A DNA stretch of 40,415 nt from a virus (Duplodnaviria > Caudoviricetes). The notes under the pieces are model-generated. The model was not told the DNA's origin and did not search any database. It saw only the letters and a list, made by a program, of their open reading frames with translations. The stretch lies in the IMG/VR virus record IMGVR_UViG_3300038520_001754, positions 1-40,415 of that record; one strand, 5' to 3'. The position numbers were made by a program, and so were the translations under genes. This document shows, in pieces, positions 1-40,415 of this stretch. Each line of letters starts with the position of its first letter. Positions within the stretch are counted from its first letter, which is position 1.

Positions 1-809
1 GCTCGCGTGGACTCAGTAAGTTTCTTAACGAGTTCAGCAAAATCTCCCAGCATTGGCGTGATGACAGATACCGCCAGTTCGTCGAGAGCGGCACTTAATG
101 CCTTTGATTGGTTAGCAAAACTGTCGGCTGTTCTGGCGGCATCTCCATGAGCGTCCGATGTTCCGTTGAGTATGAGGTTTAGACGGGCTTGAACCTTTTC
201 GGCATTGCTGGCTTGCTGAGTCGTTTTCTGTATCCCCATGCGATACAGTTCAGCTTGCAAAGTGCCTTCAGTGATGACGATACCAAAACGTCGTACCGTC
301 TCATGATTTCCAACCAAAGCCGATTGGAAAGCTTGCATCGTCTCTGTGTCAGATGCGTTGTTGAATGAGGCGACGTCTGTAGCAAGCTTTGTGAGTTGCA
401 CAGAAAGCTTAGACGCCTCACCCCTCGCAAAACCCAACGGCACGAAAGTGTCTTGAACACTTGCGGCCATTTCCTCAAGCTGGAATCTTGAACGGCCTAC
501 CTCTTCACCGAATGATGCTAACTCTGTCCTGACGCCATCAGCAAATCGTCCAAAGACAACCCCTGACTTGGCTTGCATTTCTTCAACATGAGATGCGAAA
601 TTGACTAGCTCTAACCCGGCTCGCCCTACTTGCTGGACAATGACCGCGCCCAGAGCGAGTTTGGCAAATCCGGCTATCTTTCGGAATGCGCCCTCAGAAC
701 GTTTTTGTGATTGGTCGAGTCGGCGCTCAAACTTTTTGAGTTCTTTGTTTATCCCGTCTAAGTCAGCATCAATGCGGACGAGTAGGGTATCAATAGTTTG
801 TGCCGCCAT
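1..809 (-). CDS. Tail tape measure protein, N-terminal part (runs off the left edge)
   Basis: Not in the ORF track. Open frame read from ATG at 809 (TAATG overlap): MAAQTIDTLLVRIDADLDGINKELKKFERRL...LTKLATDVASFNN...AFQSALVGNHETVRRFGIVI. Typical TMP N-terminus, directly after the tail chaperones. Confidence 0.9.
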   Translation of the reverse strand, partial: MAAQTIDTLLVRIDADLDGINKELKKFERRLDQSQKRSEGAFRKIAGFAKLALGAVIVQQVGRAGLELVNFASHVEEMQAKSGVVFGRFADGVRTELASFGEEVGRSRFQLEEMAASVQDTFVPLGFARGEASKLSVQLTKLATDVASFNNASDTETMQAFQSALVGNHETVRRFGIVITEGTLQAELYRMGIQKTTQQASNAEKVQARLNLILNGTSDAHGDAARTADSFANQSKALSAALDELAVSVITPMLGDFAELVKKLTESTR

Positions 810-1033
810 TAGTCTGGATACCTCTCCATCAAATCGTTCAATTCATTCCTTGACAGTGGTGAGGGTCGTCCACCAGAATGAAAATCTGAGAAACCATCTA
901 GTGCGGCGTAAAATTCATAAAGACTCATTTCCCAAAAAGTATTTGGACTCATGCCCATTTTCCCTAGCGCTATCGTCATAAAATCGCGCCATGGGATGGA
1001 GTCTACGCCAGTTCCCCCTCCTCTAAGTTTCCC
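809..1033 (-). CDS. Tail assembly chaperone C-terminal (gpT-like) frame, reached by -1 frameshift
   Basis: -1 frame open from slippery GGGAAAC (1033-1027) to TAA at 809: ...IPWRDFMTIALGKMGMSPNTFWEMSLYEFYAAL...LNDLMERYPD. Resembles GTA-type chaperone C-termini. Internal ATG at 979. Confidence 0.8.
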   Translation of the reverse strand, partial: GKLRGGGTGVDSIPWRDFMTIALGKMGMSPNTFWEMSLYEFYAALDGFSDFHSGGRPSPLSRNELNDLMERYPD

Positions 1034-1350
1034 TCGTCTTGCCCCGCAGTCAGAGCTTGAACAAGCACTTTTGCCACCTCTCTCATCGCATCTGATAGAC
1101 CGCTTTCCCAGACCATCTTTGCTATTTCCTTTTCACTGACATCATTGCCACCTCCCCTAATAATGGGAGTAAGTACGGCAATCGTGTGCTGAGTTGTTAG
1201 TTCCCCCTCAGCTAATTGCCGTACTGCCTTGACAATGCTCATACCGATAGCTGTCTCTATCCGCATGATGATGTCGAGTGTCATTTTACCCTGAAGCTCA
1301 TTAGTCCCCAGAGTTATCGTCACTTCCCCTCGCTTTGGATTTGCCGCCAT
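1003..1350 (-). CDS. Tail assembly chaperone (gpG-like, GTA-gp10-like)
   Basis: MAANPKRGEVTITLG start, position between tail tube and TMP, slippery site near the 3' end, AGGAGG RBS. Confidence 0.85.
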   Translation of the reverse strand: MAANPKRGEVTITLGTNELQGKMTLDIIMRIETAIGMSIVKAVRQLAEGELTTQHTIAVLTPIIRGGGNDVSEKEIAKMVWESGLSDAMREVAKVLVQALTAGQDEGNLEEGELA

Positions 1351-1567
1351 TCTTAACCTCCTTGGCTTCTACCAGAATTGTTTCGCCCCTCTGGGCAAGG
1401 TCAACAACCTTATCGGCTGTGTAGGACTTTTTCCCTACATTGAAAACGTCGCCCGGACTCAAGCCAGTCGCGTACGGCATACTAAACGTTTGGGGGTCTT
1501 TGTTGTTAGCAGAGTGGGCCAGAAACTCTGACCCACCAAACTCAACTGTCACCTGATTCCAAGACAT
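1301..1567 (-). CDS. Hypothetical tail-region protein (88 aa)
   Basis: ORF with RBS directly after the major tail gene; overlaps the next gene by 50 nt; no motif recognised. Confidence 0.65.
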   Translation of the reverse strand: MSWNQVTVEFGGSEFLAHSANNKDPQTFSMPYATGLSPGDVFNVGKKSYTADKVVDLAQRGETILVEAKEVKNGGKSKARGSDDNSGD

Positions 1568-1577
1568 GGCTCATTCC

Positions 1578-1991
1578 TTAGACCGATGCAAAGGTAATTG
1601 TGCCAGATGATTCAAGTGTCACCGAATACGTTACCTCACCGTTGTGTTCCCCGGCATACTCTAAACTCGCCACCATGAACGCCCCGGTGTACGTTCCGAA
1701 ATCTGGAATGATTACCTGATAGTTTGTAAACGTCGAATTGCCAAAGTCTGCCCTCAACGTTCCCTCAGACGCCGCATCCGTGAAAACTCCTGAGCCACTA
1801 ATGCTCAAGGTTTGTATTCCACCATTGGCTAACAGTTCTCTAACGTTTGAACTGTCTTTTGTTGTAACATCAACCGCCTCATCATTTAGGCTAATAGATG
1901 TTGAGCGCAGACCGCCTACTGTTGTAAAGCCTTCCGGGTTGTTCCCGTCGCCAATCTTCAAAAGCAGACTTGAACCTTTCTGTGCCGCCAT
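1578..1991 (-). CDS. Major tail tube protein (TP901-1/GTA family)
   Basis: MAAQKGSSLLLKIGDG...GLRSTSISLN..VDVT...RELL..GG...SISGSGVF...PDFG.Y.G.F....LEYAGEHNGEVTYSVTLESSG signature. Confidence 0.93.
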   Translation of the reverse strand: MAAQKGSSLLLKIGDGNNPEGFTTVGGLRSTSISLNDEAVDVTTKDSSNVRELLANGGIQTLSISGSGVFTDAASEGTLRADFGNSTFTNYQVIIPDFGTYTGAFMVASLEYAGEHNGEVTYSVTLESSGTITFASV

Positions 1992-2002
1992 GTTTTTCTC
2001 CT

Positions 2003-2410
2003 TTAGTTATCAAACACTACGGCACGAAATCGGATGACACCATGCCTAGTTATTCCATCATTCTCCATCAGGGTCGTCTGAAACTCCTGTCTCAGATTTA
2101 CCAGTGAAGCTCCACTCACAGTTATATCACTGTCATGCAAAGTCGTATATACTTGTTCCATCAATAATTTAATCTCTTTTCTTCCTCTATACCTTGACCA
2201 AACGTGAAGCGTCAAGGTATGTTCTACTGCGTCTTTATCCTTCGTGCCGGAATTGATAGCTGTTTCCTCCCCTATCACGACGTAAGGATAGGGCGCACCC
2301 TCAGGCACATCGTCGTAAACGTTCACGCTCCCGGCGCTGACATCCGTCAAAGATGCTCCTGACAATGTGCTAAATATTGCTTTCTGTAGTTCAAAAGAAT
2401 GAACTGCCAT
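2003..2410 (-). CDS. Tail terminator/completion protein (DUF3168-like)
   Basis: LQKAIF..L, VYDDVP..APYPYVVIG, LTLHVWSR..G, TRHGVIRFRA motifs; synteny. Confidence 0.88.
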   Translation of the reverse strand: MAVHSFELQKAIFSTLSGASLTDVSAGSVNVYDDVPEGAPYPYVVIGEETAINSGTKDKDAVEHTLTLHVWSRYRGRKEIKLLMEQVYTTLHDSDITVSGASLVNLRQEFQTTLMENDGITRHGVIRFRAVVFDN

Positions 2411-2835
2411 TAGCTACTCCCTCCAACATTCTTAGCCAATCGCCTGATTTTGGGTCTTGCCTCCTCTAGCGCTGGTTGTAAGAATGGTCGTTCAGCCATC
2501 TTCGACGTCCCAAACTCTAAGAAAGATGAGTACTCAGCGGTGCTTTCGACGTCGGCCCCAAGTCCATCAGGGTCAATCTTGAATTGTAGATGGCTCGCCA
2601 GATATCCAGTATCAGTAGCTGGCGCTTCACCGGGAGCAGATTGGGTGTGGACTCGTCTGGGTTTGTACTTCTGAACTGTGTCTCCAGATTTTTTGCCCCG
2701 TTGCAAACTCATCAAAGCGTTATTGAACGTAATCAACGCCGCATTCTTGACCAGAGTTTTCATTTCAGAATTGTACTGCCTGACTTTCCTGTCATACGCT
2801 TGTTTGCGGATTACCTTGACCGTCGCCCTCGTCAT
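2410..2835 (-). CDS. HK97 gp10-like tail/neck protein
   Basis: SAPGEAPATDTGYL, YSSFLEFGTSKMAERPFLQPA motifs. Confidence 0.88.
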   Translation of the reverse strand: MTRATVKVIRKQAYDRKVRQYNSEMKTLVKNAALITFNNALMSLQRGKKSGDTVQKYKPRRVHTQSAPGEAPATDTGYLASHLQFKIDPDGLGADVESTAEYSSFLEFGTSKMAERPFLQPALEEARPKIRRLAKNVGGSS

Positions 2836-3191
2836 GTTGCCACCCCCTCTTCGCAGAGGATGTCGCTGTACTTATCAGCCGTGTCTCTGTTGATAACTCG
2901 TTTGACGTTGAATATACGGGTGTGCTTTTTATTGTCTCTAAAAAATTCATAAACCAGCCGGTTTTTGTGTGAGATATCTCGCCGGAATCTTATGGTAATA
3001 AGATGAGTAATTCTCTCTTCCAGTTGGTCACCAAATAATCTTTCAGCCCCGGTCTGAGGTTGTATAAAGCCAAAGACTGTAACGCTGTCCGTCCAAGTCA
3101 CATTTTCGGAACCACCGCCATCAGCCGTTCTCGTTTGATACTGTATCTTCAAACGTTGGCGCATTTTTCCCAAAGTGGACTTGACGGCCAT
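2832..3191 (-). CDS. Head closure / head-tail joining protein (SPP1 gp16-like)
   Basis: GKMRQRLKIQ...DGGG...W, THLITIRFRRDI, LCEEG; synteny. Confidence 0.88.
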   Translation of the reverse strand: MAVKSTLGKMRQRLKIQYQTRTADGGGSENVTWTDSVTVFGFIQPQTGAERLFGDQLEERITHLITIRFRRDISHKNRLVYEFFRDNKKHTRIFNVKRVINRDTADKYSDILCEEGVAT

Positions 3192-3865
3192 TATCTAATC
3201 CCCGTTCTGTATTGAGGCATGTAAGGCGTCGTGCTAAACCTCAAGGTCGTGTAAGGCTGTAGCAAAGTTTGAATTATCACTGGTGGTTTCGGTGGTGGGA
3301 ATCTCTCAAATTCTCCGCGATGCTCATACAAAAAAGCTATGTATTGAAGCACCGCTACACGTATCGACTCCGGGACGTCTGTAGCGAAATCGCCGTATCC
3401 GGCTGTGTAGGTTATTTCTATTCCATTCGCTTTTCTAAGATTCGTTGGGAATGACTGCCCATCTCTGAGAACAACCCTTGCTGGTTCTCTGACCGTGTCC
3501 ACATAATAAGCAGTAGAGGGCCATGTGGTCTGAATATCCTCGTTATTGTAATACTTGATATCTTGCACAGCGATAGCTGGAGCCACAGGCAGTTCTATGT
3601 AGTTCCTGTAATGGGTGACATAGGGCGCTGTCCTCATGCCCTCCCAGAGAGGCGTATCAACCTCTGAAGCGCCATCAACAGAAAATCTAAGAGTGCGCTT
3701 GATAAACGCTTTGTTTGTGAAGTTCTCTGCGAATTGAGTAGCCGCAACAACAAACTGCTTCACAAAATTATCATCCACTTGGTCATCGAGTCTTAGGTAA
3801 TTTTTTGCCTCACTCAATGAAACTGGAAAATCTTGTGCTTCTGTGACTACTTCTATGCCTGACAT
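3191..3865 (-). CDS. Head-tail connector/adaptor (gp6/gp15-like, long form)
   Basis: PVSLSEAKNYLRLD...DD, ITYTAGYG...VPESIRVAVLQYIAFLYEHRG, LLQPY. Confidence 0.88.
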   Translation of the reverse strand: MSGIEVVTEAQDFPVSLSEAKNYLRLDDQVDDNFVKQFVVAATQFAENFTNKAFIKRTLRFSVDGASEVDTPLWEGMRTAPYVTHYRNYIELPVAPAIAVQDIKYYNNEDIQTTWPSTAYYVDTVREPARVVLRDGQSFPTNLRKANGIEITYTAGYGDFATDVPESIRVAVLQYIAFLYEHRGEFERFPPPKPPVIIQTLLQPYTTLRFSTTPYMPQYRTGIR

Positions 3866-3866
3866 T

Positions 3867-4256
3867 TTATGGCTCCTTTGGGAATGTGACGCCAGTTAAT
3901 GCCCCGTCTGCCCCAATCGTGGCGTCGGGTGAATTTTTAGGCAAATCTCGTAGCGCCTGTCTATATTCCTTTTCCTTATCACTCATTGTCCTATCTGAAA
4001 CCGCCATCCAATCCGTCGCGGCAAGCAAGTGGTTTCGTATATCTCTGAGTTGCTCCATCGCTTCAAATGTTTTCATTTCTTCAAGAAATGGTTTGAACTC
4101 TGACCAAGTACACTGCTTATCTGTAACGGGTTTCCAATCAGTGCCGTCAAACCAAAAAGCTAATTTGTAAAACGTTTCGGCAGATGTCGGGATGCCGTCA
4201 AGACGAGCAGATTTAGCGTCGTCAATAAGGTCCACCAATTTCTCGTGCATCTTCAT
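3867..4256 (-). CDS. Fibre assembly chaperone-like protein
   Basis: LRDIRNHLLAATDWMAVSD...YRQALRDLP motif typical of fibre chaperones; follows a fibre gene. Confidence 0.8.
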   Translation of the reverse strand: MKMHEKLVDLIDDAKSARLDGIPTSAETFYKLAFWFDGTDWKPVTDKQCTWSEFKPFLEEMKTFEAMEQLRDIRNHLLAATDWMAVSDRTMSDKEKEYRQALRDLPKNSPDATIGADGALTGVTFPKEP

Positions 4257-4257
4257 A

Positions 4258-5118
4258 TTATGTTCCTAAGAATATCTGGGTTGGGTCTTCTGGCATGATT
4301 TCATAAATATAAAGGTTGGTGACTCCGGGTGAGTACACCGCGCTAACGCCTCTGTTGTGATAGTATGTGGCTGACCCGCTTGTCCCGCCATACCCCGCAT
4401 ATATTTGAAACCTCTGGTCAGCTATGGAATTTGGATGATACAAAAATGGCATAAAATTATTTTGCATCGTGGAAGAATGATTAGAATCATAGGAACCTAT
4501 GCCTATCATCTGTCTGGGATAGGCCGCAGAAGCGCCACTAGACGTCCCTAAGTTAGCTGTCACCTTAGTGCCATTGACGTAAGCGTAATAACCGAATTGA
4601 TGCGTGGTTTCTGTGATTGTGTAGAACTGGAGTAGAAAGTGACTCTTTGTGCTTCTTGGGTAGAGCGTCACATCCATTCCCGGCACTTGCACTTCGTTGT
4701 TGTAACCCACCGTAAAAGTAGTGTTAGAGGTGTCTTTAAGCATCGCTACGAGGTTGTTGTTAGCAAAGCCAGCCCAAAGCCCAACAAAATTGCGAGCACG
4801 GTAGTAGCCCTCGTATGAGCCTGTATCCTCGTTGAATCGAATAGAACCGATAGATGGGACTCTTCTGGTTGTTCTTGCTACTGTAGAACCGGAAGGTAGC
4901 GTGATGTGTGATACATTGTCCGCACTCGTCCTCGTTCCAAAGTCTGGATTATTTGAGCCAGAGCCGTGTTCGTTTATCAGCATATCACCACCAGCCGCAG
5001 AGCCATCATGCGCTCTGACGGTGTCTAAGGTAGTGTCATAGGTAAGCTCACCCTCGACGCCTGTGAATGCGTCATTCGCTGTTTCGTTGCCTCGTTTGAG
5101 CCTGAGAGTTGATGCCAT
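4258..5118 (-). CDS. Fibre/receptor-binding protein with Mtd_N-like N-terminus
   Basis: LRLKRG...FTGVEGELTYDTTLDTVRAHDG...GG N-terminus; GSIRFNEDTGSYEGY; beta-rich C-terminal domain. Confidence 0.72.
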   Translation of the reverse strand: MASTLRLKRGNETANDAFTGVEGELTYDTTLDTVRAHDGSAAGGDMLINEHGSGSNNPDFGTRTSADNVSHITLPSGSTVARTTRRVPSIGSIRFNEDTGSYEGYYRARNFVGLWAGFANNNLVAMLKDTSNTTFTVGYNNEVQVPGMDVTLYPRSTKSHFLLQFYTITETTHQFGYYAYVNGTKVTANLGTSSGASAAYPRQMIGIGSYDSNHSSTMQNNFMPFLYHPNSIADQRFQIYAGYGGTSGSATYYHNRGVSAVYSPGVTNLYIYEIMPEDPTQIFLGT

Positions 5119-5127
5119 GTATTTCTC

Positions 5128-8100
5128 CTATGCCTGAGACTCAGCCCAAGATATTCTGGCTGAGGCTTGGAATTGGTTTGTTGCGCTGACGCCACTTGAG
5201 TTTAGTACCTTGACAGCTATCGTCAGAAGGTCAGGCCCATTCGGATACACGCCATCCCCTCCTAAGATACTGTTGCCAAGGTCAATGATTTCTCCAAGCT
5301 CAAAGTTGGAGGTGTTAGAGGTGTTTTGCCCCGCGCTGTCTTCCGTCCCTCCCGACGCTCTGAACTGGAACAAGTTGGAACCGCCGAATATCTCTTGGCC
5401 TATCTCATGTTTGATAGTCTGACAAAGGGATGGTGATTGTACATTCTCAAAGGCTGTTGTGCTGAGGTCGCTGTTCAGAATCATTGAAACCTCACAGTCA
5501 TGAGTCAAGACCACACCAACCGTGTTCAGCTTCAATTGCATACGATTGATGATGTCTCTCTGTCCTAGCGCTCCAGACAAGCCTCCATCCACTGATGGAG
5601 CAAGACGAATAGATATGAGCGGTATGAGAGCCGTTCCCAAATCGACGTCTGTTGTACCGGCTGTGCTTGCTCCCAAGCTGACAGATGTCCCTTGCGGGAC
5701 TGATGGGTACAGATTTTGATTCGGTTGGTAGAAAGAACTGAGAATGTAGATTCTGGCTATGATACGAGGTGTGCCAGCAATTTTCTTGTATTGTGTCGAG
5801 TGTATTACCTGACCTGTCAACTCACCTCCTGATGTGAACATGGGCGTACCAGTTATGAGCTTTGAGGCATCCGTTGTGGCAAACGGGATGTTCACAAACC
5901 AATTGTATACTCTAGTCTGATAGTCGTATTCAAAGTTCAGGAATGACGCTTCAGTCGTTGTAGCAGTAACCAGCAATCCGTTTGAGAACGTGAGGGTATT
6001 GGAGTTGGACGTAAACAGGTAAGCTTTGTCATCATCAAACGTGCCGTCCATTATCACAGATGTTCCCCAGTGGAAAAGAGCCGGGTAATATTCTGGAGCC
6101 GTCGTCGTACCAACCTCGTATCTAGCTGGCAAGTTTCCTGACCTGAAATATGATTCCTTCAGTTTGTTGTTGTGAATGAACTCGTGCGTGTAGATGACTT
6201 TGCCATCATTTCCTTTCCAACCGAATCTGATTTTACCAGCGCCGTACCAAGCGTAATCCATGTAGGCCATTTGTATTTTTTTGAGGTCGAGATTGAAACC
6301 GCTCTCGCCGTTTCCGTCACACGGGTCGATGCTCCAGTTTTCTTGTCTGACTTTCGTATCTATTGTCTTTGTGATGATAACGCCTGTTCCTGTGACCCCT
6401 CGATATGCTGGAGCAATGTCTATTTTGTTGGCCCCGTCTACATAGGTGACTTTGTAGCTTTGACCGCGAATGACAATCATATCCCCGGCTGTCAACTGTC
6501 TGTCGCAAGATGTGTTCGTGCCTTCGACTCTGTGGCTTCTATTTGTTACGGCAAACGTCCCACTCAACTGTTGCGTTGAGCTTCGCCTGACGCAATAAAT
6601 GTACTGTCCGTCATATTCATAAAAGAACCCATTCTGCTCATCGAACATACCACCGCGCACATAACTATCGCTGTAGGTGTTTATGTAAACATCCGGGAAG
6701 CCATTTGGTTTAGCGCTCAAAGAGCTACTAGCTGTGTAGGTAAATCTGAATTCATCCGGGACTGTAGCAACGGTGAAAGTGCCGTTGAAATTAGCATCTT
6801 CTGAGTTCACAACCTCTATGCTGTTTCCAACCTTCAATCTATGTGGATATCGTGTGCGTGCGGTCGCTGTGGTTCCATTGCCGGTTAAATTCTCTAACTG
6901 AACCGGCGGGTTAAAGTTCATCGCGTAACTTGTCTGGATACCTTTACCAGATTGATATCTGAAATACTTTCTTGTCTGTCGGACGAGACTTGAGTTGGGT
7001 GATGTGCCGGTCTGGATGGCGACACCTCCATCAAACGGCTTATGCTGGAACAAGCCATTAGGACGCACATACAATTCTGTCTTACGGAATACCTTTGACG
7101 TTGTGGACGTAAAGTTCAGAGGTGATGTCAGTTCAATTTTACCATCCGTTGGGATAATCTTGACCTCTGACTCCACAAGTGTGGCTGGGCTTGTGGTCGT
7201 GTTTTTGATAATAATAGTATCGCCTGTTTTCCAATATCTTTTGAACAGGCTGTCCACATCTCCGGTGATGATAGCGCTTCCGGCTTCTGTTGTGATGACA
7301 CCGGCTTGCGGGGTCATACCAGTAACCGAATTGATAGTGATTGTATGGTTCCCGGTACCAGTGTTAAGAAAATCAATAGCTGAACCGGCAAGAGCATCAG
7401 CCGATGATGACGCGACTCTAAGCAAATCCTCATTGACCACAATCGCGTAATACGTGTTACCACTGTTCAGACCATTTATCTTTTGTGAAGCTGTGTAGAC
7501 AAATGGCATACCGGTGACAAGACCATGCCCCGTTGCCTCAATTGTATTTTGAGTTGCATCAACATCAGAGCTTGGAAATACTATTGACCGGGGATTGGAT
7601 GCAAATGGCAACTGCAATCGGTAGCTTTGCACCGTTGGGGAATCATGAATTGGATATGTGCCGTCCAATTCTCCATAGCTCGTTCCTGTAGCGGAAATTG
7701 AACCAAATGTAATGTCAGGCGTTCCACTATTTTGGAAGTCAAAAGGCAGTTGAGTTGATGTGTCAAATATTGAGAACCGGTTGTTATTAATCACAGTGAC
7801 CCCGACTGTGTCGCCGGATGACAAGGTCGGATAAGTAAAGTTTGCGGCAAACGCATCAACAATCCCATACACAAGGTTCTGGGCGTCCGTTGCAGAGAAA
7901 GTAGCTCCAGCCGGGACTTGCATCTGGAAAACCCCGTTGTACCAGCAAGCTGAATACGTCGGCATAGCTTGATACAGGTAACCATAGCTTGAATAACTAG
8001 CCACGCTGACGCTTGAACTAGGAGTTTGGTTTGTGTTCACCGCCCAAGCGTCTTTCCATATAGCAAGTGTGACTGCGATACCGCCTGAGTGATTTGAATC

Positions 8101-10728
8101 AGCGTCTTGATACAATACACCAGCTGAATATTTGAAGCCGTTCCTCGTTTGATTTTGTTCTCTCAAAAGATTGGTAGAGGACGTCGCGTTATACCGATAC
8201 ATATACAAATAGTTATATGACCCTCCAGCCGTTTGATAAGCGGCATACGGGTCTGCGGCATGACTAATCAAACCATACGGAACTGAAGCTCCACTCACAT
8301 TTAGGTTTTTGTACATATCAAAACCTAGATAATTCGCATGCTGTGTGCTGGACAAAGTCTGTATCAAAGTGTCATCTGGGACACTGCCAAATCCGGGTGT
8401 TGAACCGCCGACTGTTTGACCCGTCCTGTTTCTGGCTATGAACGTGTAATTTGTATAATTGATATTACTGTTTGAGGAATTGCCACTTGCCCTCATCCAC
8501 TTGGGGCGTTGGCCCACGGTGAAGTTTTCGTACTTACCACTATTATTTGATTGCCAAGATTCAATTGCCCCCTTAGCTATTTGGTGCATAAGAGGCAAGT
8601 GCTCACTAGCCGTTGTGAAAGCTATCGCGCCAGACGCGACGGTTGGCAATGAGCCGCCATTGGTAGCGGTTATAGATGTCGTGTTACCTGTCGTGAGTCC
8701 GTGATTTGCGTAATAAAATGAGTCTCTGTTTGGCTTGGTAGCGCTTATAGTCAACCCGGATACCGTTCCAGAAACTTCCCAAATATTTTTACCCAGCACT
8801 CTAAGGCGATTATTGTCTATGGGGTCAACTGCAACGCTGTTTCCAGACTCATTGGTGAGAGTTACGACATTTGACACCCATGACCCGCCACTACTGTCAT
8901 TCGTGTAAAAATGATTGTTTGTTGTCAAAGTCAAGGTATCGCCCATTGAGGCCCCATGATTTGACACCCAAATGCTATTGCCCTCCGGGTCTTCTATGAG
9001 GGGTATGACGTAGTTATTTTTAGCTGTGAAATTCACATCATAGTTGGCCCCATAATTGAAGCCATCTGAGTAGAACGTGTAAAATTCATAATCCGGGTTG
9101 TTAGCTTCATTGAAATTGCCGCTGAAATAACCTGTCTCAGATGACCACGCACCTCGATAGTTATTGCGAAATCTCTCTGGCGTTTGGAAAGGAAAATATC
9201 TATAGACGCTGTCGTTGTTAGCGGTTGCCGCTGTTATGGGGAAGTGAAAGTTGGTGTTGTAGTTCTCTCCCCAATAATACGCTATACCTGCGGTCGTGCC
9301 AAAACCACTTGCTGACCTCTCGCAGAACAAGAGGTGCTGAGGACGGGTATTCAGAGAAACGCCGTACGCCCCCACAGACGCGCTGAGGTCGCGTCCAGAG
9401 CCGGAACCACTATTATTGCTGGCATACGTCTTCCAAGTGATTCTGTAATTCGATGCTGGTTTGCTGACGTTGTATAATTCATACGCAATACACAGCAAGT
9501 GTTTTCCTGAGTTTGATGTTCCGTATCCTGTTAAGTTTACGACGTTGCCTGATGTGTCTTTGAGCTTTATGTTGCTGTTGTCTAATTTGTCCACATAGTA
9601 GATATCAAACCTATTCAGACCGGCTATCTCATCGTCGTGTACGGGGGCGACATAGGCCACGCAATCATCTGTCTCCAGCCCATGTCCTATCCATTGGATG
9701 GAGTTGTTTGAAAGGTTCACATTGCCAGCTCCCGGCTCAAATTTTAGAGCGTGTGAGCCTATGACACCTCTTGTCTCTGTGCGCCCTTGGACGAAATCGC
9801 TTAGTTTGTTTACAGCCGCAGTGTCTCTATATTCTACATAATAATCGCCGTCTGGAGCCGCACCTGTGGTGTTGGTCACAGACGCTGTGCGGGTTCCAAG
9901 AGTGTTCAATAGATATATTTCAGTTCCTTCTTCAAACCCGTGAACTTGGCTTGTATTGACGGTCAATTTACTTTGTGCCGCGCCGTCGCTCACAATCCCG
10001 TCCTCTTCATTGTACTCAAGTTGAGAGCCATTGAAGAATCTGCCAGCTATGATAGTCGTGTAAGACCCAAACAAGCTTTGCGTTACTGATTGCGTGGATT
10101 TCGCCTTGTAAACAAATGTCGAGTCAGTTGGTGTGGAGGTAATCAAGAAATTACCTTCAGCCGTTACAGACGCCAAACCTCGCACATCTATCGGGGTTCC
10201 CACGGTCAAACGATGTGGGGACGAGAACGTGACAGTGATTTGGTCACTGCCAGCCTGAGATGTGACAGCCGTTATCCCGGTCAATGAAGCATCGCCGGTC
10301 GTTGAGTGATATGACGGATAATTATTTACAAGCTCAAGAGTCTCCCATTTAGACGACTGCAGGCCATACTCAAAATCGGTGTCAATCAGGTTTTCCGGGT
10401 TCGATATACGTAGCTTGTTTACCGGGTCATAGAATGACGCTTTGAAATCTATCTCTTGCGCGTCGTAATCAACAAATATCTGTAGCTCTGTCTGGTCATT
10501 TATCCCGATAGCTGATACGTCGGTATCAAGTGTGAACGAGGTGTAATCAGTTGTAGAGCTATATGACCTAGCGCTGAAGCCTTTTCCAGTTTGCGAAAAG
10601 TTGTATATGATTTGATTGTTGGTGACATCTGTAATGAGCAATAACTGCTCGCCCTTGATGTTGCCGCGAATCTGAACAACATCCGTAGTGCTGTTCAATA
10701 TGTAGTCATGGATAAGTTTTTTGGCCAT
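5128..10728 (-). CDS. Large virion structural/fibre protein (1866 aa)
   Basis: Ser/Thr/Gly/Asn-rich with repeated HGL/HRL..G beta modules; N-terminus LLLITDVTNNQIIYNF; lies within the fibre block. Confidence 0.7.
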   Translation of the reverse strand: MAKKLIHDYILNSTTDVVQIRGNIKGEQLLLITDVTNNQIIYNFSQTGKGFSARSYSSTTDYTSFTLDTDVSAIGINDQTELQIFVDYDAQEIDFKASFYDPVNKLRISNPENLIDTDFEYGLQSSKWETLELVNNYPSYHSTTGDASLTGITAVTSQAGSDQITVTFSSPHRLTVGTPIDVRGLASVTAEGNFLITSTPTDSTFVYKAKSTQSVTQSLFGSYTTIIAGRFFNGSQLEYNEEDGIVSDGAAQSKLTVNTSQVHGFEEGTEIYLLNTLGTRTASVTNTTGAAPDGDYYVEYRDTAAVNKLSDFVQGRTETRGVIGSHALKFEPGAGNVNLSNNSIQWIGHGLETDDCVAYVAPVHDDEIAGLNRFDIYYVDKLDNSNIKLKDTSGNVVNLTGYGTSNSGKHLLCIAYELYNVSKPASNYRITWKTYASNNSGSGSGRDLSASVGAYGVSLNTRPQHLLFCERSASGFGTTAGIAYYWGENYNTNFHFPITAATANNDSVYRYFPFQTPERFRNNYRGAWSSETGYFSGNFNEANNPDYEFYTFYSDGFNYGANYDVNFTAKNNYVIPLIEDPEGNSIWVSNHGASMGDTLTLTTNNHFYTNDSSGGSWVSNVVTLTNESGNSVAVDPIDNNRLRVLGKNIWEVSGTVSGLTISATKPNRDSFYYANHGLTTGNTTSITATNGGSLPTVASGAIAFTTASEHLPLMHQIAKGAIESWQSNNSGKYENFTVGQRPKWMRASGNSSNSNINYTNYTFIARNRTGQTVGGSTPGFGSVPDDTLIQTLSSTQHANYLGFDMYKNLNVSGASVPYGLISHAADPYAAYQTAGGSYNYLYMYRYNATSSTNLLREQNQTRNGFKYSAGVLYQDADSNHSGGIAVTLAIWKDAWAVNTNQTPSSSVSVASYSSYGYLYQAMPTYSACWYNGVFQMQVPAGATFSATDAQNLVYGIVDAFAANFTYPTLSSGDTVGVTVINNNRFSIFDTSTQLPFDFQNSGTPDITFGSISATGTSYGELDGTYPIHDSPTVQSYRLQLPFASNPRSIVFPSSDVDATQNTIEATGHGLVTGMPFVYTASQKINGLNSGNTYYAIVVNEDLLRVASSSADALAGSAIDFLNTGTGNHTITINSVTGMTPQAGVITTEAGSAIITGDVDSLFKRYWKTGDTIIIKNTTTSPATLVESEVKIIPTDGKIELTSPLNFTSTTSKVFRKTELYVRPNGLFQHKPFDGGVAIQTGTSPNSSLVRQTRKYFRYQSGKGIQTSYAMNFNPPVQLENLTGNGTTATARTRYPHRLKVGNSIEVVNSEDANFNGTFTVATVPDEFRFTYTASSSLSAKPNGFPDVYINTYSDSYVRGGMFDEQNGFFYEYDGQYIYCVRRSSTQQLSGTFAVTNRSHRVEGTNTSCDRQLTAGDMIVIRGQSYKVTYVDGANKIDIAPAYRGVTGTGVIITKTIDTKVRQENWSIDPCDGNGESGFNLDLKKIQMAYMDYAWYGAGKIRFGWKGNDGKVIYTHEFIHNNKLKESYFRSGNLPARYEVGTTTAPEYYPALFHWGTSVIMDGTFDDDKAYLFTSNSNTLTFSNGLLVTATTTEASFLNFEYDYQTRVYNWFVNIPFATTDASKLITGTPMFTSGGELTGQVIHSTQYKKIAGTPRIIARIYILSSFYQPNQNLYPSVPQGTSVSLGASTAGTTDVDLGTALIPLISIRLAPSVDGGLSGALGQRDIINRMQLKLNTVGVVLTHDCEVSMILNSDLSTTAFENVQSPSLCQTIKHEIGQEIFGGSNLFQFRASGGTEDSAGQNTSNTSNFELGEIIDLGNSILGGDGVYPNGPDLLTIAVKVLNSSGVSATNQFQASARISWAESQA

Positions 10729-10734
10729 ACCCGA

Positions 10735-12195
10735 TTACCCCAGAGCTATTGCAAACGCGATTGCATCTGATTGGGAAAGCCCACCCGTGACAGACGCCGT
10801 TGACGCTATAGTCAGTGTATCAGTACTTGCGTTGGTTGTTACAGTTATATCATTGCCGCCGACTACGGTTAATGTGTCCGTTGCTCCATCAGCTACGATG
10901 TCGGACTGTCCAGCTACGGCTATTGTCTTGAAGGCTTCATTAACAGCGCCACCGCCCCCTCCCGTTGATGGCGTTACTGATTCCCATCTAGTATTACTGC
11001 CTGACCATGTGAGAACCTGACCGTCAGACGGCGACATAGACGAATAAACGTCTGAGAGATTTTTAATAGATTGGCCTGTGATGCCTGTCAGATATCCTGA
11101 GTCATTCGTCAAGTCAGAGACGTTTGACGGCACATCAGATGTGAGCGCTACTGTCCCTGTGGATGTGGGCAAAGTCACTGTCACGTTGCCAGAATAATTA
11201 GCGTGCGCGGGCGACTGCAATCTGACCCGGTGCTGGTTGTTCGTCTCACAGTACAAATCAATGTAAGCTGGCGTTGACCCCCCTACAAACATTGTGATAG
11301 ACCCGTCAGCAACTACTGTGCCGCTTGTCGAGCCGTTGCCATTGATTGTCAAAGTCCCGCTTGTGGTGTCACTGGCATCGTCGCGCAGATAGTTTGTCAC
11401 TGCGGCTGGTATATCTGTGGTGAGTGCCAATGTCCCGGTGTTATTTGGAAATGTGTAGGTCTGGCTTTGGGTCAAGGTCGGCATGGTCAGCATCCCAAAA
11501 TATGAAGGTTGCTGAAAAAAGATTGAGCCGTTGTTGTCTAATACAAAATCACCGCTGTCACGGAATGTGAACCTATCTGCTATTGTGCTACTGCCTTCAG
11601 CCAACTGAATTTTTACGTCCGCACCGGCTTTAGTGCTGGTAAATGTTGACGTACTATCCACTTTAATTCTTGCTATAACGCCCGTGGCATTTCCTCCACT
11701 CGCTTCATTGGGGGCGCTGAATTCTATCCTTCCTAGCTCGTCTGTTGACGTTATTGTCGTGTCTGTGTTTTGTATGCGAACAAGCCCACCATTGAAACTA
11801 GCGCCTCGTTTGGTTGTTAGGGTGCCGTTTAAATTGACGTTTCCGTTGCCTTGAATTGTCTTGCCAGCGCAATCTAAATCTGTGCCAAGTGTCGGATTGT
11901 TATCGGCGCTAAGGGACGAGATGCCGGGAGCTACCCAATCGTAGTCTGCGCCGTCGTAGGCAAGTACCTCATTCGTTTGTGCAGTGCTGAGGTTGAGGTG
12001 AGAGTCAACATCCGAATTGCCATAGCTTCCACCACCACCGCCTGACCCGGATATTGTTTTGATGTTGCCGTCTGTGTGCTTGGTGAAAATTTTAGCGTCA
12101 GCCGTGTTGACAGCTAATTCACCTACTTCTAAATCGTTAGGTACGGGGGTATCACCTGCTGTGCTAGACCTCTTGAGTCGTATCGTGTTGCTCAT
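10735..12195 (-). CDS. Fibre protein (486 aa)
   Basis: MSNTIRLKRSSTAG..P..L.VGELAVNTAD N-terminus, TLP..TGT.ALT.D repeats, Gly linkers, C-terminal AIAFAIALG. Confidence 0.75.
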   Translation of the reverse strand: MSNTIRLKRSSTAGDTPVPNDLEVGELAVNTADAKIFTKHTDGNIKTISGSGGGGGSYGNSDVDSHLNLSTAQTNEVLAYDGADYDWVAPGISSLSADNNPTLGTDLDCAGKTIQGNGNVNLNGTLTTKRGASFNGGLVRIQNTDTTITSTDELGRIEFSAPNEASGGNATGVIARIKVDSTSTFTSTKAGADVKIQLAEGSSTIADRFTFRDSGDFVLDNNGSIFFQQPSYFGMLTMPTLTQSQTYTFPNNTGTLALTTDIPAAVTNYLRDDASDTTSGTLTINGNGSTSGTVVADGSITMFVGGSTPAYIDLYCETNNQHRVRLQSPAHANYSGNVTVTLPTSTGTVALTSDVPSNVSDLTNDSGYLTGITGQSIKNLSDVYSSMSPSDGQVLTWSGSNTRWESVTPSTGGGGGAVNEAFKTIAVAGQSDIVADGATDTLTVVGGNDITVTTNASTDTLTIASTASVTGGLSQSDAIAFAIALG

Positions 12196-12577
12196 CTAGT
12201 TTACTCCGTGCCTTTCTTGGTCTGCCTCGTTTTGGCTTTTGTGGTTGCCCTTGTCTCAGGTTTGTATTTTCCTCTTGCGCTAACTGCCTCTCTTTTTTGC
12301 ATTTTTTCAATTGCTTGATGAGGTCTTCGTTCTGCTCTTTTAGCGCCTCGATGTTTGACATCACTTTTGTAATCTCAGTTTTCAATTCCTCCCTTTGGTC
12401 AATCGCCGGGAGCATCTCCGCTATTTTTTCTGAGGCATTCTTTACGTCATCAAAAGCCATTCTAGCTTGAGCGTCACGCTCTAAATACTTCCCCAATAAC
12501 TCCCCTAAAAATGATTCCTGTGCATTTATGTAGTATTGACTAAATCTGCTCTTCTGAGCATTGATGTCGTCTGACAT
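12164..12577 (-). CDS. Coiled-coil hypothetical protein (possible fibre chaperone)
   Basis: Heptad-rich middle, basic KPKRGRPRK tail; RBS present. Confidence 0.6.
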   Translation of the reverse strand: MSDDINAQKSRFSQYYINAQESFLGELLGKYLERDAQARMAFDDVKNASEKIAEMLPAIDQREELKTEITKVMSNIEALKEQNEDLIKQLKKCKKERQLAQEENTNLRQGQPQKPKRGRPRKARSKLDEQHDTTQEV

Positions 12578-12592
12578 GATTTACCTTTCCCG

Positions 12593-13756
12593 TTAATATG
12601 TTCCACCATCAATTATCTTGTTGGTCAATGTTTGACTTGCCGCCTTGAATACAAATTCGTCATTACCGTCTAACACTGGCAAAGTTACCGTCCTGTCTGC
12701 CGTCAGTTCTGAAGCCGCAAACACGTATTGATGGTCTGAGCTTGCATCATTTATTTGCGGGGTTGTGAGAACCGGGCTAGTCAAAGTCTTGGATGACAAC
12801 GTTTGTGTATCTGACGTTCCTACAATATCCCCTGTGGGGCCAGCCTTGCCTCTGAGCAAATCCGCATTCAAGTTTGATACTAAGGTGTTTGATGTGACAG
12901 TAAATGGAGCCGTGCCTTGTGAGATGTCTGATGTGAAAGTTGCGGCCCTAACATTGCTGGATGCGTCTATGCCTTGGGTAAAAATCATGTGGAATTGCTT
13001 GTTTTGTTTACCCAAGCTGTGACCACCATCTACATCTGGGAAGGTCTCTAAGTTTGTTATTCTTAACTCGTCTGCCCCACCTATTTTGATATCTATTTGG
13101 TCATCAGTGTCGGCTGTGATTGACGTATCCCCGTCCAAATCCAAGATGAGTTCTGTGCCATCCATATCCAATGATGTCACGACTTTACCGGCAGTTATTT
13201 CAGGACTGCCTGATAAGTTACCTTCAAAGGTTCTAGCAACAAGTGTCGCCCCAACAAAACTAGCATGACCATCGTTGACCGTAGTTCCGGGTTCAGCTTC
13301 CAGATTGGAATACCACTTTATCTTTCCGCTATCGGATGCATCCCGGAACCAACCGGCGTAAGCTGTTGTGTTTGCCGCTCCCGGTGCTTTGTTGTATGAG
13401 CCGTATGTACCAAAGTCCACAGAATCAGTAACGACTCCATTAGACCCGTCATTGTTGTTGTTTCTTGCTAACTCAAATTGTGGGTCTTCAATCGCTACGT
13501 TTGTGCTGTCAATCGTTGTCGTGGTTCCCGATACTGAGAGATTACCGCTGACAGTCAAATCACCTGTGAACGTGTCGTTGGTATTTTTTCTGAGGAACGC
13601 ACCTCCACCACCAATGGTTCGTATGTTGTCTCCGGCGTCACGGTAAAATAACGTCTCTGTAGCTTCTGTGAAACCTAGCTCACCCCTAGCAATATCGTTG
13701 ATGGTGGCGGCATCATTGTTTGTGACGTTGCGTTTAATTTTAATTGTGTTCGCCAT
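12593..13756 (-). CDS. Fibre protein (387 aa)
   Basis: MANTIKIKR...GELGFTE, GDLTVSGNLSVSGTTTTIDST, QTLTNK repeats, C-terminal IDGGTY. Confidence 0.75.
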   Translation of the reverse strand: MANTIKIKRNVTNNDAATINDIARGELGFTEATETLFYRDAGDNIRTIGGGGAFLRKNTNDTFTGDLTVSGNLSVSGTTTTIDSTNVAIEDPQFELARNNNNDGSNGVVTDSVDFGTYGSYNKAPGAANTTAYAGWFRDASDSGKIKWYSNLEAEPGTTVNDGHASFVGATLVARTFEGNLSGSPEITAGKVVTSLDMDGTELILDLDGDTSITADTDDQIDIKIGGADELRITNLETFPDVDGGHSLGKQNKQFHMIFTQGIDASSNVRAATFTSDISQGTAPFTVTSNTLVSNLNADLLRGKAGPTGDIVGTSDTQTLSSKTLTSPVLTTPQINDASSDHQYVFAASELTADRTVTLPVLDGNDEFVFKAASQTLTNKIIDGGTY

Positions 13757-13767
13757 AAATCAATCTC

Positions 13768-14034
13768 CTAATAAGTTCCAGCGTCTACCTCTGTGGTGAA
13801 CACCCATTCGTCAGTTTGAGAGTTAAACACCAACAGGTCGCCATTCACAGGTGTGTCGGTGAGTGTGACGAGTTTACCGCCTAATTCTTGAGAGCCGGAT
13901 GGGCCTCTTGGCCCCTGTATCCCGACTGTGACAACCTCCACCCGCACGGGTGTCACCTCTACGGTTTTTCCGTTGTCAGAAATTACTGTAACTGTCTTTT
14001 GACTTTCTAATACTGTGACCGTTTTTTCTGTCAT
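13768..14034 (-). CDS. Small structural adaptor with short collagen-like segment
   Basis: GIQGPRGPSG triplets; C-terminal VDAGTY. Confidence 0.6.
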   Translation of the reverse strand: MTEKTVTVLESQKTVTVISDNGKTVEVTPVRVEVVTVGIQGPRGPSGSQELGGKLVTLTDTPVNGDLLVFNSQTDEWVFTTEVDAGTY

Positions 14035-14375
14035 CGCGTTATCTCTCTTTCGACGACAAACGTGCCTTTTAAAATTCTGTCAACGACTGCGCCACTAACA
14101 AGCTCTAAATCATAAACGCCCTCCACGGGATTCATCGCGCCTGTCTCTGTAGCTGTTAAACCTATGTCTATTGTCCCTAGAGCGCCCCCTAGGGTGATTC
14201 CGGCTCCACTTGTGAGGGAAAATACTGTTGCATCATCGTCAGCCCGTCTACGGCCCTGCATACGCGCTGTATATCCTGAGAGGTTTACCAGCGCCCCCGT
14301 CTCATCTTTGTAGGTCAAGTTGAGCGCAAATGTCGCCCCCTGTTCTATTTTGATGTGATACGTTCCGGCTGACAT
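14031..14375 (-). CDS. Virion structural protein (beta-sandwich, possible fibre base)
   Basis: IEQGATF.L...Y.D..G..VNLSGYTARMQ.R...GVYDLEL......RIL.G.F.V pattern often found upstream of phage fibre genes. Confidence 0.6.
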   Translation of the reverse strand: MSAGTYHIKIEQGATFALNLTYKDETGALVNLSGYTARMQGRRRADDDATVFSLTSGAGITLGGALGTIDIGLTATETGAMNPVEGVYDLELVSGAVVDRILKGTFVVEREITR

Positions 14376-14389
14376 TTACCTACCTCGTC

Positions 14390-14659
14390 TTATCGCTTTT
14401 TCTTGCGTCTTTGAGGTTGTGGGGCTGTCTCAGTTTTTACCTCTGTCCCCAGTTCTCCGGGTTCTGGTGTGGACACTTTTGTTTCCGTTGGCGCAACCAC
14501 TTTGGTTTCCTCAGCAACTCCCGCATCGACGAAAGCACTAGCCAAAACTTTTTGCCAAGGTAGTTTCGCATCCATCTCTTCACCCGCCGCATAAATTCGC
14601 GTAGTAGACCCGCTACCATCTGCCGCTCCTTTTGTGCTTTGTAGCATAGTTATCTTCAT
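14390..14659 (-). CDS. Small head-associated hypothetical protein
   Basis: AGGAG RBS; basic C-terminal RRKKKR; typical position after capsid genes. Confidence 0.6.
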   Translation of the reverse strand: MKITMLQSTKGAADGSGSTTRIYAAGEEMDAKLPWQKVLASAFVDAGVAEETKVVAPTETKVSTPEPGELGTEVKTETAPQPQRRKKKR

Positions 14660-14717
14660 CGTTTTCTCCTTTCAGGTCAGGGGTGGCACTGACCGTTGGC
14701 CACCCCCTCCCATCCCG

Positions 14718-15149
14718 TTAAGAGTCAGTCGTGTGACGTGGGTGACCCTTAATGATTACAGCCGCAGTCGCTGTCGCACTACCATGTGTGCCAGAGCGCT
14801 CGTCCACAATTCGGACATAACGCTTGCCACCACGATAGCCGATTGTGGCTACTGCTGGTGCTTCCGCATTGTCATCAAACTTGGCAAACACGCCGTTTGA
14901 GTCAACTGTTCCCTCGATTACATCATTTGCAGATGTGACCGCTGTATACGTTGAGTCGTCGTCGGAATGCTCAATTTTGAACTCAATGAAGTTGGTGCCG
15001 CTTAGAGTGATGCCCTCAGCGCCAACCATTGCTACGGCTGTTGCTGATTCAAAACCCTGCAAGTCAACTCCAGCACCATTGGTGTCGGCTTGTCTCGCCT
15101 CTGCCGCAAGACTAGATACTGCGGCGATTGAGTTTACTAAGTCTTTCAT
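14718..15149 (-). CDS. Putative capsid decoration/cement protein
   Basis: Directly after MCP; GVDLQGFES, IEHSDD.STYT.V, IGYRGGKRYVR beta-rich pattern. Confidence 0.65.
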   Translation of the reverse strand: MKDLVNSIAAVSSLAAEARQADTNGAGVDLQGFESATAVAMVGAEGITLSGTNFIEFKIEHSDDDSTYTAVTSANDVIEGTVDSNGVFAKFDDNAEAPAVATIGYRGGKRYVRIVDERSGTHGSATATAAVIIKGHPRHTTDS

Positions 15150-15160
15150 GTTCGCCTCCT

Positions 15161-16384
15161 TTAAGCGCTAATGGTTTGAGTGCGAATAGCTTCTGGAAGC
15201 ACAACCTGACCACCAACACGGCGACGAGCAATATAACGAATATTGCCAGTAGTAGCCTGTGTGAATGGGTCACGTAGGACTGACAGATTTACCCGGTCAA
15301 CAATCAGATACCCTTGTTGGAAATTACCGAATATTACTGGCTTTGCGGATGCCGCAACGTCAGGCATATCTGGTGCCTCTACATAGGGATATCCCAGCAC
15401 GGTGTTTGGCACACCGGCTGTCAGCATCATTCCAGCTTGGAACACGTACTGACCTTGTCCGTCCTTCAGCTTACGAATTGCCGCAAGAGTAGAACGATTG
15501 AACATGAAAATTGCACCCTGACCATATTCGGTCTTGATGTCATGTACGAGGTCGAGTAGTCCATCACCGGTCAGTGCTGTGCCGCTACCTGAGTTAGTTG
15601 TTCCGACGTTTGAGTTAGTCAAAACACCTTCTGGCTTGCCGATGCTGTCACCGCTGATGAAGGATGTTCCTTCAGCTTTAGCGAACTGCGTAGCAAATTC
15701 AGATTGCATTTCGGCCTCAAGGTCAAAAACTGAATCCTCAAGTTCTTGCTCAGAAATGTCCACGAGAGCGTAAAGCTCATGTGTTGGAATCTCTTCCAAC
15801 TGAGTCGTGTACCCGGTTGTCTCTGCGCGTTGTCCTTGCTCCGCTACCCACTGCGCTGAAAACGTCGCGGTGCGTGACGGCATCTGGATAGCCTTTTGCG
15901 ATGTCGCACGGACACGTGCGGCGGCACGGAATGGCGTGATTTCAGTGATGGTCTTGATGAGTTCTTGAACGTACTCCGTTGGAGCCAAGAAACCAGCAGA
16001 CGTATCATCTGATACAGAGAGCGCTTTAATCTCTTCTGCATCTAGACCTTCCTTACCCTTCCTTAACCACGTGTCGAATGACTTGAGTGCCACATCAATG
16101 GACTTGCTGTCCATCTCTGTCCCAGCTTGGGGACGTTTCATGGATGTCTCAAGTTGCTCCATCTTTTCGCCCATGGACTTGGAATCGTTCTGCATGAGGG
16201 TCAACTTTTGATTGATGTCCTCAAGCTTGTCCAAATCCTCTTCGATGGCTTTGAGCTTGCCTTCTGTAAGTGGGTCTGCTGACCCCTTGGTTTCGATTTC
16301 GGCTAGACGAGCATCGTTGGTTGCTTTGAATTCCTCGAAAGCTGTTGCGATGCCATCTACTGCCTTTTTGATATCTTCAGACAT
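15161..16384 (-). CDS. Major capsid protein, HK97 fold with N-terminal delta domain
   Basis: Coiled-coil N-terminus, EEIKALSV putative cleavage site, AGFLAP.E, F..GD...KP.G, LGYP, FGNF..GY.IVDR, LRDPF, RRVGG. Confidence 0.97.
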   Translation of the reverse strand: MSEDIKKAVDGIATAFEEFKATNDARLAEIETKGSADPLTEGKLKAIEEDLDKLEDINQKLTLMQNDSKSMGEKMEQLETSMKRPQAGTEMDSKSIDVALKSFDTWLRKGKEGLDAEEIKALSVSDDTSAGFLAPTEYVQELIKTITEITPFRAAARVRATSQKAIQMPSRTATFSAQWVAEQGQRAETTGYTTQLEEIPTHELYALVDISEQELEDSVFDLEAEMQSEFATQFAKAEGTSFISGDSIGKPEGVLTNSNVGTTNSGSGTALTGDGLLDLVHDIKTEYGQGAIFMFNRSTLAAIRKLKDGQGQYVFQAGMMLTAGVPNTVLGYPYVEAPDMPDVAASAKPVIFGNFQQGYLIVDRVNLSVLRDPFTQATTGNIRYIARRRVGGQVVLPEAIRTQTISA

Positions 16385-16397
16385 TTGAATGCCTCCT

Positions 16398-17261
16398 TCA
16401 CGATTTCAAAAGATTGCTTAGATTAGTGATAGCTTCCATCACTTGTTTTTGCTCATCGCCAGCCTCTCGCTGGTCTAAAGCTTTTGCCACGGCGCTTGCC
16501 GCTACCTTCGCTTCGCTCCTTGAAAGTTCTCCTGCATCCCGCAGTATCTCTTCCCACTCACGAACCGATTTGCCCTCACCTTTAACCGCTTGAATCTTTG
16601 CGCGTTGATTCATTGGAAAAGTGACAGCAGATATCTCCATCAGGTCTACTTCCTTGATGATGCGTGCTTTGGTTTTCTCATCATGGTGATAGCCTTTTGG
16701 GGAAACTCGATAACCGATGGACAACCCGTCGATGGCCCCCATCTTCATTAATTCATAAACCTCACGCCCCTTTTGTGTGCCCATGGCCAGACGTCCCTTG
16801 ACCTTTAGGCCACGGTTGTCTTCTAGGATTTCTTCAAATACACCGATGGGTTGTTTTTGGTCGTGCTGATAAAGCATCTTGACGCCCTTTGGCCCTTTCC
16901 GGGCTAGGGATTTTGAAAATGCGCCTTGCTGGACTACGTCGTTGCCAAGGTCTTTATTATTAAAAATAGAACCGTATCCACTGAACCTACCCTTCTCTTC
17001 GTCGTCATCGTCGTCGTGGTAAGCTTTTATTTCAGCTTCAAAATCTAAATGTTTAGTCTCTTCGTCGTCTGATGTGACTACGATTTCTTCCGCAAGTTCG
17101 GTCATCTCTATCCCCTTTCCATACCCATCACGGTAACTGTTGAGGCAAACCGCCACCCTTTGGTCGCGGGTAGGAAACTCAACTCGCATAGAATCGCTGT
17201 CCATGCACCTCTCCATAAACTCTTTTTCAGACTCTCCTGATGTCGGTTTTGGGATTGGCAT
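16398..17261 (-). CDS. Prohead maturation protease (HK97 family) with extra N-terminal domain
   Basis: FSGYGSIFNNKD..ND....GAF, MLYQHD...PIG, GL.V.G.L, DGLSIGY, L.EISAVTFPMN. ATG at 17261 follows GGAGG (the track starts at TTG 17273). Confidence 0.93.
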   Translation of the reverse strand: MPIPKPTSGESEKEFMERCMDSDSMRVEFPTRDQRVAVCLNSYRDGYGKGIEMTELAEEIVVTSDDEETKHLDFEAEIKAYHDDDDDEEKGRFSGYGSIFNNKDLGNDVVQQGAFSKSLARKGPKGVKMLYQHDQKQPIGVFEEILEDNRGLKVKGRLAMGTQKGREVYELMKMGAIDGLSIGYRVSPKGYHHDEKTKARIIKEVDLMEISAVTFPMNQRAKIQAVKGEGKSVREWEEILRDAGELSRSEAKVAASAVAKALDQREAGDEQKQVMEAITNLSNLLKS

Positions 17262-17280
17262 ATATTCCTCCAATTACCTC

Positions 17281-17309
17281 AATGTAAAATAAAAATCAAG
17301 GTCTGGCAA
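17281..17309 (-). promoter_or_regulatory. Sigma70-type promoter for protease/capsid genes
   Basis: TTGCCA (17309-17304), 17 bp, TACATT (17286-17281) in the 50 bp intergenic gap. Confidence 0.6.
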
Positions 17310-17311
17310 CA

Positions 17312-18091
17312 CTAAGAATCCACCGCCTCTATATCAGGGGTAACGAATATCAAAGCGCACCGACAATTGATTACATTTGCTGGGCCACCCCTTGGGTCAC
17401 CCGGTCTACTCATAGTCCAGTTTTGTCCTTCATACGGCACTAAGAAATCTTCCTCCATGCCGACACGCACACCATTCATTACCTGATGATGGGAACGTGT
17501 TCTTGGGTCATTGACTGACACCCACTGCTTTTGCATTTCGGGAATGTCTAACTGCTTGGCTCTTTCAAAGCTGGCATACGATGCCGCATTGTGAGTTTCA
17601 GTTCTGGCGATGGTTGCGGCCCTAAGCGCAGAGAACGCACCACTGACGTCGTCTTTCAAAACTGCGGCGATGGCGTCCACGCCTAGTTGTTCTGATTCCA
17701 GCCTGAGTATTGTTCTGAGTACTCTCGCCCTTGTCGTGGCGGTGATGCTAACAATTCTTTCCGCACCGACTGCTTCCAGATATGCCGCAATCAGGAATTC
17801 AAGCTCAGGCTCAGCCTTTGTCGTTCTATCCACACGTCGAGCAAAGGCTAAGATTACCTCCCGGTAGTGAGGCTCTAGGACGCGCCTAAACCGGTCTTCC
17901 ATCCCGTCGAGACTACGAGTGACAACCTGACGCCTGATATATTCTTTCTCAAGGTCGTCACTGATATCTTCCCACACTTTCATTAAGCTTTTGCGTAGAC
18001 TGCGCTCAAACCCGACTCGCACACGGTTTTGCTCTATCACTTCCTTCCGGGCAGATATTTTGGTCTTGGCTTTGAGTTGGACAGCTAGCAT
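17312..18091 (-). CDS. Minor head protein (Mu gpF / SPP1 gp7 family)
   Basis: RAATIARTETHNA, KQWVSVNDPRTRSHH, PGDP.G...NVINCRC. Confidence 0.92.
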   Translation of the reverse strand: MLAVQLKAKTKISARKEVIEQNRVRVGFERSLRKSLMKVWEDISDDLEKEYIRRQVVTRSLDGMEDRFRRVLEPHYREVILAFARRVDRTTKAEPELEFLIAAYLEAVGAERIVSITATTRARVLRTILRLESEQLGVDAIAAVLKDDVSGAFSALRAATIARTETHNAASYASFERAKQLDIPEMQKQWVSVNDPRTRSHHQVMNGVRVGMEEDFLVPYEGQNWTMSRPGDPRGGPANVINCRCALIFVTPDIEAVDS

Positions 18092-20295
18092 TATTTAGAC
18101 TTCAACGGGTGACCAGATGGCAAAAGGTCTAGGTCAAACTTGCCACTAGGGAATCTGCCCGTGCGAACTGCTCTCAAGAAAGCGTTTACACGTCCCAATC
18201 CCCACTGGTCTGGACTGTTGACATTCGGTCGTACTGACCCCGGATTTGTGTGATAGGCACCCACACCTCGTCGGAACACTGCGGATAACATTCTCAGTGT
18301 CACACGCTTGCCCTTTTTGTCGCCATGCTTGTCGTTATGTTCTTTGACTTTGTTTGCCAACGCCTTTTTGATTTTCTCTGATATGGGCGCTTTGGCTTCC
18401 ATGATTTGTATCTGCATCAACTCCATGGTGATGCCAGCTTCTTTCGATGCGTCCCGTTCCTTATCTAGTTCAGCAACTTTCCGTCTGGCCCATCTTTGAC
18501 CGGGGTCACCTCCCCACAAGAGCCATGCGATTTTTCCAGCGCTTGGATAGCCTTCCTCTCCAACCCGGAAACCCTCCGCACGCTTGTCAACTTCATGTCG
18601 TGAGAAAAAGCTGTGCATACGCCTAACAGTGCTTGGAGACAATCGTTCACCGTTTGTGAGTTGGACTGCTCTGGCAACTCCGACGTCTGTGCCTCCACGG
18701 TTGTATTCTTTTCTAAGCTTGAGTCCTTTTGCCGCTTCATCTGCCATCTCCTGAGTTGGTTTCGTATCTACGTCACTCTCAGCCTTAGCGTCGTCCCCAC
18801 GGTCATCTTCAGCCTCTTGCGCAATCAGCCGGTCGTATTCATCGTGAGTGCGACAAGGCATATAGATGGTTCCATTCTCACCTTGATGCTGATGAATCCC
18901 AGAACAACCTAAAGCCTCAGCCCGGTCTAATGCTTCTTGCTCTGTTGTGAATGTATCTTTTGATATCTCAGCCTTGGCTCCAAGATATCCTGACTCCATG
19001 TCATAAGCTTCTTTGCCAGCATCTGTAGGCTCTGCCTCATCTGCCTCAGATGTCTCTGGGCTTCCCAATGGGAAAAGGTTTGCTGGGATGTAGACGTCGT
19101 CGCCATTAGTGATAGGCTCCAGACCCAGACGCTCACGTGCCTCGTTGCGAGTCAAGATGCCCTCTCGCACACCGCTGACTACGTTTTCGTATGTTCGTCT
19201 CCGACGTTCAGCCATAGCTGGAATGCTGTCGATATCGTACCTGACTTGTATCCTGTCGCCATAGATGGGTGACAACCATTCGTTGAAATCCGACTCGATA
19301 CGTTTGGCCAGCGGTATGATTGTTTCTTCATACAGAGACAGTCTGGCCTCTTGCACGTTTGCGTAAGTCTGAGCATCCGGGATGCCGATAAGCTGAGACG
19401 GGACGCCAAAGCAAAGCGCAATATCTTTTGCCGTCATGTTTCTCTGGTTTATGAAATCCATGTCCTTGGGTGAGATGCCCATCTCTTTCCAATCAAAGTC
19501 TCCCTCTAGCAGTAGAGGTCTACCCGCATTGTTCGTCCCTTGGAATCTGGTATTGATGTCGTCTTGTAGCTGTTGTCTTTGCCCATCGCTCAACTGGATA
19601 GGCATTCCCCGGTCATTGCTTGGTTTGAAAATGACAGCACCAGACGGTCTTGCCCCGTTCATTAGTAGAGCAACGTTGTGCTTGGCTATCATGTTGTGTT
19701 GGTCAACATCCACTGCCGCCGCCATCAATGGTGACAGCCCTACGTAATCATCAAGTGGATTCCAAAACTTGAAATGCTTTACATCAGATGCCCCGGATAC
19801 TGGGTCAGCCTCATAATATGCCGCCACTCGTCCGTTCAGCTTGTAGTTGTATCCAGCCGGGATAGCTGTTTTGCTTGGCACAACCTCGACTCTATCTGGC
19901 CTCAACAAATGTAATTCAGCTACTCCAGAATCGGTCTGAGTTTTGACAGCATAAGAATTGCCACCTAATAACAAAAACGAATAAAGTGATTGGAAATATT
20001 CAACACCCGCTTGGGTGGGATTGGGTCGTCTCAATATGTCTAAGATAGGATGTTGGTCTAGCTCTACCTCGCCGTCGAATGCCTTAAACTCGATTGATGC
20101 GGCCCCGTTGGCTATTTCATTGACGCACCGATAGACGATTGCGTTTTTGCGGTATCCCTCGTCTGCGTAGGATGAAAAGTCATCTTTGCGGTAAACATTA
20201 GTGGCAGTTGTTGTTAATACTACGTTGGGCGCTTCTTTTGTCTCTATCTCTAGATTATCTCGAAACAGCCCAGCAATACGGTCTAATATGCTCAT
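18091..20295 (-). CDS. Portal protein (HK97 family) with about 300 aa C-terminal extension
   Basis: VYRCVNEIA, PNP.Q, LLLGGNSY, LRPDRV, GLSPL, NGARPSG, IALCFGVP, TYAN, NEARE.LGL. Start at ATG 20295 (TAATG coupling to terL) preferred over 20310. Confidence 0.95.
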   Translation of the reverse strand: MSILDRIAGLFRDNLEIETKEAPNVVLTTTATNVYRKDDFSSYADEGYRKNAIVYRCVNEIANGAASIEFKAFDGEVELDQHPILDILRRPNPTQAGVEYFQSLYSFLLLGGNSYAVKTQTDSGVAELHLLRPDRVEVVPSKTAIPAGYNYKLNGRVAAYYEADPVSGASDVKHFKFWNPLDDYVGLSPLMAAAVDVDQHNMIAKHNVALLMNGARPSGAVIFKPSNDRGMPIQLSDGQRQQLQDDINTRFQGTNNAGRPLLLEGDFDWKEMGISPKDMDFINQRNMTAKDIALCFGVPSQLIGIPDAQTYANVQEARLSLYEETIIPLAKRIESDFNEWLSPIYGDRIQVRYDIDSIPAMAERRRRTYENVVSGVREGILTRNEARERLGLEPITNGDDVYIPANLFPLGSPETSEADEAEPTDAGKEAYDMESGYLGAKAEISKDTFTTEQEALDRAEALGCSGIHQHQGENGTIYMPCRTHDEYDRLIAQEAEDDRGDDAKAESDVDTKPTQEMADEAAKGLKLRKEYNRGGTDVGVARAVQLTNGERLSPSTVRRMHSFFSRHEVDKRAEGFRVGEEGYPSAGKIAWLLWGGDPGQRWARRKVAELDKERDASKEAGITMELMQIQIMEAKAPISEKIKKALANKVKEHNDKHGDKKGKRVTLRMLSAVFRRGVGAYHTNPGSVRPNVNSPDQWGLGRVNAFLRAVRTGRFPSGKFDLDLLPSGHPLKSK

Positions 20296-21590
20296 TAGCT
20301 TATTCTCCAAATGGCCGTCCCGGTGGATTGGCTCAATTCTGACAATGCCCAGACTAAGGCATCCATTCTGTCAGGGGACTTGCCCCCACCTGTAAATGAG
20401 CACATTTGGTCTTCAAGCTGTGGAAAGTCTCCGACGTGATGTACCCTGTTCTGCTCATACAATGCGGCGATTGGTTCTGCTCTTATTAACTTACCCCTTG
20501 ATGCTTGCACTGGTGTATACGGAACATTATTATCAATCGTTCTTAGCAGTCTTTCCACTAAATCGCCACCGTTATTTACTTCTGCTACAATTCTATCTGC
20601 CTGATATTCATAATAAAGGTCGATAGCTTTACGTCCCCAAGCATCCGGTGAGCCTTTGAATGTGGCGTCTTCCAGCACGTAATATTTGTTGTCTACACCT
20701 TGTCCCGCGACTACAATGCCAGTGTCATCTGACGATGCTGACGAGGTAACAGCCGGGTCAACTGCTACGATTACGCGCCTCAGTTCGGGACTCTCTTTGA
20801 CACGGTTTGCCTCAATACTCTTTAGTGTCCAGAGTGCGCCCTCAGTATCCTCCAGTATCTCCGCATATAATTCTTGTCGGCCTAGCCTTGTGCCGCCATA
20901 CCGCTCTTGGAGCGCCCTTAAAGCCTGTGGAGCGAGGTTGTCTTGATTCTCAAAGGTTGAGCCACGATGAATCTGACAGTCGTCCCTGAGAGCTAGAGAC
21001 TTGATTAGAGGTGTTGGCTTGGGGGTTGTGGTGACGACGCACTGCGGGTTCTGACCTAAGCGCAGTCCAAACATAAGCTGGTCAAAAGCTTCTGGATATT
21101 TCCATGCGGCTAACTCGTCACACCAAGCCCGGTGAAACTGCGGTCCACGCAGTCGCTCTGGCTCCTCTGCGCTAAACCCCATAATCTTTGAGCCGTTGAA
21201 AAGTTTTATTTCTGCACTGGAGGCGTTGTAACCTTGACCTCTTCCTGATGCAAGGCAGTCTCTGGGTATTACATTTAACAACCCACTTGGCCCACCGAAA
21301 GCAACCCGCCGAATATCGCCAAAGGTTGGCACGACGACGGCGCATAAAACTCCCGGATTCTCCATTGCGTAAATTGCGATATCTGATGCACCCGTCCTCG
21401 TCTTACCCCAGCCTCGTCCAGCTAAGATTAGCCAAATGAACCAATCCCCTGTTGGCGTGAGTTGAGAGTCACGCGCCGTATCGAGCCAATCACTGTATAG
21501 TTGGACTGAAGCCCTCTGCTCGTTGCTCTCTAGCTCCTCGTAGATACTCCAAGGCTCGTTTGAATGAGTCTGGTGTTGTAACATCCGCAT
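20295..21590 (-). CDS. terL: Terminase large subunit
   Basis: ILAGRGWGKT Walker A, LRGPQFHRAWCDE Walker B, VTTTP, VAVDPA and PDRMDALVW nuclease motifs. Start uncertain; overlaps terS by up to 100 nt. Confidence 0.96.
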   Translation of the reverse strand: MRMLQHQTHSNEPWSIYEELESNEQRASVQLYSDWLDTARDSQLTPTGDWFIWLILAGRGWGKTRTGASDIAIYAMENPGVLCAVVVPTFGDIRRVAFGGPSGLLNVIPRDCLASGRGQGYNASSAEIKLFNGSKIMGFSAEEPERLRGPQFHRAWCDELAAWKYPEAFDQLMFGLRLGQNPQCVVTTTPKPTPLIKSLALRDDCQIHRGSTFENQDNLAPQALRALQERYGGTRLGRQELYAEILEDTEGALWTLKSIEANRVKESPELRRVIVAVDPAVTSSASSDDTGIVVAGQGVDNKYYVLEDATFKGSPDAWGRKAIDLYYEYQADRIVAEVNNGGDLVERLLRTIDNNVPYTPVQASRGKLIRAEPIAALYEQNRVHHVGDFPQLEDQMCSFTGGGKSPDRMDALVWALSELSQSTGTAIWRIS

Positions 21591-22056
21591 TCACCTGTCT
21601 TATTTCACTGGCCTCTCCCAAAGCCAGCTTGCCTATTTTTTGTGCATTCATTGCGGCGGCAGATAGCGCCCTCAAATGCTCTGGGGACAATGTCTCAGCC
21701 CCAGCCTCTTCATTTGCTTGGTCTTGCATTAGTTTATTGGCAACACGTCCAAGAAACGCTTGCGAAATTCTCAGTGATGCTTTGTCTAGTTTGCCAGCTT
21801 CAGCTACCAGTTCGTCTGAACGGTTTTGCTTGATTTGCTCTCTGGCTCTGGAAACGAAATTAAGGCGTTGCTTCTGCCAATCTTCTTTTTCTGCTCGACG
21901 GTAAAGGGTGGCCCTAGCGACGTCGTGCTTTTTGTAGAGTGAGTCAAGGCTCACAGTGGTGCGTGTGCCGTCAGGTTGTAGCTCCCCTTCAAGAAACTCT
22001 AGCAATATTTCTTGCGCTTTACTTTCGGTGAGCTTTTGAGGCATGACCGTTATCAA
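21490..22056 (-). CDS. terS: Terminase small subunit (putative)
   Basis: HTH-like SLDSLYKKHDVARATLYRRAEKEDW followed by helices; immediately upstream of terL. ATG at 22044 is an alternative start. Confidence 0.72.
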   Translation of the reverse strand: MITVMPQKLTESKAQEILLEFLEGELQPDGTRTTVSLDSLYKKHDVARATLYRRAEKEDWQKQRLNFVSRAREQIKQNRSDELVAEAGKLDKASLRISQAFLGRVANKLMQDQANEEAGAETLSPEHLRALSAAAMNAQKIGKLALGEASEIRQVNADVTTPDSFKRALEYLRGAREQRAEGFSPTIQ

Positions 22057-22072
22057 CTCCTTATCAAAATAT

Positions 22073-22600
22073 CTAAGTGGCTATCCAATCCCATATCTCA
22101 GTACTGAGACTGACTGTATCACTAATCTCATTTAATCTAAATGGCTCAAAAATTCCAGCAAATTCTTCTTTTATGTTGTTTATCTTAGTTTTTCGGCCTT
22201 TTAGGAATTTATCTGATTGAGTATCACCCCTCGCTTCATGTCTCCGGGTTAGCTCCCCCTCCCCTTGCTCCAAGATAATGATACGCATTTGATACAAGGT
22301 AGACAGGTATCTCAGGTTGGACGCAGAGAATAACCTGTCACCCTCAAACAAAAGGTTGCGCTTGCCCTTGGAGGCATAATCCAGAAAATCTTTATTCACA
22401 GCCATTGATAGCCGGTCTGTTCCTTGAAACTTTCCTTGGCCATCGTACACGCCCAACACTGCTACATTAGACCTCGCCTCAAGATGACCATACAGTTTCC
22501 CGTACTTTAGCCTTTGGCTTGTCTGGTAATTCCGCATTATCTCCCGCATCAGGGTTGTCTTGCCTGTTGCTGGCTCCCCTCCAATGGCTAAACACTTCAT
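22073..22600 (-). CDS. P-loop nucleotide kinase of DNA base-hypermodification loci
   Basis: IGGEPATGKTT Walker A, GTDRLSMAV, FEGDRL; neighbour of the aGPT-Pplase2-like gene. Confidence 0.75.
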   Translation of the reverse strand: MKCLAIGGEPATGKTTLMREIMRNYQTSQRLKYGKLYGHLEARSNVAVLGVYDGQGKFQGTDRLSMAVNKDFLDYASKGKRNLLFEGDRLFSASNLRYLSTLYQMRIIILEQGEGELTRRHEARGDTQSDKFLKGRKTKINNIKEEFAGIFEPFRLNEISDTVSLSTEIWDWIAT

Positions 22601-22926
22601 GGCATAAATATTCCTTTTTTACGCCCGTACCCGTGATAGTTGATAACGCTGTGGCCCCGCCCCTCTAAACACGTCGCCAACATAAAATTGGTTTTCTGCC
22701 ACATGCTGGCTTCAGCCATGAGGTATTCGCACTCCATCTTGTCTTCAATAATGTTGCCGGGATTGGCTGAGGCTTTGGGGTCAACAACCGGGGAATGGCT
22801 ACAGGCACTGACCGCTCCCATTACTATTACAGCAATGGTCAGACCAATGACCGCTTTCCAAAAATGTCTGTCCATGACCGGTAAGTTGTATTGTATAGAT
22901 ACTGGCAGTTTATGTTCATGCATCAT
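22597..22926 (-). CDS. Putative lipoprotein
   Basis: Hydrophobic stretch ending in lipobox-like VSA-C, then P.VD...D..EC...CL.GRG pattern. Confidence 0.6.
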   Translation of the reverse strand: MMHEHKLPVSIQYNLPVMDRHFWKAVIGLTIAVIVMGAVSACSHSPVVDPKASANPGNIIEDKMECEYLMAEASMWQKTNFMLATCLEGRGHSVINYHGYGRKKGIFMP

Positions 22927-23971
22927 AAATTCTCCACTGAGATTTGACTACGTCTAGTTCATGCCACATCTGTGGCTTATTGTTGAAAAACGCTTCTACG
23001 CGAGGTATGCGTCCATACTCCATTAGCGCCTTGTTCCAGCTTGCTACGTAAGCTGATTCTGCGGTTTGGTTTTCCGGGTTCTTCTCAGCCAACAGGCTGT
23101 GAGGAATGACAGCTGACCGCCCCTCAAAATACTTATCCCACAGCCAGCGATATTCTGGCCATAGCTCCATCATGTAATCCATTTCCCAGCTTTGCTCGTC
23201 GATGTAGCAACCGCCATATCGTGAGCCTTTGTGCTGTCTCTTATAATTACAACATGCCGTCTCCAAAGAAAGAAAGCCCGCATCCGGGTGGTCCAACGTT
23301 TGGATGTACTCCAGCGCACTCTGCTCTAAGTCGGCTATGTCTTTCTTAGAGCATTTGCCTTCAACCAAATGGTCTTTGCCCACACAAAATGCCCAGCCTG
23401 ACCGGTGTGACTTGCCGTCGGCAAATTCCATGGTTGGAGGTCGTAAAGGTGCGCTAATAAACTTGGTGAGCGCCTCCGTGAAACACCAATGGCCCATCCT
23501 CCCCCAGTGATGCCAATCTCTCATGCACCTGTGCTTTAGACTTTCATAATTCTCAAACGGGTCGCCCCTGAGACTGAATGAGATGTACTGACCAAGGGTA
23601 TCGAATTTCCTCAGAGATGCTCCGATTGACCTCAGGAATTTCTCAAATACAAGTTTTCTGTATTTGCAATCTGGGCTAAACAGCAATCGCTTTTTGTTAT
23701 CGTAAAAAAACTCTACTGCTTCGTCGATGACGTCCAGAGTAAAAACTGGAAACTGGTCTGAGAACATTGTCTCACATGGCCCAGCATAAGTGGCCCCGTG
23801 GAAAAGACCCATGACGCACCGTTTCTCAAAATCAAAATCAAGGTCATCTGCTATCCAAGTCTCCACGTTGATATCTGGACTCCAATCTCCAGTTGCCAAC
23901 ATGAACTTGTAGAACCGGTCAAACCCCTCGAAACGATTTTCAGGTAATCTGTAGTCAATATCATCCCGCAT
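22916..23971 (-). CDS. aGPT-Pplase2-like amino acid:DNA transferase (HhH-glycosylase fold)
   Basis: DYRLPENR.E.F start, D.KY.K, WGRMGHWCFTE, LETACCNYK, RYGGCYID motifs, recalled as features of the clade-2 alpha-glutamyl/putrescinyl-thymine pyrophosphorylase family. Confidence 0.75.
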   Translation of the reverse strand: MRDDIDYRLPENRFEGFDRFYKFMLATGDWSPDINVETWIADDLDFDFEKRCVMGLFHGATYAGPCETMFSDQFPVFTLDVIDEAVEFFYDNKKRLLFSPDCKYRKLVFEKFLRSIGASLRKFDTLGQYISFSLRGDPFENYESLKHRCMRDWHHWGRMGHWCFTEALTKFISAPLRPPTMEFADGKSHRSGWAFCVGKDHLVEGKCSKKDIADLEQSALEYIQTLDHPDAGFLSLETACCNYKRQHKGSRYGGCYIDEQSWEMDYMMELWPEYRWLWDKYFEGRSAVIPHSLLAEKNPENQTAESAYVASWNKALMEYGRIPRVEAFFNNKPQMWHELDVVKSQWRIYDA

Positions 23972-24644
23972 TGAAGCGCTCTATCCCGGCTTGGTAAATC
24001 TCGTCTCGTATCTCATAAACCAGATAACCTCTGCCTAAACGATATGCGGCCAACCCGGTTGTTCCAAGACCGCCAAATGGGTCATAGACCACATGACCTT
24101 CATCCGTGAAATTCTCGACACAATACTGAGCAATCTCTATCGGCTGGGCCACAACCTCGCCATCTATAACTTTTTCTTTGTCGAATGGCCCCCACACGTC
24201 GTGACCGTAAGTTTGAAAAAGCTTTTTCTTGCGTAGATTGAAAACCCCCTTTTGGTCTTTTTTCTGGAACGTGTACACGTGTCCAACCGTATGGGAGTAA
24301 CCGTCATACCCAGTTTTCTTCAGATAAAATTTCACATCTTTGAGTAGATATCCGTACTGAAAAAACGCCTGATTGACGTAATAGAATTTAGGCAGAATTT
24401 GAGAGTTGGCTCTGCGGCATCCTGTGAACGCGATAGTCACCGTTCCCAGCTTTGGTCTAATCCGTGGCACAAACCAATCTAAAAATTTCGTTTTGTAGGT
24501 GATGGGCTTGTTCTTATCTACACCGAATGAGGCGAGGTCTTCATAACACGGCGTCCCACTGAAAAAGTAGTCGTACTCGTCTGTTTCTAAATTATCTAGG
24601 CAACTGCCCAAGATGTAATCTTGCCTGACGTCTGTCATGCTCAA
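23961..24644 (-). CDS. SAM-dependent DNA methyltransferase, beta-class order, atypical catalytic motif
   Basis: C-terminal motif I VVYDPFGGLGTTG...GR.Y...E; N-terminal motif IV reads SGTPCY rather than (D/S)PPY. ATG at 24638 is the likely start. Confidence 0.75.
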   Translation of the reverse strand: MSMTDVRQDYILGSCLDNLETDEYDYFFSGTPCYEDLASFGVDKNKPITYKTKFLDWFVPRIRPKLGTVTIAFTGCRRANSQILPKFYYVNQAFFQYGYLLKDVKFYLKKTGYDGYSHTVGHVYTFQKKDQKGVFNLRKKKLFQTYGHDVWGPFDKEKVIDGEVVAQPIEIAQYCVENFTDEGHVVYDPFGGLGTTGLAAYRLGRGYLVYEIRDEIYQAGIERFNAG

Positions 24645-25606
24645 ACCTCTGCTGAATTCAATCCCTTTAAGCTCGTCCTGTTTTTGATGATTTCCAGTTC
24701 ATCAAGAGATGATTGACAGCGCATCATGTTGTTTCTGTAGTAGCAAACGACGCTGATACGCTCAAATGGCTTCTTTGCTCTAAACTCTGTATTGCCATGC
24801 CACTCATGCACATTGAAAAAGCAAACATCTGTGGTACGGACGTCAAACCCTACCCCGTAACGTGGCAGACAAGTATAACCGCCTTCAAACTCTCCCGCCT
24901 GTAGTACGGCGATGTTTCCCAGCCCACCTTCATAATCTCCAGCGTCACAATGTATTGCCGTTCTAAAGTTGCGGTTGACTGTGACCGTAGTGAACACCGT
25001 ATCTTTTATTTTGAAATCTGAATGAGTGTCGTCATAGACCTCACGCTGAGCGTTCCATCTATCCGGGCAAGCTTTTTTGAACTCGTCAGAGATGTTTCTG
25101 ATATACGGGATTGCTGACTTGAACTTGGATAGATTTTCCTCCGTCCATGCTGTCATCCGGCAGTAGGGCATCCTTTGACTGCGGTCGAAATATCCTATGA
25201 TGCCGCTCTCCACGGCTTTGGATAAAGCTGTTTTGGATACTGTCCCGTCTTGCTTGACGTAATGAAACTGTTTGGCGTTTGTGTTCTCGCCCTCTGCTAC
25301 TCCGTTGGGGAAGTAATATTTATCTTTGGCCGCATTGAACACCCCGGCGGCATCTCCCCGATTTTTCGTGACTCGTGCGGCAGTGCGCAGAGATTGATAA
25401 GCTGATTTGCAAAGCTTGGGGTCTAAGACGTTTTTGCGAAAAAAGAAAAGTGGATTGCCTTCGCTGTCGTAGGCATCGCAGTCATAGTCTATGATGGTGT
25501 GAATTTCTTGGTCTTCTACAAATGTGCCGGCCCGGCTAGCAAACTCTTCAAAACTGCATTTGGCCTCAGTGTTAAATCTTTTTATTTGTTGCGGCATTTT
25601 CGACAA
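24641..25606 (-). CDS. TET/JBP-family 2OG-Fe(II) dioxygenase (5-methylpyrimidine oxidase)
   Basis: NRG.AAG, SGIIGYFDR...PYCR.TA, FTTVTVNRNFRTAIHCDAGD (HxD), VHEWHGNT (distal His), RISVVCYYR (2OG-binding Arg). ATG at 25597 possible. Confidence 0.9.
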   Translation of the reverse strand: MSKMPQQIKRFNTEAKCSFEEFASRAGTFVEDQEIHTIIDYDCDAYDSEGNPLFFFRKNVLDPKLCKSAYQSLRTAARVTKNRGDAAGVFNAAKDKYYFPNGVAEGENTNAKQFHYVKQDGTVSKTALSKAVESGIIGYFDRSQRMPYCRMTAWTEENLSKFKSAIPYIRNISDEFKKACPDRWNAQREVYDDTHSDFKIKDTVFTTVTVNRNFRTAIHCDAGDYEGGLGNIAVLQAGEFEGGYTCLPRYGVGFDVRTTDVCFFNVHEWHGNTEFRAKKPFERISVVCYYRNNMMRCQSSLDELEIIKNRTSLKGLNSAEV

Positions 25607-26186
25607 GCTTGTACACGGTATCCGTCAGATTCTCTGTGCCAAGCTCCCCCTGTAATTTATCTATCATTTCCCTAAATTTTGGTTCGTTCTCTGTGTTGAG
25701 ATACAAGAAAACAATTTTAACATTTGTCATCTCATATTCGTCTGATATCTCTTCTTGGATATCGTCATCGACGTCTATGGCAAACTCTAAATCAGTACCG
25801 CCCAATCGCGCTATCTCATCTAATGAGAACCCGGTCAGGGTCATATCAAAATCAAAGTTAGCTATATCAGCCAACTCAGCCTTCAACATTTCTCTGTCCC
25901 AAGTTGCCAGTTCGGCTGACTTGTTATCCATAATTCTGAAACTGCGTTTTTGCTCTTCTGATAGCCCGTCTGCTTTGTGAACAGGCACAGCGTTTAACCC
26001 TAGATTTAGTGCCGCCTGATGCCGGGTGTGACCGGCTAATATGACATTGTTCTCATCGACGACGATTGGTTGCCGAAAACCGTACTCAGATATTGAGCGC
26101 TCTAGTACCTCTACAGCCTCATCATTATTTCTAGGGTTGCGCTCATAAGGCAGTAAATTTTTAGGGTCGAGTAATGTTACCTTCAT
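25572..26186 (-). CDS. ParB/Srx N-terminal domain protein
   Basis: LLPYERNPR.N, SI.EYGF.QPIVVD....ILAGHTR..AA..LG...VPV, RIMDNK..E...WD. Confidence 0.88.
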   Translation of the reverse strand: MKVTLLDPKNLLPYERNPRNNDEAVEVLERSISEYGFRQPIVVDENNVILAGHTRHQAALNLGLNAVPVHKADGLSEEQKRSFRIMDNKSAELATWDREMLKAELADIANFDFDMTLTGFSLDEIARLGGTDLEFAIDVDDDIQEEISDEYEMTNVKIVFLYLNTENEPKFREMIDKLQGELGTENLTDTVYKLVENAATNKKI

Positions 26187-26215
26187 GATATTCCTCTGAA
26201 TATTTCCCTTAATTC

Positions 26216-26243
26216 AATATAACAAATCCGGTTGACTTGTCCA
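26216..26243 (-). promoter_or_regulatory. Candidate leftward promoter for the modification/packaging operon
   Basis: TGGACA (26243-26238), 16 bp, TATATT (26221-26216) with extended -10 TG. Confidence 0.45.
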
Positions 26244-26260
26244 GATGAAAGTCGGATACT
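26232..26260 (+). promoter_or_regulatory. Sigma70-type promoter for sRNA-1
   Basis: TTGACT (26232-26237), 17 bp, GATACT (26255-26260); predicted start about 26266. Confidence 0.6.
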
Positions 26261-26265
26261 AGAAC

Positions 26266-26335
26266 CTCATCCTACCATTAGGTTGTGGGGATGGGTTAGA
26301 ATTTTCATGCTCTCTGGCCCATCCCCTATTTATTT
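26266..26335 (+). ncRNA. Candidate trans-acting antisense small RNA (sRNA-1); may extend to 26390
   Basis: Own promoter; 14 bp stem 26287-26300/26313-26326 with two G-U pairs valid only on +; 12 nt loop ATTTTCATGCTC complementary to repeated start-region motif GAGCATGAAAAT; T-rich tail. Confidence 0.62.
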
Positions 26336-26361
26336 CCAGACACCACCTAGAACGCTCTCTG

Positions 26362-26390
26362 AAGCCCGTAGACAGGTCTTACGGGTTTTT
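26362..26390 (+). terminator. Possible intrinsic terminator
   Basis: AAGCCCGTA...TACGGGTTTTT stem plus T run. The left arm is also part of the spaced inverted element. Confidence 0.45.
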
Positions 26391-26437
26391 CCATATATTG
26401 TGTCAACTCTTTTCCAATCGGCGTTTTCTTGGCAGGG
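26362..26437. repeat. Three-block spaced element, copy A (inverted relative to 34952-35027)
   Basis: AAGCCCGTAGA-N18-CCATATATTGTGTCAA-N12-CGGCGTTTTCTTGGCAGGG. Confidence 0.85.
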
Positions 26438-26460
26438 CCAAGGATTGAAAGCTTTTTGCT

Positions 26461-26590
26461 AAAAAAAACGAAAAAACGAAAAAAAAACGAAAAAAAAGCT
26501 TGTTTTATTAATTGGCTTGGTTTTATACTGAGATTGTCGGGTTCGAGAGCGAACCTAAAACTGAAAATCTAAAAGGATGAATGAGCATGA
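26461..26590 (+). promoter_or_regulatory. Early promoter cassette 1 (A-tract UP element, -35/-10, hairpin, RBS)
   Basis: A-tracts separated by CG at 26461-26497, TTGTTT 26500-26505, TATACT 26524-26529, hairpin GGTTCG-AGAG-CGAACC 26540-26555, AAGGATGAATGAGCATGA. Confidence 0.75.
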
Positions 26591-26859
26591 TTAATTACGT
26601 TACCGGGAATACATACAGTGGCCAGAACATTGATGCGCTTGCAGAGGCTGGTTTTAGTTCGGAATATTGGGCAACTTACAATCAGTGGATGGAAGCTGGC
26701 TTCCAAGTTCAAAAAGGTCAGTCTGGAACTACTTTGATGCGAGTCGTCGAGGTGAAGCGTAAGGACAAGGTCACTGGTGAAGAAAAGAAAATCAAAGTGC
26801 CTAAATACTTCAACGTCTTCAATCAAGAGCAAGTAGCAAAAATTGAGGTGGCGGCGTAA
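26581..26859 (+). CDS. ArdC-like N-terminal ssDNA-binding domain protein (stand-alone)
   Basis: N..TG..YSG.N...L, WATYNQW...G.QV.KG..G, F.VFN.EQ motifs; metalloprotease half absent. Start may be 26587. Confidence 0.78.
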   Translation: MSMINYVTGNTYSGQNIDALAEAGFSSEYWATYNQWMEAGFQVQKGQSGTTLMRVVEVKRKDKVTGEEKKIKVPKYFNVFNQEQVAKIEVAA

Positions 26860-26883
26860 GCCGTCCCTCCCTTTCTGGAGAGC

Positions 26884-27213
26884 ATGAAAATGAGTGATTA
26901 CAATCCTTACGCCAAAATGACTGATAAAACTATCAAAGTCTGGTTCGCTAAAAAAATTAACGCATGGGTTATTCAATGTGAGGCTGAGTTTGCCATTGTC
27001 GGAAAATTTGCTTGGTGTCAGAAAGAAGCACGGCAAATGCTGTGGGCAATGAATCGTAATACTGACCGCACTCGTCGCGTTGGTCGGATTAAATATTACA
27101 CCAAAGTCGGTGAGAGACTGCACACTGAAGAGTATATCAGTTTAGACCGTGACGGCTGGTCTACAGTTAAAGCTTGCAGGGTCACTCGTGGCCCTAGCCG
27201 TCGAATCCAATAA
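26884..27213 (+). CDS. Hypothetical protein
   Basis: GGAG RBS; likely start 26890; no motif recognised. Confidence 0.6.
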   Translation: MKMSDYNPYAKMTDKTIKVWFAKKINAWVIQCEAEFAIVGKFAWCQKEARQMLWAMNRNTDRTRRVGRIKYYTKVGERLHTEEYISLDRDGWSTVKACRVTRGPSRRIQ

Positions 27214-27265
27214 ACCAACCGGGCGTCACATGACGCCCATTTTTAAAATGCAAAGGAGCATGAAA

Positions 27266-28357
27266 ATGAAACAAGGTATGAAATTTGAAAACCTCTATGA
27301 CCGCATCATCGCCACAGCGAATTGCGCTGATGACTTTGTGGTCTCTGGAAACACTCTGCAAATGAGCAGTGACGGCAAGCATCTGTTGCACTGCATCCCA
27401 GACGTCGCCCCGGAGCTACACATTGATGATGTTGCTCATGACCAGTTCAGCTATCGTCTGGGCATCCCCCGCGCCTATTACAAGAAAATGCGTAGTGAGA
27501 AGCCAGCACTGCTATCTGACAACGTCAATGCTTGGCTAGAGGATTCCGAAAAGCACATGCTGAGGACTCTCGATAATAGCAGTTTGGCTCTTGGGTCAAA
27601 CCCCATCACTTCAGTTCGCGCACTACTGTCTCAGAAATATCGCCGGATTGATAACCACGACGTCCTCTCAGCACTGATGCCAAAAATTGGTGAGAAAGAT
27701 TTTGAGGTTCAGTCATGCGACGTCACGCCATACAATATGTTCGTCAAAATCACATTCCCGTATGCACGGGCTGATGTGACTGTTGGTGACACCGTTGAGG
27801 CTGGTGTAATCATTCGCAACTCTGAGGTCGGCTGGGGTTCTTGCTCAGTTGAGCTTTTCATCCATCGCCTCGTCTGCACAAACGGCATGGTGATACCAGA
27901 GAAGGTCTGGTCTGCGCGCAAATATCATTCTGGAGCCAAAGTCCAGTTTGACGAAAGCACAGCACGTATCGTCTCTGAGCAAACTCAACAGCTAGCTGAT
28001 GCGGCATTCCTCTCGTCGTTCCATGATGTGATTGAGGCCGCACGTAACGAAAAGACCATCCAGTTGATTGCTGACGATTACCGCAAAGCTTCTGACGACA
28101 AGATAGCGCCGGGCATGAACATTGAGGAATCAGTCGAGCGCCTTTCCAAAAAGCTACTGATAACTCAAGACGAGCAAACTGCGGTGTTGGAGCACTTCGT
28201 CCGTGACGGTGATTTCTCTCGCTGGGGTTTTGCAAATGCTGTGACCCGCTCCGCTCAAGATGCCACATCATACGAGAGGGCAACTGAGCTAGAGCGCGTT
28301 GGTGGTCACGTCATCGCAATGCCAACTGCTGATTTCCAGAGAGCCATTGCGGCTTAA
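27266..28357 (+). CDS. DUF932-family protein
   Basis: RALLSQKYRRIDN, GVIIRNSEVG.GS, RLVCTNGM, NAVTR.AQ; start chosen after AGGAG (the track starts at 27149). Confidence 0.8.
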   Translation: MKQGMKFENLYDRIIATANCADDFVVSGNTLQMSSDGKHLLHCIPDVAPELHIDDVAHDQFSYRLGIPRAYYKKMRSEKPALLSDNVNAWLEDSEKHMLRTLDNSSLALGSNPITSVRALLSQKYRRIDNHDVLSALMPKIGEKDFEVQSCDVTPYNMFVKITFPYARADVTVGDTVEAGVIIRNSEVGWGSCSVELFIHRLVCTNGMVIPEKVWSARKYHSGAKVQFDESTARIVSEQTQQLADAAFLSSFHDVIEAARNEKTIQLIADDYRKASDDKIAPGMNIEESVERLSKKLLITQDEQTAVLEHFVRDGDFSRWGFANAVTRSAQDATSYERATELERVGGHVIAMPTADFQRAIAA

Positions 28358-30105
28358 TCATCAGACCAATGGGGCTGGCTACGGTCAGCCTCATTTTCTT
28401 CATACACTCTTCTCAAAGTATTATATCTGAACACCGCCTCACCAATCTGACCATACATCCCCTGTTCCCTGATTTTTCGCATTATCACCCTTGTCGTCCC
28501 GGCATCGAAATCCCGGTGAACTACCATCCCGACGTCTGCCATATTGTTCCAATGCGCAGACCCAGCCACCTCATACAAACTGGGAGCATTGTAGGAACCA
28601 GACTCGCCCCGGTGTAATTTGTGTGGGTGAGCTACCATCCAGAAGGTCACATTATGTGACTGACAGAATTTCTGACATTTAGCGATGCTGTCTCTGATGT
28701 GCTCATCTTCCCGGACACTAGACGCCCGTGTGGCCGATATCTTGTTGAACGGGTCAACAACCACGCCGTTGATTCCATGCCGGACACAAGCCGCAGTAGC
28801 CTTCTCTAAGACCCAATCAATGGTGGGGATGACCTCTTTATTCTCGATGAAGAAAAATCGCGTCTGGAGGTAATCTAAGCCTCTCCTCAACTCGTCCTTG
28901 CTCATCCGTTGGTTGATGCCCTCATCAAAAGGTGACCGGCAAACTTTCTCAACCAATCGCCTGATGTGAAAACTCGTCGAGTGTTCTGGGCTGAATATGG
29001 CAAATTTCCAGTTATGTTTCTCTGCAAGGTTCAGTATCAACTGGTCTAGAAAATTAGATTTGCCGTGGTTCGGTATCCCCGTCACAAGCTGAAATGTGCC
29101 GGGCATCACCTGATATATCTTGTCCAGATTGGCATATCCAGTTGACACGGGCCTTTGGAAATTACCCTCGTAAATATTGAAGACTTGGTCAATGTAATCG
29201 CTGACCTTGTAGAGTCCATCAATAGGATATGGTGTGGCCCCGACGACGCACTCAGCCAACACCTCTTTGCCGTGTATCATGAGAGTCTCATTGGCATCTT
29301 TGCAGTCGATGTCATGTATGTTGGGAAACTGAACACGCCAGCAACGATGTTTGCCGAATCTGTGGGCTAACTCTTGAGCTAGATTATTTCCGGCACTGTC
29401 TGTATCGACGGCGATAATTACCCGGTCTGCGTCGTTCAGCCAATCGCTAGATTGAAAAGCCTCAAACCGTCTGTCATTGGGGTCAAACTTTGTTTGCTGA
29501 GGCGCTCCATCTGGCAACGATATCGCATAGTCATATCCAGCTTCGTACATGGCAAGCACGTCCATCTCACCCTCAACAAAGATGACAGTCTTAGATTTAC
29601 CGCCATCCCACCGGGTCTTGACTCTATCTATGTTGAATAGTGTTCTCTGAGCTTTTGGCTCTTGAGTGAATCGCTTGTCGTAGCTCCGATACTTGACGTT
29701 GACGAGTTCGCCATCCAGCAAATACGGGAATGCTATCTTGGGTGTTTGCTCCAGCGTCTCGTATATACCAAACGCCATCCAAGTGACTTTACTGATTGCC
29801 CTTTTGTTGAACCAGATGTCGATGCGCTCGCCATAGCCTTTTTCATTTACTGTTTTCGGCGTGGGCTTTTTTATCTCTCTGGGTGCTTGAACATATTGTT
29901 GCCGGAAGGTCGCATCAGGACTCTTTGTTGAGCCTGTCCATTCGCAATGGTGACATTTCCAAACAGAGCTACCGTCAGGTTGTATTGTCACTGATAGGCA
30001 AGTGTCACGTTTGTTTTTTCTTGTGTGAGAACACTGGGGGCAAATCGTTTTGTAGTCACCAGCGCTGTTACTCCTTATTTGTATTCCATGCTCTTGTAAG
30101 TTCAT
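28354..30105 (-). CDS. Primase-helicase (T7 gp4/Twinkle-like)
   Basis: Zn finger CPQC...CHHC, TOPRIM VEGEMD and D.D.AG, KDANE, SF4 helicase TGIPNHGKS, VVVDP, VAHP, AGSAHW.N.AD. Confidence 0.93.
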   Translation of the reverse strand: MNLQEHGIQIRSNSAGDYKTICPQCSHTRKNKRDTCLSVTIQPDGSSVWKCHHCEWTGSTKSPDATFRQQYVQAPREIKKPTPKTVNEKGYGERIDIWFNKRAISKVTWMAFGIYETLEQTPKIAFPYLLDGELVNVKYRSYDKRFTQEPKAQRTLFNIDRVKTRWDGGKSKTVIFVEGEMDVLAMYEAGYDYAISLPDGAPQQTKFDPNDRRFEAFQSSDWLNDADRVIIAVDTDSAGNNLAQELAHRFGKHRCWRVQFPNIHDIDCKDANETLMIHGKEVLAECVVGATPYPIDGLYKVSDYIDQVFNIYEGNFQRPVSTGYANLDKIYQVMPGTFQLVTGIPNHGKSNFLDQLILNLAEKHNWKFAIFSPEHSTSFHIRRLVEKVCRSPFDEGINQRMSKDELRRGLDYLQTRFFFIENKEVIPTIDWVLEKATAACVRHGINGVVVDPFNKISATRASSVREDEHIRDSIAKCQKFCQSHNVTFWMVAHPHKLHRGESGSYNAPSLYEVAGSAHWNNMADVGMVVHRDFDAGTTRVIMRKIREQGMYGQIGEAVFRYNTLRRVYEENEADRSQPHWSDD

Positions 30106-30109
30106 TTTT

Positions 30110-30760
30110 TCATCCTGCTAGGTTATTTAGTCTTTGTTCCTTTTGTTTTTCTGGGACAACCTCCCAACGACGTTGATTCAACCATGTCGTCGCATGAGGT
30201 ATATATTTCACCTCTGTGCCTTTTACCGATTGAGCATATCGAGCCGTTAGTAAGAAAAGGTCATGCTCATCAATATGTAAATCAGTAGCCTTGTGCCACA
30301 AATCATAAGCCTTTTTCTTTGACCCCGATTTGTTAGGATAAAGGTTCCACCAATTATTAAATTGAGCCGGATATCGAAACGCAGATAATGGTTTATTGTT
30401 ATTGGTTATTGGGTCGTCGTTTTGACCCTCCCGTCCCCCACTCATTTTGGTGACCCCCCTCTTCATATTGGTGACCCCTAGCTTCAACTGATATGAATTC
30501 GATGTTTGACGATTAGAGCCGTCTACACCGGTTTCAAATCTCTGGGTGATGGATATGAGGCCGTTGTCACTCAAACGCCTCAGCGCCCGTTCTACGGTGC
30601 TTAAACCACATTCAGCTTTTGTCGCTAGGGTTTTGTGTGAGGGGAAAGATACGCCATGCTCGTCGGCGTAGTTAGCTAGAAGTATTAGTATTAATTTATC
30701 TGTTGACCCACCAGCGGTTTGCTGGGAAGCCCATGCAATAGCATCCCATGACATGCTCAT
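30110..30760 (-). CDS. Replication initiator-like protein (N-terminal wHTH)
   Basis: KLILILLANYADE.G.SFPS..TLA...TV.RAL..L...GLI; C-terminal F..WW.LYP.K...K.A...W and YIPHATTWLNQRRWE; AGGAGG RBS. Confidence 0.82.
   Translation of the reverse strand: MSMSWDAIAWASQQTAGGSTDKLILILLANYADEHGVSFPSHKTLATKAECGLSTVERALRRLSDNGLISITQRFETGVDGSNRQTSNSYQLKLGVTNMKRGVTKMSGGREGQNDDPITNNNKPLSAFRYPAQFNNWWNLYPNKSGSKKKAYDLWHKATDLHIDEHDLFLLTARYAQSVKGTEVKYIPHATTWLNQRRWEVVPEKQKEQRLNNLAG
30417..30478. repeat. Iteron-like direct repeats inside the initiator gene (candidate origin)
   Basis: TCATTTTGGTGACCCC (30442-30457) and TCATATTGGTGACCCC (30463-30478), 21 bp period, degenerate third copy near 30417, adjacent AT-rich stretch. 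Confidence 0.6.
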
Positions 30761-30843
30761 CCTCCTTATTAGTTGTGGGGATGATTATGGGAAATTTTTT
30801 TGCAGTCGAAAAGGAAAAATTTTTTTTGAACTCTGACACTTAC

Positions 30844-31083
30844 TCAGTGGTCATATATCCGGGTTGTATTCGGGTCAACCTCCCGTGGGACGCAGTAGGC
30901 CGTCGCCCTCTTATCTACTGGAACCCGGTCATACCCGCGATAGTTTCCATATCGTTTAACAACCTCTGAGGCATACCAGTTACAAGTTCTCAAAGACCGA
31001 AATATCATTGTACTGCTCTCAAGCCTGTCACCTATGTAGAGCATCATGACAAAAACTGTGATGGTCACTTTCGACTCATCCAA
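30844..31083 (-). CDS. Small hypothetical protein (hydrophobic N-terminus, two Cys)
   Basis: ORF coupled to the upstream membrane gene; true start may be slightly downstream. Confidence 0.55.
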   Translation of the reverse strand: MDESKVTITVFVMMLYIGDRLESSTMIFRSLRTCNWYASEVVKRYGNYRGYDRVPVDKRATAYCVPREVDPNTTRIYDH

Positions 31084-31382
31084 GCCGTCGTGCCCATGTA
31101 GGCACCGACGATTCCCGCCCCGCTTATGTAGAATAAATTGCTGATATCAGAGAGCACTTGCACCCGTTCCACCGGGACAAAAAACATTGCGGCAGTGAAC
31201 GCGCCCATCCCAACCAAAGATGCGGTTGCCATCCGTCGTTGCGCTCGTTGCTTCCGCATATCGTGCTCAGCTTGTCTTATTTCTTTGGCGTGTGCCAACT
31301 CTTCGTCTGTGATGACTCCGTCCCCGTCTAGGTCGTACTCTTCATACTCTGATTGTTGCTGAAAACTCTTAGCCTTAGCCAT
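31065..31382 (-). CDS. EF-hand-containing two-TM membrane protein (holin-like candidate)
   Basis: DLDGDGVITDEE canonical EF-hand loop; two hydrophobic segments at the C-terminus. Confidence 0.65.
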   Translation of the reverse strand: MAKAKSFQQQSEYEEYDLDGDGVITDEELAHAKEIRQAEHDMRKQRAQRRMATASLVGMGAFTAAMFFVPVERVQVLSDISNLFYISGAGIVGAYMGTTAWMSRK

Positions 31383-31383
31383 T

Positions 31384-31866
31384 TCAACCGCCCCCTTTAT
31401 TAGCTTGAACTAATATAATGAAGCCCACAATCATTGCGGCTCCAAGAGCGACAAAAAACGCAATGGTAATGGCCTCAATTATATGTTTGCGTCGTTCTTT
31501 CTGGTCATAAAGTTCCTTCTGCCGACGTTTGCGTATCTCGCCTTCCATGTGGACTAACTCAGACCAAGCCTTGGGGCCACGATGCCAACTGATGAAATTG
31601 CGCAATTCGTCGCGCATCTCTTCTGCTTTCTTTTTAGCCATGAATGCTTGTAGTGCTTCCTCCTCTACGGATTTTTTACTAATGATTTTCCGAAATATTG
31701 GAGGCTTCCTAGCGTGTTCGTCTGCTTTTTTAATATCAGAACAAGCACCCATAAATCGCCCAATATCCTTAGACATGGACTCAATATCGCGCCCCACCTC
31801 AAATCCCTTTTTGACTAAGGCGAATGCTGAACTTGCGGTAGCTAACGCTGTTACCGGGTCTATCAT
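31384..31866 (-). CDS. Hypothetical membrane-anchored coiled-coil protein
   Basis: MIDPVTALATASSAF start, charged helical middle, C-terminal TM. Confidence 0.65.
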   Translation of the reverse strand: MIDPVTALATASSAFALVKKGFEVGRDIESMSKDIGRFMGACSDIKKADEHARKPPIFRKIISKKSVEEEALQAFMAKKKAEEMRDELRNFISWHRGPKAWSELVHMEGEIRKRRQKELYDQKERRKHIIEAITIAFFVALGAAMIVGFIILVQANKGGG

Positions 31867-31903
31867 GAGGTTAACCCTCTAAAGAAGCGCCCGGATGGAA
31901 GCA

Positions 31904-31923
31904 AAATTGTCAACTGACAATTT
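31904..31923. promoter_or_regulatory. Perfect palindrome, operator-like
   Basis: AAATTGTCA-AC-TGACAATTT in the intergenic gap; contains TTGACA on the minus strand. Confidence 0.45.
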
Positions 31924-31930
31924 AGTTATA

Positions 31931-32275
31931 TCAAAAATATTCTTTTATGAAAATAGGCACTTGCTGAGCTTCTAAGATTTTTTTCTTTAATTTATACAGA
32001 GGTGTCGTCGTCGCTGGACTTTTTACATCCTCAACTATCTCTTCCCCTGTGGAGGTCACCACATACTGAAAGTCACCCACATAGGTTCCCACCTTCAATT
32101 CATTAACTATTAAATCAAATCTAGGCTGTAATTTTAGTTGAGCAATTTGTCCCGCTTGCTGGAGATATTTGAGGTCATTGTATCTCTGTGCTTCCTTCTT
32201 GCTGGCAAATCTATGTCCATCCACTATCGTCGGTTTGTTATTGAATTTGCTGAAATTTTTCGCTTTTCTTTTCAT
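31931..32275 (-). CDS. DUF1064-family PD-(D/E)xK endonuclease
   Basis: SKFNNK...DG..FASKKEA.RY..L, QPRF.L, Y.GDF.Y, VEDVKS. Confidence 0.85.
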   Translation of the reverse strand: MKRKAKNFSKFNNKPTIVDGHRFASKKEAQRYNDLKYLQQAGQIAQLKLQPRFDLIVNELKVGTYVGDFQYVVTSTGEEIVEDVKSPATTTPLYKLKKKILEAQQVPIFIKEYF

Positions 32276-32324
32276 TGTTAATCGTCCATACTGACTAAGT
32301 AACTAAAATCCCATGAGGTATAGC

Positions 32325-33095
32325 ATGAAAAATAATCACTTCACTAAACATGGCATTGACCATTTATCTGCGTCAACTGTCAATCTCTGGATATCAACTC
32401 CCGCGATGTGTCTAATGAAACTGGCTGGCTTCTCAAGTCACGCTGGCCCAGCCGCATGGCGTGGAATTGGTGTCGATAGGGCTGTCACAGCACTTATCGA
32501 AAATCCAACAATGAGTCTGGACTCCGCGCAATCAATAGCAAATATGGAGTTCTCACAATCTCAGGTTAAATCCGACGTCAGAACGACTGAGGATAAAATC
32601 ACCAAAGAGCGCAAGCACATGAAGTCTTGTCTCGACACCGCCCATAAACAAATTATCCCGTCATATCGGGAACGTAATCTGGTGGAGAGCCAAAAGAAAA
32701 TCGAGCTAATGCTTGATGAAATTCCTGTGCCTTTTATCGGCTACATTGACTTGCTGTTTGAGGATGAACTCGTCGATTTGAAAAGCAAGTCATACAACCT
32801 CTCCAAGCCAACTCTGAATGACTGTCGTCAGATGAGCATATATGCAAAAGCAACTGGGGCTGAACCTTGGTTGGCATATATCACTCATAAAGAGGTCAGG
32901 CAGTTCAAAGTGGAGAATCTCTCAGCATACCTGTCAGACGTTATCAGAGCCGCACAATCTCTGGAAAAGATATTGAGCGTCAGCGATGACATTGAGGAAT
33001 GCTGTCAATTTGTCTACCCAGATTTAGACCATTGGATGTGGGGCGACGAGGTAGCAGTAAAAGAAGCAAAGCGCATTTGGAGGATACAATCATGA
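32325..33095 (+). CDS. PD-(D/E)xK exonuclease (Cas4/RecB-like recombination nuclease)
   Basis: HLSASTVN, GYIDL...VDLKS, Q.SIY; start after GAGG at 32325 (the track starts at 32313). Confidence 0.82.
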   Translation: MKNNHFTKHGIDHLSASTVNLWISTPAMCLMKLAGFSSHAGPAAWRGIGVDRAVTALIENPTMSLDSAQSIANMEFSQSQVKSDVRTTEDKITKERKHMKSCLDTAHKQIIPSYRERNLVESQKKIELMLDEIPVPFIGYIDLLFEDELVDLKSKSYNLSKPTLNDCRQMSIYAKATGAEPWLAYITHKEVRQFKVENLSAYLSDVIRAAQSLEKILSVSDDIEECCQFVYPDLDHWMWGDEVAVKEAKRIWRIQS

Positions 33096-33841
33096 GCTTT
33101 CAACATATATGGAACACGTTCCAAAACTTGGATGCAATCCAAGACCGGGATATTGATGTACGCACACTGACCCGGAAAGTAAAAGAAGGCAATCAGTGGA
33201 TAGATGTCGAATATGACCTTCATTACTACAAGTGGTCGTCTTGCTGGCGACAAGTAATGAAGCTTTATCCCGACGCCACCTATAAGTTCACAGAGTATGA
33301 ACGTGACGGCAAAGTCTATGACGTCATGTACTACCCCAACGGCACAGGCAGAGTTGAGTGTACCGTCACCATCTTAGGCTTCAGCCGTACCATGTGGTTG
33401 CCTGTAATGAACTACAGGAATGACGCAGTGCCTGACCCGGACGCCAGAGCAATATCTGATACAAAGATGCGTTGCTTGGTCAAAACTGTAGCCATGTTCG
33501 GATTGGGTCTGGATTTGTATGAGGGTAAATATGACCCCGACGATGAAAACGACGAGGACGCCCCAAGCGAACCGGAAACGACTACGCTGGGGGATGCTTT
33601 GGGGGAAACACCGCCGCAGTTTACCATCCTCGACGTTAGTGGAAACGTGGTCAAAATATTTGGCGAGGCAAAAAGCTGGCTGAAGGCATTGCAGGAAGTC
33701 CCAGAACTAGCCAAAGAGCGCAACCGGGACGAGGCAAAGAGAGTCGTGCAATACGTCAGGTCACTCAAGCATATTGGAGAAAGAGCCAAGAATAACCTGA
33801 TTACTGCCGTCGATAACCAGTTTGATGGAGGTCTACAATGA
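33092..33841 (+). CDS. Single-strand annealing protein (DUF1071/Sak family)
   Basis: WS..W..V...YPDATY, V...VTI.G....MWLPVMNYRN, MRCLVK..AMFGLGL.LY.G; ATGA coupling at 33092. Confidence 0.85.
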   Translation: MSFQHIWNTFQNLDAIQDRDIDVRTLTRKVKEGNQWIDVEYDLHYYKWSSCWRQVMKLYPDATYKFTEYERDGKVYDVMYYPNGTGRVECTVTILGFSRTMWLPVMNYRNDAVPDPDARAISDTKMRCLVKTVAMFGLGLDLYEGKYDPDDENDEDAPSEPETTTLGDALGETPPQFTILDVSGNVVKIFGEAKSWLKALQEVPELAKERNRDEAKRVVQYVRSLKHIGERAKNNLITAVDNQFDGGLQ

Positions 33842-34188
33842 TAAACCAACTCTGGAGCCGCACTGAGCGGCTCTACTCTTCCATCCAAGCTTTCCTCCAC
33901 GGTGGTCTCAGAAAACCGCGTAGTGAGCCTCTAGCAAAGCCGAATTTTGATGCTAGACCCAAAATTATCCCATTTCCGTGGGAAAATGATGGAAGGACAC
34001 CAAAAGGTGCAAATATGAAAATAGCCAGAGAGATATCTGAAAATGAGGTCTATCTCTTCAGAAATGAAAATAAAGCTATCGTCTTATGTCGCGCCATCAG
34101 ACAAGTGCATGGACTCGATAGAGCATCCATACGTCAAACCGGTAACGGCCTATATAGAGTGGGCATCAAAGGAGCATCGAATGAGTAA
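33838..34188 (+). CDS. Hypothetical protein
   Basis: GGAGG RBS and ATGA coupling; no motif recognised. Confidence 0.6.
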   Translation: MINQLWSRTERLYSSIQAFLHGGLRKPRSEPLAKPNFDARPKIIPFPWENDGRTPKGANMKIAREISENEVYLFRNENKAIVLCRAIRQVHGLDRASIRQTGNGLYRVGIKGASNE

Positions 34189-34633
34189 TCAATACGACAA
34201 TACAAACAACGGGGCATTATTCCCGGCAAAAAATCTAACCTTGCACTCTCAAGGGCCAATAAACGTGAATGGCAGTGATGGCAAATTCGTTGTCATCCAA
34301 AGTCAGGATAGCAAGGGCAATGTCCACATGGACTTGTATCAGCAAGTTGGTTCGTTGAAACCGTATCCAGAGGAAAAGAAAGGTGAAAAATCACCTGACC
34401 TCATAGGCGACGTCTTGGCCTTGCCCAAAGCTGGTGAGAGAGACAGTGCATTTGATATGACGGTATTCGGCAGAGACAAAGTATCGAAAAATGGTCAGCC
34501 ATTTATTTCGGTCAACTTGGTCGAGAAAAAGTCTAATGCGCCTGTAGCAAACAATCAGGCGATGCAAAACGAATCTCCATTGCCGGATGCACCCGCACCG
34601 CTATCGTCAGCATTCGGCTCCAAGACGTTTTGA
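34181..34633 (+). CDS. Putative ssDNA-binding protein
   Basis: MSNQYDNTNNGALF start, K.PD..G motif, disordered tail ending in F; follows nuclease and SSAP; AGGAG RBS before 34181. Confidence 0.6.
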   Translation: MSNQYDNTNNGALFPAKNLTLHSQGPINVNGSDGKFVVIQSQDSKGNVHMDLYQQVGSLKPYPEEKKGEKSPDLIGDVLALPKAGERDSAFDMTVFGRDKVSKNGQPFISVNLVEKKSNAPVANNQAMQNESPLPDAPAPLSSAFGSKTF

Positions 34634-34658
34634 CAATCCTAAAATAATATGACATCTT
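34630..34658 (+). promoter_or_regulatory. Sigma70-type promoter for sRNA-2
   Basis: TTGACA (34630-34635), 17 bp, CATCTT (34653-34658) with extended -10 TG. Confidence 0.55.
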
Positions 34659-34663
34659 CAAGG

Positions 34664-34722
34664 GGCAGTAATTTTCATATTGACTCCCTTATAACTGAAC
34701 CCCTCACGGGGTTCTTTTTTTT
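34664..34722 (+). ncRNA. Candidate anti-Shine-Dalgarno small RNA (sRNA-2)
   Basis: About 58 nt between a promoter and a terminator; contains ATTTTCAT (anti-AUG) and ACTCCCTT (anti-SD). Confidence 0.5.
34697..34722 (+). terminator. Intrinsic terminator
   Basis: GAACCCC-TCAC-GGGGTTC followed by T8. Confidence 0.88.
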
Positions 34723-34734
34723 GTGCGAGAATAA

Positions 34735-34920
34735 ATGATGACTTGGTTTCTGATAGGCATTTTCGTTTCTGACCAGACGTTCTATTTCCGAATCCTCGAA
34801 ACTCACAACAACCAAATCGAGTGCATCTACGCCTCTGAGATGTTCATCCAGCAAATGGACAAGCCATTGCTAGAATACAACGTTGTCTGCGTTGGCACAG
34901 AACAAATCCCAACCTTGTGA
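34735..34920 (+). CDS. Small hypothetical protein (hydrophobic N-terminus, two Cys)
   Basis: 61 aa ORF; shares C..YASE and CV motifs with 30844-31083. Confidence 0.5.
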   Translation: MMTWFLIGIFVSDQTFYFRILETHNNQIECIYASEMFIQQMDKPLLEYNVVCVGTEQIPTL

Positions 34921-34951
34921 GCAGTTTTCAATAATCAGGCTACAGCCCTGA

Positions 34952-35027
34952 CCCTGCCACGAAAACGGCGCTAACAATTTCTTTGACACAATATATGGCT
35001 TTGCCACTTACGTCGCTCTACGGGCTT
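34952..35027. repeat. Three-block spaced element, copy B (reverse complement of copy A)
   Basis: CCCTGCCACGAAAACGGCG-N12-TTGACACAATATATGG-N18-TCTACGGGCTT. Confidence 0.85.
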
Positions 35028-35060
35028 TCTAGGGGCCTTAGTGACGATTTGACATTTTTC

Positions 35061-35155
35061 AGAAAAAAAAAGAAAAATCGAAAAAAAAACGAAAAAAAGG
35101 TTTGTTTTTTGCAAAAAATCTCTTATACTAAATACACTGAATAGGGAGCATGAAA
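35061..35155 (+). promoter_or_regulatory. Early promoter cassette 2
   Basis: A-tracts 35061-35098, TTGTTT 35102-35107, TATACT 35124-35129, GGGAGCATGAAATG. Confidence 0.72.
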
Positions 35156-35379
35156 TGAAAAGTTTAGACGTTTTAGTAATGACTTGGGACGACGCAACAT
35201 TGAGTCGCGCTATATCTAACAGCGAGGCCAACGCTAGTGCATTGGCTCGTGAGATGGCTGTTGAGGGAGTCGATGTTGAGACATTGAGTGGGTTGCATGC
35301 CACTGAGAGTCGTCGTTTGGCAGTCTACCAAAATGAGCGCACACGTCGTGCGGTCAACGCAAACGTTTTTTCAAGGTAA
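35155..35379 (+). CDS. Hypothetical protein
   Basis: First ORF after cassette 2; GGGAG RBS. Confidence 0.6.
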   Translation: MKSLDVLVMTWDDATLSRAISNSEANASALAREMAVEGVDVETLSGLHATESRRLAVYQNERTRRAVNANVFSR

Positions 35380-35431
35380 GTTACATTTCGTAACATACTG
35401 TAACAATCACTGTCTAATGGAGGATGAACCT

Positions 35432-35890
35432 ATGACAGATTTTCAATACAACGATGGCGGTCGTCAATCCGCTGGGTACAAAGGTCACACTGGTGATTGC
35501 GTGGTTCGCGCTATCGCCATTGCGGCTGACCTTCCTTATCAACAAGTTTACGATGAGCTATTCCGGCGCAATCGTGAGTTTGCTGAAACCTCACGCAGTC
35601 GTGCGGCAAAGCGTGTAGCCCGGAAGGGTGCCACACCTCGCAATGGTAACTTCTACCAATCTTACCATCCATACCTTCTGGAGTTGGGATTCAAATGGGT
35701 TCCAACCATGTTCGTTGGTCAGGGATGTACTCATCACGTCAACGCTGATGAGTTGCCTTCCGGCAGATTGGTGTTGCGATTGAGTCGCCACCTCAGCGCT
35801 TTCATCGACGGCGTCGTGAACGACACCTATGACTGCTCGCGTGATGGCACCCGTTGTGTCTACGGTTACTACATCTTGGAGTCAGCGTAA
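35432..35890 (+). CDS. Papain-like fold protein (Cys-His-Asp), peptidase C39-like
   Basis: GDCVVRAIAIA...Y..VY..L, RH.SA..DG...DT.D; GGAGG RBS before 35432. Confidence 0.62.
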   Translation: MTDFQYNDGGRQSAGYKGHTGDCVVRAIAIAADLPYQQVYDELFRRNREFAETSRSRAAKRVARKGATPRNGNFYQSYHPYLLELGFKWVPTMFVGQGCTHHVNADELPSGRLVLRLSRHLSAFIDGVVNDTYDCSRDGTRCVYGYYILESA

Positions 35891-36084
35891 TGGCTGGCTT
35901 CAAGGACTTGGCTGATATCTTGTATCAGCACTACGGGGTGGGGGCGTCACGGGCGTCCTCAGCTTGTGTATCTTGGGCAAAGGATAGACTTGCTCAACAG
36001 ATAGGGTGGCAACTTGCTGAGAAGCAAGTCAGCGCTCTCAACCGGTGGAGAGCCAAGAAGGGCTATCCACTAGCTTATGTATAG
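35890..36084 (+). CDS. Hypothetical protein
   Basis: TAATG coupling at 35890; MAGFKDLADILYQHYG... Confidence 0.5.
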   Translation: MAGFKDLADILYQHYGVGASRASSACVSWAKDRLAQQIGWQLAEKQVSALNRWRAKKGYPLAYV

Positions 36085-36093
36085 GAGTGAGGA

Positions 36094-36375
36094 ATGGGAA
36101 AGCACAGACAGATTGACCATGAGGAGTTCAAGCTAATCGTTGAGGGCAGAACCCAAAGAGCAATCAACAATATCTTGATGATTGAGCGGATGGCTAAACC
36201 AAAACGATTTGAATACACGGTGGAGGATATTCTGACCGTGAAGGCCGCAGTGGTAGAAGCACTAGACCGCATGGAGGCGACGTTTGTAGCGTCCAAGCAA
36301 AAAAGAGTGTTTAAATTAAACACGATTCGTTCAGAGTCAGAAATGGAGAAAGAGCATGAACATATTCTACCTTGA
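36094..36375 (+). CDS. Hypothetical helical protein
   Basis: GAGG RBS; F...VE.R..RAI..I pattern; function unknown. Confidence 0.6.
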   Translation: MGKHRQIDHEEFKLIVEGRTQRAINNILMIERMAKPKRFEYTVEDILTVKAAVVEALDRMEATFVASKQKRVFKLNTIRSESEMEKEHEHILP

Positions 36376-37027
36376 CCGTGACCCGCGCACAGCCGTGCGT
36401 ATGCATTGTGACAAGCACGTTGTGAAGATGACGTTGGAGACAGCACAGATGCTGTCCACCGCACATCGTTGCATGAACATCCCGCCGGACTCCCCGGCTG
36501 AAGAGAAAGAGGCATTGAGGGCCAACCTCGATGCGGATGGGATTTTGCAAGAGGCATTCCGTCATCATCCCATGACTCAGTGGGTGATGGAGACGTCGGG
36601 CAACTATACGTGGACGGTCGCACTATTTCGACACCTATGCTACGAATACTACCACCGATTCGGTTGGAGATATCCTCGTGAGCATGCGCTGTATCCACTG
36701 GTGCGTAAATTTGAGACGTTGCCTGAGTTGATGGAACCCGGCCAGCAATATGACCCGCCTCAGTGTATGCCGGTTCATCTTCAGCATGAGGATTGTGTGA
36801 CAGCCTATCGTCAGTATTATCTAGAGTGCAAGCAACCGTTTGCTAAGTGGACGATGCGTCCAGCGCCCGAATGGTGGACGTCGGCCCGGAAGCCTGTCAT
36901 CAAGCAGTACCAAACTCCGGGGTTGCCAGAGGATTGCTACATAGAATTGGATGGCAAGCGCATCAGTCCGTTGTTGCCCAGCCTTGTCCATGCTGAAGCT
37001 TGGATGTTGGAAAACATTCCGGCATAG
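36356..37027 (+). CDS. Pyrimidine-dimer DNA glycosylase / endonuclease V-like protein
   Basis: MNIFYLD......HCDKHVVKM.LE.AQMLSTAH, HHP.T.WV, EY..RF, PPQCMP, AYR.YY, W..R..P.WW. Confidence 0.78.
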   Translation: MNIFYLDRDPRTAVRMHCDKHVVKMTLETAQMLSTAHRCMNIPPDSPAEEKEALRANLDADGILQEAFRHHPMTQWVMETSGNYTWTVALFRHLCYEYYHRFGWRYPREHALYPLVRKFETLPELMEPGQQYDPPQCMPVHLQHEDCVTAYRQYYLECKQPFAKWTMRPAPEWWTSARKPVIKQYQTPGLPEDCYIELDGKRISPLLPSLVHAEAWMLENIPA

Positions 37028-37030
37028 GGG

Positions 37031-37058
37031 TTTCGAGTTTTATACCATCAGGTATAAT
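37031..37058 (+). promoter_or_regulatory. Promoter with overlapping palindromic operator
   Basis: TATAAT at 37053-37058 with weak -35; perfect inverted repeat TTATACC-ATCA-GGTATAA at 37040-37057. Confidence 0.55.
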
Positions 37059-37063
37059 TAAGT

Positions 37064-37274
37064 ATATGCCAAGCCAATCAGTCGAGGTGCGAACGCCGGG
37101 GGCATCGGTTGCAGAGTCGTACAGCGAGACGTAAGGGTGGTTGTGAACCGTGAACCTAGGATAACACGGGAATCAGGTAGACCGAATGGCGACTTATAAC
37201 GTGGAGTCAAGATATCTTGGAGCCACAATAAAATCTTGCTCATTGACCCGTGACCTCTATCACGGGTTTTTTTT
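37064..37274 (+). ncRNA. Candidate structured non-coding RNA (about 210 nt), family not recognised
   Basis: Bracketed by a TATAAT promoter and a terminator; no credible ORF; several helices found by eye, including a possible pseudoknot. Confidence 0.55.
37245..37274 (+). terminator. Intrinsic terminator
   Basis: GACCCGTGA-CCTCTA-TCACGGGTT followed by T run. Confidence 0.88.
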
Positions 37275-37276
37275 CG

Positions 37277-37400
37277 AGAAAAAAAGGAAAAAAAACGAAA
37301 AAAAAGCTTTTCTTTATCTTTTAGATGTCCCATACTAAACTCATAGGTTCGAGAGAGAACCCGAATTTAGCAACTGACCTAAGGATGAATGAGCATGAAA
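37277..37400 (+). promoter_or_regulatory. Early promoter cassette 3
   Basis: A-tracts 37277-37305, TTTTCT-17-CATACT (37331-37336), hairpin GGTTC-GAGAGA-GAACC 37346-37361, AAGGATGAATGAGCATGA identical to cassette 1. Confidence 0.72.
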
Positions 37401-37868
37401 TTAGTAATTCTAACCCAAGTAATGGAATGGTACGGCACCCGGTTCAAAGCCAAAGGTGGCGATACCTACGTGATGCGCAATCTGACTAACGCGCAAGTTC
37501 AGAAAATCATTGAGGACGGCATCCCTACTCTGTCGTCTCTGATTGAAGGTGGTCAGGAAATCCTCGACGTAGCTGAGGATGACCGGCCCATGCACTCTGG
37601 ATATGAGTTCATTCTCGATTATCAAGTCGTCACTGATGACGGCTACGAGTGTGAAGAGTGGGAAACTGCTTGGACCATAGCATACAGCCGCAAGCATGAA
37701 GCTTGGACGGCTAACCGGTTCGTCAAGGCAGACGAGTGGTGGGCGCTTGACCAGAAAACTGGTCTGCCGTTTGAGGGCTACTACGAGGGATTCGTCATGG
37801 CTCCCGGTGGCGGTCGTGTTGAGGGTAGCTACCAGCAACACTACGTTGTCCAACAGGTGGCTTCATGA
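37389..37868 (+). CDS. Hypothetical protein
   Basis: MKLVI.TQ..E.YG...K.KGG.TY start; first ORF of cassette 3; start may be 37395. Confidence 0.7.
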   Translation: MSMKLVILTQVMEWYGTRFKAKGGDTYVMRNLTNAQVQKIIEDGIPTLSSLIEGGQEILDVAEDDRPMHSGYEFILDYQVVTDDGYECEEWETAWTIAYSRKHEAWTANRFVKADEWWALDQKTGLPFEGYYEGFVMAPGGGRVEGSYQQHYVVQQVAS

Positions 37869-38080
37869 GCCGTGTGGGGCGACAACTGCCCCACACCCCA
37901 CTTCCAACTGAGCGCCTCTCTGAGGTGCTTAGTGCGATTATAACTAACCCGTCCATACCGAACATCCAAACGCAGATAATGACACTCTCTGAGGACGAGT
38001 GCAGAACCTGTCGCCGGTTAGTTTGGTGCATTGAAATAATGATAGACCAAAGAGAGGAAATATTCATTGACGCAGACTGA
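37865..38080 (+). CDS. Hypothetical protein
   Basis: ATGA-coupled ORF. Confidence 0.5.
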   Translation: MSRVGRQLPHTPLPTERLSEVLSAIITNPSIPNIQTQIMTLSEDECRTCRRLVWCIEIMIDQREEIFIDAD

Positions 38081-38258
38081 ATTCAAAAACTGGCGCAACC
38101 AAATGGGTTATACCCAGCGCCGTGCGGCTGAGTTGCTGGGGTACAAATATCGCTCCAGCATTTCTCAGATAGAGAATGGTCACATGAGGGTGACACCTCA
38201 GGTGGCAAAAATATGTCGTTTACTATTGGAGACTAAAAATGACACTGAAAAAATTTAG
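38067..38258 (+). CDS. XRE/Cro-like HTH regulator
   Basis: EFKNWR..MG.TQ..AAELLG.....ISQIENG; GAGG RBS, TTG start. Confidence 0.85.
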   Translation: MTQTEFKNWRNQMGYTQRRAAELLGYKYRSSISQIENGHMRVTPQVAKICRLLLETKNDTEKI

Positions 38259-38412
38259 CTACCTAGCTTTCAATGCGGTGCTGTTCATCGCATTCATATT
38301 GCTAATCGAATTTGCGCTAATCAACTTCATGTTGGGGTGCAATACTTGGGACGAAACGTTATGGACTGAATACAATTCGTGCGTCACTCCCGCTCAACTT
38401 TTTGGTCTATGA
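38239..38412 (+). CDS. Small membrane protein (57 aa, below track cut-off)
   Basis: GGAG RBS; MTLKKFSYLAFNAVLFIAFILLIEFALINFMLGCNTWDETLWTEYNSCVTPAQLFGL; fills the gap between neighbours. Confidence 0.6.
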   Translation: MTLKKFSYLAFNAVLFIAFILLIEFALINFMLGCNTWDETLWTEYNSCVTPAQLFGL

Positions 38413-38425
38413 AAGGATGAACCTA

Positions 38426-38665
38426 ATGGCTAAAGAAAATAAAACTTTGAGAGTGCTAAATCACCTCAAGCAAAATCGCACCATCACATCTTGGGAAGCG
38501 ATAACTCAATATCGGGCTACCCGGTTGTCTGCTATCATTTTAAATCTGAAGCAACAGGGTCACAACATAATTACAGAAATGGAAAAGGGGCAGGACGGTG
38601 TGCGTTACGCTCGATACCATTTCATCACTGGAGAGCCGAATGCCGATAGCAATGCCCCCCAATAA
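38426..38665 (+). CDS. Winged-helix DNA-binding protein
   Basis: RVLNHL....TITSWEA...Y..TRLSA.I..L...GH.I; ATG at 38426 after AGGA. Confidence 0.78.
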   Translation: MAKENKTLRVLNHLKQNRTITSWEAITQYRATRLSAIILNLKQQGHNIITEMEKGQDGVRYARYHFITGEPNADSNAPQ

Positions 38666-39215
38666 CTCTAGCTATCAGCTTGGGGTGGGCAAAGTAGAAA
38701 CGATATCTGAAAACGATATCCAATCACTTTGCTCCCTCATGCAAGAGCCAGACAACCTTCAAGTATCCGGGCGTGTCAATCGTGGCAAAAACTCTTTGCT
38801 AAATAAATCCATACGTGATGTTCAAGTTTGGGTTTTGCATGAAAAGTTCACGTGGGTAGACGAGTGGATTATCAGATGGGGGACAATGGCCAATCGTGAC
38901 TTTGGATTACAGGTCACAGGTCTTATCGAGCGCCCTCAGATACTCAAGTACAACAAAGGGTCAACGGGATATAATTGGCATTACGATATTGGAGATGGAG
39001 ATGCGAGTAATCGCAAGATATCCCTGAGTGTAATACTGGATGACAAATGCGAGGGCGGTGAGCTTTGTTTCTTCACAGATGGTGAATACACGCTGTCACC
39101 CGTTGCTGGAGAGGTCATCGCCTTTCCGTCATTTTTCTCGCACCGTGTCAAACCTGTCACTGACGGTTGTCGATTAGCTCTGGTCGCTTGGTTGTCTGGA
39201 GAGCCTCTGAGATGA
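38640..39215 (+). CDS. 2OG-Fe(II) oxygenase (prolyl-4-hydroxylase/PKHD-like)
   Basis: YNWHYD (HxD), RKISLS, GGEL.F, FPSF..HRVKPVT.G.R.ALV.W. Confidence 0.88.
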   Translation: MPIAMPPNNSSYQLGVGKVETISENDIQSLCSLMQEPDNLQVSGRVNRGKNSLLNKSIRDVQVWVLHEKFTWVDEWIIRWGTMANRDFGLQVTGLIERPQILKYNKGSTGYNWHYDIGDGDASNRKISLSVILDDKCEGGELCFFTDGEYTLSPVAGEVIAFPSFFSHRVKPVTDGCRLALVAWLSGEPLR

Positions 39216-39538
39216 GCAAACGATACGAGAACAAGGGGCATCTGAGCTATGTCCATGAATTCCCGTGTTGCCTCCAACCTAAAGGTGAATGCAGTGGTGA
39301 GATACAAGCTCACCATCTGCTGAAGCCTTGGGATGGATTCCGGGGGATGGGACTAAAGGCAACTGATAGAAATTTAATACCGCTCTGCTTCAAACATCAT
39401 CACGAGCTACACCATGTCGGGAATGAGCTTAAATTTTTTGACATGAAATTCGGTGATGAAAATTGGGGCCAACAGGTAGCTAGAGTTTTATGGGTGACGA
39501 GTCCCCATAACAAAGATGGAGTAAAGGATGATTTCTGA
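39212..39538 (+). CDS. HNH-like nuclease (DUF968-like)
   Basis: HL.YV...PCC, QAHHL, GMGLKA.D...IPLC..HH.ELH; ATGA coupling. Confidence 0.75.
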   Translation: MSKRYENKGHLSYVHEFPCCLQPKGECSGEIQAHHLLKPWDGFRGMGLKATDRNLIPLCFKHHHELHHVGNELKFFDMKFGDENWGQQVARVLWVTSPHNKDGVKDDF

Positions 39539-39851
39539 GCAAGAGGTTGAACACGCTGTTGATTGGCTTCGTGATACAGCGCATGAGGCGGCAGAGAAAA
39601 AAGCCACCCGGATGTATCTGGAAGAATATCGCAAATCATTGCGCGCACAGATAATGAAAGAGAACATAGAGGCATCTGTCAGCGCCCAAGAGAGAGATGC
39701 GATGGCTGACCCCAGATATCTGAAACACCTGTCAGCGTTAAAGACCGCTATCTTTGAAGATGAAAAAATGAGATTTTTGAGGGTGGCGGCAGAAGCCAAA
39801 ATAGAGGCTTGGCGTAGTATGAATGCAAACTATAGGGCGATGAAGGTATGA
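39528..39851 (+). CDS. Helical hypothetical protein
   Basis: Coiled-coil; QER.A.AD..Y, IEAWRS..AN.R; GGAG RBS. Confidence 0.68.
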   Translation: MISEQEVEHAVDWLRDTAHEAAEKKATRMYLEEYRKSLRAQIMKENIEASVSAQERDAMADPRYLKHLSALKTAIFEDEKMRFLRVAAEAKIEAWRSMNANYRAMKV

Positions 39852-40051
39852 CTCAGGACGTTCTTAAGAAAAAGTGTACTTGGTGTGACGAAATGGTTGA
39901 CCCCACTCTTTGTTTCGCATCGCCCATTCCCGACGTCGGATGGATGTGCGAATTGTGTGGGAAGCAAGTCAGCTTTCATTCTCTGGATTTCGATGAGGAC
40001 GCCGCAGTGGAGCGGAATGGTCTTTCTCTACCATTAGACCGGCTAAAGTAG
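39848..40051 (+). CDS. Small Zn-ribbon protein
   Basis: CTWC...CELC; ATGA coupling; 3' end overlaps the convergent ORF by 83 nt. Confidence 0.5.
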   Translation: MTQDVLKKKCTWCDEMVDPTLCFASPIPDVGWMCELCGKQVSFHSLDFDEDAAVERNGLSLPLDRLK

Positions 40052-40229
40052 CCAATCGGTCTTTTTCGTTTATCCCGGCTTGAGTCAGCCACACGTTACC
40101 GTCTAGGGAGCGCTCTGCGAACCCCTGAGCGACTAACTCATCCATAATGAAGGGATATGGCTCACGATTGCTTAGGACGGCTATAAGGCCTCCTAAGCGG
40201 TTGTTTTGAGTGTTGCTCAGTTTAGCCAT
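39969..40229 (-). CDS. Hypothetical protein
   Basis: Start overlaps the endolysin end; wHTH-like ELVAQGF......VWLT.AG..E. Confidence 0.55.
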   Translation of the reverse strand: MAKLSNTQNNRLGGLIAVLSNREPYPFIMDELVAQGFAERSLDGNVWLTQAGINEKDRLATLAGLMVEKDHSAPLRRPHRNPENES

Positions 40230-40415
40230 CTATTAGCTCAAAGTGGGGGGCATCTATGAATGGACGTCTGCCCTCAGCCCGTCGAGTGTCGATGTAGTGA
40301 TTCATCGCCTCTTCCATCGTCCCGTCCCATTCTCTGATGTCTGGGATATTCCACGCCGCACCCCATCGAATCCCGACACCATTTGCGTGGGCTGATTGTT
40401 TTACAGCGTCAGCAA
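40222..40415 (-). CDS. Endolysin, peptidase M15 (L-Ala-D-Glu) family, C-terminal part
   Basis: Not in the track (truncated). Frame reads ADAVKQSAHANGVGIRWGAAW...RRPFIDAPHFELIDG-stop, carrying the RWG..W and D.PHFEL motifs. Confidence 0.85.
   Translation of the reverse strand, partial: ADAVKQSAHANGVGIRWGAAWNIPDIREWDGTMEEAMNHYIDTRRAEGRRPFIDAPHFELIDG

Follow-up and report, generated by a model that had tools for sequence, protein, structure and literature searches.

Known phage RNAs mostly control a single gene or host genes. The c4 RNA of phages P1 and P7 is encoded in the immI operon together with icd and ant, is processed from a precursor to 77 bases, acts on one operon (icd-ant) and is needed for lysogeny; P1/P7 heteroimmunity also runs through c4. 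The RNAs sar, OOP, aQ, 24B_1, PreS, VpdS, DicF and STnc6030 exert base-pairing control of phage development, acting on one phage gene, in cis or on host mRNAs, and none is described in the cited sections with a tag common to a gene class (PMC12197685). In Streptococcus pneumoniae, the csRNAs, which are five chromosomal, CiaR-controlled siblings of 87-151 nt with host targets, block 30S loading on comC (PMC4507080). Cluster K mycobacteriophages carry SAS, an oriented, non-palindromic sequence located a few bases before many non-structural gene starts and overlapping the ribosome-binding site; the cited accounts name no partner, leave open whether it is RNA or protein, and give the role as unknown in 2024 (PMC3203893, PMC11373665). 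In a literature search with limited coverage of subscription journals, no phage RNA was found to be described with a shared start tag that covaries with it.

The window analyzed here, 40,415 bases long, is an entire virus record with an estimated completeness of 81% and is present in marine metagenomes. Its plus strand contains a predicted small RNA gene of about 70 nt at positions 26266-26335, supported by its fold and by a matching layout in 11 relatives; across the clade, the RNA is predicted from sequence to be 50-70 bases long. This RNA would probably use two seeds to pair in trans with about a dozen early and replication mRNAs and block ribosome loading, most likely as a delayed early shut-off. 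In its mode of action, the predicted RNA resembles csRNAs and multi-target seed sRNAs; unlike the csRNAs, it is a single phage RNA of 50-70 nt, faces a standardized tag that changes along with it and belongs to genes of the phage itself, and has no Rfam csRNA match. It shares with c4 its approximate size and its predicted action in trans on phage genes, c4 being a repressor of phage protein synthesis (PMC8546580). In contrast to c4, it is a predicted primary transcript, has a seed at its 5′ end and would act on about a dozen scattered targets; its neighbors are ParB and ArdC-N/DUF932 instead of an immI operon, the 55 ORFs scanned include no antirepressor, and it has no C4 Rfam match. The predicted RNA is a member of neither the csRNAs nor c4; none of 4227 Rfam models (including C4 and csRNA) reached its gathering score in the window, and positions 26150-26460 gave no Rfam match at E up to 5. 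The tags resemble SAS in placement, SAS being a different 13-bp sequence from a different host group (PMC3203893, PMC11373665). In contrast to SAS, the tag here has a candidate RNA partner that varies together with it; the shared start words differ from the SAS consensus, and the phage was encountered in marine samples. New here are four putative seed-tag states in one clade and one genome with two seeds.

The minus-strand left arm of the genome encodes ParB, a Tet/JBP oxygenase, a methyltransferase, an amino acid:DNA transferase, a kinase, terminase, portal, capsid and tail genes. The right arm, which by gene content would be the early/replication region, encodes ArdC-N, DUF932, a primase-helicase, an initiator, an exonuclease, Sak and small genes. 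The base-modification cluster (22073-26186, minus strand) forms one operon with ParB and comprises the Tet/JBP oxygenase, an N6/N4 methyltransferase, the amino acid:DNA transferase and a P-loop kinase, with 52-81% conservation in close relatives. In regions 1-2000 and 5128-10728, no tape-measure gene was recognized after the tail genes, and the capsid genes are separated from the connector genes by several tail-fibre genes and a gene for an 1866-aa virion protein. Phased A-tract promoter modules are repeated before early units (26453-26529, 35055-35120, 37261-37336, and 30783-30830) and occur in relatives too. The TTGACA word in a 53-nt inverted repeat (26391-26443 and 34946-34998) is oriented outward from each early module, and relatives keep a similar word.

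Both the promoter and the hairpin proposed in the initial annotation were recovered. The predicted sigma-70 promoter, TTGACT-17-GATACT, is located at 26232-26260, in a scan where promoter-like sites were no commoner than in shuffles (24 versus 25.8). Back to back with it, at 26216-26243 on the minus strand, is the predicted divergent promoter of the ParB/base-modification/virion operon (10/12, extended TG, consistent with gene order). A GC-rich stem of 14 pairs, including two G-U pairs, spans 26287-26326, occupies the place of the relatives' terminator hairpin and encloses a 12-nt loop at 26301-26312. The 26266-26335 segment folds at -28.9 kcal/mol (z -4.14; equaled by 0 of 200 shuffles), and the minus strand folds worse, at -23.6 kcal/mol. 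Loop bases have an unpaired probability of 0.91-1.0 and an opening cost of almost nil; the 5′ seed is partly folded (mean unpaired 0.43), with an opening cost of about 2.6-3.6 kcal/mol. The T-run 3′ of the stem is weak and unlisted by the terminator scan; a second hairpin followed by a T-run at 26362-26388, predicted in a 130-nt fold, may provide an alternative 3′ end, giving an RNA of about 125 nt. Among the variants listed, none falls inside the RNA. In one metatranscriptome, no discrete transcript was seen; its contigs were unstranded with a depth of about 3, and one spans the promoter, the RNA and downstream DNA. Run X11 yielded four genuine pieces, all within 25198-26417 of 20 kb, and was left out as expression support because it had been found using that region and was unstranded and shallow.

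The 5′ seed (type B; 26266-26273) is the complement of AGGATGA(G) and occupies the seed position that is conserved and covarying among relatives. AGGATGA(G) is found at seven starts (26574, 35421, 37382, 38414, and 39525 on the plus strand, 30763 and 30116 on the minus strand), of which the automatic start rule retrieved six, missing 35421. Its total in the window is not over-represented (11 copies versus 6.4 expected), and the word overlaps Shine-Dalgarno-like sequence. By sequence match, the plus-strand B-tagged sites are the ArdC-N gene start (26574-26590, with an 8-nt match to the loop at 26583-26590), a site upstream of the start at 35432 with an extended match to the 5′ domain (35414-35427), the start of a 159-aa ORF (37382-37400, with a 10-nt loop match at 37391-37400), a winged-HTH gene start (38414-38429), and a 107-aa ORF start (39525-39531). 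At the winged-HTH gene, the tag is joined by an exact 10-nt complement of the 5′ domain (26275-26284 against 38420-38429). On the minus strand, the tag marks the primase-helicase start (30110-30116) and the leader and ribosome-binding region of the replication initiator (30756-30783), where it is followed by a 7-nt match to the loop at 30752-30758. The initiator is the strongest predicted target: a repeat search matched the first 28 bases of the RNA (the 5′ domain, 26266-26293) to 30756-30783, as a 79% antisense match to the initiator leader. The resulting duplex is predicted at -39 kcal/mol, not counting the opening costs, which reach up to 22.6 kcal/mol, and complete pairing would open the stem (22.6 versus -39). 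The most shared 7-mers among 26 right-arm starts are AGGATGA and GAGCATG/AGCATGA, the complements of both seeds. A 7-nt match to either seed was present at 15 of the 26 right-arm starts, compared with 4/29 in the left arm; the other 11 right-arm starts had none. The window RNA is thereby predicted to have two seeds for two tag classes, TCATCCT being kept and a loop seed added.

The comparative set consisted of 11 loci with full-length ParB (60-68% identity) and upstream DNA present, among them the near copies L121/L123, L180/L260, and L005/L006. The upstream regions of 22, 5, and 15 loci were inspected, and 2, 5, and 4 of these, respectively, carried the element; loci without it have ParB proteins of at most 57% identity and a different gene order. 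A metagenome scan covering 18 of 64 parts added three members among 80 kept loci. All 11 relatives have the RNA unit in the same place. The distance from TTGAC to the 5′ seed is 35 nt in 10 of the 12 rows and 50 nt in two C-type rows. The seed is followed by a stem of 11-17 bp, which differs in sequence between relatives, and then by a T-run. In 12/12 rows, the plus strand folds better, with 2-5 G-U pairs, and a seven-row alignment retained the stem with one-sided and two two-sided changes. An eight-row RNAalifold run including the window misaligned the stems, and its consensus was discarded as meaningless. The sRNA-class features of an own promoter, a single-stranded seed and an intrinsic terminator are present as a predicted layout in all 12 rows.

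Three states of the 5′ seed and its tag were distinguished: A, with an TCATTCTC seed and an GAGAATGA tag (seven rows); B, with TCATCCT and AGGATGA (the window, L005, and L006); and C, with TTCATTTTATTCTC and GAGAATAAAATGA (two rows). The records of L005 and L178 are without early genes and are informative on the seed only. In five records with the TCATTCTC seed, GAGAATGA copies at starts numbered 9/10, 7/8, 4/5, 4/5, and 3/4 (0.1-0.8 expected), each total including the RNA's own site once. GAGAATAAAATG was at starts in 2/3 and 1/2 copies in the two C-seed records, respectively, and AGGATGA in 3/5 copies in G004; AGGATGA was also found at two starts in each of two A-type records. Orthologous DUF932 starts carry an A, B, C, or D tag (D being the tag read by the loop of the window), matching their own RNA. 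A motif-blind test took the 8-mer shared by most starts in each record; the genome's own RNA complemented it in six of nine records: the window (6/54 starts, by the loop), G001 (9/40), G005 (7/23), L122 (4/10), G003 (3/8), and L179 (3/5). G002 gave a five-way tie (3/21 starts), and no word was shared in G004 and L180, both short records. Starts with an 8-nt match to A-type RNAs numbered 7-11 in G001/G005, 0-2 of 54 in the window, and zero in G004/G002; C-type RNAs match 5-6 of the 54 window starts, which counts against specificity. The base of the ParB tree is open and four branches carry a seed state, suggesting about three independent changes. The 5′ seed thus combines complementarity to several unlinked initiation regions with covariation. 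The four GAGNATGA words stayed at background level, without enrichment, in 20 hand-picked ParB relatives without the unit (0.13-0.45 per 10 kb over 396 kb).

A DUF932 single-protein scan of viral contigs found no relative; the alignment query was successful. A promoter-seed pattern scan gave 29 stretches, of which two were the known B-type relatives and the others, except L113, were without the layout; L113 was rejected as a clade member since its long hairpin lies in unrelated surroundings. Further pattern scans gave 193 matches (99 distinct, 15 past a loose hairpin filter), in which only three known relatives were convincing, so that no new member was gained. Another conserved box, with ACCTA preceding the tags and TAGGT within the RNA, was not adopted, since it agrees with the window and L121/L123 but fails in L120, L178, and L179.

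The initial annotation had proposed one sRNA for a dispersed set of tagged early genes. The complementarity holds and has strong comparative support, with the covarying element being the 5′ end (26266-26273) and not the loop; the target set includes early genes, as proposed, and replication genes as well. Layout, complementarity, the right-arm restriction of the tags and 5′-seed covariation across relatives are direct observations. Tag and RNA change in step from one relative to the next, which makes it likely that a single RNA blocks translation of the tagged set. Plus-strand transcription would start at 26266-26267, yielding a stable primary transcript that would pair over the Shine-Dalgarno-to-AUG region of tagged mRNAs and block their 30S loading. 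Repression is favored over activation by analogy with other RNAs covering this region. The RNA would accumulate later than the early transcripts, resulting in delayed shut-off of early and replication genes; this timing is suggested by its weak-looking promoter, back to back with the modification/virion promoter, and by the A-tract promoters of the early units. If so, a single RNA switching a class of phage genes via a common start tag that evolves with it would be the RNA counterpart, at the level of translation, of a repressor-operator regulon.

The main rival, rather unlikely on present evidence, leaves the RNA and its pairing unchanged and assigns them to immunity or superinfection exclusion. 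A resident phage would silence its own initiator, helicase and early genes and those of kin with the same tag, and tags would diverge to escape. Such a role fits the rapid joint change of seed and tag in close relatives, the position of the replication initiator as strongest predicted target, and the precedent of P1 c4 as a trans-acting immunity RNA (PMC8546580). The gene content points the other way: no integrase was detected among 55 ORFs scanned with PHROGs or 43 scanned with Pfam, a result that does not establish its absence from the genome because the record is 81% complete. Only a 63-aa XRE protein was noted. No relative, prophage included, was found in GTDB genomes. In the host search, cultured phages gave only matches below 50%, with mixed hosts. 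Delayed shut-off by the same RNA is preferred.

Pairing itself would be dispensable if the tags were DNA repeats of duplicated promoter-leader cassettes or sites for a phage protein, with the inverted copy beside ParB a by-product or an operator at the transcription start. Such a protein would be of the T4 RegA kind. Promoter-leader modules do recur in the window, and the 28-nt initiator match resembles an inverted duplication. This explanation is nonetheless improbable, as every relative has the inverted copy at a fixed TTGAC distance with a terminator-like hairpin behind it, and tags also occur at operon-internal starts with unrelated flanks. Moreover, a single base sets the inverted copy apart from the tags in a way that permits wobble pairing: G stands before 23 of 27 non-self A tags, and the facing position is U in 7/7 A-type RNA rows, which argues for wobble and not for a DNA copy. 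A-type records have a few GAGGATGA starts, readable by their seed via wobble, and B-seed records have no credible GAGAATGA start, the numbers being small.

The loop seed (type D; 26301-26312, plus strand), the complement of GAGCATGAAAAT, is known from the window genome only. All nine loop matches listed at gene starts in the initial annotation were found at the coordinates and with the lengths given there. Beyond those at B-tagged genes, they comprise 14 nt at the start of a 109-aa ORF without assigned function (26878-26891), 12 nt at the DUF932 start (27256-27267), and 10 nt at a Cas4-like/exonuclease gene start (32322-32331), at 35146-35155, where the ATG is out of frame with an ORF starting at 35155, and at a pyrimidine-dimer glycosylase-like gene start (36351-36360), all on the plus strand. 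The ninth is the methyltransferase start (24635-24642, minus strand), the sole left-arm 8-nt match; methyltransferase starts in relatives are untagged, and this one may be a chance match. The 14-nt match and one 10-nt match use one or two stem bases. A small GC hairpin (26846-26870), which overlaps the first early gene's stop codon and lies immediately ahead of the next gene's tagged start, recurs in L115, L122, L123, and L179.

The recurrence at gene starts exceeds chance: GAGCATGA has nine copies in the window versus 1.4 expected (order-3 Markov), seven of the eight non-self copies being at ORF starts, and it ranks first among the 8-mers shared by the 54 called starts. At least 8 loop-complementary bases occur at 8/26 right-arm versus 1/29 left-arm starts (Fisher P 0.008), on a hand-curated start list compiled after the motif was seen, in which three coordinates were off by 1-8 bases, still inside the scored windows. 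The loop shared first place among 77,472 12-nt windows with the antisense of a site that lies within the initiator gene. Away from starts, it matches 10 nt at 15503-15512, 9 nt at 31148, 38837, and 39456, and 8 nt on the minus strand inside the initiator gene (30261-30268). The ATG of the tag is the true start in some genes and one of two in-frame ATGs, a spacer, or out of frame elsewhere, suggesting that the tag is an address over the ribosome-binding region and not a mere start-codon preference. The loop would be an acquisition specific to this lineage, directed at the GAGCATGA tag class. The expectation that loop and start motifs covary in related phages failed: relatives' loops are 3-8 nt (with a long insert in L179), and none is antisense to its own tags. 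The loop is complementary to several starts and has no relative to covary with, 0 of 11 relatives having a counterpart and a viral pattern scan giving no match to a second two-seed copy. In L179 (about 1460-1510, minus strand), the terminator loop is enlarged to a sub-hairpin in which 7 nt are complementary to one tagged start; this hints that loops can acquire additional seeds.

A functional 5′ seed with an incidental loop match, or an RNA that activates or stabilizes its targets, is marginally less probable again than the DNA-level explanation. The uniqueness of the loop seed to the window genome is in its favor, as is the commonness of A/U matches at AUG regions; the A/U part of the loop is generic, with 8-nt matches to 5/40 G001 starts too. 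However, GAGCATGA is the top start 8-mer exactly where the loop complement appears, with 7/9 copies at starts in the window and 0 in the ten relative records counted.

A broader interpretation of the two-seed RNA, offered tentatively, is a re-programmable RNA address system in which one RNA reads a standard start tag on early and replication genes, seeds are gained by inverted leader copying, and the outcome is both a developmental switch and kin exclusion groups. The 28-nt initiator match and the 14-nt loop match would be traces of inverted copying, and the window genome would have been caught mid-change, its 5′ seed being the old one and its loop seed the new. Orphan start-associated motifs such as mycobacteriophage SAS would also be explained, and a complement behind a promoter and before a terminator offers a search pattern for such unexplained motifs in other phages.

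The initial annotation had itself named a minus-strand 13-aa mini-ORF, and a leader peptide of this kind controlling the ParB operon is very improbable: the frame is present at 26308-26267, but the equivalent seed-opened frames in 10 relatives run 2-39 codons with no peptide in common, ParB has its own predicted promoter downstream of the frame, and G-U pairs favor the plus strand in 12/12 rows.

Other candidate RNAs were noted in passing. A second one lies at the end of the exonuclease-Sak operon (34630-34722, plus strand), with a TTGACA site, a clear terminator (z -3.86), and a hairpin whose loop is complementary to the start at about 34012-34022; at the same place, the unit in G001/G005 is a different one, with two hairpins and a linker that is C-rich and anti-Shine-Dalgarno-like. 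In the unrelated phage L113, a near-consensus promoter, an CTCATCCT 5′ end, and a long hairpin at 9935-10005 (minus strand) possibly represent another small RNA.
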